In this document: positions 1-64,000 of the stretch, piece after piece | Numbering within the stretch: the stretch's first letter is position 1 | How the letters are laid out: every line of letters begins with the position of its first letter | NCBI GenBank assembly: GCA_963706325.1 | Contig: CAVPLT010000007.1 | Span: forward strand, 64,001 to 128,000 | DNA from: an uncultured Nitrospiraceae bacterium | GTDB taxonomy: Bacteria; Nitrospirota; Nitrospiria; Nitrospirales; Nitrospiraceae | Direction of reading: 5' to 3' | DNA length: 64,000 nucleotides | Notes under the pieces: generated by a model | Seen by the model: the letters and a program-made list of their open reading frames with translations, nothing else | Told to the model about the DNA's origin: nothing | Database searches by the model: none | Translations under genes and position numbers: made by a program

Positions 1-688
1 CCTTGGCATTGGTCACATCTTTGAACGCGGCAGCCACCGCTTCGGGCGGATCGACATCCTGCAGTTGTACCGCGGCAATTTGCACGCCGGTCTTATAGTC
101 GTCCAGGATGTGTTGGAGGAGCTCCTGGGTGTCGTTCTGGATTTGCGCTTTGCCGGTGGTGAGGGCTTCGTCGATCTTGCTCTTGCCGATCACTTCCCGC
201 ATCGAGGCTTCCGCCGCCTTCCCGATCGTCTCGTCGATATCCGCCACATTGAATAGGTACTCGCGTGAACTTTTGATCTTATATTGGACGATGAATTCAA
301 TCGCCAAGATGTTCATATCGCCGGTTAACATCAAGGCTTCTTGCGGTACCATCTGCTGACGCCCTTGACGATCCTTTCGAAACCCAATTTCCACGCGATG
401 GAGCTTGGCAACCTTGGGCTGCAGCACGCTTTCGACAATGGGAATTTTCAAGTGCGGCCCTGGATCAACGACTCGAACCGGAATGCCGAAGCGTTTGACG
501 ACCCCTTCTTCGTCCGGCGCCACAATGAAGGCGCTTTGCCAAATGAGAAAAATGGCGAGCGCGACGATTAAGAGATTGCGTAATCCGCTGGAGGGCAACA
601 GATCGCGAAGCTGGCCTCGGGCCTGTTGGAAGGCCTGGTCCAAGTCATCGCCCTTTTTGCTCCACGGATCTTTAGGGTCCCAGGCCAT
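1..688 (-). CDS. hflK: FtsH protease activity modulator HflK (SPFH/band-7), 3' end runs off the window
   Basis: Translated by hand from ATG at 688: MAWDPKDPWSKKGDD..., one TM helix, then IVAPDEEGVVKRFG...EALMLTGDMNI...VQLQDVDPPEAVAAAFKDV, typical of HflK. Absent from the ORF track because there is no stop in the window. Confidence 0.9.
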   Translation of the reverse strand, partial: MAWDPKDPWSKKGDDLDQAFQQARGQLRDLLPSSGLRNLLIVALAIFLIWQSAFIVAPDEEGVVKRFGIPVRVVDPGPHLKIPIVESVLQPKVAKLHRVEIGFRKDRQGRQQMVPQEALMLTGDMNILAIEFIVQYKIKSSREYLFNVADIDETIGKAAEASMREVIGKSKIDEALTTGKAQIQNDTQELLQHILDDYKTGVQIAAVQLQDVDPPEAVAAAFKDVTNAK

Positions 689-966
689 ACGTGACTCAAT
701 TCAGTAAAGTGGCAAAGACGCCAACGGTGCACCTTAACAAAGTGAGCAACGGCGAGCAACAGGTAATAAGGAGCCACAAGGATAGCCACCCTCCATTATA
801 CGAAGAAGTCTGGCGTGAGGAACCAAATGCGGGCTCTTGCGAAGCGGTCAGAAAGGTTTTGCGGTAGGCCGTCCCTATCGTTCTTCCTAGTTCGGTGTCC
901 CGCCTCCACATGATAGAAGGGCCGCCGGATCGGTGTTCAACGGTTGGCTACATTATGGAGGGTGCA

Positions 967-1554
967 ATGAAAGGTCGGGCCATGCAGAAGCTGTTGCGGA
1001 TAGGATTGTTGATGGGTGTGGTGCTGGCGTACTCATCTGGTGACGGCGGCGCGGCGGAATGGGTCCATGAAGGAATGGCTGAACCGGGAAAGTGGACGGC
1101 GGGTTTCCGTGTAGGGCCAAGCTTTATCACGCAACCGAGCAATCTGAACACCACTGGACCAGCGCTTAACTTTCAAGCTCTCTACGGAATCAACCGGTGG
1201 TTCAGGCTAGGGGCCATGCTTGAATGGGAGAACCATGGCTTCGATCGTGTCCGAAGATCCTTGGATACTGTCACGCTGCTTCCCCTCATGCTCGAATATC
1301 GGCCCGGGCATATCGGCGAAGTCATTCCCTATCTGTCGACCGGTATTGGCGTGAATATCAACAGCAACGATGTGAAGGACACCTTTGCCTGGAGAACGGC
1401 GGGTGGCCTGGATTATGCGCTGACGAACTGGTTCTCCGGCGCTCCAAAAGGGTTGATGTTGAACACTGAAGTGGCCTGGAAGCGCAATGCCGCCGATGTC
1501 GGCGAGGCATCTGCAATCAGCATGATCTTCGGCGTGCGGTACACGTTTCAATAG
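967..1554 (+). CDS. Outer-membrane beta-barrel protein (OmpA/OmpW-like 8-strand family)
   Basis: Signal peptide, PYLSTGIGV and AGGLDY beta-strand motifs, C-terminal GVRYTF(Q) BAM-type motif; GGAGG precedes ATG 967. Confidence 0.75.
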   Translation: MKGRAMQKLLRIGLLMGVVLAYSSGDGGAAEWVHEGMAEPGKWTAGFRVGPSFITQPSNLNTTGPALNFQALYGINRWFRLGAMLEWENHGFDRVRRSLDTVTLLPLMLEYRPGHIGEVIPYLSTGIGVNINSNDVKDTFAWRTAGGLDYALTNWFSGAPKGLMLNTEVAWKRNAADVGEASAISMIFGVRYTFQ

Positions 1555-1565
1555 TCCCTATGATG

Positions 1566-1609
1566 GAGCGGGTGCCGGCCGCTGCCGCAGGGCGAGCCGG
1601 CATTCGCTC
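1566..1609 (+). terminator. GC-rich hairpin after the OMP gene (possible terminator)
   Basis: GAGCGGGTGCCGGC pairs with GCCGGCATTCGCTC (with G-U pairs); no strong U-tract. Confidence 0.4.
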
Positions 1610-1707
1610 GTCGAGAAGGTCGCCTCCCCCAATAGCAGGACCAGGGAAAGTGCTAGCTGCGTCTTGAGCAGCTGCCTACTACTCTTGCTTATACGTGGAG
1701 GAAGATT

Positions 1708-2868
1708 GTGCTGCGACGAACGGTGTCTATAAAATCTCCGACGACCCTGCGTTTATCGAATCGCCGTCCCGCCAGGCGCATCCGTTATGCCATCGTCGGG
1801 CTGGGTCACATCGCGCAGGTAGCGGTGTTACCGGCGTTCGCCCACGCCCGATCCAATTCGGATGTCACGGCGCTCGTGTCGGATGATCCGGAGAAGCTGC
1901 GGCAGATCAGTAAAAAATATCGCGTTCCGTATACCTATACCTACAAGCAATTTGACCAATGTTTGCGTGATGGGCACATTGATGCCGTGTACATTGCGCT
2001 TCCGAACCATTTGCATTGTGAATACGCCGTGCGAGCAGCGAAAGCCGGCATTCATGTGTTGTGCGAAAAGCCTATGGCCGTCACCCAGCAGGAATGCCGG
2101 CGAATGATCGAAGCCGCTGAGAAAGCCCACGTAAAACTCATGGTGGCCTACCGGCTCCATCTGGAAGAGGCGAACTTAAATACCGTTCAGCTGGCCCGCT
2201 CTGGAAAACTCGGTAACCTGCGACTGTTCAATTCCGTTTTTACGATGCAGGTACGAGAAGGGGACATCCGGCTGAGTAAGCAACTGGGTGGTGGCACGCT
2301 CTATGATATCGGGGTCTACTGTATCAACGCCGCGCGATATTTATTTCGAGACAATCCAACCTCGGTCAGCGCGTTCGCGGTCCAAGGAGAAAATCGGCGC
2401 TTTAAAGAGGTCGATGAAATGACCGCCGCGTTGTTACATTTTCCGGGGGACCGCTTGGCCACGTTTATCTGCAGCTTTGGGTCGACCGATGTGTCCGCAT
2501 ACGACCTCGTGGGAACCAAAGGCCTGGTACGAATGGATCCCGCATACGAGTATGTGGGCTCTCTCAAGCAACAGATCTCGCTCAACGGAACAACCAAGAT
2601 CCGGGAGTTCCCTCCGCGCGACCAATTCGCGCCTGAGCTCGTCTATTTCTCACAGTGCATTTTGAAGAATACCGAGCCGGAACCAAACGGCTTGGAGGGG
2701 CTTATTGACGTACAGATCGTGCAGGCCCTGTATCGCTCTACGAAAAGCGGCAAGCCAGTCACTTTGCGGCCAATAGAGAAGCAGCAATGGCCCACCATAA
2801 AGCAAGTGGTCCGGCGGTCGCCCGTCTCAAAGCCCAGGCTTGTGAAGGTGAAGTCGCCTTCGCTCTGA
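1708..2868 (+). CDS. Gfo/Idh/MocA family oxidoreductase (glucose-fructose oxidoreductase-like)
   Basis: IRYAIVGLGHIA Rossmann fold, DAVYIALPNHLH, HVLCEKPMA, GGGTLYDIGVY. Confidence 0.92.
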   Translation: MLRRTVSIKSPTTLRLSNRRPARRIRYAIVGLGHIAQVAVLPAFAHARSNSDVTALVSDDPEKLRQISKKYRVPYTYTYKQFDQCLRDGHIDAVYIALPNHLHCEYAVRAAKAGIHVLCEKPMAVTQQECRRMIEAAEKAHVKLMVAYRLHLEEANLNTVQLARSGKLGNLRLFNSVFTMQVREGDIRLSKQLGGGTLYDIGVYCINAARYLFRDNPTSVSAFAVQGENRRFKEVDEMTAALLHFPGDRLATFICSFGSTDVSAYDLVGTKGLVRMDPAYEYVGSLKQQISLNGTTKIREFPPRDQFAPELVYFSQCILKNTEPEPNGLEGLIDVQIVQALYRSTKSGKPVTLRPIEKQQWPTIKQVVRRSPVSKPRLVKVKSPSL

Positions 2869-3005
2869 TCACGGCTGTCAGGGATTATGCGAGACGCATT
2901 TCAACAACTCGTATTGGGTTGCAGTAGTCGATAGGAAGCCGCTCCAGAATCAGGGCCCCTGCCAGACACGGTGTGAGCGATGAATGTCGCCAGGGCGCTT
3001 GTTTA

Positions 3006-4046
3006 TTATGAGGTCAAGGCCCCGCCGCAGGATGAGCCGGACCCTGCCGTGCACCCATAGCAATGGTTCCTCGTCACGATCCGTCGGCGGTGTAATGATG
3101 ACAAATCGAAGTCTCGGATATGCCGTGGGATTCCCTGCGAGACCGGTAACTCCAGCATCTGATTGAAGTCACAGTCGTACAACGTGCCGTCCCATCCGAC
3201 CGAGAGTGTAGAGCGGCACATCACGCCTGCCGCCGCTGCGGGATTGAACGCAGCCGCCAGACGTTCCATGTAATCTTCATAGTTGCCGCTTTCTCTCAAA
3301 AACTCCAGAAACCTGCTGATCGGCATATTAGTGATGGTGTAGAGATGCGTGAAGCTGACTCCGTGTCGTCCCGCCAGTTCCTTCCGGAACTGCGCTTCTA
3401 TCCCTGCCTGCTTCGGGGGGAGAAACGCGCCGACCGGGTTGTACACGAGGTTCAACGTCAGTCCGGTTCCTTCCTTGCCGTAACCGAGGTCGTTTAATAG
3501 CCGCAGGGCCTCTACCGACTTGTGAAAAATTCCCTCGCCGCGTTGGGCGTCCGTCTGAGACGCTTGATAGGAAGGCAGCGACGCAATGACCTCCACCCGG
3601 TGCTGAGCCAGGAACTCGCCGAGGTTGGCCTGGGAAGGGAGGAGGAGCACGGACAGGTTGCATCGATCCAGCACATGGCGGCCTAACGAGCGAGCCTGCT
3701 CGACCAGCCACCGAAAGTGAGGATTCAATTCAGGAGCGCCGCCCGTAATGTCCAGGGTGGGGATGTCGGTGCAAGCAAGGGCTTGCAGACAGAGGTCCAT
3801 CGTGTCTTTCGACATGACTTCCGTTCGATCCGGACCGGCATCCACGTGGCAATGTCGGCAGGTCTGGTTGCAAAGCTTTCCGACATTCAGTTGGAGCGTC
3901 GTGATACCGGTTGCCTCCAGAGGAAAGAGCCCGGCGTGACCGAGCGCGGTTTCGAAAGGCGGGCAGGCTGTCGTTTCTGCCAACAGACGCAGCTGTTCCG
4001 AAGGCGCCGCGAGCGGGTCCCGTCGAGCGAGCAGACTTAGACCCAT
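3006..4046 (-). CDS. arsS: Arsenosugar-biosynthesis-type radical SAM protein (ArsS/DUF3641 family)
   Basis: CNQTCRHCH CxxxCxxC motif, DITGGAPELNP, C-terminal YDCDFNQ...HCYGCTAGSGSSCGG. Confidence 0.85.
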   Translation of the reverse strand: MGLSLLARRDPLAAPSEQLRLLAETTACPPFETALGHAGLFPLEATGITTLQLNVGKLCNQTCRHCHVDAGPDRTEVMSKDTMDLCLQALACTDIPTLDITGGAPELNPHFRWLVEQARSLGRHVLDRCNLSVLLLPSQANLGEFLAQHRVEVIASLPSYQASQTDAQRGEGIFHKSVEALRLLNDLGYGKEGTGLTLNLVYNPVGAFLPPKQAGIEAQFRKELAGRHGVSFTHLYTITNMPISRFLEFLRESGNYEDYMERLAAAFNPAAAAGVMCRSTLSVGWDGTLYDCDFNQMLELPVSQGIPRHIRDFDLSSLHRRRIVTRNHCYGCTAGSGSSCGGALTS

Positions 4047-4080
4047 CGAATCGATCCTTTCCTCGCCGCCGGTTTGGCGC

Positions 4081-5268
4081 TCAGCAACAATCGCCGGTGG
4101 AGCTGCAGCTCACCTCGGTGCCCTGTACACGTGTCGAAGCTCGGTTGTAGATCGTGAAGTGGGAACCATAGGCGTCTTGTGTCAGGACGCGCGTTGTTTT
4201 GGAACAGATTTCGAGCGGGACGCCCCGGTAGTACTGATGGTGATCGTCATCTTCCGCATGAATGATCGGACCGGTGAGCATCGCATAGTCTCCTTCCCAC
4301 AGGCAGGGCATTGGCTCCGGAAGCACGGCGCACCACCGGGGATCTGTGCTATCGATGAAGGTGGCCGTGGAGGCAATGATGAACAGGGACTGAAGCGGGA
4401 CACTTTGAAGGAGTTGCGTGGTACGTGGATCGATCGATTGCGGCACGCCCCGTCGATATTGCTGGCCGAGTTCATCCGTCACCGCGGAGAAGGGACCTCG
4501 CAGGGTGGCATAGAAAGGAGCCGCATGGTCGGTGAGGGGGCCGAATTTGTAGCCGGTGAGGGTGACCGATAAAAAATGAATGCCATCGATTGTTTGCCAG
4601 GGCGTGGATTTGATCTGATGCACGGCCTGGAAACCGGCGTCCACTATGCCGCTGATGTAGTCCTGTGCCTGCAAGGCGCCGGACAGGCAGTCGCCCCACT
4701 TGGCCGAATCGTGAACGAGGTACTGTGGAACGACCTGATCGGACACGATATCCGAAATCGTAAAGCGCCCGCCTGGCTTTAAGACTCGAAACATGTCACG
4801 AAACACCTTCCGCTTATCGGGCGCTAGGTTGATCACACAATTGGAAATAATCAGGTCGACGCTCGCATCCTCGACGGGCAGGGCATCGGCCATGCCTTTT
4901 CGGAACTCCATGTTCGACGCCTCATAGCCCAGGTTTGCGGCGACAAGGGGGGCATTTCGGCTGGCGATTTCCAGCATCGTGTCGGTCATGTCGATTCCGA
5001 TGACCTTGCCGGTCGGGCCCACGCGGCGAGCCGCTTCGAAACAATCGATGCCGCCGCCGGACCCAATGTCCAGCACGGTTTCGCCAGGTTGAACGGTATT
5101 GAGTCCGGCTGGGGTGCCGCACCCATAGGAAATGGTCAGGACTTCCTCTGGGACAAAGGACTTGAGGTCAGTAAAGTCATAGCCGGTCGGACAGCACATC
5201 TGTTCGCCCGTCGCTGCGGCCCGGGCATAGCGGTCGCTGACTTTCTGCTCAATGTCGTCGATAGCCAT
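4081..5268 (-). CDS. arsM: Arsenite methyltransferase-like SAM methyltransferase (ArsM/AS3MT family)
   Basis: [45 protein letters not shown]-terminal CC; AAGGAG precedes ATG 5268. Confidence 0.8.
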
Positions 5269-5331
5269 ACGCTCCTTGCCGTCAAAGGGAGAATGCAACC
5301 GAATTGATCTATCAAGAGAATAGGCGGTAGG

Positions 5332-5711
5332 TCAACAACCACGGGAGGCAGGAGGGCCGAGCGAGAAGGCAGGGCCACCGGTCCGGCTGGGAACGTTGAA
5401 CTTATGCAGCGAAGTCACGAGGACCCCCACCAGGGCATTAAAATACTGCGGCTCACGGTCATGCCGGGGGGGCGTGCTGTTCATCTCTCGACCGGTGTAC
5501 GTGCAGGGACCGCCTGAGGCTTGGCAAATCCGATCGATGATCATGGAGTTCAAGCTCGGTATATTCCTATTCGCAAACCGGCTACTGATGCGGATCGGCC
5601 CAAGCGACGGAGTCGTTTGCCAACCCAGATGGCTGTCCCGCCGCCAAGCTGGTCGTAGAGCGACTTTCCAGGTGGCGACGCGGGGTTGCCGGGAAAGGAT
5701 CCAGTCCGCAT
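5332..5711 (-). pseudogene. Degraded group 1 truncated hemoglobin (trHbN/cyanoglobin)
   Basis: Three frames spell KSLYDQLGG / ANDSVAWAD / RISSRFANRNIPSLNSMIIDRICQASGGPCTYTGREMNST...FNALVG..VTSLHKFNVP; at least two frameshifts, and the proximal His is absent. Confidence 0.8.
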
Positions 5712-5850
5712 ATCGTCGTCCCCGCTGTCCCCGCCGAGGCGGCCCACAGGGATCTTGACAGGAACTGTGTCAAGAACGGACACTAGCGCTCCTTGGCCGG
5801 TGGGGCGTGATGCGCTGGCCATCGGGTCCGATAACCCTAAGAGGGTTGCC

Positions 5851-7164
5851 ATGGATCAACGCCGTTCCGCTCCTTCTCCCGTCATACTGACATGCTTTTC
5901 CGGACCAGATCAGGGCAAGCGCCTCGCCTTCAAAGACACCCAGTCCACGTTGGGCCGCTCAGTGCAATGCGATCTCCTCAGTGATGATCAGGATGTCGCT
6001 GACCGGCATGTCCTCTTCCAATTGCAAGGTGAAAAGCCGCTCTGCCAGTCGATTGGGAATGCGCCCCTCTTCGTAGACGGGCAACGCGCGCAAGAGATCG
6101 GCATTCTGCCGGGGCAGCAGCTGCGTATCGGCCGCTCGTTGTGGCACCTAGGCGCAGCCGCGACGGCCTCACCGGCCGAAGGATGGTTCGAGGATATTAC
6201 GGGCCGCATCAGTTCGGTTGCAGGAGTGGAAAAGATTCAGGGGTTTGACGCGCGGGAGATGTTCTCCGAAGTCTTTCGTTCGCGGTCGGACGAACATGTG
6301 GAGGAACATTTCACCGTCGGCACTCCTTCCACCACGCCGCCCCTGTCGGCTGTCGACACCACCTGGCCCAAACCCTGGGTGTTCTTCAAAACTTTTACGT
6401 TTTCTGTGCTGGTCTATGTGTGTTTCGTGTTTGCCGTCGAGGAATTTCACAACCCGAAACTCCTACCGGGTCTGATCATGACCGGCACCTTCCTGATTCC
6501 CGTGTCTCTACTGATCTTCTTTTTTGAAATGAATGTGCTGCGGAATGTGTCGCTGTATCAGGTCGTGAAACTCGTCATGCTCGGGGGAATCATGTCGCTG
6601 ATTCTCTCGCTCTTTCTCTTTCAGTGGACGGACCTCGGAACCTGGCTGGGCGCCATGAGCGCGGGAATCGTGGAAGAGGTCGGCAAGGCGGCGGCGTTGT
6701 TGCTGGTCATCAACAAAACGAAATACCGCTGGACCTTGAATGGGTTGCTGTTCGGCGCTGCTGTGGGGACCGGCTTCTCGGCCTTTGAATCGGCTGGATA
6801 TGCGCTATTGACCGGCCTGAGTTACGGGCAGGAGGCCATGCTGCAGGTCATTACGCTAAGAGGCCTGCTCAGTATGCTGGGGCTCCACGTGGTGTGGACC
6901 TCGATGGTCGGGGCGGCGCTGTGGCGAGCGCGAGGCGATCGGACATTCAGCCTCGAGATTCTTAAAGACCCCCAATTTGTTCGGATCTTCCTGCTCGCCA
7001 TGTCGCTTCACATGGCCTGGAACGCCCCCTTCAACCTGCCCTTCTATTTTAAGTATGTCATTTTGGGTTTCGTCGCCTGGGTCGTTAATCTCGCACTGAT
7101 TCAAGCCGGACTGAGGGAAGTGCGTGTGGCTCAGGATGTGATGAAGGCGTCGCAGGCTGCCTGA
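5851..7164 (+). CDS. FHA domain fused to a PrsW-family intramembrane glutamic protease
   Basis: N-terminal FHA-like region (GPDQGKR..TLGRSVQCDL...VADRH); PrsW motifs AGIVEEVGK, GFSAFESAGY, LHMAWN. Confidence 0.82.
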   Translation: MDQRRSAPSPVILTCFSGPDQGKRLAFKDTQSTLGRSVQCDLLSDDQDVADRHVLFQLQGEKPLCQSIGNAPLFVDGQRAQEIGILPGQQLRIGRSLWHLGAAATASPAEGWFEDITGRISSVAGVEKIQGFDAREMFSEVFRSRSDEHVEEHFTVGTPSTTPPLSAVDTTWPKPWVFFKTFTFSVLVYVCFVFAVEEFHNPKLLPGLIMTGTFLIPVSLLIFFFEMNVLRNVSLYQVVKLVMLGGIMSLILSLFLFQWTDLGTWLGAMSAGIVEEVGKAAALLLVINKTKYRWTLNGLLFGAAVGTGFSAFESAGYALLTGLSYGQEAMLQVITLRGLLSMLGLHVVWTSMVGAALWRARGDRTFSLEILKDPQFVRIFLLAMSLHMAWNAPFNLPFYFKYVILGFVAWVVNLALIQAGLREVRVAQDVMKASQAA

Positions 7165-7190
7165 GCGGGCGCTCAAGGCAGCACGACCAG

Positions 7191-7565
7191 TTACCGCGGA
7201 TCTCTCACCCACGCACGCCACCACCACCATCCATAGGCCACGACGTTTACACCTATCACCATCATCCCTAAGATCAGTTGAATATCGCGAGTCAGTCTCG
7301 CCGGATACAGCCACGGCAGGAGATAGCGCTCGATAAAGTCGGCGTCGTAGGTCGCGGAGCCGGCCAACTCTCTCAGCCTATTTTCTAACGGCGTAAGCGG
7401 ACAGATCCATCCAGTGAATTCCACGATGGCGCCCCAGGCCGCGGCCGGCAGGTGCAGCCAAACGAGTCGTGGCCATTTCAAGAGCAGTAGACCACCCGCC
7501 ACCGCGAACAACACGAAGACCAGGTGGAGCAGCAGCACAAGATCGGCAAGGAAGCCGTACCACAT
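7191..7565 (-). CDS. DUF2784 family membrane protein
   Basis: ADLVLLLHLVF...WLHLPAAAWG...WICPLTPLENRLR...FIERYL. Confidence 0.88.
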   Translation of the reverse strand: MWYGFLADLVLLLHLVFVLFAVAGGLLLLKWPRLVWLHLPAAAWGAIVEFTGWICPLTPLENRLRELAGSATYDADFIERYLLPWLYPARLTRDIQLILGMMVIGVNVVAYGWWWWRAWVRDPR

Positions 7566-7617
7566 GGCCGCCAGTGTGCAGAGAGTGGGTTCATGAATGC
7601 AATGAAAGCGGGAAGAA

Positions 7618-8190
7618 TCAGAATAGGCGAGGCGGGGCTTCCCGGTCGGCCGGTAGGGGATAGAGCAGACGTTCGCCCTGCAGAACGGCAAAGGCTGTGA
7701 GGCGATGTGTCTGTACCTGGCCTGGTCCCAGAATATGCCACACGTCCCAGCCGCTCGTCAGGAGTCTGTCGGCGATCAGCGACCGATGGCAGCGCCAAGG
7801 GACGGCCTCCGCGCACATAACGACCGTTCGCGATCGAGTGGCCTCCGCCATCAAGGTTTCCAGAGCCTGCTGAAATTCTTCGGTCTGCATATAGTCCGCA
7901 TACCCTCGAAAGCTGGCGTTCTTCCACCCCTTGTTGGGGGAGTCCGGGCTCGCCACCCGTCGGCCTCCCAAGTTCGGCATGTGTCGGTATGTCAGTCCGG
8001 CTTGGGTGAGACTCTCCGCCAGCGCGTCGGAGTGGAAATGCGGGTAGCGTCGCGATCCCGGATACCGCCGAACGTCGACGAGCCCCGCGATCCCCTGCGC
8101 GCTCAGCAGCGCAAGAAACTCTTCGTTTGTTCGGGTCGAATGGCCAATGGTCCAGAGGGTCGGCGCGGTCGTAAGTGGTGGAAGGTTCAT
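7618..8190 (-). CDS. DUF488 family protein
   Basis: TIGHSTR, LVDVRRYPGSRR, LGGRR, FRGYADYM, MCAEAVPWRCHRSLIAD. Confidence 0.9.
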   Translation of the reverse strand: MNLPPLTTAPTLWTIGHSTRTNEEFLALLSAQGIAGLVDVRRYPGSRRYPHFHSDALAESLTQAGLTYRHMPNLGGRRVASPDSPNKGWKNASFRGYADYMQTEEFQQALETLMAEATRSRTVVMCAEAVPWRCHRSLIADRLLTSGWDVWHILGPGQVQTHRLTAFAVLQGERLLYPLPADREAPPRLF

Positions 8191-8199
8191 GTTGCGATC

Positions 8200-8622
8200 C
8201 TACGATAGCAACGCTGTTGGTCTCGCAATCACGGACAAGTCTCCATAGCTGCCGGTGTCCCCGCAGAGTGTGGCGAACGGGAGTAGAAGTTGGGCGCTGG
8301 GAGGGACCGCAGCATTACGCGCCCAGGCCGCCAGATCTTGAGGATCCTCAAGTATATCCAGCGGTACTTCGTAATATCGCGCAAGAATACGCCGCGGGCT
8401 GGGACGGAACGGTTGCATGCCGCGTGAGCGATAAAATGGTTGCGTCAGGTCATGAGTTTTGAAAAAGAGTCGCCCTCTATGGATAATAGCGAAAAATCTC
8501 CCTTGAAAGTAAAGGCCGTAACCGCCGAACATGGCCCTGCCGGTGAGGTCCGGCATCGCGCTGAGCTGATCCAACACAAAATCTTTGAAACTGTCACTGC
8601 GCCTGCGCCGAGGTGGCCCCAT
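8200..8622 (-). CDS. TfoX/Sxy N-terminal domain protein
   Basis: FVLDQL...RAMFGGYGLY...LFFKT...PF...YYEVP.DILED. Confidence 0.82.
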   Translation of the reverse strand: MGPPRRRRSDSFKDFVLDQLSAMPDLTGRAMFGGYGLYFQGRFFAIIHRGRLFFKTHDLTQPFYRSRGMQPFRPSPRRILARYYEVPLDILEDPQDLAAWARNAAVPPSAQLLLPFATLCGDTGSYGDLSVIARPTALLS

Positions 8623-8811
8623 CAGATTCCTGCCGTACAAGCCGATCAGACGAACATCGTTCCTTCGCAGTCGACAGTCCGATGTGGACGGCTGACTAGA
8701 CCATTAGGAATGCGCGATCTCTACAACCTTCGCCCGGGGCGCACGCTCCGCTGCCGGCAGAAGGTCACGCCGGCCTCATTACTTGCGGCGCACTGTGCAA
8801 CATTGCGCAGA

Positions 8812-9246
8812 TCATTTCAATGCCTGCAGAGACTCGCGTAGTTCCCGCACCTCCGTAGCAAAGAGTTCCAGATGCTGGCTGCGTTGGGGTTGATCGTCTT
8901 TAAACTTCCAGACTCGCTTGAAAATTGCCCGCAACTCTTTGTTGTGCGTCACGGCTAGCGCATAGGCCGGCGTCTCGCGTTTGTCCTTGTCGACGCAGCA
9001 AATGGTGTTGTCGAAAGCATGCCACTGGTTATGCAAGTCATTGAAGGCTTGATCGTCCCCCCGTCCGTTTTGACCGGCTTTCGCGGTCGTCTCCATCATA
9101 TTGGTCAGATTGATCAGGGTCTCGATGGTGTCGGCGCCCTTGGCCTTTTCGGTAAATTCCTTCGCATGCGGATAGAAAAGATAGCTGCAGCCGCTGGTGG
9201 TGAGTATCACCAGCCCGATCACACCAGCCAGTAGAACCTGTCGCAT
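8812..9246 (-). CDS. Hypothetical lipoprotein (helical bundle)
   Basis: AAGGAGG precedes ATG 9246; lipobox TSGC; His-containing helices. Confidence 0.7.
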   Translation of the reverse strand: MRQVLLAGVIGLVILTTSGCSYLFYPHAKEFTEKAKGADTIETLINLTNMMETTAKAGQNGRGDDQAFNDLHNQWHAFDNTICCVDKDKRETPAYALAVTHNKELRAIFKRVWKFKDDQPQRSQHLELFATEVRELRESLQALK

Positions 9247-9411
9247 AGAAGCCTCCTTTGTTAGGGTTCTCGACCCTCGTAAATCAGCTTGGTCGATTGA
9301 GCCGGTTAATTCAACCGGTATTTGCTGAGTCCGTGCTCGTAGGTCCACGTAGGTTCATGTGTAAGGACGGCCTGGGCTTGTTCGCGCAGGTATGAGCCGG
9401 TACAGTGAATC

Positions 9412-10947
9412 ATGGACCTGGCACAATTGGTGAGGGCGGTGGAACTCGTTCGCGCCACCGCCAAGAAAACCGAGAAGGTGCATCGACTCGCAGAGCTTCT
9501 GCGCCACACCCATGGCTATGAGACACAGCTGGCGGCGCTGTACCTTTGCGGCTCGTTGCCGCAGGGAAAAATCGGTGTCGGATGGGCGGTGCTGCAGAAA
9601 GCCATGGCCGAAGGTCCGGCGATCGGTGAGCGGTTGTCACTGTCGGATGTCGACAGTGAATTGACCGGGGTGGCAGCCGAGCGGGGGCCTGGCTCGAACG
9701 AAAGGAGGACGGCCCGACTCGGCCGTCTGTTTGTCCGCGCCACCACAGACGAACGGCAGTTCCTGGCTCGGCTGGTGGTTGGGGAGATCCGCCAAGGCGC
9801 CTTGGAGGGCCTGCTGCTCGATGCCGTCGCGAAAGCTTCTGGCCGGGCCGCGAGAGCCATCCGACAAGCCTTTATGTTCTCCGGCAACATCGGAGAGGTC
9901 GCGCGGGTGGCGTTAGAAGAAGGGCCCGAAGGTCTGACTCGTTTTTCGTTGCGTCTTTTCCAGCCGGTCTCGCCCATGCTCGCGGGCAGCACGGAAAATG
10001 TCGAAGATGCGTTAGCGCGACTGGATGGGGCGGCCCTGGAATACAAACTTGACGGCGCGCGTATTCAAGTCCACAAGGGCGGCGATGAGGTCCGCATCTT
10101 CACGCGGCAATTGCAGGATGTCACCGGGCGGATGCCTGATCTCATTGAATGGGCGCGGAGCTTGCCGGTGCGGGATGCTGTGCTGGACGGAGAGGCCTTG
10201 GCGCTCCGGCCCGATGGCCGTCCGCATCCATTTCAGGTGACGATGCGTCGCCTGGGAAGAAGCAAGAACATTGAGGAATTAACAGCAGACATTCCACTCA
10301 CGCCGTTCATGTTCGATGCGCTCTATTTAGACGGGAATGTGCTGGTAGATAGGCCATATCACGAGCGAAACGCCCAGCTCATTGAAACGGTGTCCGCTGC
10401 CGCCGTGCCTCGGCTGCTCACGAAGCAGGCTGAAGACGCCCGACAGTTTTTCCAACGAGCCTTGGCGGCAGGGCATGAAGGGATTATGGTGAAGTCGTTA
10501 TCGGCACCCTATGTGGCCGGACAACGCGGCGCACAGTGGTTGAAGCTGAAGCAGGCCGCCACGCTTGACCTTGTCATCCTGGCGGCAGAATGGGGAAGCG
10601 GTCGTCGAACCGGATGGCTCTCCAATCTGCACCTGGGCGCGAGAGACAGTGAAACCGGGCAACTCGTCATGCTGGGCAAGACCTTCAAGGGATTGACCGA
10701 TGACATGCTTCGCCGGCAGACCGAGACACTCCTTGCGCTCGAAACTCACCGCGATGAACACGTCGTGTATGTCCGCCCCGCACTGGTCGCCGAAATTGCG
10801 TTTAGCGACATACAGGAATCGCCGCGTTATCCCGGTGGCCTCGCCCTGCGATTCGCCCGGGTGAAGAGGTATCGTCCGGATAAGTCAGTTGGGCAGGCAG
10901 ATACTATTCAAACTGTGAGAGGTATGTTTACCCGACAGCGAGCCTGA
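9412..10947 (+). CDS. ATP-dependent DNA ligase (LigB/archaeal-type)
   Basis: EYKLDGARIQVH adenylation motif, EGIMVK, WLKLK, GLALRFAR. Confidence 0.95.
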   Translation: MDLAQLVRAVELVRATAKKTEKVHRLAELLRHTHGYETQLAALYLCGSLPQGKIGVGWAVLQKAMAEGPAIGERLSLSDVDSELTGVAAERGPGSNERRTARLGRLFVRATTDERQFLARLVVGEIRQGALEGLLLDAVAKASGRAARAIRQAFMFSGNIGEVARVALEEGPEGLTRFSLRLFQPVSPMLAGSTENVEDALARLDGAALEYKLDGARIQVHKGGDEVRIFTRQLQDVTGRMPDLIEWARSLPVRDAVLDGEALALRPDGRPHPFQVTMRRLGRSKNIEELTADIPLTPFMFDALYLDGNVLVDRPYHERNAQLIETVSAAAVPRLLTKQAEDARQFFQRALAAGHEGIMVKSLSAPYVAGQRGAQWLKLKQAATLDLVILAAEWGSGRRTGWLSNLHLGARDSETGQLVMLGKTFKGLTDDMLRRQTETLLALETHRDEHVVYVRPALVAEIAFSDIQESPRYPGGLALRFARVKRYRPDKSVGQADTIQTVRGMFTRQRA

Positions 10948-11059
10948 CGCAGGCTCGACGCTCTCAGAAAAACTAGGGGTTTATCTAGTGGGGAGCCCAT
11001 CGATGGTGAAGCTACATTCAATCTGGCAGCTCACAGTTCACCACTATTCGGAGGATGGT

Positions 11060-11338
11060 ATGCGTATATTTGTGACGGCAGCAATGGTTGGCATTTGCAT
11101 GGTAGCGGGTTTCACCCTCTCTGCAGGGGCCAGCGAAACGAAGGCCAAGATGGAAAAGGCCAAAGGCGAGATGAAGGCCGATACCGAGGAGATGAAGGGC
11201 GAAGTGAAGGGCATGAAAGAGGAGATGAAGGGCAATGATACCAGCGCTGCTATGGAGCGGGCGAAAGGAAATGTGAAGGGGACCACCGAACGAGCCAAGG
11301 GAAAAATCAACGAAACGACAGAGAAGATAAAAGACTAG
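11060..11338 (+). CDS. Small secreted CsbD-like stress protein with repeated K/E-rich units
   Basis: Signal peptide, then repeats EKAKGEMK / EEMKGEVK / ERAKGNVK / ERAKGKI. Confidence 0.65.
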   Translation: MRIFVTAAMVGICMVAGFTLSAGASETKAKMEKAKGEMKADTEEMKGEVKGMKEEMKGNDTSAAMERAKGNVKGTTERAKGKINETTEKIKD

Positions 11339-11388
11339 CGTGATTGACGATCCGTCCCGTCGCTGAATTGCCGGCGGGGTGGATCTGC

Positions 11389-12249
11389 TCAGCGCTCAGG
11401 CTTGCGGGCCGCGACGACTCGAGCCGCGATGGGTAATACGATACGATCATGGCGGCGGAACCCATTTACCGCGGTGATAATTCCTCGTTCCGCCTCCGAT
11501 TTCTGCTGTGGCGTCAGTGTCGCGAATAGGTTTTGAAACGGCGCCGCAATATCCATCAAACTGCTAAAGAACTCCTCCGCTGTGGTATAGGTTACGTCGG
11601 CGAGAAACTCTTCTTCGCTCAACCGGGCTAGCCCGGCTCCTTTCAACATTCCTGTCAATTCCCCTGATTTTGCCAGCCGGAACACTCCTGGCGCTTCCGG
11701 GTCCGGCGTCGGCAGCGTCACGATGCTCTTGATGACGTCCATCGGGATTCGCATGAACGGATTTGTGTCCGGTGATGACCAGACGGCCGCTGCCATATAC
11801 CCTCCCGGCTTCAGCACACGTGCCATGTCCTTGAGGGCTTTCGGAATCTCCGGCAGAAACATCAAGCAGAATCGGCTGATCACCGCATCGAACGATTCCC
11901 CGTCAAAGGGAAGGGCGGTCGCGTCCCCCGTTCGAAAGGTGACATGTTTCATTCCAAGGGCCTGGGCCTTGCGTGTGGCGACGGCCAGCATAGATTCGGC
12001 AAGGTCGATTCCCACCACTGAGCCGTCCGATCCCACGACCTCGCCGGCAAGCAAGGCTGGATACCCAGTACCGGATCCCACATCCAGAACCTGCATGCCG
12101 GGTCGCAATCGCGCATCCGCCGCGAGCCTGTGATTGATGAAGGTCATATTACGGCTGAAATACTGGTCCCATTTATCCCAGCCTCCCGCGACGCGGTTCC
12201 AATCTTTGCGCTGGGCCTCAATCACCTCTGCCGGCATTGGCGTTGGCAT
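11389..12249 (-). CDS. Class I SAM-dependent methyltransferase (UbiE-like)
   Basis: VLDVGSGTG, GDATALPF...FDAV, RVLKPGG. Confidence 0.9.
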   Translation of the reverse strand: MPTPMPAEVIEAQRKDWNRVAGGWDKWDQYFSRNMTFINHRLAADARLRPGMQVLDVGSGTGYPALLAGEVVGSDGSVVGIDLAESMLAVATRKAQALGMKHVTFRTGDATALPFDGESFDAVISRFCLMFLPEIPKALKDMARVLKPGGYMAAAVWSSPDTNPFMRIPMDVIKSIVTLPTPDPEAPGVFRLAKSGELTGMLKGAGLARLSEEEFLADVTYTTAEEFFSSLMDIAAPFQNLFATLTPQQKSEAERGIITAVNGFRRHDRIVLPIAARVVAARKPER

Positions 12250-12289
12250 CAAGAATCTCCTTGTCGGCCATGGATCCAGCGAACATGCG

Positions 12290-12793
12290 CTACCTCACCC
12301 GTTCGAAGGTAAATATTTTGGGTACGTCTTTTCCCGCTTTGCTCAGCATCCACGTTTGAGTGAAATGGTCGTGATCCTTCACGTCGATCGACAGCTGATG
12401 CATGTGAACGTCAGTCGGGTTTTTGAGATTGGTCGCATCCACGAAGGCAAAATTGATGGACTTATCGCCCTCTTTCACTCCACCCGCGCGCATGCGGGGC
12501 TGATTGTTGAGAGAGCAGTAATGCGTCAGCATCAGTTGGTCGCCGTCGCTATAGTACATGGTGGTCATGGGCGGACTGTCGGGCGGCGTGAGAGTTTCAG
12601 TCAGGTTGGTGCCCCCCGAGCTGAGTGCATAGGTAGTCTTGTAGGCCTTTCCGTCGGCATCGGTGCCCTTCCATTCTCCGACAAGAAACTTCAGGGGAGC
12701 CAGACTGGTATCGGGGGCATCGGCTGCGTGAGATGAGATCGATAAACAGAGAAGCAGGAGAACGTAGAGAGTGCGGGACATTCCTCGCGGCAT
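12290..12793 (-). CDS. Hypothetical secreted beta-rich protein (lipocalin-like)
   Basis: Signal peptide; LKFLVGEWKG, LMLTHYCSLNNQPRM, HMH. Confidence 0.7.
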   Translation of the reverse strand: MPRGMSRTLYVLLLLCLSISSHAADAPDTSLAPLKFLVGEWKGTDADGKAYKTTYALSSGGTNLTETLTPPDSPPMTTMYYSDGDQLMLTHYCSLNNQPRMRAGGVKEGDKSINFAFVDATNLKNPTDVHMHQLSIDVKDHDHFTQTWMLSKAGKDVPKIFTFERVR

Positions 12794-13145
12794 GCAAACC
12801 CTCCATCATGATGCGGGACGAAGCAATGAAAAGCCAGTCAAGCATGTCTCTCCGGTCGAGATCAAGCCCTTTTCGGCTGCGGTCGCATGAACGAGTCAGT
12901 CGAATACGCGTGCTGGATCCACCGGTACGGCTGTCTCAGGAGCCTTGCAGGAAATGCTGTAAGGTTCGGCTGTCTCCTCCGTCTGTATGAGCGTATGGGC
13001 CGATAGTTACCACAGGCAGGTGTCCGAGGACGCAGACCGAATCCACTCAGATCGCCCTGCAACGCTCGAACGACCTTCGTTCCAGATACGCTCTTGATGA
13101 AGAAAGGGAGATCGTTGATAACGTGATGATGTAAGGACCATCCTG

Positions 13146-14102
13146 ATGAAACGAAAAAATGTTGTGCGGCTGGGGGTCATCATCGTGACGGCGGTGATCG
13201 CCGTCACGATGGCCGCCTGCAGCCAGTTTGAGCCGCGTGACAAACGATTTTATTATCGGGCGCTGTGGAACTTCGCGCTGCGGGAAGACCTCGCCGAACT
13301 CGACAGCGAGTTCAACGGCGTCGACTTCGGACATTCCAATCTGTACGAGCATCTTTTGCTCACCGGCGGCAGAGACGTCCCGGCTATTGAGGACACAGCC
13401 CGCAAGCAAACGCTGGCCTTTATCGCCACCAAGCCACGCCTCAATCCTAGTGAGGAGGCCATCGCTCCCACCTATATGAAGCTGGCCTGGCGCGCCCAGA
13501 ATACGTTCGACGAAGCGCACGCGCTACACCGCGCCACCTATGACATCATGGTCTCAGACGAACCGGACAAAGATCGTGCGATTCAAAACGTGCTGAACTA
13601 TTACCGTGAGAGCGCCTACGCCATTACGACGAAGCGGCTGGATCACCATCGACTGGATCAGTTTCCCTACTCCAAGGCGTTTAGGAAACGATTTCCTCTG
13701 TTCAATGCCACCATCTGGTCGTATCACTACTTGCAAGTGGCCGTGTACGATCCCTTGCAGGCGGCGTCTGATCTAGCGGCAAAGACCCAGGCCGTGCGGC
13801 CTATTCTCACCACTTACCACCGATACCTGGCCGATCCGCCCGTGCAGTGGACGTTCATGCCGCTGACGGCGGAATTGAGCCCCAGGTTCGCGGCGCGCTA
13901 TCCGGAGCTTGCGAATATTTTCGACAACCTTCACATGCTGCATGACAACATCAGCGATATTCTGACGAGTGAACTCGTGCCTACGTGGGAAGAAAAGCGC
14001 ACCGAAATCTACCGCCTCGTGAATACCTATTACTTCGCCGGCGCGGATGCGACAAATCCGATGATCGTCGAAACTCAGGCAGATCAGGAGCATCAGCATT
14101 GA
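13146..14102 (+). CDS. Hypothetical lipoprotein with duplicated His/Asp motifs
   Basis: Lipobox MAAC; DFGH, FDEAHALH, FDNLHMLHD. Confidence 0.75.
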   Translation: MKRKNVVRLGVIIVTAVIAVTMAACSQFEPRDKRFYYRALWNFALREDLAELDSEFNGVDFGHSNLYEHLLLTGGRDVPAIEDTARKQTLAFIATKPRLNPSEEAIAPTYMKLAWRAQNTFDEAHALHRATYDIMVSDEPDKDRAIQNVLNYYRESAYAITTKRLDHHRLDQFPYSKAFRKRFPLFNATIWSYHYLQVAVYDPLQAASDLAAKTQAVRPILTTYHRYLADPPVQWTFMPLTAELSPRFAARYPELANIFDNLHMLHDNISDILTSELVPTWEEKRTEIYRLVNTYYFAGADATNPMIVETQADQEHQH

Positions 14103-14884
14103 GCAAACCGGATAGGCGGACGATTTGCGGCCTGTTTTTCGCACTGCTGGCCCTGTCGCCGCTGTCGGGTCTGGCTTTAGACCATGACAATCTCGATCCC
14201 AACCGTCCGATCGGCATGGAGGACGCCTATGCCATTCCCAAGGGCGAAATCGGCATGGAAGGCGGCGTGCGATTTAACGATCGCCGGGAAGGGCGCACGC
14301 GCGTCACGTTCCAGCCGCAAATCATCTATGGCGCATTTGAGAACACCCAGATTGAAATCCAAGGCGATTTGTTTACCGACCCCCAATCCCTGGTCGGCGC
14401 GAACAAATCCGGAGACCTGCACCTGGGTGTCCTGTACAATTTCAACACCGAGACGTTGAATATTCCGGCCATGGCCGTGCGGGTGGAGGCCGATCTGCCG
14501 ACAGGCGTGAACTCGAAAGGCGTGGATACGCAACTTACCGGCATCCTCACGCGTTCGTTCGGGCGGCTCCGTGCCCATCTCAACCTAGGCTACAGCCTTC
14601 TCGGCTCTCCGCAAGGTCAAGAGAGGTCGGGCGCCTATCGCGCCGTCGCCGCAGTCAGTTATCCGCTCGGCTATCCCACTAGTTTTCGCGACACGCTGAT
14701 CGCCAGTATCTATAGCCGCCAGTCGGATCTTCGTGGGCAGCGGAATCACACCGGTGTGGAAATAGGTCTGCGCCACCAACTCACCTCGCGTGTGGTGTTA
14801 GACGGCGGCCTCGGCACCGAGTTCCTCGGGCCGTCTGATCGGGCAGCGCTCCTTGGAACAGTAGGAGTGTCAGTAGGGTTTTGA
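14099..14884 (+). CDS. Outer-membrane beta-barrel / transporter-like protein
   Basis: TTG start overlaps the upstream stop (TTGA); signal peptide; alternating beta-strands; C-terminal VSVGF. Confidence 0.7.
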   Translation: MSKPDRRTICGLFFALLALSPLSGLALDHDNLDPNRPIGMEDAYAIPKGEIGMEGGVRFNDRREGRTRVTFQPQIIYGAFENTQIEIQGDLFTDPQSLVGANKSGDLHLGVLYNFNTETLNIPAMAVRVEADLPTGVNSKGVDTQLTGILTRSFGRLRAHLNLGYSLLGSPQGQERSGAYRAVAAVSYPLGYPTSFRDTLIASIYSRQSDLRGQRNHTGVEIGLRHQLTSRVVLDGGLGTEFLGPSDRAALLGTVGVSVGF

Positions 14885-14908
14885 GAATCGCAATCTGCGA
14901 AGGGTGAG

Positions 14909-16210
14909 TCAGCGGCCGTGGCCGCCATGGCTACCGCCGCTCCCACCATGGGAATGTCCCACTCCGCTGGAATGGGTGTGTCCGCCGAAATATTGCGGGC
15001 TCACAGATGCGCTCGGGTGCGTGGTAGGAGAGGGTGAGGTGTGGATGTTGGGGGGGCTAGGGCGCCAGAAATGTGAGGGATGGAGCTGATAGGTGGTGGA
15101 TGAGGGGGCAGACTGGTGCATCACCGGCGGAATGGAGCGTGGAGTGGGGATGTTGACGATGTCGCCAACCTTTGCAGGCACGCCGGCGGGTGTCAGCAGC
15201 GGCGGTGACTGATGATTGTGCGCATGGGGCGGAGTAGGGACCAACAATGTGTGACGCGGCGGCAATGCGGAGGCTCCTCCTGTTGGGGGTGACATCCGGC
15301 CAGGCTGAGCCGCGATGTGTTGGTGTGCGAGCGGAAGATGACGGTGCCGGGGGTAGAGGCCTTGCGCCTGCAGCAGCAAGCCGTTCACTCCGCCCACGCC
15401 GATCGAGGGATAGGAGTAGAATCCCGGCGTAGCATAGACCACGCTTGTCCACGCTTGGGACACAAGACCGGTGGCTTGCAGTTCATTGAGCAGGTCCTCG
15501 CGCTCGCGGCTGAGCTGTTGCACCTCGCCAGGCGATGGGGCGGCGGCGAGGGCTCGGCTGGTGGCATCGAGCTGTTCCTGCAATCGATCCGTTTCGGCGC
15601 GGAGCGCCAGGAACTCTTGCTTGGCACTGTCGTTCTCGCGCAGCGCCGCAATGGCCTGCGCGACCTCATGCGGATCGATCTCGGCCGTGAGGTCGGCGCG
15701 AATCACCACGGCCCCGTCCTCCAGCCTGGGCGTAACCGACTGGTTCACGATCTTCACGATGCCTGCCGTGAAAGAGCGTATGTCATCCCGCGTCACATCC
15801 ATGTTTCGGACTTCGGTCACGCTTTCCAAATAGGTCGCCACCTGTTCGAGCGCGTCTTTTTTCGCGGCCTCGACCGCCAAGCGCACGGCATCTGTCCGCG
15901 TGTCATGATCGCTCATGCGATGTTCCCCGCTGGCCGTGACGGTCCTGCTGTCGGCGGAGGGAGGGGATGGTGCAGTGGTGACAACAGGCCCAGCAGGGGG
16001 CGGCGCCTCGTCCTCACGCTGTGTGATCTGGTTGCGGTATTTGTCGGGGATGGAGTCAAACTCATTGGTGAAAGTTTGAACACCGGCGTCATTGATGTAG
16101 CTGTAGATGTGAGTGGACGCAAAGCTGAGCTGGGCAGTAATAGCTTGAGCGGTCAGCCAGATAAGGGAAAAAAGAACCGTGAATGTGGACGCCCTCTGAG
16201 AGAGATACAT
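14909..16210 (-). CDS. Hypothetical secreted protein: DUF4124-like N-terminus, LPP20-like domain, coiled coil, Pro/His/Gly-rich tail
   Basis: IYSYINDAGVQTFTN...IPDKYR; AVEAAKKDALEQ; heptad repeats; tail GHSHGGSGGSHGGHGR. Confidence 0.65.
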   Translation of the reverse strand: MYLSQRASTFTVLFSLIWLTAQAITAQLSFASTHIYSYINDAGVQTFTNEFDSIPDKYRNQITQREDEAPPPAGPVVTTAPSPPSADSRTVTASGEHRMSDHDTRTDAVRLAVEAAKKDALEQVATYLESVTEVRNMDVTRDDIRSFTAGIVKIVNQSVTPRLEDGAVVIRADLTAEIDPHEVAQAIAALRENDSAKQEFLALRAETDRLQEQLDATSRALAAAPSPGEVQQLSREREDLLNELQATGLVSQAWTSVVYATPGFYSYPSIGVGGVNGLLLQAQGLYPRHRHLPLAHQHIAAQPGRMSPPTGGASALPPRHTLLVPTPPHAHNHQSPPLLTPAGVPAKVGDIVNIPTPRSIPPVMHQSAPSSTTYQLHPSHFWRPSPPNIHTSPSPTTHPSASVSPQYFGGHTHSSGVGHSHGGSGGSHGGHGR

Positions 16211-16900
16211 ATGGTCCTCTCGTCTCTTCGCTCCGTCAGCATATCACAGGAGCGGATGGGAATTGGCGCAGGTGGACTTGGATAAGTTCAGTCGCAAGCC
16301 GGCATGTTTTGTCGCTCTTCAGCGGGAATGATCCAATGCCGTTACGATCGTGATTCAGCAAACTGGACCAACCCACGATTGGTCAGTCGACAGCGCCCCG
16401 GCGGCTATCTAACGCACCCCTTGGCAAGCCAAAGGCTTCTTCCTCGCATCAAGCGATCCAGTGTCTCCTTGTGAGAAGCGTTCCGAAATGCGCACAGTCA
16501 GTGGTCCAGCTTCCTCCGATTGAAGATGCCATATCGTGGCGACTGGTGGGTGATTCAAGAGTGACACACCTAGCTGCAAACTAACTCTCCGTCTCTCTGT
16601 ATCGCTAGGGCCCTCCCTAGCTGCCAGAAAGCGAGCCCGGCCGTAGGATGGCACCTACTACACTCTAAACATTCAAGCTGACGTCGAGACCGCGCAGCAA
16701 ACACTCACAAGAAGATCTATGGGAACGAGAGTTCCGACCTAAATGTGTAGTTCGACAATTGGGGATGAGAGACTTTTGATAGGAATTCATTCACACCGAC
16801 TGACCTCAGTTTTCTTCATTTCCCGTGGATTTGTCCTCTTTTAGCGCGGCGTTCGGGCCGCGTGAGAGATGTGTTATTCGATTGAGACTTCTGACCCAAC

Positions 16901-19900
16901 ATGGATACCATCAGAACCGCACACCCGCTTCACCTTCCCCGCAAGAAATCGTATGTGACCGATGGCCCGGTGGAGTTCTCGATGCCCCTCGCCGTCCATC
17001 CATCGAAGTTCGCAGAGAGGGTAGACCGCACGGATGGGCTATTGGCCCTCTTGCTGGGAATTGTAGTCGGCGTCGCCTGCCTGGTCATCGCGGATACCAT
17101 CCCCTCCTTCCTGCTGCAGTCGATAGACTTTTGGTTTGAGGCCGACACGCTCCGTGAAGTTTCAAACATGACCCGGGTCCACGCCAATCACTATCGGACA
17201 TCGGTGCATCCCCTCTTCTCGTTGCTCACCTTCATCCCGGTGTATGCCGTCAGACACGGTCTGTCGATGAGCCCGGTACAAGCCGTGCTGCTGGTAACGA
17301 GTGTGATCGGCGGCCTGTGGTCCGGAACACTGTATGTCCTGCTTCGCCTCCTGGGCTGCCGCAAGCCGGATGCCTTCGTCTTCACTCTGCTCGGGGTCTG
17401 CAGCGCCTCGGCGCTCTTCTGGCTGCCGGTTCCCAATTCATTTTCGTGGGGCTCGCTCACAATCATGTTCGCGCTCGTGCTGCTCTTGCTTGCCGAGCAA
17501 CGCACGTTCGGCGCCGCGGTGTATGTGGTGGCCAGCGCCCTCACGCTCAGCGTGACGGTTACCAACTGGATGGCCGGTTTATTGGTGACGCTGGTTCGGT
17601 GGCCCTGGAGGCAAGCTGCGCAGCTCTCTGTCAACGCCTTATGCTTGGTCGTGCTGCTGTGGGGGGTGCAGAAGGTCATCTTTCCCAGCGCAGAGTTTTT
17701 CATCGGCAGCCGAGGGGAGACGTCGTACATCAATCATCCGCAGGCAGGGACCGCAACTAACGTCGCCTCTTCGTTTGTGTTTCATAGCCTCATTGCGCCT
17801 GCCGTTCGGTTCATCAAGGACGACGCATACACCCAGATCAATGATGATTCGTTCCGCTTGTCTGAACGTCTGACATTCCAATTTTCAAGCCCGGGATCCG
17901 CAGGTCCGCTTGGCGTCATTGCCGTCGGCATATGGTCTGCGCTGCTCCTCAATGGATTGTGGCGATTGTTGACCCTGAGTGGTCACGTTCGGTTTCGGCT
18001 GGTGCTGGGGCTGTTGCTCGTTTCCGAACTCGCGCTGCACATGCTCTATGGGGAGGAAACGTTCACCTACAGTTTAAATTTTGTCCCTCTGCTCATCGCC
18101 GTTGCCGCGTTGGGTGCGCTCAGCCCAGGACGGCCGCTGGTGCTTGGTCTTGCCTCTCTCCTTGTCGTGTGCGCTGGCATTAATAACTGGCAGCAATTCA
18201 GGGGGGTGGTGGAGTCGGCCACGCAGTTCACACCGCAGCGCACGCTCATGACCAGCATGATGCGAAGCGATCCGGACCGGCTGTGGCCACGCTCAGTCGG
18301 CCATGTGCCTTTGGCCGTACCGGGAACTCCGGAGGGAGGCGCGGCCTACCACGAGCCCGGCGGGGACTTTAGTCCGCGTACCCCGAGTTTCGGCGTCTCG
18401 CTCTGGCTGTGCGATGACACTGGGCGTCCCGTGGTCAACAGTGAGACGGTGCCGCTCAGCGAAATCCAACAAAAATTTGCGCCGTCGACCCATCCGCAGG
18501 TCCCCAGCATCGCGACGCGGACACCGTACTATGACGCCACATGGTCACGGCTGGATGCCACACGTTGGGAGCTTCGGTTCAAGAATTACACGACGCATGT
18601 CCCCGCGATTCTCATCCGAAGCGTGGGTCCGGCGGGCGGCCCCGTGACCTCGCTGATCTGGAATGGCGCACAGGTGGCGGTGAACCACCGGTGGGCCGTG
18701 AGCGCAACGCCTTCTCCTGGCCTCGTTGTGTTGGGGGATGAAAATGCGGCGGAATGGATGACCGAACAGGTACCAGGCACCTCGTGGAGTGGCGAGTCGG
18801 GCTGGGGATACGCGCGTCTGACGTTTAGGGAGACATCGGCGAAGGTCGGCGACGAGATACGCGTGGTGTTGAGCGATCTCCAGCCTCAATTCGAAATGAA
18901 AGAATATTTCCCCAAGGCGCCGGAGCGAGCGCGCATGACGCTGCCCGACCCGCGCTTTCAGGCTTCTATGGATGCGCAGATCACTCACCTCATGATGAGT
19001 TTGGTCGATAATGAAACCAGACCCGGCGATCCGGTCCTTTTCTATCGCGCCTGGCACCGGCCGGGCGCGTACATTACGACCGGGCTTGCGCGCGCCGGAG
19101 ATCCCCACATCAGCCGGGTGCTGTCCACATTCCTTGCGACGCATGACTTCGGCGGCGGGTCCGGCGCGGAAGCCGATGCGCCAGGACTTGCGATTTGGGC
19201 GCTCACGGAGTCGGCCACCTACATCGCTGACCCTGTGCATGATGATTGGATCTGGCCGCATATCCTTCGGAAAACAGAATGGATTGAGCGCATGCTCACG
19301 GCCCGCGCTCCTGTTCCGGAGCCGTTTTCCAAACCTTCGCCACAAAACCTCAACCACGGGCGGCAGACCAGGACTGCTGTGCTGGCTCAGCCTACTCGTG
19401 ACGGCCTGATCGTCGGACGAGTTGGACAGGAATGGCCGCTACTCTACGTGAATGCCATCAGTTACCGTGGCCTGCTCGCCGCGGCTGACTTTGCCGACCG
19501 ACTCGGCAAGCGCCAGCATGCGGTGCGTTGGCGGACTCAGGCGCAGGCATTGAGAAAAAGCTGGGAACGACAGGCTCTGCCTGGCGCTCCTGACGCGCCC
19601 GTCTCATCCGCGTCTGTGTCGTCCGTCGTCCCTACCGCGTCCAGCCGCAATCAATTGGGACAACCGTTGCCCACGTATCGGCCGCCGGCCGACAATCGGG
19701 GTCCTGCGGGCGAATTGGCCCGCAGCCATCTGGCCTTACGGTCGGGGCAGCCACAAGCCGTGTGGGCCACGCTTCACCAACTCTGGAATCATCAGGCCTC
19801 ACCAGGCCTCTATACCTGGGATGCCCCGCGACCTCCGATAGAGGACGTCGTCGATGGATGGCAATTCGCGAGAGGATGGCACAATGAGTCGGTCATCTCG

Positions 19901-20194
19901 CCGGACTATGAGACAGCGGCTCTATTGTTGCAGTTGCAGCAAGACATGCTGGCCTATGTCGATGAGGCGGCGGCAGAACCCACGGTCGTGATTGGCGCTG
20001 GAGTCATCCCGTCCTGGCTCTCGCAACCGATGGTGGTGTCTGGCCTTGCGCTTCCCGGTGGTTCCGTTGATTGGCAATGGAATGGGCATGCGATGCGTGT
20101 CACTCTGCGCGGTCCATCTCGCCTGATTCGATTGGGCGCAGCCTTTCCCTCCGGCACCGAGTTCACCGTCGTACAGGGCTCACCGACTAGCTGA
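16901..20194 (+). CDS. Large multi-TM membrane protein fused to a soluble six-hairpin glycosidase-like region
   Basis: About 10 or more hydrophobic segments in the first ~430 aa; later PGDPVLFYRAWHRPGAY, EADAPGLAIWAL, NAISYRGL resemble an (alpha/alpha)6 barrel. Confidence 0.6.
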   Translation: MDTIRTAHPLHLPRKKSYVTDGPVEFSMPLAVHPSKFAERVDRTDGLLALLLGIVVGVACLVIADTIPSFLLQSIDFWFEADTLREVSNMTRVHANHYRTSVHPLFSLLTFIPVYAVRHGLSMSPVQAVLLVTSVIGGLWSGTLYVLLRLLGCRKPDAFVFTLLGVCSASALFWLPVPNSFSWGSLTIMFALVLLLLAEQRTFGAAVYVVASALTLSVTVTNWMAGLLVTLVRWPWRQAAQLSVNALCLVVLLWGVQKVIFPSAEFFIGSRGETSYINHPQAGTATNVASSFVFHSLIAPAVRFIKDDAYTQINDDSFRLSERLTFQFSSPGSAGPLGVIAVGIWSALLLNGLWRLLTLSGHVRFRLVLGLLLVSELALHMLYGEETFTYSLNFVPLLIAVAALGALSPGRPLVLGLASLLVVCAGINNWQQFRGVVESATQFTPQRTLMTSMMRSDPDRLWPRSVGHVPLAVPGTPEGGAAYHEPGGDFSPRTPSFGVSLWLCDDTGRPVVNSETVPLSEIQQKFAPSTHPQVPSIATRTPYYDATWSRLDATRWELRFKNYTTHVPAILIRSVGPAGGPVTSLIWNGAQVAVNHRWAVSATPSPGLVVLGDENAAEWMTEQVPGTSWSGESGWGYARLTFRETSAKVGDEIRVVLSDLQPQFEMKEYFPKAPERARMTLPDPRFQASMDAQITHLMMSLVDNETRPGDPVLFYRAWHRPGAYITTGLARAGDPHISRVLSTFLATHDFGGGSGAEADAPGLAIWALTESATYIADPVHDDWIWPHILRKTEWIERMLTARAPVPEPFSKPSPQNLNHGRQTRTAVLAQPTRDGLIVGRVGQEWPLLYVNAISYRGLLAAADFADRLGKRQHAVRWRTQAQALRKSWERQALPGAPDAPVSSASVSSVVPTASSRNQLGQPLPTYRPPADNRGPAGELARSHLALRSGQPQAVWATLHQLWNHQASPGLYTWDAPRPPIEDVVDGWQFARGWHNESVISPDYETAALLLQLQQDMLAYVDEAAAEPTVVIGAGVIPSWLSQPMVVSGLALPGGSVDWQWNGHAMRVTLRGPSRLIRLGAAFPSGTEFTVVQGSPTS

Positions 20195-20365
20195 GTCAGG
20201 CCCATCCACACCGCATGAACTGCCCACAGGGCCTTCTTGATTGAATATTCTGGCCCTGGCTTGGCTCACGCTGACGGTTCGAAAGGCGCCCAGAATCGCC
20301 CCTCCTGTTTGTGCCATCGCCTCGTAAATTCCGGCCGACCTTCTTGACCTATTATCATCTACAGC

Positions 20366-20395
20366 TTGACGCACTTTACTCTACAATAAGATAAT
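20366..20395 (+). promoter_or_regulatory. Putative sigma70 promoter of the TPR gene
   Basis: TTGACG-N18-GATAAT ending 23 nt before ATG 20419. Confidence 0.4.
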
Positions 20396-20418
20396 GCGCC
20401 GGTCTCAGGGGGCCGGGC

Positions 20419-21312
20419 ATGGGACGAGTCAGTCGATATGCATGCAGTACCCTTGCGCTGTGTGGCGTCTTCCTGAGCGTCGCCTGCAGCGAGCCATCCA
20501 GTGATGCCTATTGCGACGCCAGTGCCCGCGACAATCAGCAGTCCCTCCAATTCCTCAACCAGGTACTCGAACGAAAGCGCAATAACACCGGGGTCTATCT
20601 CGCGCGGGCTCGGTGTCAGTATTTCCTCGGCTCCTATGCTCAAGCCGTGCAGGATGCAAGCGAAGTCATCAGCCGATTACCGAATCAGGCGGAGGCGCAC
20701 CTCATCCGCGCCAAGGCCGGCAAAATGCTCGGCCAGATTCCCCAGGCGTTGAACGATTATACGGCGGCGATCCGCCTGCACCCCACGGCCGATGCCTACT
20801 ATGGTCGCGGTTTGACTTACCTACGGGAATTTCAGGACAAGGATCGGGAAGCGCTCGAAGATTTCACCGCCGCCATCCGTCTCGATGCCAACCATGTCGG
20901 CGCTTATAAATCCCGCGCTGAGATTTACAGCCGTCACGATCAGTTTCAGAAGGCGCTCACGGATTCCGAGGTGGTGCTCAAACTCGATCCCGCCACGCCT
21001 CACGCCTACTGCAACGTCGGCTTTGCGCACTATGCGCTGGGTCACGACGGCGAAGGCCGCAACTTCCTCAATACCTGTTATCAGAAAGATCCTGAACCTC
21101 AAACGTGCGGGTACTACGAAACCGAAATCCGCAAAGTGCTCCTCGCGCGGCAGCCGAGATGGAACCGCGGCGGGGGGTATGCATCAGAGGCGCGTGAAAA
21201 GACGCCGCTCGATCGGGAACGCGAATACCAGCACAACTCGTATGAGAGTTTGAGGAATTCGGGATTTAATGATCGTGCGGAGGCCTGCCGGACGGATGGG
21301 TCGAAATGTTGA
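20419..21312 (+). CDS. Tetratricopeptide repeat (TPR) lipoprotein
   Basis: Lipobox SVAC; repeated AYYGRG / ALNDYTAAIRL TPR units. Confidence 0.85.
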   Translation: MGRVSRYACSTLALCGVFLSVACSEPSSDAYCDASARDNQQSLQFLNQVLERKRNNTGVYLARARCQYFLGSYAQAVQDASEVISRLPNQAEAHLIRAKAGKMLGQIPQALNDYTAAIRLHPTADAYYGRGLTYLREFQDKDREALEDFTAAIRLDANHVGAYKSRAEIYSRHDQFQKALTDSEVVLKLDPATPHAYCNVGFAHYALGHDGEGRNFLNTCYQKDPEPQTCGYYETEIRKVLLARQPRWNRGGGYASEAREKTPLDREREYQHNSYESLRNSGFNDRAEACRTDGSKC

Positions 21313-21313
21313 G

Positions 21314-21412
21314 AGGGGGGCGGCGTGATCCCGTTCCCTTGCTCCCGGAACGCGCGCCCTCAGAAGGGCCTCGTTCGACGCGCGCAGTTGGAAACGAGGT
21401 CACGCCACCCCT
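21314..21412. repeat. Palindromic intergenic repeat, family B
   Basis: Ends AGGGGGGCGGCGTGATCCCGTTCC and GGAAACGAGGTCACGCCACCCCT pair; the internal CGCGC...GCGCGCAGT core recurs at ~21433-21470 and ~52878-52915. Confidence 0.65.
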
Positions 21413-21596
21413 TGAGGAAAAGGGTAACAGGCCGCGCACCATAGCACTGTGCTCGGCCCATGCGCGCAGTGAAGCTTAGCTACTTCTTTCGGCAAGCAGG
21501 GTAAGGAAGTTAGGCTTTTCATCCAGCGAGATCAACGAATGCTTCGGTATTTACGGCAAGGTTGCTAGAGCATAAGACAAATGCGGGGCGCATTTT

Positions 21597-22127
21597 GTGG
21601 AAAGAGTTAGAGTTGAAAAGCCGGCGGGTATCGAGTTAGCGGATGTCTCAAGTCTTCCAGAAGGCAACAGGCCTGAATACTACGCTGCAAAACAATTTCT
21701 GGAAATTTTCAACCGAGATCGTCAAGTGCCGTATGAGATTGATCTGCTTCAGGATTGTCCCGACGTGGCTTGTACGCCAGCGCCATTCTATATTGAGGTC
21801 GCAACCGTTTTTGATACCCCGACTGATGCGTCCAAGCTACTTGGCAGAGGTGAGGGAGTCGGCGATCTTCGTGAAATTCATGCAGCAATTCGACAAGTAA
21901 AGGGCATTCTAAGAGACAAAGCTTCAAAGAGATATGGGGTCGTCAATTGTATTCTGGTGATTCGGCATGGAGTTCCTATTTTCACTGGTCGAGACTTTCG
22001 TCGCTTTGTGGATAAGTTTATTATTCCCAAAACTCACGGCTTCGACGAGATTTATCTCCTGACGTTTCTTGAAACGAATGGATTGCTCACAGTGGGAGGG
22101 GACCTTCTTCGTCTTTTCCCTACTTGA
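21597..22127 (+). CDS. Hypothetical protein, AT-richer than flanks (possible PD-(D/E)xK-like fold)
   Basis: 176-aa ORF; QDCPDV...YIEVAT; visibly lower GC than neighbours. Confidence 0.55.
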   Translation: MERVRVEKPAGIELADVSSLPEGNRPEYYAAKQFLEIFNRDRQVPYEIDLLQDCPDVACTPAPFYIEVATVFDTPTDASKLLGRGEGVGDLREIHAAIRQVKGILRDKASKRYGVVNCILVIRHGVPIFTGRDFRRFVDKFIIPKTHGFDEIYLLTFLETNGLLTVGGDLLRLFPT

Positions 22128-22322
22128 GAGGCAATGAAAAGGGAACAGCATTCTTCGGTGGAAGATCCCACATGGCCGATCCTCTCTAGAGATGTCGGCA
22201 TGAATGAAATTTTTCAAAGTCTTTAATGCTGCCGGTCAGGGAGGAGAATTGATCGCTCCTGCCTCGATCTGTCATCTGCTATAAACAATATAACTAGACC
22301 GGGCTGGAGGCGCGAACCTCGG

Positions 22323-22352
22323 TTGACAGTAGCCCGTAGCAATCGGTAGGCT
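22323..22352 (+). promoter_or_regulatory. Putative sigma70 promoter
   Basis: TTGACA-N18-TAGGCT upstream of ORF 22361. Confidence 0.5.
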
Positions 22353-22360
22353 AAAAAACT

Positions 22361-22672
22361 GTGGGAGGGCTAACGATGGCACTTCTTCTCGCGTGTTACA
22401 TCATCTTTTCTTCAGTGATTCCTGCATCAGCGTTAGAGGGTTCTCAAACCACCGCGGCCTTGGTCATCAAGGCCGATGTCTTGTACTGGGAAGAGGGGGA
22501 ATTGATTGTCAAGGAATTCTCCGGCCACGAAGAGCGTCTGAAAGTGACCGCCGAAACAAAAATCGAGGGCGTGGTGGCCGGACGACTGAAAACCGGCGAC
22601 AAAATCGTCGCCCAGATTACGGACGATCGGCGCGCGCTGGTCATCACCTTACAGGTTCCGGACGCGAAGTAG
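22361..22672 (+). CDS. Small exported OB-fold-like (DUF5666-like) protein
   Basis: Signal peptide; LKVTAETKIEG...LKTGDKIVAQ. Confidence 0.6.
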   Translation: MGGLTMALLLACYIIFSSVIPASALEGSQTTAALVIKADVLYWEEGELIVKEFSGHEERLKVTAETKIEGVVAGRLKTGDKIVAQITDDRRALVITLQVPDAK

Positions 22673-22806
22673 CGGCATCCCAGCCGTCCCGCGCTACATG
22701 CTGCGCTATCCGCATCGGCTGTTATGTATCTTCGCCGCCTATTTTCATTAGACTTCGGCTCCCATCGGACCGAGACTGAACTGCGGGTCACTCGAATGTT
22801 ACTTGT

Positions 22807-22926
22807 AGGACGTTAAGAATAGCCGTCCAGCGCGGCCGCAGCGAGTGAAGGGTCGAGGCGTACCCGCTGGGTACGTTGAGGGCCTAAACGATCAGAGAAC
22901 AAAGCTCGCGGGCTTTTGCAACATCC
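22807..22926. repeat. Palindromic intergenic repeat, family A (REP/MITE-like), copy 1
   Basis: AGGACGTTAAGAATAGCCGTCCAGCGCGGCCGCAGC...GAGGCGTACC...GGTACGTTGAG...GAGAACAAAGCTCGCGGGCTTTTGCAACATCC; similar to 32988 and 48422. Confidence 0.75.
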
Positions 22927-22928
22927 GT

Positions 22929-23651
22929 TTAGTCGAGTATCGAGAACGCGGCGACGAAGTACGGCCCCTTCGCAGCTTGCGCGCCTCTGATCCGCACCTC
23001 CGTGACATCATACACCCACCCGCCGACCAGCCAAGGATTGGGAGCCAGGTCTGACCAGTACCACCAGCTGCCATCCGTCTTTCTGAACCAGAATTGAATG
23101 GGCTCGGTTCCCGTGACTCTGATGATCGGCAAGTCGAAGACCCGTGGCTGGTGCGTCACTCGATCTTCCATCCAGATCTTAATCCAGTGATCCTTTCCAT
23201 GCGCGCCGAGCGTCCTTGGCTCATGGATCCAATCGGCCGCCACACAGTCATCTCCCACGGGCCGTCCATATCCTGCTCCTGGTCCGTCACCGGGATCGAC
23301 GAAGCAGGGCGTGAGCAGGCTCGGGCTCTCGAAGGTCAAATGGATGTGGCCGTAGGTCATGTCGTCCACATTGATGTAGTTGCTGAAGCAGCGATGACGG
23401 TAGGTCCAGCAGGCCTGGTGTGTGGACGGATCGCAGACCTCCAGGTCTCCGGATGCATTGATGCCGGTGGAGACGCCAAAGTTGCCGCGAGCCTGCCCAT
23501 AGATGTTGGTCAGGGCGAACGTATTATCGAAATCGACAAGACAGTCGCCGAGCCAATTGTGAGCCTCGGCAGGCGGAGCCGCTAGGAGCAGCCCGCTGAA
23601 CGCCACCGTCAGGCACAGCGTCGCCAGTGTGCCGATTCGTTTCTGGTTCAT
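22929..23651 (-). CDS. Hypothetical secreted protein, Cys/His/Trp-rich
   Basis: AAAGGA RBS; signal peptide ending AEA|H; six Cys in the mature part. Confidence 0.75.
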   Translation of the reverse strand: MNQKRIGTLATLCLTVAFSGLLLAAPPAEAHNWLGDCLVDFDNTFALTNIYGQARGNFGVSTGINASGDLEVCDPSTHQACWTYRHRCFSNYINVDDMTYGHIHLTFESPSLLTPCFVDPGDGPGAGYGRPVGDDCVAADWIHEPRTLGAHGKDHWIKIWMEDRVTHQPRVFDLPIIRVTGTEPIQFWFRKTDGSWWYWSDLAPNPWLVGGWVYDVTEVRIRGAQAAKGPYFVAAFSILD

Positions 23652-23717
23652 GGTGTATTCCTTTCATGCTGTGATCTGAAAACCGCCTAATGGGCCGCCT
23701 GGTCCCGAGTCACGTGG

Positions 23718-24077
23718 TCACTTGATGACCGCGCCGGGCGCCGCTGCCTCCCGCAACCGTTGAAACGCCTGATTCCGCTCGACCTCCGGCAGAAGGAGGG
23801 CCGCATGGTGATATCGATCCACCAGGCGCTGCTTCTGCCGGAAGTTTGTGGCTTGTGTAATCTGTGTCAGTAGCCCCTCGAGGTCGACGCGCTCGGAGGG
23901 AATGTGCTGAGGCCGTGAGGACTCCGCCAACATGGCGCGCACTTCTTCGTCGCTCGCTTGACGAGGACCCTGCACGGTTTGTCCGGCTTCGCCGAGCGGC
24001 CCGCCCGGCACGAATTGGTGAGGCGGAGGAGGGACGCATCCAAATGAAACCATCATGCAGAGCAGGAGCCATCGCAT
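23718..24077 (-). CDS. Hypothetical lipoprotein
   Basis: MRWLLLCMMVSFGC lipobox-like signal within ORF 23718..24338; start uncertain. Confidence 0.55.
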   Translation of the reverse strand: MRWLLLCMMVSFGCVPPPPHQFVPGGPLGEAGQTVQGPRQASDEEVRAMLAESSRPQHIPSERVDLEGLLTQITQATNFRQKQRLVDRYHHAALLLPEVERNQAFQRLREAAAPGAVIK

Positions 24078-24436
24078 TGGTCGCCCCGCGTGGCGGAGTT
24101 GAGGCCTATATGAACCAGCATGCATCATGACCTCCTGTTCATTCTGTTCTCGACTGACGCTGTCAGGCGCCTGTGTTCGTGTGGCGATTCCACCAATCGG
24201 GAAAAGCAAACTTTGCGCCATTCCTAAGTCCAGGATGTATCCGCGCGAAATAACAATCGCTTGGACGTCTGCTGGCAACATCACCTGGGGCATGATGCTG
24301 AGGCGGGTATCAGAGTAGATACAGACTACGTATCCCATTCGATACTGGTGAGTAAGCGGCGGAGTGTGAGGGATCGACAGTCAAATGGCAGATGGCATAG
24401 TCTAAGTGTCTTTCTGATAGCCGAGTGGGACAGAAG

Positions 24437-24907
24437 ATGGGCTCCAAAAAACTCAGCGCGGGGATTGTGCTCTACCGACTGTGTCACGAGGAGATCGAAG
24501 TCTTTCTCGTTCATCCCGGTGGGCCGTTCTGGGTCAAGAAAGATGCGGGCGCCTGGTCGATTCCGAAGGGCGAGTATGAGACCGGAGAAGAGCCGCTCAC
24601 GGTCGCCAAGCGAGAGTTTCAGGAGGAAACCGGCTTTCCAGTCAAAGGGACCTGTCATCCACTGACCGCGTTGAAACAACCGAGCGGAAAAGTGGTCTCG
24701 GCCTGGGCGGTAAAAGGGGACGTAGATGCCGCCGCCTTGACGAGTAATACCTTCACGCTGGAATGGCCTCCTAAGTCCGGCAGAACCCGGGAGTTCCCAG
24801 AGGTGGATCGCGGAGGCTGGTTCGATCTGTCGACGGCGCGAGCCAAAATACAGGCGGGCCAGCGGGGCTTTCTGGATCAGCTTGAGCAGTGGAGACAGGG
24901 CATGTGA
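24437..24907 (+). CDS. NUDIX hydrolase
   Basis: LVHPGGPFW, WSIPKGEYETGEEPLTVAKREFQEETG Nudix box, FPEVDR. Confidence 0.92.
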   Translation: MGSKKLSAGIVLYRLCHEEIEVFLVHPGGPFWVKKDAGAWSIPKGEYETGEEPLTVAKREFQEETGFPVKGTCHPLTALKQPSGKVVSAWAVKGDVDAAALTSNTFTLEWPPKSGRTREFPEVDRGGWFDLSTARAKIQAGQRGFLDQLEQWRQGM

Positions 24908-24934
24908 GATGTCATCGATCAGATATCCACTCAG

Positions 24935-24963
24935 TTGACTCCATCGCAGCGGCTGAGTAGCTT
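24935..24963 (+). promoter_or_regulatory. Putative sigma70 promoter of the O-methyltransferase gene
   Basis: TTGACT-N17-TAGCTT. Confidence 0.5.
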
Positions 24964-24997
24964 GGTTGTTTCCCTAACATGCACGTCCTAAAAGGAG

Positions 24998-26029
24998 ATG
25001 CCGACTATGCCGACTCAGAACCAGGCTGGAGGTCCCACGCCTGAATTATTTTTTCAGACGGCCAATGCCTATCAGCGCTCCCACGCACTCAAGGCAGCCA
25101 TCGATTTGGATCTGTTCACCGCCATTGCGGAAGGCAAGGATACTGTCCCAGTCCTCGCCGAACGCTGTGGTGCGGCGGCGCGAGGGATCCGGATCCTGGC
25201 AGATTTTCTGACGATTCAGGGGCTCGTGACCAAAGAAAACAACTGCTACAGACTCACGCCGGATTCCGCACTCTTTTTGGATCGAAAATCTCCCGCTTAT
25301 CTAGGGTCTGCGTTGGGCTTTCTCCATGCGCCTAAGTTTACGGAGGCATTTCAAAATCTTACCGATGCCGTCCGCAAGGGAGGCACCGTCTCAGGCGAGG
25401 CCGGAACCGTAGCCCCCGAACATCCTCTCTGGGTAGAGTTTGCCAAGTCCATGATTCCTCTGATGGCCAAACCGGCACAGGAGATCGCGCTGCTGGTGCA
25501 GCAGATTCGGCCGGCGGTGAAACAAGTCTTGGACATCGCGGCGGGGCATGGGCTCTTTGGAATCGAAATAGCAAAACGTTGTCCGACTGCGGAGATTGTG
25601 GCGCTCGATTGGCCCAATGTGCTCGCCGTGGCGCAGGGGTTTGCCCGTCAGGCCGCGGTGCAGGACCGCTACCGGGTGATCGCCGGTGACGCGTTTCAAC
25701 AGGATTTGGGAAGCGGCTACGATCTGGTGCTGCTGACAAATTTCCTCCATCATTTCTCCTTGGCCGGCTGCGAAACGCTGCTCCGCAAGATCCACCGCTG
25801 CCTTGCGCCGGGCGGACGTGTGATCACGTTAGAGTTCGTGCCCAATGACGATCGAGTGTCGCCGCCCATGGTCGCTGAATTCAGCCTGATCATGTTGGCG
25901 ACAACACCGGAAGGGGATGCCTACACGGTGAAGGAATACGAACAGGTTTTCCGAGCAGCGGGTTTTTCACGAACTGAACTACAAACCCTGCCAGGCTCCA
26001 TGGAACAGGTGCTAGTCTCTTTCAAATAG
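24998..26029 (+). CDS. O-methyltransferase (dimerisation domain + Methyltransf_2)
   Basis: LKAAIDLDLFT, VLDIAAGHG, GDAF, NFLHHF, LAPGG. Confidence 0.9.
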   Translation: MPTMPTQNQAGGPTPELFFQTANAYQRSHALKAAIDLDLFTAIAEGKDTVPVLAERCGAAARGIRILADFLTIQGLVTKENNCYRLTPDSALFLDRKSPAYLGSALGFLHAPKFTEAFQNLTDAVRKGGTVSGEAGTVAPEHPLWVEFAKSMIPLMAKPAQEIALLVQQIRPAVKQVLDIAAGHGLFGIEIAKRCPTAEIVALDWPNVLAVAQGFARQAAVQDRYRVIAGDAFQQDLGSGYDLVLLTNFLHHFSLAGCETLLRKIHRCLAPGGRVITLEFVPNDDRVSPPMVAEFSLIMLATTPEGDAYTVKEYEQVFRAAGFSRTELQTLPGSMEQVLVSFK

Positions 26030-26051
26030 CAAAGGGGGGGCGGCGGCGTCT

Positions 26052-26698
26052 TTATTGGGGAGACGCAAAATGCGTTGCGAGTTCGGCCCGGGTCGTGACA
26101 CGTGTTCGCTTTGCGAGGCGTTTCAGGTCGTCGACCTTCGATCCAAAGGAACCGCTCGCGACGACTACCTCTCTTCGGTGGCGGGCGATTAACAGAGAAT
26201 GCAGCTGAGTACGACTCTGTAGAGACGGGGCAATTCCAGAGATCGCTGCCTCAAATTCGACGGCATCCTTTTCGGTATCCCAGCTCGTAAGCCAGGCCAT
26301 CTCACGCCCGTTCTTGCATTCAGCGGCAATCCATCGGTCCCCATCCCATCCATCCCATACCCTTTGTGTTACCGTTGAGTCGAGATCAAGAAGCCACAAC
26401 GACAGCGTGAGTTCTCCATCGTATCTTGACAGAGCAGGCGGCACCCTTCCGTTTCGACCAGTCGTGCAAACTTGGACAGATCGATAACCTGAAAATCGCG
26501 TCTTCCCTGACTTTCGACGTGGAGGATCTGTTCCGTCGATGCGGGAGGTGACTCTAATCCTTCCTTCCCCTCGTGATAAGCAAATCGGTAACCATGTATT
26601 CGTCTCAACGGACCTTTCTTCATTTCTCGTGTGATGACTCTGATTCCGTTCTCGATCGATGCCGAGCCCGGAGTGTTTGGGGCGGCACTGAAGCCCAC
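26052..26698 (-). pseudogene. Frameshifted, 5'-truncated remnant of a PPxSTEQILH / GWxGD family surface protein
   Basis: PPASTEQILH...QDTM in one frame and GELTLSLWL...GWDGDRW...WDTEKDAVEFE in the next; restoring one G at ~26416 gives DTMGEL. Confidence 0.65.
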
Positions 26699-26870
26699 CA
26701 GGAATGATCAGATCAATGACATTCTGGAGTGGAGCGACGGACGATTACGTTGAGACATACGGGCGAGCGGTCAGAAGCATTTCCACCTCAGCTCGATCCT
26801 AAAACAACGGCCACGAAAGCAGTCGACAAATAGGGAGTCGTGTCACCCCTATCTTCTGGAGGCCTAATCC

Positions 26871-28415
26871 TTACGTCGTCGTTCCGGTTCTCGTGGCTTC
26901 GACAAACTGCTCGGTGGAATCGTCCAAGAGGCGGCCCTTGCGGCCTTGAGCGCGATGGATGTACAGCAGCTCGTGGTTGATGTCTCGGGAATGCGTGGGC
27001 GGAAGGGGCATCTGATAGGCGACTGGTTGGGCGTGATCGGCCATTTGGAGACGAGGGTCATACAGGCTGTTAAATTTCCAGAGCATCTTGACGAAATTGG
27101 TTTGACCACGCAGCAGATGTCCGGCAGCGATCCGTGCCGTCGACTTCAAGGCTCTCCATCCCAAATGTTTCTGATTTAAGATCTGCTGCGTCTTGACCAA
27201 CTCAGCATAAAATTCCGGCAGGGACAGTGTCGTCGGCAGGACGGCATGCTGTATGTCATAGAGGCGGTAGTCTCTGGTTGTCGCACGTCTGGCTTCCGTA
27301 TGCCAGGACTCCGTGCCGGGATAGGGCGTATTCACGCTGATGTTCACGATCTCAGGAATCTCCAGGCACCATTGGCGAACGATCTCGAACCGGCGTCTAT
27401 CCCACCCCGGATCGGCGATCAAATTGATCGCGACCGTGATGCCGAGCGAGCGGGCAAATTCGAGCGCTTCAAAATTTTTTCCGATGGTGGTGCGTTTGCG
27501 ATGGAGTGCGAGCCCTTCTTCATCGATGGCTTCGATTCCGATAAACATGTAGGCGAGGCCCAGCCGCTTCCATAAGTGAAACACTTCTTTGTTGCGAAGC
27601 AGGACATCGCCCCTCGTCTCTAAATAATACTGTTTCTTGATGCCGCGTCGAGCAATGGCTTCGCCGATCGCCATTCCCTGTTTGGCTTGAATAAAAGCGA
27701 CGTCATCAACGATGAATATGCCCGGCTCTCGCACGGAGGCCAGATCCTCTACGATTTTTTCAGGGCTCGCCGCTCGATAACTTCGACCATAGAAGGTCCA
27801 GGCGCTGCAGAACGAGCAATCCCACGGGCAGCCGCGTGTAAATTCTATCGAAGCACAGGGATCGAGCACGCCGATGAAATATTTGCGTCGATGACGCAAT
27901 AGATCTCGTGTCGGGTGAAAGTCATCCAAACTGGTGATCATCTTTGCCGGTGGGCCTTGGCCGTCTACTGTGACTGTGCCGGGAACGTACGCGAGCGCCG
28001 ATCGATCCTCTTCAATGGCCATCAACAGCGGGCCGATGGCACCTTCCCCCTCGCCTTTCAAGACACAGTCGATGGCCCCGCCTGCATGTTCCAACAGGGC
28101 CTCTGCGACGAACGATGCGCTATGCCCCCCGACGAAGACCACGCTATTCGGCAGCTGTTGCTTGGTGAGTTTTGCCAGATCCACGATTTCGGGCACATTG
28201 GCCAAATAGTTACAGGAAAATCCGATCGCCTCCGGGCGGCGCTCGTGAAGGAGGGTGAGGAATTGTTCATGCGACTCCACTTGCAGATCAATCAGCATGA
28301 CCTGATGACCGGCTTGACGAGCTGCGGCCGCGACGAGTTCGAGCCCCAGCGGCTCGAGTCGGAGATAAATCTTGGTGTACAACAACGGACTGGGATGGAC
28401 GAGAAGCAGATTCAT
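26871..28415 (-). CDS. hpnR: Hopanoid C-3 methylase (B12-binding radical SAM)
   Basis: VHPSPLLYTKIYLRLEPLGLE N-terminus, GGHSASF B12 motif, RGCPWDCSFC, C-terminal GQTNFVKMLWKFN. Confidence 0.88.
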   Translation of the reverse strand: MNLLLVHPSPLLYTKIYLRLEPLGLELVAAAARQAGHQVMLIDLQVESHEQFLTLLHERRPEAIGFSCNYLANVPEIVDLAKLTKQQLPNSVVFVGGHSASFVAEALLEHAGGAIDCVLKGEGEGAIGPLLMAIEEDRSALAYVPGTVTVDGQGPPAKMITSLDDFHPTRDLLRHRRKYFIGVLDPCASIEFTRGCPWDCSFCSAWTFYGRSYRAASPEKIVEDLASVREPGIFIVDDVAFIQAKQGMAIGEAIARRGIKKQYYLETRGDVLLRNKEVFHLWKRLGLAYMFIGIEAIDEEGLALHRKRTTIGKNFEALEFARSLGITVAINLIADPGWDRRRFEIVRQWCLEIPEIVNISVNTPYPGTESWHTEARRATTRDYRLYDIQHAVLPTTLSLPEFYAELVKTQQILNQKHLGWRALKSTARIAAGHLLRGQTNFVKMLWKFNSLYDPRLQMADHAQPVAYQMPLPPTHSRDINHELLYIHRAQGRKGRLLDDSTEQFVEATRTGTTT

Positions 28416-28551
28416 ACAGCACCTCCGTCGTGGCTGTTAGGGATGGAAGTTTGTCTCCTAGGGAGAGCGCTCCCACCGCTATCAGGAAAGAGGAAATATG
28501 AAATTCGTTCCAGTATGAATCGGTAGAGGTGCGATGTCTAGCCTGCTCAGG

Positions 28552-29619
28552 TTAGCGCGGTGGCCGGCCGGTCTGCGCGCTGCCGACATTGCTCATGCAG
28601 CTCAATGTTTCGCAGGCGCACGGAAGGATGGATTTGTTCGATGGCTGGTCGTGGTATTGGCCCACCTGTCGGCCGGAGCCTACCTCTATCTCAATAAGAA
28701 AACTGTACTTGAGGAGCAGCAGGGCGAGGCGCGGCAGCCAGGGAAGAATTCCCACGCCCAGACAAATGGAGAGCGCCACGATAGACGTCACCAGGTCCTC
28801 ATCCAATCCGGTTTCCGTCGCAAAGATCACGGCGGTGACGGCAGAGGGCATGGCGGCGACGAGCACCACCACGGCTCGTTCCATCCCGACGAGATTCAAC
28901 AACCAGGCGACGGCAAGCCCGAGCAGCAACCCTCCGACCATACGTAACGTCACTCCCAGCAGGGCGAGCCACAGCGCACGGCGCAGCACGGAAACACTGA
29001 TCGAGAGACCCAACACGAGACTAGCCAGCGGCGTAGTGGTGAGATGAAGAGGAACGAGTACCTCGTGCAGCCAAGCGGGAAGATGGTAACCGAAGGCGTT
29101 GAGGGTCAGACTGCCGCAGAGCGCCCACAGCGGTGGAGAAGAGAGCAAGCGCACCAGAACTGATTGTAGCGTTGAGGCGCCCGCGCCATGCCATACGGCA
29201 AGGCCGTAGATCAGCGTGAGAGTCAACGTGCTCTGACCAAGATCAAACAATATGGCCTGCGCCAGCCCCTGATCACCGAGCGTCGCGAGCACGACGGGAT
29301 AGGCGAAGTACACCGAATTGATACAGGCGGTGCCCAGCGTAAATCCCCCTTGCGTGGCGCGGGGAAGTTCGAGCAGCCGGGAAAGTTGCCAGGAGCAGAG
29401 CAGCATCAAGAGGGTGACCAGACAGGCGGCCAGCGGGACTTTCCATGCCGTGGAGGCGAAAGTCATACCATCCAACGACACGAGAATGGTCGCGGGCAAG
29501 CTGATCGAAAACACCATCGACGCGAGTCGTTCCGCTTGAACTTTTCCAAGCAGGGCGAATGAGCGGAGCAAAGCGCCCATAAAAAAGATCGCGATAAAGG
29601 CCTGCAGCGTGGCGGACAT
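28552..29619 (-). CDS. AEC (auxin efflux carrier) family transporter
   Basis: About 10 TM segments; SLPA, NSVYFAYP, LLSSPPL, AMPSAV; polar C-terminal extension. Confidence 0.85.
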   Translation of the reverse strand: MSATLQAFIAIFFMGALLRSFALLGKVQAERLASMVFSISLPATILVSLDGMTFASTAWKVPLAACLVTLLMLLCSWQLSRLLELPRATQGGFTLGTACINSVYFAYPVVLATLGDQGLAQAILFDLGQSTLTLTLIYGLAVWHGAGASTLQSVLVRLLSSPPLWALCGSLTLNAFGYHLPAWLHEVLVPLHLTTTPLASLVLGLSISVSVLRRALWLALLGVTLRMVGGLLLGLAVAWLLNLVGMERAVVVLVAAMPSAVTAVIFATETGLDEDLVTSIVALSICLGVGILPWLPRLALLLLKYSFLIEIEVGSGRQVGQYHDQPSNKSILPCACETLSCMSNVGSAQTGRPPR

Positions 29620-29719
29620 GATCGGGAGAGTAGCAGAAATTCGCTTCCAGAAGGACCCGCTTCACTTGTCGGCGAACGCGCCAGAATTTTATGTGCGCTG
29701 GCCCAACGCGCCTGCTAGG

Positions 29720-30961
29720 ATGGCCCATCCCATGAATCAACCTTCTGTATCCGCGGGACCGCGTCAAGCGGCGGTCTTCTTCATTCTCATCACGGTGGTC
29801 CTCGACATGTTGTCGTTCGGGATCATCATCCCCGTGCTGCCCCGGCTCGTCGAAGATTTTCTCGGCGGGGACACGGCGCAGGCGGCGGAGATCTACGGCC
29901 TCATGGGAACAGCGTGGGCCTTGATGCAGTTCATCTGTTCGCCGATTCAGGGCGCGCTCTCCGATCACTTCGGCCGACGACCGGTGGTGCTCCTCTCCAA
30001 CCTTGGTCTCGGTCTCGATTTCATCTTGATGGCGTTGGCTCCGAATCTGACCTGGCTTTTTGCAGGTCGGGTCATTTCGGGAATCGCCTCGTCGAGTTTT
30101 AGTACGGCCGGCGCCTATATCGCCGACGTCACTCCGCCAGAGAACCGAGCCGGGGCATTCGGCATGATGGGGGCGGCCTTCGGGTTGGGATTTGTCCTGG
30201 GGCCCGCGGTGGGTGGGCTCTTGGGCGCCATCGATCCGCGTTGGCCATTCTGGGGCGCGGCAGCGACCAGTTTGCTCAATGCCTGTTACGGATTTTTCGT
30301 CCTCCCGGAATCGCTCGCGCTCGACAAGCGAGCCCCCTTTCGCTGGAGACGAGCCAATCCGGTCGGGTCACTTGTGCTGCTCCGTTCACATCACGAACTC
30401 TTTGGGCTCGCGACGGCGAACTTTCTGATGAACCTCGCGCATGTGGTGCTCCCGAGCGTGGCTGTCCTGTACTTAGGCTATCGCTATGGTTGGGGGCCAT
30501 CCGCCGTCGGGTTCACACTGGCGGCCGTGGGCGTTTGTGCCATGATCGTTCAAGGCGCGTTGGTGAAGCCGATCACCGCGCGACTAGGCGAGCGACGCAC
30601 CATGCTCACGGGGTTCTTCTGCGGGGCGGCGGGCTTTGCGATCTATGGCCTTGCCCCCACGCCGGCCCTCTATTGCCTGGGCATTCCGGTCATGGCGTTT
30701 TGGGGCCTGGCCGGACCATCGGCGCAAGTGTTTATGACGCGCCGCGTGAGTTCCGCCGAACAGGGACAATTGCAGGGCGCCATTGCGAGCCTGACCGGCA
30801 TCGCCGGGTTGATCGGCCCGACTCTCTTCACACAAATATTCGCAGCCTTCATCGGGCCCCAAGCCGATTGGCATCTTCCCGGCGCGCCCTATCTGCTTTC
30901 GACGATATTCTTGCTGGTGGCGATGCTCGTCGCCGGGCGAGCGACGAGTGTCGCTCGTTAG
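29720..30961 (+). CDS. TetA/TCR family MFS efflux transporter
   Basis: LDMLSFGIIIPVLP, GALSDHFGRRPV, AYIADVT, GFVLGPAVGG. Confidence 0.92.
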   Translation: MAHPMNQPSVSAGPRQAAVFFILITVVLDMLSFGIIIPVLPRLVEDFLGGDTAQAAEIYGLMGTAWALMQFICSPIQGALSDHFGRRPVVLLSNLGLGLDFILMALAPNLTWLFAGRVISGIASSSFSTAGAYIADVTPPENRAGAFGMMGAAFGLGFVLGPAVGGLLGAIDPRWPFWGAAATSLLNACYGFFVLPESLALDKRAPFRWRRANPVGSLVLLRSHHELFGLATANFLMNLAHVVLPSVAVLYLGYRYGWGPSAVGFTLAAVGVCAMIVQGALVKPITARLGERRTMLTGFFCGAAGFAIYGLAPTPALYCLGIPVMAFWGLAGPSAQVFMTRRVSSAEQGQLQGAIASLTGIAGLIGPTLFTQIFAAFIGPQADWHLPGAPYLLSTIFLLVAMLVAGRATSVAR

Positions 30962-30983
30962 CCGGGGGTGTGACAGTGTCTTG

Positions 30984-32060
30984 TCAGCGGGCGCCGTGTA
31001 CGACGATTTCCCTGGTTCGATATATTGCCAGCGCGCGCATGCCCGCTTCTTCCGCCTCATGCTCCCGTTCAGTCTTTCGATAGAGGTCGGCCAGGAGCGA
31101 CCAGGCTGCGGCCTCGACGTCCTGATCGCGCAAGGTTTGTGACAGCAACAGCGCGCGTCTTCCTAACGTAATGCCTTCGTTGAACTGCCCGTCGGCGCTA
31201 TCGAGCTGCGCAAGCCTGAGTCGCAGCTTAGCTTCGAACAGCAACTGGTGTTCCGCCTCAGCCAGACGCAGGCCCTCGCCATAATCGGTGCGCGCATCGG
31301 ACGTGTAATCCGAGAGCCAGTGGGCGTCACCCAACGAGAGGATGGCCATAAGCTCCTGCTCCACATCGTGGCGTGTCCGTGCGTCTTGTCTGGCCTGTTG
31401 CAGTGAAGCCAGCCCCATCTCGGTGTGTCCTTCGTCTACCTGCAGCAAGCCCAACTGCACCAGCGCCTCGTTCCACCCTCGCGAATCTTTCACGCGCCTG
31501 AAAAGCGTGATGGCTTGGTCGAGCGCATCATGGGCTTCATCGCGTTGTCCAAGTCGAGCCGCTATGCGGCCCTTAATCAGGAGTGCGCCGGCATGGGAGG
31601 CTTTATCTGGTGATCGAGCCAAGACGGGGAGCGCCTCTTCAAGCGCCTTGTAGGCCTCCTGCGGTTTGCCTTGGCGCTCATAGACCCGAGCCATCTTCAC
31701 CAGCGCGATGGCGATGCCTCGCGGCTGTTGCTTCTCGCGAAATCTTGACAGGGCCAGTTGGTAATACGTCAGCGTTTCGGGAAAATGATGTTGATGGTCG
31801 TGTATCTCGCCGATGCGAAGTAATTCATGCCCCGAGAGCGTGCTGGGCGAAGAGTCATTCGGCTTTGCGGTCGAGGACGCGAGTGCCCAAGCCGGTTCCA
31901 GGCCGGACAAGAGGCAGAGGAGACAGGCACTCAAAAGCCATAGGTTCGTTGTGAAGGAGTGCGGAAACCAGGGGTCTGTAGGAAGCGCATAGTGGTTCGC
32001 TCTACCGCACGGGTTTGGGTTGCGCGGCTCAAGCAAAGACCTGTGCATGACATGCCGCAT
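30984..32060 (-). CDS. TPR repeat protein (start uncertain)
   Basis: Multiple helical TPR-like units (ALLIKGRIAARLG, ALVQLGLL). Confidence 0.75.
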   Translation of the reverse strand: MRHVMHRSLLEPRNPNPCGRANHYALPTDPWFPHSFTTNLWLLSACLLCLLSGLEPAWALASSTAKPNDSSPSTLSGHELLRIGEIHDHQHHFPETLTYYQLALSRFREKQQPRGIAIALVKMARVYERQGKPQEAYKALEEALPVLARSPDKASHAGALLIKGRIAARLGQRDEAHDALDQAITLFRRVKDSRGWNEALVQLGLLQVDEGHTEMGLASLQQARQDARTRHDVEQELMAILSLGDAHWLSDYTSDARTDYGEGLRLAEAEHQLLFEAKLRLRLAQLDSADGQFNEGITLGRRALLLSQTLRDQDVEAAAWSLLADLYRKTEREHEAEEAGMRALAIYRTREIVVHGAR

Positions 32061-32181
32061 CGGGCAGCAGCATGCGCCCGCCGATCGGAGAGGTCAAGCG
32101 AGCAGACCTCTCCGCTTGCCTCGTCCCATCGAGAAGGGTAAGATCGGCCATACCGCCCGAACCCCACATAGAGGAGGTGTG

Positions 32182-32952
32182 ATGTCTACGACACGCGCGA
32201 CTCCCAAACGAGCCCGGATTTCCCTCGACCGCAGTATAGAACGTCTGCGCAAGCAACTCTCCGACTTGGCCACCTACTTAGGTAGAGGCCGTCCCAAGCG
32301 TGACCTGGAAGAGTTCGATCAGGAGACCGAAGACCTGCTTGCGGACGTGCTTGGAGACACGTCCGAACTGTTGGACGCCTATGAGTATGCCGAATTCGGC
32401 GAAGCGGCCGGCTTGGTGAACATGACGGACGAAGCGCCGGAGAACGCCGGTGTCGAGAGTCAGCGGCAACGGCTGCTGCAACGCAGCCGCGTGTTGGAGA
32501 GCTGTATTGCAGAATTGGAAGCTCGACGAGCCGCTGAGCCGAAACCAACTCAGGCCAGCCGGCAGGCGCTGATCGGTCCTCAGGTCGCCGAACACATGTC
32601 TGCCGATATCCGCAGCCTGTCGCAGGAGGCCAGTCTGCGTGAGGCAGGCCGGCTGATGGAGCAGCACAAGCTGGGGTCGCTGCTTCTGACGGACAATCAC
32701 GCTTATGTGGGATTCATCACCGATGCCATCCTTGCGCGCGCCGTCGTTGCCAATGGGTTGAATGCCGATACCGCCGTCAAGGTCTGTATGCGCAAGCCGG
32801 TGGTGGCGATCGCCGGCGATCGGCCCATCATCGAGGCGGTGCGCATGATGAAGGACGAAGCGACCCGGCACCTGGCCGTGACGCAAGATGGCTCGATCAT
32901 CGGGGTGATTTCGGTGTCCAATATTTTGCGGTACTACTCCGGAGTGGTCTAG
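32182..32952 (+). CDS. CBS-pair protein with an uncharacterised N-terminal helical domain
   Basis: GAGGAGG RBS; C-terminal CBS pair (VAEHMS...GSLLL...GFITD; RHLAV...GVISVSNIL). Confidence 0.85.
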   Translation: MSTTRATPKRARISLDRSIERLRKQLSDLATYLGRGRPKRDLEEFDQETEDLLADVLGDTSELLDAYEYAEFGEAAGLVNMTDEAPENAGVESQRQRLLQRSRVLESCIAELEARRAAEPKPTQASRQALIGPQVAEHMSADIRSLSQEASLREAGRLMEQHKLGSLLLTDNHAYVGFITDAILARAVVANGLNADTAVKVCMRKPVVAIAGDRPIIEAVRMMKDEATRHLAVTQDGSIIGVISVSNILRYYSGVV

Positions 32953-32987
32953 CCGAATAGTGCGAATGTCACCATGAGATGCTCAAA

Positions 32988-33108
32988 GGGATGCTCAAAG
33001 AGGCCGTTCAGCAAGGCCGCATTGACCGAGGGACTGAAGCGTACCCGTTGGGGACGTTGATGGTCCGAGCGCTGCTAGAACGACGCTGGCGGGCTTTTTC
33101 AGCATTCC
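32988..33108. repeat. Palindromic intergenic repeat, family A, copy 2
   Basis: GGGATGCTCAAAG...GTTCAGCAAGGCCGC...GCGTACC...ACGTTGA...AGAACGACGCTGGCGGGCTTTTTCAGCATTCC; the ends are inverted repeats. Confidence 0.75.
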
Positions 33109-33127
33109 ATACAAGAGGAGGTTGCCC

Positions 33128-33487
33128 ATGGGTCCGACAAAAGCCATCGTTAAGGGACTGGCACTCTATGACGCCGTCAGCGATAAACTGATACAGGATG
33201 GATTTGCGAACCGTCAGGCGCTGGATGAACACGTGAAGCATCACTATATCGCCGTGCCCGTGCTCGACAACGCCGGCATAGCATGGCAGCTTGATGGGAG
33301 GCCGGTCTATTGTCTGCATGGCGTGCGATATGAGACGGTCGACAATCAGAAGGTCCATCTCGCCCGTTGCCCGGATTGCGGCGGCATGGGTATTCGCGCG
33401 GACGAACTCACGGTCGAATCGGATTGCATTCGATGCACCGCCTGCGGTCACGAATTCGATGCGCGGTTAGAGATGATGGAGACGTAG
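33128..33487 (+). CDS. Hypothetical protein with a C-terminal zinc ribbon
   Basis: AGAGGAGG RBS; CPDC...CTAC. Confidence 0.75.
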   Translation: MGPTKAIVKGLALYDAVSDKLIQDGFANRQALDEHVKHHYIAVPVLDNAGIAWQLDGRPVYCLHGVRYETVDNQKVHLARCPDCGGMGIRADELTVESDCIRCTACGHEFDARLEMMET

Positions 33488-33509
33488 AAGAAGGGGCCTG
33501 CTAGGTCAA

Positions 33510-33650
33510 GTAGACACGGCGGTCTCACCATCTCGTCGGCGCGTGCAAACATGCCCTGTGTATTCATCGTGGTCGCGATCGGTCCAACGCGCTCAAGGTT
33601 CTGGAAGACCTAGGCCGAGCAAGAACCAAACGTCTTTGAAACAGCCTGCC
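33510..33650. repeat. Intergenic repeat, family B-related
   Basis: CTCACCATCTCGTCGGCGCGTGCAAACATG...GTCGCG is similar to CTCACCGTCTCGCCGGCGTGCGCAGACGTG...GTCGCG at ~52812. Confidence 0.55.
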
Positions 33651-33827
33651 ACTGGGCATTCTTGTTGCTCGCCTCCTACGTGAGGAAACCAAGAAGAAGT
33701 ACACAAGCCAGGCTTGTAACGAGGTATACTCCGTTTCCGGACGGAGAGGGCTGATCGTGCGCTTCCTTCAAGCAGAGATATAGTCCGTCAGGCGGTGAAA
33801 TCGAAGAATTGGATGAGGGAGGCAGGC

Positions 33828-34373
33828 ATGGCAGGGACAGCAGTTCGTCGACGGAAAGCTCCGGTGAAGCAGAAAAAAACGACGTCCGCGCGTCGAAGGA
33901 CCAAGGCCGGATCCACCGGGCCATCCGGCGCGGTCATCGTACTGTCCGGGGCCACCGCGCTGCGCCGACAAAAGGCCGCCGAAGTGCTGGCTGCGGAGAT
34001 GCAATTGGACCTGGCCAGCGTGGATCTGTCCGCGGTCGTCAGCAAACACATCGGTGAAACCGAGAAAAATTTGACCCGCGTCTTCGACATGGCCAACCGG
34101 CATGGATCGATCCTTTTCTTTGATGAAGCGGATGCGTTATTTGGGAAACGCACCCATGTCCACGATGCCCATGGCCGTTACGCGAATGCTGAGGCGCCCT
34201 ATCTTCTGCAATGCATTGAGGATCACCAGGGACTCGTCATCCTGACGACCAATGGGAAGAGCCGCATCGAAGATGCCTTCTCGCCAGAAAAGCCGGTGAT
34301 CGTGCTGGGAGGGACAGGGAAGAAAAAGTCCAAAGTAAAAAAAAGGTCGTCGAGAAGACTTGAGAGGCGATGA
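33828..34373 (+). CDS. Degenerate AAA+ domain protein with basic tails, paralog 1
   Basis: DLSAVVSKHIGETEKNL, ILFFDEADALFGKR, ILTTN; Walker A replaced by SGATALRRQK. Confidence 0.8.
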   Translation: MAGTAVRRRKAPVKQKKTTSARRRTKAGSTGPSGAVIVLSGATALRRQKAAEVLAAEMQLDLASVDLSAVVSKHIGETEKNLTRVFDMANRHGSILFFDEADALFGKRTHVHDAHGRYANAEAPYLLQCIEDHQGLVILTTNGKSRIEDAFSPEKPVIVLGGTGKKKSKVKKRSSRRLERR

Positions 34374-34496
34374 AGCGGTTGCTGCAGGGTCTCTCGTTGC
34401 GATGCAAACCGTCGCCGTCAGATACTATCCGAAAGAATCTGTCACATTTAGGGGACGTGAAACGAAAAGGTCAGGCCAATGGGGCTTCCAGGTTTC

Positions 34497-34745
34497 CTAT
34501 GAACCTGTGGAGATGAGCGATATTTTCGAGGATCGGTCCAGTGATTTGATCGCAGCTTCCCGTTGTAATGCGGCACTCTTGTTGTCGTGATGTTCGGCGT
34601 ACCGTATCGTGAAAGGCCCACGGTGTTTGGTGTATTTCGCCCCTTTGCCGGTCGTATGAGCTTTCATCCGACGCTCTAAATCATTCGTGATCCCCGTGTA
34701 GAGACTGCCGTCAGTGCATTCCAGGATATAAACGATCCAAGTCAT
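34497..34745 (-). CDS. GIY-YIG nuclease family protein (YazA/YhbQ-like)
   Basis: VYILECTDGSLYTGITNDLERR...GAKYT...ALQREAAIK. Confidence 0.93.
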   Translation of the reverse strand: MTWIVYILECTDGSLYTGITNDLERRMKAHTTGKGAKYTKHRGPFTIRYAEHHDNKSAALQREAAIKSLDRSSKISLISTGS

Positions 34746-34964
34746 ATGGTGCGAGGCCGATGTTTCCTGGTGCGCTCTTGCGCGCTCACATTACTTTGTG
34801 TCGACGGGCTGGGGCGATGATAGCGTAAGCATGGCAGGGGAACAATGGTCTACGATGAGGATGGTAAGGGGGGCCTCTGGCATAAGCCATTCTGCTGCAG
34901 TCAGAAGTAAATGTCGCGCGCGCCCCTTTGATGTTCTCCCGCGGGGTCTGCTCACGCTCCGTTG

Positions 34965-34994
34965 TTGACAGGCCTGACCGAACCCACGTAGCGT
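34965..34994 (+). promoter_or_regulatory. Putative sigma70 promoter, possibly leaderless
   Basis: TTGACA-N18-TAGCGT ending 9 nt before ATG 35004; no obvious RBS. Confidence 0.45.
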
Positions 34995-35003
34995 ATTTCT
35001 TTC

Positions 35004-35357
35004 ATGTCTTGTAACGCATTGGTTGATCAGGAACTCCGCGCGGCAGAAGTGGCCTGGAAAGCCGGCAATGAGGGCAAGGCGAGGGTGTGCGCTCGGCGCG
35101 CGGTCGCCAGAGCCGCCGAATCGTGGCTGGTGCGCCTAGCCAAGCCACCTGGGCGGGGGGATGTCATGGACCAGCTTCGGCGGATTCTGCAGAACACAAC
35201 CTTCCCTCTTTCCGTTCGGCAGGCGGCAGAACGACTGAGTACGGCCGTGACCAAACGGCAGGCCGAGCCGTTTACGGTCGATCCCATCAGTGACGCGAAT
35301 ATCGTCATTGCGCATCTGGCGAACGAGACGAGGCCCAAAGGCTTTCGTGAGGATTGA
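35004..35357 (+). CDS. Hypothetical protein
   Basis: GNEGKARVCARRA motif; promoter directly upstream. Confidence 0.7.
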   Translation: MSCNALVDQELRAAEVAWKAGNEGKARVCARRAVARAAESWLVRLAKPPGRGDVMDQLRRILQNTTFPLSVRQAAERLSTAVTKRQAEPFTVDPISDANIVIAHLANETRPKGFRED

Positions 35358-35358
35358 C

Positions 35359-35910
35359 GTGGAGGGAATACTGTCATCAGAGTCCTTGCGATCGCCGGCA
35401 GAGCTTCAGAATCGGAGCATTGTGGTCATTCTGGTCATGGGCGTAGCCGGAGCGGGGAAAACGACGATCGGTCGTTGCTTGGCGGACGAATTAGGTTGGC
35501 AGTTCTCAGATGGGGATGACTTTCATCCGGCGGCAAATATCGAAAAGATGCGACAAGGGCAGGCGCTCACCGATGCCGATCGCCAGCCGTGGCTCGAGCG
35601 GATGCATTCCGCCATTGTCGATCGGATCACCAGAAATCAACCGGCGGTCCTGGCTTGCTCGATCTTAAAGGCGCGGTACCGAGAGATCATCGAGGCCGGT
35701 TGTAACCATCACATACGATTGGTCTATCTCAAGGGCACCATGAATGTCTTTCGTGAGCGCCTCGCTCATCGCGTCGAACACTTTATGCCACAGGAACTCT
35801 TGGCCAGCCAATTCGCTATCCTAGAGGAACCGGCCGATGCGCTCGTCGTCAATGCGGCGCTTCCGCCGCATGAAATCGTCCGGCAAATTCGCGACCAACT
35901 CGGGTTGTGA
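35359..35910 (+). CDS. gntK: Gluconokinase (GntK/IdnK family); start uncertain
   Basis: VMGVAGAGKTT, DGDDFHPAANIEKM, LTDADRQPWL, HFMP..LLASQF..LEEP. Confidence 0.92.
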   Translation: MEGILSSESLRSPAELQNRSIVVILVMGVAGAGKTTIGRCLADELGWQFSDGDDFHPAANIEKMRQGQALTDADRQPWLERMHSAIVDRITRNQPAVLACSILKARYREIIEAGCNHHIRLVYLKGTMNVFRERLAHRVEHFMPQELLASQFAILEEPADALVVNAALPPHEIVRQIRDQLGL

Positions 35911-36027
35911 GTCCACGTCAAACACCCGAGACATTCAGAGAGGGTGCCCCTTTCCCTCTTCCCTCTAAAAGCTCGACCGAGGCAGCCGTTTCCAAGGCAC
36001 ACCGGCCACGTCCTCTTACGGTCATGG

Positions 36028-36387
36028 TCACTCCTTCACATAGTGTACGCGCACGGAATCGATCAGGCCGTCGTCATCGACGGTCATCATCTCCGCCGCC
36101 AGCAGCCCGTTGACACTGCGATAATACAGCAGCATGCTATCGATGCCGAGGAGGATACGTATCAGCTCGAATCGCAGATGGGGGTAGGCTTGGAGTCCGT
36201 TCTGGAAATACTCTTTCAATGCCTCGCGTCCATGGATCGTTCCGGACGATTCTCCGGCGAGAGCCTGTACGAACGGGCTGGTAAACTTCACATTCGTCGC
36301 ATAATGTTGCACGATCGCGTCGAGGTCATGCCGGTTCCAAGCTGTGATCCAAGCCTGGGCCAGACCGATCGCTTGTTCTTCGTTCAT
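36028..36387 (-). CDS. SnoaL-like / NTF2 family protein
   Basis: WITAWNRHDLDAIVQHY...FTSP...GREALKEYF. Confidence 0.88.
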   Translation of the reverse strand: MNEEQAIGLAQAWITAWNRHDLDAIVQHYATNVKFTSPFVQALAGESSGTIHGREALKEYFQNGLQAYPHLRFELIRILLGIDSMLLYYRSVNGLLAAEMMTVDDDGLIDSVRVHYVKE

Positions 36388-36535
36388 CTCCCGGGCCTTT
36401 CGACAGCAGACTATTGGATGTTGTTGAGAGTACGGCAGACGATGGATGGCGAGCAAGGCCTTCTACGCATGAATTGCAGATCGTGACGTATCTTTTGGCC
36501 CGGCTACCATTGCGGAATATGCTCCCATCTCTCTA

Positions 36536-37021
36536 ATGATCAAGCCTTCTTCTCACAGCGGTATTCCCGTCATCGCCCTGGTCACATTATGGAAGGCGTT
36601 CGTCCTATTGTTCGTGGGGGCAGGGCTGCTTCGGCTGCTGGATGCCGAGATCGCAACGTTTTTAGATCCTGTCATGGATATTTTTCATCTCCAGGTTCAT
36701 ACACGGCTCATCCATTCATTCCTCTTGAAGCTCACGGCATTGTCGCCTCATCACGTGGTTCTGATGGCGGAGGTGAGCCTGCTGTATGCGGCATGGTTAT
36801 GTGTCGAAGGATTCGGTCTGTGGGTCGAGGCTCCCTGGGCGGCATACATGACCGTGATTTCCACCAGCCTTTTTCTGCCCGTTGAATTTCACGACGTGAT
36901 TCGGCATCTCACGGCGCTGCGTGTGGCGGTATTTTCCCTCAACGTAGCGATCGTGGTCTACCTCGTTGCTCTGTTGGGTGGCGAGCGATCCAGTACCCGT
37001 GAAAACTTCTTCCCAGGCTGA
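36536..37021 (+). CDS. DUF2127 family membrane protein
   Basis: YAAWLCVEGFGLW...WAAY.TVISTS.FLPVE...NVAIVVYL. Confidence 0.82.
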   Translation: MIKPSSHSGIPVIALVTLWKAFVLLFVGAGLLRLLDAEIATFLDPVMDIFHLQVHTRLIHSFLLKLTALSPHHVVLMAEVSLLYAAWLCVEGFGLWVEAPWAAYMTVISTSLFLPVEFHDVIRHLTALRVAVFSLNVAIVVYLVALLGGERSSTRENFFPG

Positions 37022-37104
37022 TCCCTAGTTGCGTCCGCGTGGTTCGAGCGGCAGAGTGTCGTCATACTCTTTGGGGGTGTCCACCTTGAGGAAGGAGCGG
37101 AGCG

Positions 37105-38175
37105 ATGGATGGGACAAGACAACCGGGACGTATCTGGTCCAGGACACTCGATCGTCGGCAACTGTTGAAAACTCTTGGCGTGGTCGGCTCGGTACTGGCT
37201 CTGGACGGCCCCGCCAGGGTGGCTCGAGCCTGGGCCGGCGGGCAGATGCAGCCGGCGCCCGCAGGTAGCCAACCGGGCGCCCTACCTCGGCGCATGCTCG
37301 GAAGAACCGGAGTGGAAGTCTCCGCACTGTGCTTTGGGGGTGCTCATCTCGGTCGGATCGACGGGGAGGCTGAGGCCATTCGCGTGTTACACGAAGCCAT
37401 CGATGCGGGCATGACCTTTCTCGACAATGCCTGGGAATACAACCATGGCGTCTCCGAGGAACGGATGGGGAAAGCGCTGCAGGGCCGACGACAGCAGGTG
37501 TTCTTGATGACAAAGGTATGTTCACACGGACGAAGCAAGCAGGTTGCGATGCAACAACTTGAAGAGTCGCTCCAACGATTGCGAACCGATCACATTGATC
37601 TTTGGCAGATTCACGAAGTGATTTACGCCAATGACCCCGATCGACATTTCGCCCCCGGCGGTGTGATCGAGGCTATGCTGGACGCGAAGCGGCAAGGCAA
37701 AGTCCGATTTCTCGGGTTCACGGGCCACAAAGACCCTGCGATCCATCTCAAGATGTTGCAGCATGACTTTCCTTTCGACACCTGTCAGTTGCCGTTGAAC
37801 GTATTTGATGGGACCTACCGGAGTTTCGAGCAGGCGGTATTGCCGGTATTGAATGAGCGAGGTATCGCGCCGCTGGCGATGAAATCGTTGAGCGGAAACG
37901 GGGATGCCATCAAACGCGGCGTCGTCACTCTCGATGAAGCTCTGCGGTATGTCTTGAGCCTTCCGGTGGCGACCGTGGTCAGCGGAATCGATTCGCGTGA
38001 AGTCCTCCGGCAGAATCTGGCGATTGCGCGTGCCTTCACCCCGATGACTGTCGCCGAAATGGAAACGTTACGGGCCCGCATGGCGCCGTACGCGAGGGAG
38101 GGCCAATTTGAACTGTTCAAATCTTCCAATCGATTCGACGGACAGCTTGGGCGGGAACAACAGGCGCGTTCTTGA
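37105..38175 (+). CDS. Aldo/keto reductase with a Tat-like signal peptide
   Basis: DRRQLLK twin-arginine motif; LGRTGVEVS, FLDNAWEY, FLMTK, DHIDLWQIH. Confidence 0.9.
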   Translation: MDGTRQPGRIWSRTLDRRQLLKTLGVVGSVLALDGPARVARAWAGGQMQPAPAGSQPGALPRRMLGRTGVEVSALCFGGAHLGRIDGEAEAIRVLHEAIDAGMTFLDNAWEYNHGVSEERMGKALQGRRQQVFLMTKVCSHGRSKQVAMQQLEESLQRLRTDHIDLWQIHEVIYANDPDRHFAPGGVIEAMLDAKRQGKVRFLGFTGHKDPAIHLKMLQHDFPFDTCQLPLNVFDGTYRSFEQAVLPVLNERGIAPLAMKSLSGNGDAIKRGVVTLDEALRYVLSLPVATVVSGIDSREVLRQNLAIARAFTPMTVAEMETLRARMAPYAREGQFELFKSSNRFDGQLGREQQARS

Positions 38176-38276
38176 ATGTCATCGCACGCTCATCAGTCAC
38201 CCCGGCCAGGGGAATCCCTAGCTGCCCAACTTGGAAGAGAGGGATATACAGAGATTAACAGTGGAGGAGATACGCC

Positions 38277-38669
38277 ATGACTGAAGTCAATTCAATGTAT
38301 CACGCCCGGATGCGGAGCGATGACCTCAAAGCTCAGATCGACAGGCTCGAAGGCCTAGCACACCATACCGTGGTGAATCCGACATTCGATGAGTTTGACA
38401 CGGAAACGGAAGAGATCCTGATCAAAATTTACGGCGCAGACCACAAGTACATCGAATCCTATAAATACGCCACCCTGGGCGAAGCCGAAGCGATGGTGAA
38501 TTTGCCGGAATCCGCGCAGGAACCCCTGACGCGGGACATTCCGAAAAAAGGGCTACAGCAGCGCCGGCAGGTATTGCAGGGCATTTTGGGCGATCTGCAG
38601 GGCCTTGAAACACAAGAGGCTGAGCTGCTCACCGGAGAAGATCGCGAAGATCCTCCTGGACCAAGCTGA
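38277..38669 (+). CDS. Hypothetical protein, homologous to the N-terminal domain of the CBS protein at 32182
   Basis: GGAGGAG RBS; FDEFDTETEEIL...YKYATLGEAEAMVNL...LQQRRQVL. Confidence 0.75.
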   Translation: MTEVNSMYHARMRSDDLKAQIDRLEGLAHHTVVNPTFDEFDTETEEILIKIYGADHKYIESYKYATLGEAEAMVNLPESAQEPLTRDIPKKGLQQRRQVLQGILGDLQGLETQEAELLTGEDREDPPGPS

Positions 38670-38859
38670 ATTGATTGCGCCGAATAACCGGGCATGGAGG
38701 TGGTGACCGCCGGGTTGTCGTGTTCAACGCGGTCACTGCCTTCGCGAGCCTGCGTTTTACAAAACTTCATCTCATCTATTCCCCCCCGGCGATCCCACAC
38801 TAGCTAACGCATACTACTAGGGGTCTGCGTTATCTTTCCTGACAGAAAATAGGCGCCTC

Positions 38860-40092
38860 CTACGGGGTCAGTAGACTCTTGAGCGGTATGGTCGGATCCT
38901 GCAATGAGGTCTCTCGGCCTGTGAGATCAGTTTTATTCCTGATGAACTTTTGCAGAGGCGGAAGGTCTTTGTTGTTTGCGTTGATAGCAAAGTAAGCCAT
39001 GAGCCGGTGTTGCTTGAGGTAGAGGATGATGCATGACAGGTCATCCAACTTTCCACGGAGCAGCATCTCGTCATGCTCCTTTTCGTCGCCGGCGAATTCG
39101 AGATGCAGGTCGAAGATGTCGGACCAGACATAGGTCAGGAGATCATAGGGGCGGCGCGCGCCGGTCATATTCTGGGCCGCGAGCTGGCCGCTGTATTCGG
39201 CGTGGCCCCAATGTTCAACTCGACGGCGCTTGCCGAACAGGGGATCGACATAGTTCGCGACATCCCCGGCCGCATAAATGCCCGACTGGGAGGATTCTAG
39301 ATACTCATCGACCACGATGCCATTGTCCACAGTAAGTCCCGCCTGTCGCGCCAATTCTACGTTGGGCGCGATCCCGATGCCGATGCAGACGAAGTGACAG
39401 GGCAAGACGGCGCCTGACTTGAGGCGGACCGAAAACCTCTCGTTTTGCCGCTGGATCTCCGTCACGGACTCGGCGGTGCGAAAGGCGATACCTTTGGCGG
39501 CGCAATGTTCCTGGATCGCGCGGGCGAGTGATTCGTCGGCAAAGCGTGGCCAAATGTGCGGGCCTGTTTCGACGACCGTCACCTGCACCCCGCGTTGAGC
39601 CAGCGACGCCGCAACTTCCAATCCAATGAATCCGGCGCCGATGAGTACCGCGAACGAACCCGGCGTCGCTGCGGCGGCAAGTGCCACGGAATCGTTCAGC
39701 GTTCGAAGGTAGTGAACCCCGGGAAGGTCGGCGCCCGGTATCTTGAGCTGCACCGGTCGGCCGCCCGTAGCGACCAACGCTTTGTCGAAGCGCAGTTGGT
39801 CGCCATTGTCGAGCGTCGCCGTTTTGGCGGCAGGATCGAGCGTCGTGACCGCTGTGCCTAGTTTTAGCTCGATCTTCTGCTCGTCGTAAAAGGAGGGCTC
39901 ATCGAAAAAGACTTTTTCCTTCGGCATCTCGCCGCGCAGGAAATCCTTTGAAAGCGGGGGATGATCATAGGGAGGATGCGGATCGTCCGTCGCCAGGGTG
40001 ATGGTTGCCTGCGGATCGAGTTGCCGCAGCCGTTTAGCCGCTTGGCTGGAGGCCAGGCCTCCGCCGATAAGCAGATATTTCATAGGATCCAT
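38860..40092 (-). CDS. FAD/NAD(P)-dependent oxidoreductase (ferredoxin reductase-like)
   Basis: IGGGLAS, PYDHPPLSK, ATGG, IGAGFIGLE, IYAAGD, RVEHW. Confidence 0.92.
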   Translation of the reverse strand: MDPMKYLLIGGGLASSQAAKRLRQLDPQATITLATDDPHPPYDHPPLSKDFLRGEMPKEKVFFDEPSFYDEQKIELKLGTAVTTLDPAAKTATLDNGDQLRFDKALVATGGRPVQLKIPGADLPGVHYLRTLNDSVALAAAATPGSFAVLIGAGFIGLEVAASLAQRGVQVTVVETGPHIWPRFADESLARAIQEHCAAKGIAFRTAESVTEIQRQNERFSVRLKSGAVLPCHFVCIGIGIAPNVELARQAGLTVDNGIVVDEYLESSQSGIYAAGDVANYVDPLFGKRRRVEHWGHAEYSGQLAAQNMTGARRPYDLLTYVWSDIFDLHLEFAGDEKEHDEMLLRGKLDDLSCIILYLKQHRLMAYFAINANNKDLPPLQKFIRNKTDLTGRETSLQDPTIPLKSLLTP

Positions 40093-40348
40093 AACAACAT
40101 CACCTCTTGACTAGGGCAAAGTCGCAGCATACTCCCTTGAGCGATGAAATTCCGCTGAGTGGTCCTTGGGCAGGCGCTTCGTGAGATCCTGCTGTTTTCC
40201 TTCTGTCGCAATGTGTTATACACTACCTGTTTCTCCAGCCCGTAATTCTTGTTTCACGTTCGGTTTTTCGTACCATTTCAAACTTTGCCGGATTGCACGA
40301 TCGCCCGACGATCAGCTCCGACTAGCTCAATAGGGAGAATGTCATAGG

Positions 40349-41032
40349 ATGAGTAAGAAGGAAATCGACGCGGCGCAGCGATTGATGAGCCTCATGTTCA
40401 AGGCGCATCCTTGGCACGGGGTGTCCATGGGCGACCATGCGCCTGACGTCGTGACAGCGTACATTGAAATTGTGCCCACCGACACGGTGAAGTATGAAGT
40501 CGACAAGGCCAGCGGATTTCTCAAGGTGGACCGTCCGCAACGATTCTCGAATTTCTGCCCGGTGTATTACGGCCTTATTCCGCAAACCTACTGCGGTGAG
40601 GGTGTCGCCAGGCTCTTTGCAACACGCGCCAACCGGCCGGACATGATCGGCGACGGCGATCCATTGGACATCTGCGTGCTGACTGAGAAAACCATTCCCC
40701 ATAGCGATATTTTGTTGACGGCCCTGCCGATCGGCGGGCTGAGCATGGCGGATAACGGCGAGGCGGACGACAAGATCATCGCAGTCATGCGAGACGATGC
40801 CGTGTATGGCAGGTATACCGATCTCAAGGACTGCCCGATGACGCTCCTCGATCGGCTACAGCATTATTTTCTGACCTATAAACATGCGCCCGGATCGACG
40901 CAGCACAAGGTCGAAATCACGAGCATGTATGGGCGAGAAGAGGCGCTGAACGTCATTCGCACGAGTCACGAAGATTACAAGAAAAAATTTCCCGAGCTGG
41001 AATCCATGTGGCCAGCCGCCATGAAATCCTAA
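40349..41032 (+). CDS. ppa: Inorganic pyrophosphatase (family I)
   Basis: HPWH, KYEVDK, YGLIPQT, DGDPLD, DNGEADDK, YFLTYK. Confidence 0.93.
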   Translation: MSKKEIDAAQRLMSLMFKAHPWHGVSMGDHAPDVVTAYIEIVPTDTVKYEVDKASGFLKVDRPQRFSNFCPVYYGLIPQTYCGEGVARLFATRANRPDMIGDGDPLDICVLTEKTIPHSDILLTALPIGGLSMADNGEADDKIIAVMRDDAVYGRYTDLKDCPMTLLDRLQHYFLTYKHAPGSTQHKVEITSMYGREEALNVIRTSHEDYKKKFPELESMWPAAMKS

Positions 41033-41100
41033 CCGCATAGAGAAGATGTCGCAGATCTTGAACGGCCGCTAGCACCACCAAGAAAGGTTTATCCCACCTC

Positions 41101-42831
41101 ATGAAACACACCACGACGCATCCCCAGACGGAACCAGCAGCCAAAGGGTTCTCCCCCGGTTTTGCCGCGCTCGGGTTGGAGGCCTCGCTCCTCGCGACCC
41201 TTGAAGCCTTGGGCTATGAGGAGCCGACCCCGATTCAACGTGAAGCCATCCCCCCGCTGTTGGAAGGACGTGATCTGCTGGGCCAGGCCGCGACGGGAAC
41301 CGGCAAAACCGCCGCGTTCGCTCTGCCGTTGCTGCAGCGCATCGCCCATGGTCCGCGAAATCGTCCCACCGCGCTCGTGCTCGTGCCGACCAGGGAATTG
41401 GCCGTGCAGGTGAGTGAGGCAGTGCAACGCTACGGCAAGGAACTGCGGATCAGCGTGCTGGCGTTGTACGGCGGACAGGCGATGGGACCACAACTGCAGG
41501 CGCTCCGTCGCGGAGTGGAGGTCATCGTGGCGACCCCGGGGCGAGCCTTGGACCATCTGCGTCGCAAGACATTGAAATTGGCTGATCTCCAGGTCGTCGT
41601 GCTCGATGAGGCCGATGAAATGCTCGACATGGGTTTCGCGGACGACCTCGATGCCATTCTCGAACAAACTCCGGCGACCAAACAGACCGCGCTTTTTTCG
41701 GCGACTATGCCGCCGCGTATTGCCTCCATTGCCCGCCGACATTTGAAGAATCCGGTGGACGTGACGATTGCCCGCGAACCGGTCAAGGCGGGCGCGGCGC
41801 CGCGCGTGCAGCAGGTCGCCTATGTAGTGGCGCGGCAACATAAGGTGTCGGCCCTGGCCCGCGTGTTGGATATCGCGACGCCTAAGTCCGCCCTCGTCTT
41901 CTGCCGAACGCGTTTGGAAGTCGATGAAGTCACCGCGGCGCTGAATAGCCGTGGGTATCGCGCCGAAGCCATTCACGGCGGTATGAGCCAGGTGCAGCGA
42001 GATCGCGTCATGCAAGCCTTTCGATCCGGGCAAACCGAGCTGCTGGTGGCAACCGATGTGGCGGCGCGAGGGTTGGATATCCCTTCCGTTTCCCATGTGA
42101 TCAATTACGATCTTCCCTCCTCACTGGAGGTCTACGTCCACCGTATCGGGCGGACGGGACGGGCGGGACGAGAGGGCGCCGCGATGACGATCATCGAGCC
42201 GCGTGAACAACGGTTCTTGAGAAGCGTCGAGCAACATACCAAAGCAAAGATCACAGTTTCCCCCGTGCCGTCTCTCGGTGATTTGCTGGCCAAACGTCTG
42301 GAGCGCACCAAAACCGCCATCCAAGAAACTCTGCAGGCCGGTGAGCTGGAGGATTTTCGCCGGGTCGTACAGGCTCTGGCAGGATCGGCCGACCCGGCGG
42401 ACATCGCTGCTGCCGCGGTCAAGTTGGTCTACCGGTCGCATGGTGGAGAGCGCGAGGAGGAAGAGATTCCCGATGGATCGTTACGGACGCCGGAACCCTA
42501 TCGCTCTTCGCGTCCTTCCTACGGATCGGCGGGCCAGCAGGGGGATCGTGGGCGTGCGCCACGAGGGGGGCCTAGTCGTGGTGGCCGGGCAGCCGGTACC
42601 GTGCGGGTGTATGTGGGCGCCGGGCGAGCCGCCGGCATCCGGCCAGGCGATCTGGTCGGCGCCATTGCCAATGAAGCAGGCGTGCCTTCGCGCATGATCG
42701 GTGCGATCGAGGTCGAGGATCGATTTTCCTTGGTAGATGTGCAGGAAGCGGCGGCTCGACAAATCATTGAAGCGCTCGGGCGGACGCGCATCAAAGGACA
42801 GAAGGTCGCGGTGCGACTGTTTACGGATTGA
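41101..42831 (+). CDS. deaD: DEAD-box RNA helicase DeaD/CsdA with a DbpA-type RNA-binding domain
   Basis: PTPIQ, ATGTGKT, PTRELA, DEAD, SAT, ARGLD, HRIGRTGRAG; C-terminal IRPGDLVGAIANE. Confidence 0.93.
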   Translation: MKHTTTHPQTEPAAKGFSPGFAALGLEASLLATLEALGYEEPTPIQREAIPPLLEGRDLLGQAATGTGKTAAFALPLLQRIAHGPRNRPTALVLVPTRELAVQVSEAVQRYGKELRISVLALYGGQAMGPQLQALRRGVEVIVATPGRALDHLRRKTLKLADLQVVVLDEADEMLDMGFADDLDAILEQTPATKQTALFSATMPPRIASIARRHLKNPVDVTIAREPVKAGAAPRVQQVAYVVARQHKVSALARVLDIATPKSALVFCRTRLEVDEVTAALNSRGYRAEAIHGGMSQVQRDRVMQAFRSGQTELLVATDVAARGLDIPSVSHVINYDLPSSLEVYVHRIGRTGRAGREGAAMTIIEPREQRFLRSVEQHTKAKITVSPVPSLGDLLAKRLERTKTAIQETLQAGELEDFRRVVQALAGSADPADIAAAAVKLVYRSHGGEREEEEIPDGSLRTPEPYRSSRPSYGSAGQQGDRGRAPRGGPSRGGRAAGTVRVYVGAGRAAGIRPGDLVGAIANEAGVPSRMIGAIEVEDRFSLVDVQEAAARQIIEALGRTRIKGQKVAVRLFTD

Positions 42832-42990
42832 GAGCAGGAGTGAGGACCGCAAAGGAGGGACATCGTGCCGCATCATGGGGGCGAGCCTGTTGTTCTAGGT
42901 TTCCCTACTCCTAGGGAGAAAGCGAGATGTCCGTGAAGCCAGGGTGGTTCCTAGTTTCCTAGGTTTGAAGTATCCGGCTAGTATCACGAC

Positions 42991-43326
42991 ATGTTGCCTC
43001 GATTCCTCAAAGCTCTTCTTCAGACCCCCGCCTGTGTAGCATGCAGTGAACATGGAGCGACGCGAGGTTTATTGTGTGCCGATTGCCACCTCGGCGAACC
43101 GTTTTCGGCCGCGACTCAGTTACTATCCCGCGAAGTGGATTGCGTATGTGCACACGATTACCAGCTTGAGACTGTGGGCGGCGTGTTTCTTACCGGCGCA
43201 TATGTATGCCGCCTTTGTAGTGACAGAATAGGAATGTCCCAAGAGCAGTTTCATCGCCACGCTGACTATCCACGGCATTACCAGGAGGGCGGACACATCG
43301 CGTACCCGGAGCGCGACCGCCATTAA
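42991..43326 (+). CDS. Hypothetical Cys-rich protein
   Basis: CVAC, CADC, CVCAH, CRLC. Confidence 0.5.
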   Translation: MLPRFLKALLQTPACVACSEHGATRGLLCADCHLGEPFSAATQLLSREVDCVCAHDYQLETVGGVFLTGAYVCRLCSDRIGMSQEQFHRHADYPRHYQEGGHIAYPERDRH

Positions 43327-43674
43327 CAGGGAACAATCCACACGAGGTCCTGCAACTGTGGGGGGATCCGATTCTTACATCTCTCGATCCAGGCAAACCG
43401 GAAGTGCGTTCACCAGCTATACCGGCGGTACCGTATCTCGCCCCTCAATGTAAGGATTGCGTTTACGCTCCGGCTTAAGCGCGAAGTCTGCTACTCTGCT
43501 ACCTAACGTGCGATGGTGACTCCGCGGTGACGGCGAACCATGACCCTGCTTATGGAGGGGACTCCTGAGAAATCGACTGGGGAAGCTGCACTGCACGGCC
43601 CTGTAGACGTTCCAGCCACGAGAGTTAGAGTCTTCACGGGTTCGGCTGGCTCAGCAGTCGACGAACGACCCTTT

Positions 43675-44292
43675 ATGCCACCCACAGACACTTCAGAGGA
43701 AAGGCCCGCATATCGCGCTGCTGGACTAACGCTTCTGTTTCGCAGTCATTTACTTCTCATCATCTTAAACATCGGCCTTGTCTTAGCTATCTTTTTTCTC
43801 GATGTCTCTATCGCCACTGACATCGCGATTGGCATGCTCTATGTCGCGCCTGTGGCCTGGATGGCGCTGTGGTCTTCTAAACATGATACGCCTCTCATGG
43901 TGACCACGGCGGTCGGATGTACCGTCCTCAGCATCGTGGCGTTCCTGCTTCATCCGGCAGACAATCTTTGGATCGGGTTCATCAACCGTATTATGGCTTG
44001 TTTCATGATCTGGTTAACGACTGTCCTCTCGATTACACGGAAACGCGCAGAGGAGGAAACGAAGACTCTTCGCGGCTTTCTGCCGATTTGCTCCTATTGC
44101 AAAAAAATCCGGGACAACACTGGCTATTGGGAACGCATGGAGGTCTACATTTCCGCCAATTCACAGGCCCACTTCAGTCACGGCATCTGTCCTGAATGCG
44201 GAGAAGAACACTTCCCGGCGATCTACCGGGCGGACCACACCGAAGGCTCAGGCGGACAAGGTGCGAGGGATCTCAAGAGTTCTGCGCCATAG
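43675..44292 (+). CDS. Four-TM protein with a C-terminal PICxxCKKIR...HGICPxC module
   Basis: Hydrophobic sensor-like region, then LRGFLPICSYCKKIRD..GYWERMEVYI...FSHGICPEC. Confidence 0.75.
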   Translation: MPPTDTSEERPAYRAAGLTLLFRSHLLLIILNIGLVLAIFFLDVSIATDIAIGMLYVAPVAWMALWSSKHDTPLMVTTAVGCTVLSIVAFLLHPADNLWIGFINRIMACFMIWLTTVLSITRKRAEEETKTLRGFLPICSYCKKIRDNTGYWERMEVYISANSQAHFSHGICPECGEEHFPAIYRADHTEGSGGQGARDLKSSAP

Positions 44293-44529
44293 TATTCATT
44301 TCCAACTTCCAGGCCTCAAAGCTGTACCGGTTTCCCAGTCGAGTACACCGCAACATTGCGCAAGTTCCTCTTTCCTCACCAGAGACGTACTCCGGCGTAC
44401 CCAAGCGTTGCCGAGCCCCTGCATCCAAGCGTGCTACAAATCTGTTGCCATGCCATGCTGCATATTTTTTTCGCTCGGCTTCCGCTGACAGGCGTTCCAT
44501 GCCGTCATTTGATAATGATAGGATGACAA

Positions 44530-45987
44530 ATGTCCGCATCCCATACCACCGTCACGACAAGTATTCCCCAACGCATGGATCGCTTGCCGTGGTCGCGCTG
44601 GCATTGGCTGGTAGTGACCGCTCTTGGAGTTACCTGGATCCTGGATGGGCTCGAGGTCTCCATTGTCGCCGCCCTCGGTCCGGTGCTCACGCTGAGCACC
44701 ACGCTGAATCTCACCGCTTCCGAAGTGGGACTCACCGCATCTGCCTATTTAACCGGATCGGTATTGGGAGCCATTGTCTTTTCGTATCTCACTGATCGTC
44801 AGGGACGAAAGAAATGGTTCATGATCACCCTTCTGCTTTATTTGGCCGCAACGGTTCTGACCGCCTTCTCCTGGAACCTGTGGAGTTTCATGTTTTTTCG
44901 TTTGCTCACCGGCGCGGGGATCGGGGGCGAATATGCGGCGATCAATTCCGCCATAGACGAGTTGATTCCGGCGCGCACTCGTGGACACACGGATCTGGCG
45001 ATCAACGGGAGTTGGTGGCTCGGTAGCGCCGCCGGTGCCGTGCTGGCGATTGTATTGTTGAATCCGCTGTTAATTCCGGAATATTTGGGATGGCGGCTGT
45101 GCTTCGGGTTTGGCGCGGTGCTCGGCGTGAGCATCCTTCTCGTCCGGCGCGTGATTCCGGAAAGCCCTCGTTGGCTCATGACCCACGGGAAAATGAAGGA
45201 AGCTGACGAGATTGTCGCTGGAATCGAAACCCGGATTCTGCAGGACAGCAGCCACACGTCGTTGCCGCAGGTTGAGGGCTCGATTACTGTCCATGCCCGC
45301 CCGCATGCGACGCTCGCCACTGTTGCGCGGGAGTTGTTCTCCACGTATCCTCGTCGCACGACATTGGGAATCGTGCTGATGGTGACGCAATCATTCATGT
45401 ACAACGCGATCTCGTTCACCTATCCCTTCGTGCTCACGAAATTTTACGCGGTCCCCAGCCATGACATCGGCTACTACATTCTCCCGTTTGCCTTCGGTAA
45501 CTTTCTGGGCCCCTTGTTGCTGGGCCGCTTTTTCGATACCATCGGCCGCAAGCAAATGATCAGCTTCACCTATGCCGTGGCGGGGTGCTTGCTGGCGGCC
45601 ACCGGCTATTTCTTTTGGCAGGGCGCCTTTACCTCCGTCACTCAGATGATGGCCTGGTCATCCGTATTCTTTTTCGCGTCCGCCGGCGCCAGCGCCGCCT
45701 ATCTGACCGTCAGCGAGATTTTTCCGATGGAGATCCGCGCGATGGCGATCGCGTTCTTCTTTGTCGTGGCGCAGGGAGCGGGGATTCTGGCTCCCTGGCT
45801 GTACGGCAAGCTGATCGAAACGTCCGCCGAAAGCGTCTTTTACGGATACTTGTTGGGAGCCGGAATGATGCTCGTGGGCGCGGTCGTGGAATTGTGGTTA
45901 GGAGTCAAAGCAGAGGGCCGATCGCTCGAACATATCGCAACGCCGCTGTCCGCACAGCCTCTCACGGAGGATGCGCCGCGCGCCTGA
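44530..45987 (+). CDS. MFS transporter (sugar/aromatic-acid type)
   Basis: RMDRLPWSRWH, TDRQGRKK, GIGGEY, PESPRWL, SEIFPMEIRA. Confidence 0.92.
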   Translation: MSASHTTVTTSIPQRMDRLPWSRWHWLVVTALGVTWILDGLEVSIVAALGPVLTLSTTLNLTASEVGLTASAYLTGSVLGAIVFSYLTDRQGRKKWFMITLLLYLAATVLTAFSWNLWSFMFFRLLTGAGIGGEYAAINSAIDELIPARTRGHTDLAINGSWWLGSAAGAVLAIVLLNPLLIPEYLGWRLCFGFGAVLGVSILLVRRVIPESPRWLMTHGKMKEADEIVAGIETRILQDSSHTSLPQVEGSITVHARPHATLATVARELFSTYPRRTTLGIVLMVTQSFMYNAISFTYPFVLTKFYAVPSHDIGYYILPFAFGNFLGPLLLGRFFDTIGRKQMISFTYAVAGCLLAATGYFFWQGAFTSVTQMMAWSSVFFFASAGASAAYLTVSEIFPMEIRAMAIAFFFVVAQGAGILAPWLYGKLIETSAESVFYGYLLGAGMMLVGAVVELWLGVKAEGRSLEHIATPLSAQPLTEDAPRA

Positions 45988-46156
45988 TCGTTGTTCCCAT
46001 TGGATACCGACGCTCACCAATATCACCCAGGATTGTGCCGGGGGAGATCCCCTTTCGGCCTGTGCGAGGGCCAGCTGTCATTGGCTATCGGGACACCGGA
46101 GAAAACTACCATGTTCACCTGTCCACGGTACGGCGAATAGGTGAGATGAGGAGCGC

Positions 46157-47710
46157 GTGACCTTTCGTCCTTGGACCGCCAGCTTGCGCGACTGGCAGAC
46201 CCGCGCCGTCGCGGACGTGTTGGCACAGCCACGTGTGGACTATCTCGTGACGGCAACGCCCGCGGCGGGGAAGACCCGCTTTGCGCTGCGCATCGCCCAT
46301 CAGTATTTGACCGATCGGGCGGCCGGTCGGGTACTCGTGATCTGCCCGACGAACCATTTGCGGACACAGTGGGCGTCAGCCGCGGGACAAGTGGGCATTC
46401 AATTGGATCCGGCGCTGTCGAATGAACAGGCCTGTGAGGCGCGCGACTATCACGGCGCGGTCGTGACGTATCAGCAGGTCTGCCTGGCGCCGGAAGTATT
46501 CCGGCGAGCCTGCCGCAACCGAAAAACCCTGGTCATTCTCGATGAGTTGCACCACGCCGGTGACGGCAAGGATTGGGGTAAGGCTCTGCGAGAATCCTTT
46601 GCTGAAGCGGTGTTTCGTCTGGCCCTCTCGGGCACGCCTTTCCGTTCGGACAATAATCCGATCCCCTATGTGCGATACGTAGATGGGGAAAGCCAGGCGG
46701 ATTTCACGTACGGCTATTCGCACTCGATCAAGGACGGGGTCTGTCGACCGATTCTCTTTCCAAGTTACGAAGGCGAACTGACATGGCTGTCGGACGGGCG
46801 TGAGCATCGTGCCACGTTTGAAGACGGATTGACCTTTGAACGCCAGCGGGAGCGGCTCAAAACGGCGCTGCTACAGGAAACCTGGCTCGATCCGGTGCTG
46901 CGCGATGCCCATACGGAGTTGCAGCGATTGCGCAAGCAGGAGCAATCGGATGCGGGCGGGCTCATTGTGACTATGAATCAGGACCATGCGCGGCAGGTGG
47001 CGGAGCTCGTCACGAAGATTACGGGGACGCGGGCCCTGGTGGCGGTGTCCGACGATCCTTCCGCCTCCAAGACCATCGAGACCTTTGCCCACCACAAAAC
47101 GCAGCAGTGGCTGGTGGCGGTGAATATGGTGAGCGAAGGGGTGGATATTCCGCGTCTCCGCGTCGGTGTGTATGCGACCAATGTGTTGACGGAGATGTAT
47201 TTTCGCCAGGTGGTCGGGCGGTTTGTGCGGGTGCAGGATAAGGTGCCGAAGCCGCAACGGGCCTGGCTCTATCTGCCCAAGGATGCGACGCTGGTGCATT
47301 TTGCCAAGCGCATCAAGGTCGAGCGGGACCATGTCCTTGAAGACATTATGCCCGCGGTGCAGCGAACGTTGTTCGGCACGGCCGCGACCTCGCTCAAGGA
47401 ATATATCCCCTTGAACGGCGTGGCCCGGCTGGATACGTTGATCGGTGTGGATGAGGGTGATCCGGCGGAAGGAATGGGACAAGCAGCAGTCGCGGAGGCG
47501 CTCCATGATCAGAAGGACAAACTGCGAGATAAGCACCGAAATCTCGTGGCCGCTGTGGCACGGAAGACAGGAGCGGATCATCGGCAGCTCAATGCGGAGT
47601 TGATTAAACGGACTGGTGGCCGCGTCGATCAGGCGACGATTCCACAATTGGAGCGGCGCATTGCCTTGTTGGAAAAGTGGCGGGAATCCGGTTTCGACCG
47701 GAAACGGTGA
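46157..47710 (+). CDS. Superfamily II DExH helicase (ResIII/XPB-like)
   Basis: LRDWQ, ATPAAGKT, DELHH, SGTPFRSD, MVSEGVDIP, QVVGRFVR. Confidence 0.88.
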   Translation: MTFRPWTASLRDWQTRAVADVLAQPRVDYLVTATPAAGKTRFALRIAHQYLTDRAAGRVLVICPTNHLRTQWASAAGQVGIQLDPALSNEQACEARDYHGAVVTYQQVCLAPEVFRRACRNRKTLVILDELHHAGDGKDWGKALRESFAEAVFRLALSGTPFRSDNNPIPYVRYVDGESQADFTYGYSHSIKDGVCRPILFPSYEGELTWLSDGREHRATFEDGLTFERQRERLKTALLQETWLDPVLRDAHTELQRLRKQEQSDAGGLIVTMNQDHARQVAELVTKITGTRALVAVSDDPSASKTIETFAHHKTQQWLVAVNMVSEGVDIPRLRVGVYATNVLTEMYFRQVVGRFVRVQDKVPKPQRAWLYLPKDATLVHFAKRIKVERDHVLEDIMPAVQRTLFGTAATSLKEYIPLNGVARLDTLIGVDEGDPAEGMGQAAVAEALHDQKDKLRDKHRNLVAAVARKTGADHRQLNAELIKRTGGRVDQATIPQLERRIALLEKWRESGFDRKR

Positions 47711-47796
47711 GCAATCGAAAGAAGGCTGAGCAAGGCCCACCGCGAAGAGCCGTCGCACGAACTCGATAAAAAGCCGATTACATAAGGGAGAGAAGC

Positions 47797-48375
47797 ATGG
47801 CTGGCAGGAAGCTGAAGAGAAAAAGTGGCGCATCGGTGAAGACAGTTGCGAAGAAGAGGATGGAGACAGTTGCGAAGAAAGGCAAGAAGAAGACCGCCAC
47901 GAAACGATCGGCTCCGGCGCAGCGGTCACGAACGACTCGCGCGAAAAAGCCCTCGGTAGCGGTCGTGGTGCTGTCCGGGTCCACCCCGCTTCGCCGCAGC
48001 AAGGCGGCTGAGTTAGTGGCCGAGGAGCTGCAGCTGGACTTGGCGAAGGTGAATCTATCCTCAGTGGTGAGCCGGTACGTCGGAGAAACCGAAAAGAACA
48101 TCAATCGGATTTTTGACGAGGCTGAACGCAGCGGGTCGATTCTGTTCTTTGATGGAGCGGATGCGCTGTTCGGCCCACATCGCGCAGGCAAGGGTGACAC
48201 GGGCCACTATGCCGATGCGGGGGCAGCCCATTTGTTGCAACGCATCGAGGCCCACAAAGGGTTGGTCATTGTAACGACCAATGGGAAAAGCAGGATCGAC
48301 CAAGCGCTGTCTCGGCAAGCAGAGGTGTCCGTGATGGTGGGCATGAAGAAGAAGCGGAAGAAAAAAACCGCCTGA
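47797..48375 (+). CDS. Degenerate AAA+ domain protein with basic tails, paralog 2
   Basis: NLSSVVSRYVGETEKNI, ILFFDGADALFG, IVTTN; Walker A replaced by SGSTPLRRSK. Confidence 0.8.
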   Translation: MAGRKLKRKSGASVKTVAKKRMETVAKKGKKKTATKRSAPAQRSRTTRAKKPSVAVVVLSGSTPLRRSKAAELVAEELQLDLAKVNLSSVVSRYVGETEKNINRIFDEAERSGSILFFDGADALFGPHRAGKGDTGHYADAGAAHLLQRIEAHKGLVIVTTNGKSRIDQALSRQAEVSVMVGMKKKRKKKTA

Positions 48376-48421
48376 CGAACCGTTGGCATGCAGGGTGGCT
48401 CGACAAGCGATGGCACGAGCA

Positions 48422-48569
48422 CAGGATGGTCCAAAAGGCTGTTCAGCGAGGCCGCAGCAAGGTCTGCGGCGCGAAGCACAATGAGCGCCACGCCTGTGCA
48501 CGCCGCCGAGAGGATGAGAGGGAGCAGTGTCTTGCGAGAACGATGCTGGGGCCCTGTTTCAGCGTCCTG
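48422..48569. repeat. Palindromic intergenic repeat, family A, copy 3
   Basis: CAGGATGGTCCAAAAGGCTGTTCAGCGAGGCCGCAGC...GCGAGAACGATGCTG...TTTCAGCGTCCTG. Confidence 0.7.
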
Positions 48570-48575
48570 CGGAGG

Positions 48576-48746
48576 CTACTCGGTCTCTTCGCTGGCCTCG
48601 AGGCACTTGGTGCACTGTTCCAGGTCGGGAACGCCATGGGCGCTGCAGAAATGCCGGTGGCACAGGCCGCACAGCATGAAGCTCATTTTGATTCGATCCT
48701 CTGCCTCGCAGCAGTAACAATTTTTTGCGGTTCGTGCCTTCGGCAT
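48576..48746 (-). CDS. 56-aa Cys/His-rich small protein (zinc-finger-like), not in the ORF track
   Basis: AAAGGAGAAGG RBS; MPKARTAKNCYCCEAEDRIKMSFMLCGLCHRHFCSAHGVPDLEQCTKCLEASEETE. Confidence 0.75.
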   Translation of the reverse strand: MPKARTAKNCYCCEAEDRIKMSFMLCGLCHRHFCSAHGVPDLEQCTKCLEASEETE

Positions 48747-49272
48747 GGTCCTTCTCCTTTAAATGTTCGTCGTTTCGACCGATCGGCGTCGGTTGCCGAG
48801 CACGTAGAGCCAGGGGCTTTGTACCTCGCGACCGGTCTCGTTATTCACTGTCGCCGCAGTGCGAGAAGCCTGGACGGTTACGGCTTCGTGCCACCCGCCA
48901 GCCTATCCGCAACCGGTAGGACCGCAGGCCGGACCTCAATTCATGAAAGAAATCAGGCAAGGCACCTAGGCCGGGTTAGCCTACGGCGCTTAAGACAGCG
49001 AGAGGTGTACTCGTCGTTTGTTTCCGGTCACAAGCCAGGATGACGCTCTGCGGCATACGACTGCTTATATCATACATGGGTAAAGATTATAGCAGCCGAC
49101 GTATGCTTGTCTTCAGCGGATTGGCTCACTGTCCTCGCGAAAACGCCGATGCGGTCTGACACCATAGCCGTATCATCGGCGGGCATCCGGCTCGATCTGC
49201 ATACGGAAATCGGCTCATGACATGGAATGTACGTCTTTTATCGGCGGGGCGCTCAATTCCCAATCCTGCCGG

Positions 49273-49974
49273 TTATACCTGCAGCGAAGTCTCCATTCCT
49301 TCTAATGTCGCCCAGACCCCATGTCCGAGATGGTTGGCCGATTGATAACTATGTCGGGCCAGCCGCGCGGCCAACGGCCACGTCTGAGGCTTCACGAGGA
49401 CCCACATGGCGATTCGAGGAATATTGATGATATCGAACCCGCCGAGAATAGGGGAGAGATCGTCGTCGATCCCGTCGGATACTCCCTTCATCGCCAGGCA
49501 GGGAATATTTCGCTGTTTGCAGAGCTTCGCAATAGTCTGGCTTTCCATGTCCACAGCAATCGCCTGGGTGGTGGCGGCCAATGCGCGCCGCGCGTCGGGC
49601 GTGAGAACGGGCTGACTGACCGTCACCAACGGGCCGACATGGAAGGGAATGTTTCGGTGCTTCAATGCCCGTTCCGCCACGGCAATCAAGCGCGGATCTT
49701 CGGATTGAACGATCAGTTCGCCGATGTGCACATGCGATCTCAGTGCCCCGGCGAGGCCTGAGCAAATCATGAGATCCAGTTTCTGAGAGTCCAGAAATCG
49801 AGTTACGCGATCTTTGGCCACAGCGGGCACCATCCCGGACAGGCAGAGCCGTATGGTATGCCCGTTGTGGGTCGCTCCCCATATCTCGTCGTGCGCATCG
49901 AGCAATTCGAGTTTCAGTCGCCGGCAGACTTCCCGCACTTCCCATTTCACCTCAGCGACGAGTCCTATTTTCAT
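49273..49974 (-). CDS. Nucleoside phosphorylase/nucleosidase-like protein (HpnG-like)
   Basis: SGLAGAL, AVDMES, KGVSD; ATGA overlap with hpnA. Confidence 0.75.
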   Translation of the reverse strand: MKIGLVAEVKWEVREVCRRLKLELLDAHDEIWGATHNGHTIRLCLSGMVPAVAKDRVTRFLDSQKLDLMICSGLAGALRSHVHIGELIVQSEDPRLIAVAERALKHRNIPFHVGPLVTVSQPVLTPDARRALAATTQAIAVDMESQTIAKLCKQRNIPCLAMKGVSDGIDDDLSPILGGFDIINIPRIAMWVLVKPQTWPLAARLARHSYQSANHLGHGVWATLEGMETSLQV

Positions 49975-50969
49975 GTCTTCCTCCGGATTTTGACATAACC
50001 TTGCTCGGTGAACCAATGCACGGCCTGCTCAAGCGCGTCTTGCAGCGAGGTCTGCGGCAAACGTAATTCTGTAACGGCTTTGCGACTGTCATACCGCATC
50101 GGTTGCTTCGCCATTCGTACCCCGTCCAGGGATGCGCGCGGGACATGTCCCGTGACCTTGGCCACAAGTTCTCCGCCGGCGCCGGCACAAAGGGCGACGA
50201 GGTAAGGGATCTTGATGCGAGGAGCGGGACGCTGACTCACCTGTCCAAGCAATCCGAGGAAGTCGCTGAAAGGCAGGTTTTGGTGCCCGAGAATGTACCG
50301 CTCGCCAACGCGTCCCTGGGTTGCTGCCAGCCAATGACCGATCGCGACATCCTTCACGGCAATCCAATTAAACGCGGCCTCCAGAAACGCGGGGAGGCGG
50401 CCGTTGAGAAAGTCCACGATGAATTGGCCGGTCGGGGTCGGGCGCCGGTCCAGGGCGCCGATCGGAGTCGACGGATTCACGATGGTGACCGGGGCGCCCT
50501 CTCGGATAAGCTTCCAGACAGCCTGCTCCGCGAGAATTTTTGTGCGTTGGTACGTACTGCGAGCGGCCTCGGGCGCGAGGAAATCGTTTTCTGTCCCAAG
50601 TCGGTCGGCCGAACATTGTACCGTCACGGCGCTCGATGTATACACGATCCGTTTCACTCCAGCCTGACAGGCTGCTTCCAAAAGCCGCCGAGTGCCGCCA
50701 ACATTGACATCATGCATGGCTTGAGGATCAGGCACCCAAAGGCGGTAGTCTGCCGCCACATGGAACAGTAGATCCATGCCCTGTACCGCGCGATCTACCG
50801 ATGAACGATCAGTGAGATCTCCCGGAATAGTCTTAATCCGAAGATCAGACAAGGCGCCGAGAGCGCTTGTCGACCGGACCAGCGCGGACACGTCCTGCTT
50901 TTGCTCTACCAAGACCCGCGCAACGTGGGCGCCGACAAACCCCGTTGCTCCAGTTACCAATATCCGCAC
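49971..50969 (-). CDS. hpnA: Hopanoid-associated NAD-dependent epimerase/dehydratase
   Basis: VTGATGFVG, FHVAADYRLW.PDP, VNPSTPIG..D.RPTPTG, GERYILG. Confidence 0.85.
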   Translation of the reverse strand: MRILVTGATGFVGAHVARVLVEQKQDVSALVRSTSALGALSDLRIKTIPGDLTDRSSVDRAVQGMDLLFHVAADYRLWVPDPQAMHDVNVGGTRRLLEAACQAGVKRIVYTSSAVTVQCSADRLGTENDFLAPEAARSTYQRTKILAEQAVWKLIREGAPVTIVNPSTPIGALDRRPTPTGQFIVDFLNGRLPAFLEAAFNWIAVKDVAIGHWLAATQGRVGERYILGHQNLPFSDFLGLLGQVSQRPAPRIKIPYLVALCAGAGGELVAKVTGHVPRASLDGVRMAKQPMRYDSRKAVTELRLPQTSLQDALEQAVHWFTEQGYVKIRRKT

Positions 50970-51034
50970 CGTGCGCCTCTTCTCTTTTACTAGGATGCTG
51001 ATCCGAATGACTGCTGAACTCTTCCCAAAGCGGG

Positions 51035-52660
51035 CTAGCTTCCTGCACGGTCCACTTCTTCACGCTGAACAAACTGTATGGACGGATTGGATTTGATGCA
51101 ATAGGCCAGGAGATGTTCGGTGTTGAAGAGCATCACGGACCGGCCTTGCTGATCGACGAGCCGCAGGGTATCCGAGGGCCAGTAGACGGCCGCAATCGTG
51201 GCGGGATCACCGACGATCCATCGGGCCAGGACATGGGGCAGGCGGTCGGCCGTGGTCTTGACCCCGTATTCATTTTCCAGACGAGACATGACCACATCGA
51301 ACTGCAGTTCGCCCACCGCAGCCAAGACCGGTTCCCGACGCACGTGATCGGGTGAATAAAAAATCTGCATGACCCCTTCCTCTTCCAGCTGCTTGAGTCC
51401 CTTCTGGAACTGCTTGTGCTTGGCAATGTCTTGCGTGTGTAGGCGCGCGAAACATTCCGGAGCGAAGTGCGGGATGGGATCGAAGGTCAGGGAAGGGTCT
51501 GAAGTCAGGGTATCGCCGATGGTGAAGAGGCCGGGGTTGACCAGTCCCACCACGTCGCCGGGGTAGGCTTCGTCGATCGTCTCGCGGTCGCGACCGAAGA
51601 GCCGGTGCGGACGGGTCATTCTGATCTTGCGTCCCAACCGGGCGTGATAGACCATCATGTCCTTCTCGAAGCGGCCTGAGCAGATGCGGAGAAAAGCCAT
51701 GCGGTCGCGATGTTGAGGGTCCATGTTCGCCTGGATTTTGAAGACAAAACCGGAGAAGGTCTCATCCGTCGGCTGAACCAATCCCTGAGCGGTCTGGCGT
51801 GGACCGGGCGGAGGGGCCAGTTTGGTGAAGGCATCCAGAAACGGGCCGACTCCGAAGTTGGTCAATGCGCTGCCGAAGAACACCGGGGTCAGTTCCCCTG
51901 CGAGAAATCGGGCCCGATCGAATGACGTGCCCGCGCCGGTCAACAGTCCGATCTCTTCCTGCAGCGGACCATAGGTGTCGCCCAGCGTCTCCGCGAGTTT
52001 CGGATCGGGAAAGGCTCCTACCGTCATCGGAGCGCGGCGTTGGTTGTGCGCCGTTCGCTGGAAGAACAGCACCTGCCGGTTCTGAAAATCGTAGACGCCT
52101 TGAAAACCGGATCCCTCACCGATCGGCCAATTGAAGGGCACCGCCGTCATGCCCAACGTGCGCTCGATTTCATCAAGCAGGTCGAATGGGTGACGTCCGG
52201 GCTGGTCCATCTTGTTGATGAAGGTCAGGATGGGGATTCCGCGCTTACGGCAGACGGCAAAGAGTTTTTTCGTTTGCGGCTCGATGCCCTTGGCGCCGTC
52301 CAGCACCATGACGGCACTATCCACGGCCATGAGGGTGCGGTAGGTGTCTTCGCTGAAATCCTGGTGTCCCGGCGTGTCGAGGAGATTGACGCGCGCGCCT
52401 TGATAGTCGAACTGGAGCATGGTGGAGGTGATGGAAATCCCACGTGCCTGCTCGAGCTCCATCCAGTCGGACTTGGCTTGGCGTTGACTGGACCGGGCCT
52501 GGACGGCTCCCGCCAGGTGCACGGCTCCCGCATAAAGCAACAGCTTTTCAGTCAGTGTGGTCTTCCCGGCGTCCGGGTGTGAAATGATGGCAAAGGTGCG
52601 CCGCCGCAGCACCTCTCGCCTCAGCTCGTCGGACGCAGATTTCTCAGCCGGCAAGGACAT
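51035..52660 (-). CDS. prfC: Peptide chain release factor 3
   Basis: RRRTFAIISHPDAGKTT, SDWM, DTPGHQDF, NKMD, FKIQANMDP.HRDR. Confidence 0.97.
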   Translation of the reverse strand: MSLPAEKSASDELRREVLRRRTFAIISHPDAGKTTLTEKLLLYAGAVHLAGAVQARSSQRQAKSDWMELEQARGISITSTMLQFDYQGARVNLLDTPGHQDFSEDTYRTLMAVDSAVMVLDGAKGIEPQTKKLFAVCRKRGIPILTFINKMDQPGRHPFDLLDEIERTLGMTAVPFNWPIGEGSGFQGVYDFQNRQVLFFQRTAHNQRRAPMTVGAFPDPKLAETLGDTYGPLQEEIGLLTGAGTSFDRARFLAGELTPVFFGSALTNFGVGPFLDAFTKLAPPPGPRQTAQGLVQPTDETFSGFVFKIQANMDPQHRDRMAFLRICSGRFEKDMMVYHARLGRKIRMTRPHRLFGRDRETIDEAYPGDVVGLVNPGLFTIGDTLTSDPSLTFDPIPHFAPECFARLHTQDIAKHKQFQKGLKQLEEEGVMQIFYSPDHVRREPVLAAVGELQFDVVMSRLENEYGVKTTADRLPHVLARWIVGDPATIAAVYWPSDTLRLVDQQGRSVMLFNTEHLLAYCIKSNPSIQFVQREEVDRAGS

Positions 52661-52769
52661 AGCATCTCTCTTGGTTGTTTGCTGCTAACGAAACCGGGGA
52701 CTAGGATGTCGCCAGGGGTCGCTGCAGGGGAACTCATTCTTTTATCAGTCAAAGTGGGGTCGCGGCAAG

Positions 52770-52945
52770 AAGGATGGGCGGGAGGAGGGAGCCTTTCCAA
52801 GACCCGGCCGGCTCACCGTCTCGCCGGCGTGCGCAGACGTGACGCTCGTTACTCCTCGCGTCGCGCACCTCGCGCCACGCGCGGCTTAGGAAAGCCGTCG
52901 TTGGAGGCGCGCAGTGTGGGGACCACCGATTGTTGTGGCTCCGTG
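52770..52945. repeat. Intergenic repeat, family B
   Basis: Shares segments with 33510-33650 and 21314-21470. Confidence 0.55.
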
Positions 52946-53147
52946 CACATCCATTGAGCCAAGGGTTCTCACCAGTTAAGGACGAGGTGGCGCCGCGCTA
53001 TGGTGATTGAATATAAGGCGAAGTCACAGTGTCGGTACTATCCGCCAGCTCAAAGGCCGAGAAAGGAGCGGTTTTTTACCGTAATCTCCCAGAAGCACGG
53101 CAGGATATTAGTCACAATATTGAACAACTGAATGAAGGAAAAAAATC

Positions 53148-53939
53148 ATGGCTCACAATGTTCTCTGGAGGTTGGCTGCTTTCACCCTGTGGGTCGCCTC
53201 AATGGCGGCAGGCGCTGAAGTTCTGGCTGAAACCGCAGGAACTGATCCACAACATTTTCCGGGTAACCGAGTACTGTTGGGCACGGTACAAGAGATCCGA
53301 AGCGACCAGGCGCAGATCGATATCGGTGAGGGCCAGCCTCGCTTCGTTCCTATGAAAGTACGAAAAGATAAGGGATTACCGGATCTCAAAAAAGGAGATC
53401 TCGTCGAGATCACAGTGAATGATCAAAATCTATTGGTTGATGTACACATAGCCGGCGAGTCCAGCGATCACCATGTCGTCAAGGGGCAGCTCGCCGGGCC
53501 CCTGGAGACAGGGCACGACAAGGCCGTGATTCGCACGTCGGACGGCAAAGAGCAATCTCACTTTGTGCGGCCGGTAGCGAGGAGCAAAGTGGCCTCCGTG
53601 CCTGTGGGCGCGGAAGTCCTCTTCCTTATCGACGAGTTGGACAAGATTGTGGACGTGACCTTCGGCAGCAAGGAAGCGGCGGCTCGTTCCTCGGAACAAT
53701 CGCTTAAGATGAGTCCCCTTAAGGGCAATCTCGCCCAGGTTCGAGGGAAGATTGTAAAGCCTTTGCATGACAATACGATCGTGATTCAAACGCAAGACGG
53801 TAAGGAGCGATCCTACGAGGTGCGTCCGCTCATTCAGCCAAGGTTGAGCGAGTTGTCTAAAGGCGATGCAGCGGTGCTCCTGGTGGATAACGAACAGAAG
53901 GTGACGGACGTCGCATTCGAGCCGCCCTCAAATAAATAA
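53148..53939 (+). CDS. Exported protein with three OB-fold-like repeats
   Basis: Signal peptide; repeats LKKGDLVEI..NLLVDV / VPVGAEVLF..KIVDV / LSKGDAAVL..KVTDV. Confidence 0.7.
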   Translation: MAHNVLWRLAAFTLWVASMAAGAEVLAETAGTDPQHFPGNRVLLGTVQEIRSDQAQIDIGEGQPRFVPMKVRKDKGLPDLKKGDLVEITVNDQNLLVDVHIAGESSDHHVVKGQLAGPLETGHDKAVIRTSDGKEQSHFVRPVARSKVASVPVGAEVLFLIDELDKIVDVTFGSKEAAARSSEQSLKMSPLKGNLAQVRGKIVKPLHDNTIVIQTQDGKERSYEVRPLIQPRLSELSKGDAAVLLVDNEQKVTDVAFEPPSNK

Positions 53940-54138
53940 CACGGCCAAGCCGAGCGAAACATAACCGTCTCGCCTGGTCAGTCGGTGATGCTTCCGCGTT
54001 CACGGGTTCGTTGTTATTGTTCAACGTCCCGCGAGCGCGGCGGCATGCATGTCTCACTGGCCAGGTCTCCGGCATTCAACAGCACCCTGTTGTCGGCTGC
54101 CTCTCCTTGCTTAGTAAAGATCCTGAGACAAACCCGCT

Positions 54139-55473
54139 TCACGCTGTACGAGATGCGTGTTCATCGATGAGCGCCTGCAATGTGATCCCCGTGAGCGCCG
54201 TGGCCACCGCATCGTCGCGGCGGCGAAGCACCTCACGGACGGAATCGTCGCCGTCTGCCAAGTCTGTCGCGTCAGCGACACGCCCTTTGTGCACGGCATT
54301 GAGCACCTCCATCACGGAGATGAGTTCGATTGGCTTGGTGAGGCTGATGCCCTCCGGTTTGGCCATGAGGCCAAGCAGTCCGGCTTCGACCAGGTGCTGC
54401 GCCTGTTCCTCTACCAGCGATACGGGCAAGTGAAGATGGATGGCAAGTTCGTCGATGCCCAACGGGCCGTCCCCCTTCAAATACCGCCGCGCCAGAACCA
54501 GCAGCAGGCTCAAGGCCAGTCGTTCCCGAAACGCATGCGTTCCCTGTTGCCAAAGGAGGCGTGACAGGTAGGCGGTGGGATGTTGATAAAAGAACGAGAG
54601 CTGCGCTCCGATGAGCACAATCAGCCAACCGGCATAGAGCCACAAAAGAAACAAGATCAGGACGGCAAAGCCGGAATAAATTGCGCTGTAGTTGGCAGAC
54701 TCGGCCACAAATCTGGCAAACGCCTCTCCCGCGATGCCCCACAAAACGGCCGCGGTGACCCCGCCGACCAGGGCAGAATCGAATCGGACGTGCGTGTGAG
54801 GAATGAATTTGAAGAGAAACGTGAAGAGCGCGCTGAGGATGACGAACGGGAGCAATTGGCCGGCCCACAGCATCAGGAAGCCGAACGGTTGAATCTCCAG
54901 CACACGCTGTACCAGGGCGTTGCTATGCACTGAGGCCAGCAAGCCGAATGCCGTCACGACGAGTAATGGACCAACCAACACGGCGCTCAAATAGTCCGCG
55001 AACTTCCGCCCCCACGTGCGCCCTTCCCGCACCAGCCAAATCGCATTCAACGCCTGTTCGATTTTATCGATCAAGGAATAGGTGGTGTAGAAAAGCCCCG
55101 CGACGCCGACGACTCCCAGCACTCCGATTTTGAGATTGTCCACAAAGCCGATGATCGTGGCCGTGATTTCCTGCCCCTTCGAACCCAGAGGTTCGAGCGC
55201 CTGGGCCAAGACCGGTTCGATCTGCTGGTGCACACCGAACGCCTTCAGCACCGAAAACATCACGGCGAGAAAGGGGACGAGTGAGAGGAGCGTGGTATAG
55301 ACGAGACCGGCGGCCCGGGCATCGAGGAGACGGTGACGAAACTCCATTGCGACTGCAATGGCCAGCCGTAGCGCCTGGATGCCGAATCGGCCGGGGACGG
55401 AGAGCGAAGTCAGGTCGATGGTCCAGATGTCCTGCGTGAGAAACTGAGGAACGTGCGCCAGTCTATTCATCAT
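54139..55473 (-). CDS. YihY/BrkB family membrane protein with a C-terminal Rrf2-like winged helix
   Basis: AAGLVYTTLLSLVP, IEQALNAIW, YSAIYSGFA..LWLYAGW.IVLIGA; ...LVEAGLL...LTKP.ELISV. Confidence 0.88.
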   Translation of the reverse strand: MMNRLAHVPQFLTQDIWTIDLTSLSVPGRFGIQALRLAIAVAMEFRHRLLDARAAGLVYTTLLSLVPFLAVMFSVLKAFGVHQQIEPVLAQALEPLGSKGQEITATIIGFVDNLKIGVLGVVGVAGLFYTTYSLIDKIEQALNAIWLVREGRTWGRKFADYLSAVLVGPLLVVTAFGLLASVHSNALVQRVLEIQPFGFLMLWAGQLLPFVILSALFTFLFKFIPHTHVRFDSALVGGVTAAVLWGIAGEAFARFVAESANYSAIYSGFAVLILFLLWLYAGWLIVLIGAQLSFFYQHPTAYLSRLLWQQGTHAFRERLALSLLLVLARRYLKGDGPLGIDELAIHLHLPVSLVEEQAQHLVEAGLLGLMAKPEGISLTKPIELISVMEVLNAVHKGRVADATDLADGDDSVREVLRRRDDAVATALTGITLQALIDEHASRTA

Positions 55474-55702
55474 CGATCATACACCTGGGCCTGTTATTCG
55501 ATGCAGTAAGCGCCACTATAACAGTCCTGCGGCGCCAATGTTGCCCTTCGACATCACGATCCGGAGCAGAGGCCGTTTTCATCCATGTAACTGTCCAGGC
55601 TTACGACGTGTTTCGACGCGTGGAGTGGCACGTTCCCACTCACCGGCAGCGCTCGCTGGGCCTGCTATACTTTTGGTTGCCGACGAATCCACAGGAGCTT
55701 CC

Positions 55703-56248
55703 TTGCATATCCCCACTCATTTGATGCTGTCATGGGTAGTCGGCCACCGATTGAAAGCCAGGTCGGATCGGCGAGCGGTCGCATGGGCAGGGGTCGCGGC
55801 GGATCTGGATGGTTTGTCGATTCTCGCGGGCGTTGACGCCTATGGCCGGTGGCACCATGTGCTGACCCACGGCTTAATGGCCGGCCTATTGATCGCCCTT
55901 GTGGCTGCTTCTTGCGCCAGGAATCGCCTCCAGGTATGGTGGCTCAGCTTGGGTGCATTTCACCTGCATCTCCTCTGCGATTTTCTTGGCAGCGGACTCG
56001 ATTGGCCGATCCAATATTTCTGGCCATTCAGCGACACGTTCTATCACACGCCCTATGGCTGGGAATTGGACGCCTGGCAGAATTGGGCCGCCGCCATCCC
56101 GTTGCTGCTTGTCTGCGGACGTATCGCGATTCGCTCCGGCCATTCCTTTGCCGAAACCGTCCTTCCCGCAGCCGCTGATCAAGCGGTGGTGGCGACGCTC
56201 CGAGCGCGGTTTGCCTCAGCTGCGTTTTCCTCCGTCGTTCGGCCATGA
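55703..56248 (+). CDS. Metal-dependent hydrolase (YdjM/DUF457-like membrane protein)
   Basis: HIPTH, ADLDG, HHVLTH, HLHLLCD. Confidence 0.75.
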   Translation: MHIPTHLMLSWVVGHRLKARSDRRAVAWAGVAADLDGLSILAGVDAYGRWHHVLTHGLMAGLLIALVAASCARNRLQVWWLSLGAFHLHLLCDFLGSGLDWPIQYFWPFSDTFYHTPYGWELDAWQNWAAAIPLLLVCGRIAIRSGHSFAETVLPAAADQAVVATLRARFASAAFSSVVRP

Positions 56249-56456
56249 TTCGGAAACGGATGAGCCATCAGCTTTCAGGTAATAGGCGGCCTGCAGGTCC
56301 GGAGGCTCACAGCAAGAAGTCACCTCGCTTGTCTCGTTCGTTGCAGTAACTTTCGGTCACTACTGCGAACACCGATATGCCTCGTTAAGTGTGTACATCA
56401 AATAGGGACATGGCTATTATTTCGCTTTGTACCGGCCTTCTCCACAAAGTCAGCGC

Positions 56457-57257
56457 ATGAATGAACCCTGGACCCGCGATCAACTCCTTGTTGCTTTTAA
56501 TCTGTATCGTAGAATTCCTTTCTCAAAAACCAAGTCCAGCAACCCGTTGGTAGCTGAGGTTGCTCAGCGGATAGGACGATCCTCAGCATCTGTGGCGATG
56601 AAACTAGGCAACTTCGGCTCTTTTGATACGGCATTACATTCTAAAGGGATTAAAGGGCTTTCGGGAACAAGTAAAGCAGACCGTGGAATTTGGGACGAAT
56701 TCAATCAGGACTGGGCGAAACTTTCGCTTGAGAGCGAACTAGCTACAGAACGGCTTCAAGTCAGTTCGTCAACAATGCCTCTGGAGCGAGAGGAATCCAC
56801 ACCGCGCATCGACTCTTATTCTTGGAGGCTCCAAGAGGCCCTGAGCGGACCAAGCGAAAAAATCGGCGAGGTTAAAGTTAGACTGCACCAGAAATTTTTC
56901 AGAGCGGCTGTCCTTGCCTCGTATGGAAGCGCTTGCTGCGTTTGTTCCAATCCCATTCCTCAGCTGCTCACGGCCGGACATATCATTCCTTGGTCGAATA
57001 GAGAGGATCTTCGTGCTAATCCCAGGAATGGCCTGTGTCTGTGTTCACTTCATCATGCCGCGTTTGATTGTGGACTGTGGACCATCGAAGATTCCTACGA
57101 GATTAGATTGTCCCCTGAGCTAATGGCGTACCTTCCTAACAAGACCGTCGAATCAGGTTTCATCAATTATTCGAAAGCCCAGATCCGCATGCCTGATAAA
57201 TTTTGGCCTGACAAAACATATCTCGCTTTTCACCGCTCAAATCTATTTCGAGAGTAA
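56457..57257 (+). CDS. HNH endonuclease, predicted restriction endonuclease type
   Basis: WTRDQLLVAFNLY, FRAAVLASY..CCVC, AGHIIPW, NGLCLCSLHHAAFD; AT-richer. Confidence 0.88.
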   Translation: MNEPWTRDQLLVAFNLYRRIPFSKTKSSNPLVAEVAQRIGRSSASVAMKLGNFGSFDTALHSKGIKGLSGTSKADRGIWDEFNQDWAKLSLESELATERLQVSSSTMPLEREESTPRIDSYSWRLQEALSGPSEKIGEVKVRLHQKFFRAAVLASYGSACCVCSNPIPQLLTAGHIIPWSNREDLRANPRNGLCLCSLHHAAFDCGLWTIEDSYEIRLSPELMAYLPNKTVESGFINYSKAQIRMPDKFWPDKTYLAFHRSNLFRE

Positions 57258-57294
57258 TTGTAAAATTATGTATATGAATAAAACGGAGGAATTC

Positions 57295-57519
57295 ATGCCA
57301 ACTAACGACGAAAGGGCAGAACGTGCCAGGGAAGTTCTCGAAATGTATGCTGTGCAATTTGGTGACCGTTATGATCCACGCGGTACCTTGATCGATGTGT
57401 TGACGGATCTTATGCATCTGGCAGCCAGAGCGCCTGAATTAGGCCTGGAATTTGACAGCAGCTTAAAAATGGCCCAATTTCATTTTGAGGCTGAGGCCGA
57501 GGAATGCCTGGATAGTTGA
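57295..57519 (+). CDS. Small hypothetical protein
   Basis: GGAGGA RBS; LIDVLTDLMHLA...AQFHFEAE. Confidence 0.65.
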   Translation: MPTNDERAERAREVLEMYAVQFGDRYDPRGTLIDVLTDLMHLAARAPELGLEFDSSLKMAQFHFEAEAEECLDS

Positions 57520-57601
57520 CGAGCTGAAAGCAGAGGAGGAAATCCTATCCACACAGAAATGCTATCGACCCTCATCTTCTAAGGTTGTCAATCATACGCT
57601 C

Positions 57602-57820
57602 ATGACTATCCCCCATCCCCGCGATCCATTACACGGTGTCACGCTGGAGACCATTGTCACGGAATTAGTCGAACGGCATGGCTGGACTGAACTGGGCCGT
57701 CGCCTGCCGGTGCGCTGCTTCCTCAACAATCCGAGCGTCAAATCCAGCCTTACCTTCCTCCGCAAAACGCCTTGGGCGCGCGAACGGGTGAAGGGAATGT
57801 ATATCGCGGAGCTTGAGTAA
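57602..57820 (+). CDS. VF530/DUF2132 family DNA-binding protein
   Basis: DPLHGVTLE...GWTELG...CF..NPSVKSSL.FLRKTPWARE. Confidence 0.92.
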   Translation: MTIPHPRDPLHGVTLETIVTELVERHGWTELGRRLPVRCFLNNPSVKSSLTFLRKTPWARERVKGMYIAELE

Positions 57821-58053
57821 TGGGTTCATCGGATGTATCGATATAGGCGCATCAAGCGACGTTCGCTCTGACTGCAAGCCAGATTGCTCCGTCTGAATCC
57901 TTCTTCAGCGCGGGACATGTGTTCCCGTCCAGGTCCTGCCGATTAGGGTGATCTGCTCTTGGTTCAGCTCTGCCCGGCTTGTACAATCACCAGCAGCTCT
58001 GTAGATATAAAGCCAGGATGTTCCACTTGACCGAGAGGTGTACGCTTGTGCGC

Positions 58054-60357
58054 ATGAAGCTTGTTCTCATCGTTGCGCTCTTCCTGATCGGACTATCCCA
58101 GCCTCCAGCTCTCCTCATGGAGGTTTCGGCTGCCTCCCCCGAGAAGGAGACGCAATCCAACTCCAATGGTCCCTCACCCAAGGGCTCCGCCGATGAATCG
58201 GAACCTTCCTCCCTGGTGAGCGATTTGCAAAGCAAACGGACGGCTGCCGAAAAGGAGCTAAGCGAGATCAGTTCGCCGCAGACCTTGCGGAAAGGGGCAC
58301 CTCCCGGCACGACGGATGCTCGGTTGATGGAGCGGAGGTCTTTGTTGCAACAGTTGGTGCAGATCTATGAGCAACATCTCGATGCCCTGAGGAAGCTCGA
58401 CCTATTGCGCCTGCGTGTGCGAGAGATCGAACGCCAGAATAAAGTGTGGGACGGATTCCCCACTTCTCCGCCCTATTCGGTGCTGATGATCGACGAATTG
58501 CGTGATGCGGCGCGGTCGATGGCCCTCACGGAGCAAGGGATTCAAACCAGACTGACCATGACGGAGAGTCTCGCGGACAGTACGCGGCGCAATTTGAAAG
58601 CCGCGCAAGAACAGGCTCGTCAAGTGTCTGAGAAACTTGAAGGCGTCGAGGATCCGGTGAAGCGAGAGGTCCTGATCTGGGAGCGTGACATGGCTCAGCT
58701 GCGTGAGCGAGTGGAGTCGGCTCGCACGGGGATGTTGAATGCCGATAAAACGCAGGTTCAGGAAGAGCTGACTGAAGCGCAGCAACGCATCGCGCTCCTG
58801 ACTCGTCAACGCACGGTGGCGGCTGAGCAGGCTGTCTTCACCAAGGAGGATTACGACAAAATAAAAAAGCGGTTGGACGCGGATCATCAGTCGATGATGT
58901 CGGAGCTGGATCGAGCCGTGCTGGAGCAAGCCGCGCAACGGCAGACTGTGGCGGCGAGCGAGGCAAAGTTGGCGGCGGCCGATGGCGCGCTTTCCCCCAA
59001 GACCTCTTCTCGCCGTCTGAAGGGGGAGAGGAGCACGCACCTGACCGAGGCGGTCGAACTGGCGCGCCTACAATTCGACAATGATAGCTTACACGTGGAT
59101 CTCCTTCGCCAGATGGTGAGTGGATTGGAGCATGAACGGAAGATCTGGGACATTCGGTTCGCCACAGCGCAGGGCACTCTCTCAGTTGTCGAAGAGCGGG
59201 ACGCCTCAAAGAAGCTGGTTGCTGCCGCCAAACAGATTCAGAGTTGGAAGGAATATGGATTGCAGCAGCTCGGCATGGTGGGCAGCCAGATCAGCGACGT
59301 GGAAAATCGGCTCGAAGAAAATTCCTCCTCGGCCACCGCTCGATATCTGAATGATATGCTTCGAGGGTATCGCCACCGTGAAGATTTGTACCGTCGCCTG
59401 CTTCAGCGTACGGATTCCTTGTTGGGATTGATAGAACACCGGCAAACCGAGTTCGCGCAGCGGGAGCAGGCGCGCTCGCTCGTCACCCGCTTGGAGGACT
59501 GGGGTACTTCGTCTGCGGCGGTGTTCGGGAACATCTGGAATGTCGAGTTGTTCACCGCCGAGGATACGATCGAAGTGGATGGGAAGAGCGTGACGGGCCG
59601 CCGCAGTGTCACGGTTGGAAAAGTTCTGACCGCGTTGGCCATCCTGATTGTCGGTTATTGGTGTGCGGTCGTCTTGGCACGTTTCGCCGAAAAACAAGCC
59701 ATCACGCGGCTGCAAGTCGATCCCAATGTCGCCAACATCATCCGCCAATGGGCCTTGGCCTTTCTCTTTCTGGTACTCGTGAGCATTACGCTGACATACG
59801 TCAAGATTCCGATCACCGCCTTTGCCTTTCTCGGCGGGGCGCTGGCGATCGGCGTCGGGTTCGGCACTCAAAATCTCTTGAAGAACGTCATCAGCGGGTT
59901 GTTGCTGCTGATGGAGCGGCCGTTGCGCGTCGGCGACGTCATTGAAGTCGATGCGATCAGGGGTATGGTCACCACCATCGGGCTGCGTTCGTCGACCATT
60001 CGGGACAGCAATGGTGTGGAAACGCTCATTCCCAACAGTAATTTGCTCGAGCGAAATCTGACCAATTGGACGTACTCAAGCTTTCGAAAGCGATACTCGC
60101 TGCGGATTGCCGTGGCGACCGGCTCGGATGCGCGACGCGTAAAGGAGAAGCTCTGTGACCTGGCCGGTCAGCACGGGCAAATTCTCAAGGAGCCCGAGCC
60201 ATACGTCCTCTTTGAAGACTTCAGCGAACATGCGTTGGTGTTCGTCCTTCATTTCTGGATCGAGATCGGCCCAGGTATCGATCCGGCTCATGTCGCTAGC
60301 GATTTACGCTTTATGATCGAAAATACTTTTGCCGAAGAGAAGATTGTCAGGAAATGA
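58054..60357 (+). CDS. Mechanosensitive channel, MscS/MscK family
   Basis: Long periplasmic coiled coil; GALAIGVGFGTQN, ERPLRVGD, IPNS, NWT. Confidence 0.9.
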   Translation: MKLVLIVALFLIGLSQPPALLMEVSAASPEKETQSNSNGPSPKGSADESEPSSLVSDLQSKRTAAEKELSEISSPQTLRKGAPPGTTDARLMERRSLLQQLVQIYEQHLDALRKLDLLRLRVREIERQNKVWDGFPTSPPYSVLMIDELRDAARSMALTEQGIQTRLTMTESLADSTRRNLKAAQEQARQVSEKLEGVEDPVKREVLIWERDMAQLRERVESARTGMLNADKTQVQEELTEAQQRIALLTRQRTVAAEQAVFTKEDYDKIKKRLDADHQSMMSELDRAVLEQAAQRQTVAASEAKLAAADGALSPKTSSRRLKGERSTHLTEAVELARLQFDNDSLHVDLLRQMVSGLEHERKIWDIRFATAQGTLSVVEERDASKKLVAAAKQIQSWKEYGLQQLGMVGSQISDVENRLEENSSSATARYLNDMLRGYRHREDLYRRLLQRTDSLLGLIEHRQTEFAQREQARSLVTRLEDWGTSSAAVFGNIWNVELFTAEDTIEVDGKSVTGRRSVTVGKVLTALAILIVGYWCAVVLARFAEKQAITRLQVDPNVANIIRQWALAFLFLVLVSITLTYVKIPITAFAFLGGALAIGVGFGTQNLLKNVISGLLLLMERPLRVGDVIEVDAIRGMVTTIGLRSSTIRDSNGVETLIPNSNLLERNLTNWTYSSFRKRYSLRIAVATGSDARRVKEKLCDLAGQHGQILKEPEPYVLFEDFSEHALVFVLHFWIEIGPGIDPAHVASDLRFMIENTFAEEKIVRK

Positions 60358-60410
60358 CATGAAACGGCGATCTGGCTGTTTGAAGATTCACCATCAGGAA
60401 TTCTGAAGCA

Positions 60411-60980
60411 ATGGCGCCGAATGCCACAATCTTCAAAGCGCTCCTCCACATCGCCGACGTGGATCGCCAGTACTATCAGGACCATGCCGTCACCCTGGCG
60501 CGTCACCCGTCCGAAACCGATGAACGCATGATGGTGCGGCTGCTGGCCTTTGTGCGACATGCGGACGAGGCCTTGGCGTTCGGCCGGGGCTTGAGTACCG
60601 ACGATGAGCCGGCGCTGTGGCGCAAGGATCTGACGGGCGTGATCGAGTACTGGATCGAAGTCGGCCTTCCGGACGAAAAGGCCATTCGACAGGCTTGCGG
60701 CCGCGCCGGTCAGGTCTGCATCTATACCTACGGAGGTCGCGCGGCAGACGAATGGTGGAAACTGAGTGACTCCGCGCTTGGGCGATACCATAACTTGACG
60801 GTCCTGAATCTGCCGCTGGAACAGGGCCGTGGTTTGACGCAGCTCGCGCAACGCCAGATGGAGTTGCACTGCACCATGCAAGAGGGGCAGGTCTTGATCG
60901 GCGATGGCACGACTGCCTTGCACATTGAATTGACGACGTTGAAGGAGCCTTCAACGGTCAAGCGTGGGCGTGGCTCCTGA
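60411..60980 (+). CDS. yaeQ: YaeQ family protein
   Basis: ATIFKA.L.IADVDR.YY, ARHPSETDERMMVRLLAF, GLSTDDEP. Confidence 0.95.
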   Translation: MAPNATIFKALLHIADVDRQYYQDHAVTLARHPSETDERMMVRLLAFVRHADEALAFGRGLSTDDEPALWRKDLTGVIEYWIEVGLPDEKAIRQACGRAGQVCIYTYGGRAADEWWKLSDSALGRYHNLTVLNLPLEQGRGLTQLAQRQMELHCTMQEGQVLIGDGTTALHIELTTLKEPSTVKRGRGS

Positions 60981-61010
60981 TTTGTCTAAGCGTAGGCCGA
61001 GCGTGACGAT

Positions 61011-61418
61011 ATGAAGGAGCGTAAACGCATTCCCACGGAAGGTGAACCGGCGGCTTGGAAGAGTCCGTTTGCCGCGCTCCAGCAGGTGGAGCTGCCGCCT
61101 GCCGTTCAATCAAACCTGGCAGCATCTGACAAGCCGCCTGCGTCGGCTGCGAGTGCCGTACGAAAGCCGTCGCAGCGGGGGCGGGTAGACATTCTCCGGC
61201 AGACGGCGCATCGGGGCGGCAAAACGGTGACCGTGGTCACGGGATTTGTGGGCATCAGTCAGGCGGAGAAAGAACAGTTGGCCAAGGCCATGCAGAAAGC
61301 CTGCGGCACCGGCGGCACGGTGAAAGAGGGACGGATCGAAATTCAGGGCGACAGGCGCGCGGACGTCGCCCGCATCCTGACGGAGGCGGGGTACCGACCG
61401 GTGTTTGCCGGTGGGTAA
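61011..61418 (+). CDS. yciH: Translation initiation factor SUI1/YciH family
   Basis: RGGKTVTVV.G, CGTGGTVKEG.IEIQGD. Confidence 0.88.
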   Translation: MKERKRIPTEGEPAAWKSPFAALQQVELPPAVQSNLAASDKPPASAASAVRKPSQRGRVDILRQTAHRGGKTVTVVTGFVGISQAEKEQLAKAMQKACGTGGTVKEGRIEIQGDRRADVARILTEAGYRPVFAGG

Positions 61419-61468
61419 TGGCCGACGGATGGCTGGCGCTGCTGGCACCACTTGGCTGGTGACCGGAC

Positions 61469-62584
61469 ATGGCTGAACCGCTCAAGAATCAGTTCGGCCC
61501 TGCGATTCCGCGCACGATCGGACGGATGATTGCCGCCGTCTTTCCTGCCTTCGATGAAAAAGCCTTCGTCAAGCGCGCGTTGAAGGGCTATGACGCGCTC
61601 GAGTTGATGGCGCGTGGCCGGAAAATCGCCGAGGCGCTCAGGCAGCACCTTCCCGCTGATTATCCAAGGGCGGCGGAGATGCTCATCGCGTCGCTCGATC
61701 AGAGACCGGTGAAAACCGCCGGTCAGAGCATGACGTCTTTTTTGTTTCTCCCCCACGTGTTGTTCGTGGCCGAATATGGGTTGGACCATTTCGACGTTTC
61801 CATGCGCGCCCAGCACGCACTCACGAAATTATTCACAGCGGAGTTCAGCATTCGCCGCTATTTGGAGCGGCATCAAGCAGCCACGCTGGCCAGGCTCAAG
61901 GAGTGGGCTGCCGATCCTAGCGCCGATGTGCGCCGTCTCGTTTCCGAAGGTACGCGTCCTCGATTGCCCTGGGCGATAAGACTCCGCGCCTTTCAGGCTG
62001 ATCCGAGTCCGGTCCTTGCCTTGCTTGAGCTGCTCAAGGACGACCCGGATTTGTATGTGCGGCGAAGCGTGGCGAACAATCTCAGTGACATCGGGAAAGA
62101 TCACCCGGCGGTGCTCATCACCACGGCCAGGAAATGGATGGTAGGGGCGACGGAGGAGCGGCGCTGGATCGTTCGGCATGCGTTGCGATCGGCGGTCAAA
62201 CGCGCCGAGTCGGGAGCGCTGGATCTGCTGGGTTTCGGACATTCAGCGGAGATCGTGGTGCAGAAGGTGCGGATCGCTCCTCGGCGCGCGGCCATCGGAT
62301 CGTCCGTTACGCTTGCCTGCGAGCTTCGGAGTAAGGCCGCGACGGTCCAACGGCTCCTGGTGGATTTGCGCGTGCGCTACATCAAAGCCAATGGCACGCA
62401 TCGACCGAAAGTGTTCAAGCTGAAGACGGTCGAGTTGGCTTCCCGAGAATCGTTGCCGCTCAACAAGACCCTCTCGCTGATGCAATTGACCACTCGCAAG
62501 CACTATCCGGGAACGCATCATCTGGAACTCATGGTCAACGGCCGAGCGTATCCGCTGGGCAGCTTTGAGCTCTGGCAGCGATAG
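61469..62584 (+). CDS. DNA alkylation repair enzyme (AlkC/YhaZ-like HEAT-repeat glycosylase)
   Basis: FTAEFSIR, HEAT motifs VRRLVSEGTRPRLPW and YVRRSVANNLSDIGKD, Ig-like C-terminal TTRKHYPG. Confidence 0.88.
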   Translation: MAEPLKNQFGPAIPRTIGRMIAAVFPAFDEKAFVKRALKGYDALELMARGRKIAEALRQHLPADYPRAAEMLIASLDQRPVKTAGQSMTSFLFLPHVLFVAEYGLDHFDVSMRAQHALTKLFTAEFSIRRYLERHQAATLARLKEWAADPSADVRRLVSEGTRPRLPWAIRLRAFQADPSPVLALLELLKDDPDLYVRRSVANNLSDIGKDHPAVLITTARKWMVGATEERRWIVRHALRSAVKRAESGALDLLGFGHSAEIVVQKVRIAPRRAAIGSSVTLACELRSKAATVQRLLVDLRVRYIKANGTHRPKVFKLKTVELASRESLPLNKTLSLMQLTTRKHYPGTHHLELMVNGRAYPLGSFELWQR

Positions 62585-62658
62585 GCGATGCGGAGATACG
62601 AGAGAATCGCGTAGGCTTCAATCGACCCTTTGACCGTAAGACGTACGGCACTGCAGCC

Positions 62659-63267
62659 TTAGGCAGCGGCGATTTTCCTTGGATCAATCACCTGTCCGGT
62701 CATCGTGCCCTCTACGCTGGCGAGATAGGCGCGCGCGACCCTGTCGGCCGGGAGCCCGATCGATGGATCCATGCCTCTGGCAATCAGCGTTTCCGTGACC
62801 CAGGGTGGGCTGACGACATTCACGCGGAGACCTCGCGGCAGGTCGATTGCGGCGGCGCGGACGAAGCCTTCCAGCCCTGCGTTCACCATGCTGATAGAGG
62901 CGCTGCCCTTGATCGGTTCCTGGCTAAGCACTCCGCTGGTGAGGGTGAAGGACCCTTGCTCGGTGATGAACGATTTGCCGATCCGCACCACATTCGCTTG
63001 CCCCATCAACTTATTCTTGAGTCCAACGAAATAGTCCTCATACGTCAGGTCAGCCAAGCTCGCGAATTTGGCGATGCCCGCCGTGCTCACGACCGCATCG
63101 AAGCTGCCGATTGCTGTGAACAATCGCGTGATGGAGTCCGGCGATGCGAGATCTACCTGAAAGGCGCCCTTCTGACGTCCGACCGTCACGACTTCGTGCC
63201 GGACCGACAACGCTTTGACGACCGCGGCTCCGATGGTGCCGGTTCCCCCGATGACGATCACTCGCAT
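62659..63267 (-). CDS. Short-chain dehydrogenase
   Basis: VIVIGGTGTIG, KLMGQ.N, GSFTLTSG, RVNVVSP. Confidence 0.9.
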   Translation of the reverse strand: MRVIVIGGTGTIGAAVVKALSVRHEVVTVGRQKGAFQVDLASPDSITRLFTAIGSFDAVVSTAGIAKFASLADLTYEDYFVGLKNKLMGQANVVRIGKSFITEQGSFTLTSGVLSQEPIKGSASISMVNAGLEGFVRAAAIDLPRGLRVNVVSPPWVTETLIARGMDPSIGLPADRVARAYLASVEGTMTGQVIDPRKIAAA

Positions 63268-63341
63268 AATGTTCTCCCTGATTTATATCTGACTTCAATG
63301 TAGGCAGGCGCTCATGCCTCACGCAAGAGTGCCTGCAGACG

Positions 63342-63653
63342 TCAATCCGGACTGTCGATCACATATTGCGAGATGGCGGAGTTTTCTTGAGGCGGGAGAT
63401 GCCGGCAAGGCGGAATGTCCGCCTGTAGGCGTCGTAGGAGCACAGCCATCTTCATAGTGGCCGGTATCTCGCAGACCCATACGTGCATGCCGGATTCCAG
63501 GTCGTCAAAATGTCGTTGGACGGTAAAACCTGGTTTCTCCATGAAGTAGGCGGAGAGGAATCCGTTGATCGCCTGCACTGTCCAGGGATTCGCCTTGATG
63601 TATCGGTAGGTGAGTCGGATTTCTACGGCGTGATTAGCCTGCTCGGGATCCAT
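63342..63653 (-). CDS. Hypothetical protein
   Basis: GAGGAG precedes ATG 63653 (MDPEQANHAVEIRLTYRY...). Confidence 0.65.
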   Translation of the reverse strand: MDPEQANHAVEIRLTYRYIKANPWTVQAINGFLSAYFMEKPGFTVQRHFDDLESGMHVWVCEIPATMKMAVLLRRLQADIPPCRHLPPQENSAISQYVIDSPD

Positions 63654-63770
63654 GTGGTTCTCTGCTCCTCGCTGAAAGTGACCACGCACTCTAACAACTT
63701 CGCGGACCATTTGGAATATTGAGACTGGCGTGAAGATCTGTGTATGGTACGAGATGGAGGGCTGCAGGCA

Positions 63771-64000
63771 ATGTTGACCGCATATAATCAGGTTCCGATT
63801 CCTTCGTTCATGTATGGCACGGCTTGGAAAAAAGAGGCCACCACGCAGCTGGTGCAGCAGGCGGTGGCCGCCGGGTTCACGGCCATCGATACGGCCAATC
63901 AGTTGATCCACTACGAGGAAGCGTTGGTGGGCGAGGCGCTGTTCGAGTTGGCGAAGCAGGGCACGCCCCGTGACCGCCTCTTTCTGCAAACAAAGTTCAC
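63771..64000 (+). CDS. Aldo/keto reductase, 5' part (runs off the window)
   Basis: MLTAYNQVPIPSFMYGTAWKK...GFTAIDTANQ..HY.E..VGEAL...RDRLFLQTKF. Confidence 0.88.
   Translation, partial: MLTAYNQVPIPSFMYGTAWKKEATTQLVQQAVAAGFTAIDTANQLIHYEEALVGEALFELAKQGTPRDRLFLQTKF

Follow-up and report, generated by a model that had tools for sequence, protein, structure and literature searches.

The stretch of DNA analysed here (the window; 64,000 nt of contig CAVPLT010000007.1 of an uncultured Nitrospiraceae bacterium) carries two open reading frames, copy 1 and copy 2, whose predicted products are short, lid-less AAA+ pseudo-ATPases (Table 1). Both had been described in a first-pass annotation as intact paralogous ORFs with ribosome-binding sites, and this was borne out: the frames are open, an SD-like motif lies 5-6 nt before each ATG, and the products share 56% identity over 154 aa. 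AAA (PF00004) is the only Pfam domain detected in them, with scores of 56 bits in copy 1 and 62 bits in copy 2 (cut-off 21.2). The host is a nitrite-oxidising bacterium, and the parent motor of these proteins loads bacterial injection syringes.

Table 1. Positions of the two genes, their sequence features and their neighbours in the window
Feature	Position	Strand	Remarks
Zinc-ribbon protein	33122..33487	+	Usual upstream neighbour of copy 1
Copy 1, SD-like GGAGG	33818..33822	+	
Copy 1 (P0001), predicted lid-less AAA+ pseudo-ATPase	33828..34373	+	181 aa; intact ORF; basic tail at the N-terminus (about 1-33), alpha/beta core (about 34-162), then basic C-tail
Copy 1, replaced Walker A (GATALRRQ)	33948..33971	+	Residues 41-48
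Copy 1, Walker B DE	34122..34127	+	Intact
Copy 1, A8 run	34337..34344	+	1 base short vs relatives; last 9 residues frame-shifted
GIY-YIG protein	34497..34745	-	Convergent, downstream of copy 1
117-aa unknown protein	35004..35357	+	Close to copy 1; also adjoins the single sister-genus copy
SF2 helicase (ResIII/DEAD + Helicase_C)	46157..47710	+	Lies 86 nt before copy 2; neighbour throughout the genus; partnership candidate
Copy 2, SD-like AAGGGAG	47784..47790	+	
Copy 2 (P0002), predicted lid-less AAA+ pseudo-ATPase	47797..48375	+	192 aa; intact ORF
Copy 2, replaced Walker A (GSTPLRRS)	47977..48000	+	Residues 61-68
Copy 2, Walker B DG	48151..48156	+	Catalytic Glu lost

In place of the Walker A motif of the parent (GESGTGKT), GATALRRQ is found in copy 1 and GSTPLRRS in copy 2, a same-length substitution in agreement with the earlier remark that both copies share one P-loop replacement. 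The Walker B of copy 1 reads FDEAD, that of copy 2 FDGAD. At the position of the finger motif AFxRR the copies read AFSPE and ALSRQ, respectively, and no lid follows; the proposed loss of finger and lid thus holds as regards the RR pair and the lid, but copy 2 keeps the first finger Arg. Likewise, the DLS signature attributed to both proteins is present in copy 1, but copy 2 reads NLS. The termini are rich in Lys and Arg, as annotated (pI 10.5 for copy 1 and 10.8 for copy 2), and by lysine fraction copy 2 ranks 4th among 2841 background ORFs of its genome. The nine C-terminal residues of copy 1 result from a 1-nt slip in the A8 run, as seen against five relatives, which may be either genuine or a sequencing error. 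Promoter scans at both genes gave counts at chance level, no terminator was found behind either copy and an Rfam search over 30-54 kb of the window returned 0 matches.

Conservation, descent and selection

The short family is present in 27/28 searched genomes of the genus of the window; 22/28 have both copies, and their gene order is conserved. In a sister genus, 21/27 genomes carry a single copy. The form with replaced P-loop and basic tails for which a homologue search had been proposed (SGxTxLRRxKAAE) is indeed conserved. An SD-like motif was found at 55/75 loci. The complete genome G004 lacks both copies and G001 and G007 lack copy 1, indicating that the genes are dispensable in some lineages; in G010 and in G024 a single copy is frameshifted or bears a stop. 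The ESM Atlas lists clusters of short AAA proteins from several phyla, which are leads only. Metagenome contigs scanned by pattern for another short subgroup gave 0 hits, which leaves contexts outside Nitrospirales nearly unseen, and the proteins of loci L133 and L139 had no exact match in the sequence collection looked up.

None of the 122 close homologues has a GxxGxGK[TS] Walker A (0/122), G[AS]T[AP]LRRx being found instead; thus, close relatives with an intact GKT, which would have spoken against the original proposal, were not encountered. In 121/122 the P-loop changes G6->R and K7->R are present and the remaining protein is without that stretch, whereas GxxGxGK[TS] is kept in 110/110 scorable full-length relatives. 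The Walker B Asp (121/122) and the sensor 1 Asn (113/122) are retained. The Walker B Glu is conserved in 21/21 copy 1 orthologues and replaced by Gly in 76% of 21 copy 2 orthologues; the DE to DG change reported for copy 2 is therefore real in the window but not fixed. The arginine finger RR pair is absent from all 122 close homologues, copy 2 usually retaining the first Arg, and the median length after the finger position is 23 residues in short forms vs 93 in the parent. Residues R46, R47, and D99 are invariant in 46/46 aligned members.

The AF2 model of copy 1 contains five strands, is helical at residues 44-58 and has no helix beyond residue 132; pLDDT is mostly 75-89 in the core, 50-62 at residues 101-120 and <50 in the tails, which are predicted to be disordered. 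The best structural match was 8rhn_K (VIA Z 12.4, rmsd 2.8 A over 124 residues). Model and sequence together point to an alpha/beta P-loop-type core fold of the AAA+ superfamily (classical clade) in both copies. A four-copy complex prediction of the core scored 0.00 (mark 0.42) and is uninformative in either direction.

The resemblance to the AAA+ ATPases of extracellular contractile injection systems (eCIS; Afp15/Pvc15-type) noticed in the first-pass annotation was confirmed, with 51% identity over 148 aa for copy 1 and 49% over 117 aa for copy 2 to the D2 domain of this ATPase type. Both ORFs descend from D2 and correspond to its alpha/beta half. Comparison across related genera shows that lid and fingers were lost first and the P-loop afterwards; a related family holds lid-less forms with an intact P-loop. 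The P-loop string common to both copies is inherited from a single ancestor that predates the duplication; the test of whether copies 1 and 2 group as one clade gave p-AU 0.10.

Core dN/dS was 0.063 and 0.068 for the two copies and 0.165 in a third clade, far below 1, as had been asked of a functional gene, and comparable to the values of six neighbouring genes (0.026-0.226). In the parent D2 core it is 0.013, about five times lower than in the short forms. The trees have a length of 6-7, and 76/127 and 80/124 core positions are invariant. The tails (21+21+38 proteins) contain 28-49% K+R and 2-4% D+E, and their sequence turns over (dN/dS 0.30-0.42) with composition retained. Positions newly fixed relative to the parent, including G143, concentrate in the P-loop helix and behind sensor 1; relaxation is seen at the pore-loop Tyr74 and at residues 107-122, most strongly in copy 2. 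Substitution patterns of this kind show strong purifying selection on the family, which is selected rather than decaying; the original suggestion of a selected, non-catalytic family is upheld.

Gene neighbourhood and transcript data

In the window both copies are surrounded by housekeeping-type genes. The 117-aa protein ties the copy 1 locus to that of the sister genus, where it also occurs. RNA-handling neighbours are DeaD and the SF2 helicase here and an RNase II/R gene at 17/38 loci in the sister genus; the neighbour genes vary between genera and their proximity may be due to chance. At locus L168, the bins that contain the two copies show depth from contigs of RNA libraries (four libraries, four studies); such contigs reveal neither level nor strand and may stem from DNA. 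Copy 2 of this locus is overlain by an X7 contig (3829-4465) and an X9 contig (3630-4323) and copy 1, partly, by an X12 contig (16919-17635), and the depth peaks beside the genes coincide with a genome-wide repeat. In the Nitrospira moscoviensis transcriptome table (PMC6606698, supplement 2), none of the 15 "AAA" places gave a gene of that name whose length matches; a member named otherwise would escape such a look-up.

Functional interpretation and comparison with known systems

That the genes are functionless, decaying remnants of an eCIS ATPase gene is barely credible. The core rate above that of parent D2, the lineage losses and the broken single copies in G010 and G024 are in line with decay, but this reading is largely refuted by the selection data (core dN/dS of 0.06-0.07 over long trees, many invariant positions) and is opposed by open frames and gene order conserved across the genus and by the widespread SD-like motifs. 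A decoy or adaptor subunit for an active AAA ring was also suggested initially, and a dominant-negative or regulatory partner of the eCIS ATPase, or a factor handling sheath protein, would agree with the identity to D2, with the occurrence of the full ATPase in 21/28 and of some sheath gene in 27/28 genomes of the genus, with the short form carried by 7/7 genomes of the lone-sheath type and with the overlap of a short form and a sheath gene in G397. Against this, no full-length parent ATPase, tube or baseplate was found in the genome of the window, which gave a lone sheath only, on another contig; no full ATPase was found in 7/28 genomes of the genus or in 19/21 sister-genus carriers, and no sheath match in 17/21 of these carriers; G004, with its whole eCIS, lacks both copies, and no eCIS gene adjoins the examined loci of either genus. 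The genes persist without eCIS, and a role of this type is weakened to the point of being distinctly unlikely. A link of P-loop-intact short forms to a sheath (6/6) was discarded because a sheath match occurs in 35/50 genomes of that genus regardless.

An ATP-independent protein holdase or adaptor, keeping the peptide-binding side of Pvc15 D2 and using the basic tails to catch acidic clients or dock on ribosomes, is unlikely, although published experiments speak for it: signal-peptide cargo was still stabilised by Pvc15 D2 on its own and by the E555Q mutant, with ATPase activity not measurable (PMC11495950), and Walker point mutations did not abolish the Pvc15 unfolding read-out (PMC9054023). 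The published D2 construct, however, retained the lid, only the N and D1 domains having been removed. SKYIGETEKN is kept in the sister genus (Tyr in 97%) and both pore-loop regions in the wider class of short forms, partly through search bias, but in the genus of the window His, Arg or Gln replaces the pore Tyr, and copy 2 shows erosion of pore loop 2. Pore loops grip substrate within a ring, which a lid-less AAA+ domain is unlikely to form. Only a small probability is likewise assigned to a sensing role without hydrolysis, in which the new arginines, the retained Walker B Asp and the sensor 1 Asn would together bind a phosphorylated ligand (ATP/ADP, pyrophosphate, (p)ppGpp or a cyclic dinucleotide); the invariance of R46, R47, and D99, the retention of the Asn and the newly fixed G143 are consistent with it, but the P-loop glycines are lost, the model helix begins at residue 44, within the old loop, the lid that covers the base is missing and there is no output domain.

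The reading favoured here, with confidence somewhat short of even, is that the short forms are ATP-independent binders of polyanions, RNA or DNA and possibly polyphosphate. In this account, the alpha/beta subdomain of D2 in an ATPase that loads eCIS cargo shed its N-terminal domains, lid and arginine fingers, and afterwards its P-loop, the domesticated pseudoenzyme settled among ordinary chromosomal genes of Nitrospiraceae, and its duplication preceded the radiation of the genus of the window. Of this, the descent, the loss of catalytic motifs, purifying selection and persistence in the absence of eCIS are shown by the data. The proteins would neither hydrolyse nor normally bind ATP; a folded core would hold two disordered Lys/Arg tails and a new basic patch at the old nucleotide site (R46, R47, K49, K144, and R146, expected on one surface from AAA+ topology), and its role would be that of a bridging or chaperoning protein associated with the nucleoid or RNA. 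Such binding is supported by the basic residues at that site and the basic tails being kept while the pore loops are relaxed, by persistence where neither eCIS ATPase nor sheath was found and by the RNA-handling neighbours. What counts against it is that the Walker B Asp and the sensor 1 Asn, superfluous in a pure scaffold, are retained and that some lineages do without the genes. A wider proposal, that part of a phage-tail-derived injection machine was turned into a new class of nucleoid- or RNA-associated protein, with the nucleotide site rebuilt as a polyanion patch and histone-like tails, that lid-less truncation arose more than once in bacteria and that Nitrospirales keep the motor-to-scaffold series, is rather doubtful.

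No published description of this short pseudo-ATPase family was found in the literature, and the database names of its members ("AAA family ATPase" or "ATP-binding protein") are very probably wrong. It constitutes a hitherto undescribed pseudoenzyme family under selection in a nitrifier group of global importance, offering a rare ordered series of how an ATPase dies and is then re-used as well as a natural minimal construct for the role of Pvc15 D2 without ATP, a question in eCIS cargo loading; if nucleic-acid binding is true, it would represent a new kind of chromatin or RNA protein derived from a secretion-system motor.

Classical-clade AAA+ domains (p97/Cdc48, Rix7/NVL, AFG2, Vps4, FtsH, Msm0858) have the same alpha/beta fold as the short forms, but none among the matches listed is described as a stand-alone, lid-less, P-loop-dead domain. 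Inactive AAA modules such as D1 of Pex1/Pex6, NSF D2 and clamp-loader delta lie inside larger rings and keep their helical domains. The best NCBIfam and PADLOC match was the anti-phage ATPase IetA (NF042959, PADLOC IetA), through the common AAA core; an IetAS defence system was rejected, given 46-56 bits vs a cut-off of 510, half the length of IetA and no peptidase (IetS) among the annotated neighbours. A precedent for the favoured reading is provided by the histone H1-like bacterial proteins AlgP (PMC9239181) and PhaF (PMC12818456), whose basic disordered tails are reported to bind RNA, DNA or polyP. Like these, the short forms have a small folded domain with disordered tails that are rich in Lys and Ala and poor in acidic residues; AlgP and PhaF have regular KPAA repeats, whereas the short-form tails show, by eye, scattered KKA/PAK words and no array, which counts against polyanion binding, and are short (12-50 aa), lie at both ends and flank an AAA+ core. 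Afp15/Pvc15-type ATPases consist of a WHD (PF22977), a degenerate D1 and an active D2 (PF00004), with 643-757 aa in Nitrospira eCIS loci. The short forms share GETEKN and FDEADALF with them but have a quarter of the length, are devoid of WHD, D1 and lid, have lost P-loop and arginine fingers and gained basic tails, and are encoded outside the eCIS locus and retained where eCIS is missing.

Two short AAA+ paralogues and their altered nucleotide site

Both genes announced by the first-pass annotation were recovered at the same positions (see table), each behind a Shine-Dalgarno-like motif, and the products are paralogous, with 56% identity over 154 residues. An AlphaFold2 model of copy 1 (46-row alignment) predicted a five-stranded alpha/beta core spanning residues ~34-162, flanked by disordered ends, and placed no helix past residue 132; among solved structures it most resembles AAA+ domains of the classical clade (Z 12.4, rmsd 2.8 Å, 124 residues). 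Compared with five relatives, copy 1 is one base short in an A8 run, which shifts the frame of its final 9 residues; the C-terminal tail is basic in both frames.

Features of the window and related loci
Feature	Coordinates	Strand	Remarks
Copy 1	33828-34373	+	181 aa; Pfam AAA (PF00004) only
Copy 2	47797-48375	+	192 aa; Pfam AAA (PF00004) only
CBS protein	32020-32952		N-terminal part resembles the 130-aa protein by eye (FDxETEx.L...YEYA..GEA..VN..E.A); possibly a shared unnamed domain
Unknown protein, 130 aa	38277-38669		see CBS protein
Unknown protein, 117 aa	35004-35357		unnamed clusters in Nitrospirota, Chloroflexota, Ignavibacteriota; sub-threshold HEPN/PaREP1 lead (0.87)
SF2 helicase	46157-47710		ResIII/DEAD, Helicase_C; ~90% identical across the genus, 82% in sister genus g23; family matches otherwise weak and restriction-type only
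Interspersed intergenic repeat	32979-33105, 48415-48518, 52800-52900, 22822-22926		~40-130 bp; 26-36 matches per query in the window genome
Lone tail-sheath gene	L169:9346-10824 (G000:C4:409345-410823)		492 aa; without tube or baseplate; adjoins a tyrosinase gene
Sheath-like proteins, genus g39	e.g. G720:C1:2057632, G675:C7:1500664		~395 aa; in most of the 35/50 genomes with a sheath match
Lid-less, finger-less AAA cores, Walker A intact	L170:6221-6826, L190-L204, L207		200 aa; another Nitrospirales family; dN/dS 0.12
Short AAA core with fused C-terminal PF07411 domain	L175:6319-7110		proteins P0324, P0353 (precomputed Pfam)

Catalytic motifs were scored in 122 proteins, the two copies plus the best 120 of 6879 matches, a set that is hence query-biased. 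The proposed replacement of Walker A holds throughout this set: GKT was found in none, and the final Gly and Lys are both Arg in 121, the remaining protein being without the stretch. The Walker B Asp (121) and Glu (120) and the sensor 1 Asn (113) are largely retained. The arginine finger and lid are absent as reported, with the RR pair in none of the 122 and a median of 23 residues beyond the finger position vs 93 in the parent, the full-length ATPase of extracellular contractile injection systems (eCIS). Median pI is 10.2. In the model a helix starts at residue 44, within the former P-loop, and would close the phosphate cradle.

Alignment columns of 114 parents were set against those of 37, 21 and 21 short forms. 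Lost or relaxed in the latter are both fingers and, in the P-loop, the Gly and Lys. In the window's genus the pore-loop Tyr is also relaxed (His in 81% of copy 1; most often Arg, 48%, in copy 2). Pore loop 2, which spans residues 107-122 and has many sites with 92-100% conservation in the parent, is eroded in copy 2, where the Walker B Glu is relaxed or lost. T43, L45, R46, R47, K49 and G143 are newly fixed, and K144 and R146 reach 78-100%; AAA+ topology would place these residues at the former nucleotide site. The Lys/Arg-rich tails were likewise borne out (K+R 28-49%, D+E 2-4%). Elsewhere in the genome, a strongly lysine/alanine-rich histone H1-like ORF (18% Lys) ranks top for lysine fraction.

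Selection, distribution and descent

Codon models gave core dN/dS values of 0.063 for copy 1 and 0.068 for copy 2 (21 genomes each; the sets omit G010 copy 1, which is frameshifted, and G015 copy 2, which the regex missed), and 0.165 for the g23-type single copy (38 loci chosen by P-loop pattern, which makes their P-loop invariance circular); tails gave 0.30-0.42. Baselines from the same genomes were 0.026 (SF2), 0.036 (PPase), 0.074 (zinc ribbon), 0.083 (GIY-YIG), 0.151 (SnoaL, 4 sequences), 0.226 (117-aa gene) and 0.013 (core of D2, the parent's active second AAA domain). Therefore, the copies are about 5x freer than the active motor, yet constrained like ordinary neighbours; decay was rejected on this ground, in agreement with the earlier suggestion of a selected family. 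On sequence evidence this is a real, selected family of predicted pseudo-ATPases.

All homologues carrying an organism name in the protein search belong to Nitrospira or Nitrospirota, and of 80 loci listed by a motif scan (one genome per species) 78 have titles that name Nitrospira, Nitrospiraceae, Nitrospirales or Nitrospirota/Nitrospirae; for the remaining two, on contigs <5 kb, misbinning is possible. Among 161 genomes drawn from the family (E 1e-15), the window's genus has a short form in 27/28 genomes (its own included), both copies in 22/28 and the full-length ATPase in 21/28, while g23 has a single copy in 21/27, just 2 of those 21 with a longer relative. Genera g7, g13, g26 and g37 contain a few, more diverged forms, and most remaining genera yielded none at that threshold. 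Among 400 genomes from the phylum of G184 (8 candidates scored per genome), one short candidate was found, adjoining a sheath gene.

Gene order around both copies is kept across the genus: the SF2 helicase precedes copy 2 in every locus of sufficient length, and copy 1 is flanked by TPR/CBS/zinc-ribbon genes and GIY-YIG. The g23 copy lies near zwf, with the 117-aa gene, as near copy 1, in 15/38 loci and an RNase II/R gene in 17/38. The complete genome G004 is without both copies, the helicase running directly to the next gene, and G001 and G007 are without copy 1; therefore, the genes are not essential everywhere. The intergenic repeat explains spurious ORFs and RNA-depth peaks, and Rfam gave no match within window 30-54 kb.

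Relatives' eCIS loci (two annotated) encode a 643-757 aa WHD + AAA protein beside sheath, tube or CIS-tube, Pvc16, eCIS-core and baseplate genes. GxxGTGKT, FDEAD, AFxRR and the lid occur in 16/16 full-length eCIS ATPases examined, and GxxGxGK[TS] in all 110 that could be anchored out of 115 representatives. The suspected resemblance to the Afp15/Pvc15-type core was substantiated by identity to D2 (51% for copy 1, 49% for copy 2). The window genome (8 contigs, 96% completeness) yielded neither a full-length parent nor a tube, Pvc16 or baseplate; the sole eCIS-type component recovered was the lone sheath gene on contig C4. This sheath has close homologues (59-85%) in G012, G014, G171, G175, G077 and G057, and within the genus its type occurs in 5/7 genomes without the full eCIS ATPase and 0/21 with it; the g39 genomes with ~395-aa sheath-like proteins are also mostly without that ATPase.

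A 34-row tree, with long branches, united copies 1 and 2, one g7 form and the forms of g13, g23 and g26 (96/92), separate from full-length proteins and the short forms of family f2; a larger quick tree concurs. Copy 1 (100/99) and copy 2 (100/100) each form a clade and therefore the duplication is older than the genus, the branching order between them being without support. Genus g39 has 15 lid-less forms of ~200 aa with GxxGxGK[TS] in 12/15, the finger pair lost and dN/dS 0.12. Further short metagenomic proteins stop at the identical domain boundary, with highly varied P-loops, dead or intact, and often basic ends. We infer that the lid and fingers were lost first and the P-loop afterwards, and that truncation occurred more than once.

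Possible present role

The dropped and gained residues, the basic tails and the persistence of the genes without an eCIS, as judged from gene content, suggest ATP-independent polyanion binding as the likeliest present role, a tentative assignment that falls somewhat short of even chances. Such tails have precedents in PhaF (PMC12818456) and AlgP (PMC9239181). A holdase, by analogy with Pvc15, whose D2 alone and E555Q variant still stabilised cargo (PMC11495950; PMC9054023), is unlikely, and would fit the g23 single copy better than the window's copies.

That the copies act as decoys for the eCIS machinery is rather improbable: its main remaining support is a sheath gene in 27/28 genomes of the genus, but the genes are kept without an eCIS and 17/21 g23 carriers have no sheath match, though gaps in the partly incomplete assemblies may conceal one. 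A ligand sensor would account for the retained Walker B Asp and sensor 1 Asn and is, if anything, a shade more doubtful than the decoy.

Source databases name these proteins 'AAA family ATPase' or 'ATP-binding protein', and no published description was found in open-access full text; they would make up a pseudo-ATPase family without prior description in that literature, descended from the eCIS Afp15/Pvc15 ATPase. In spite of this descent, copies 1 and 2 do not qualify as eCIS Afp15/Pvc15 proteins, nor would they be counted among the active AAA+ ATPases.
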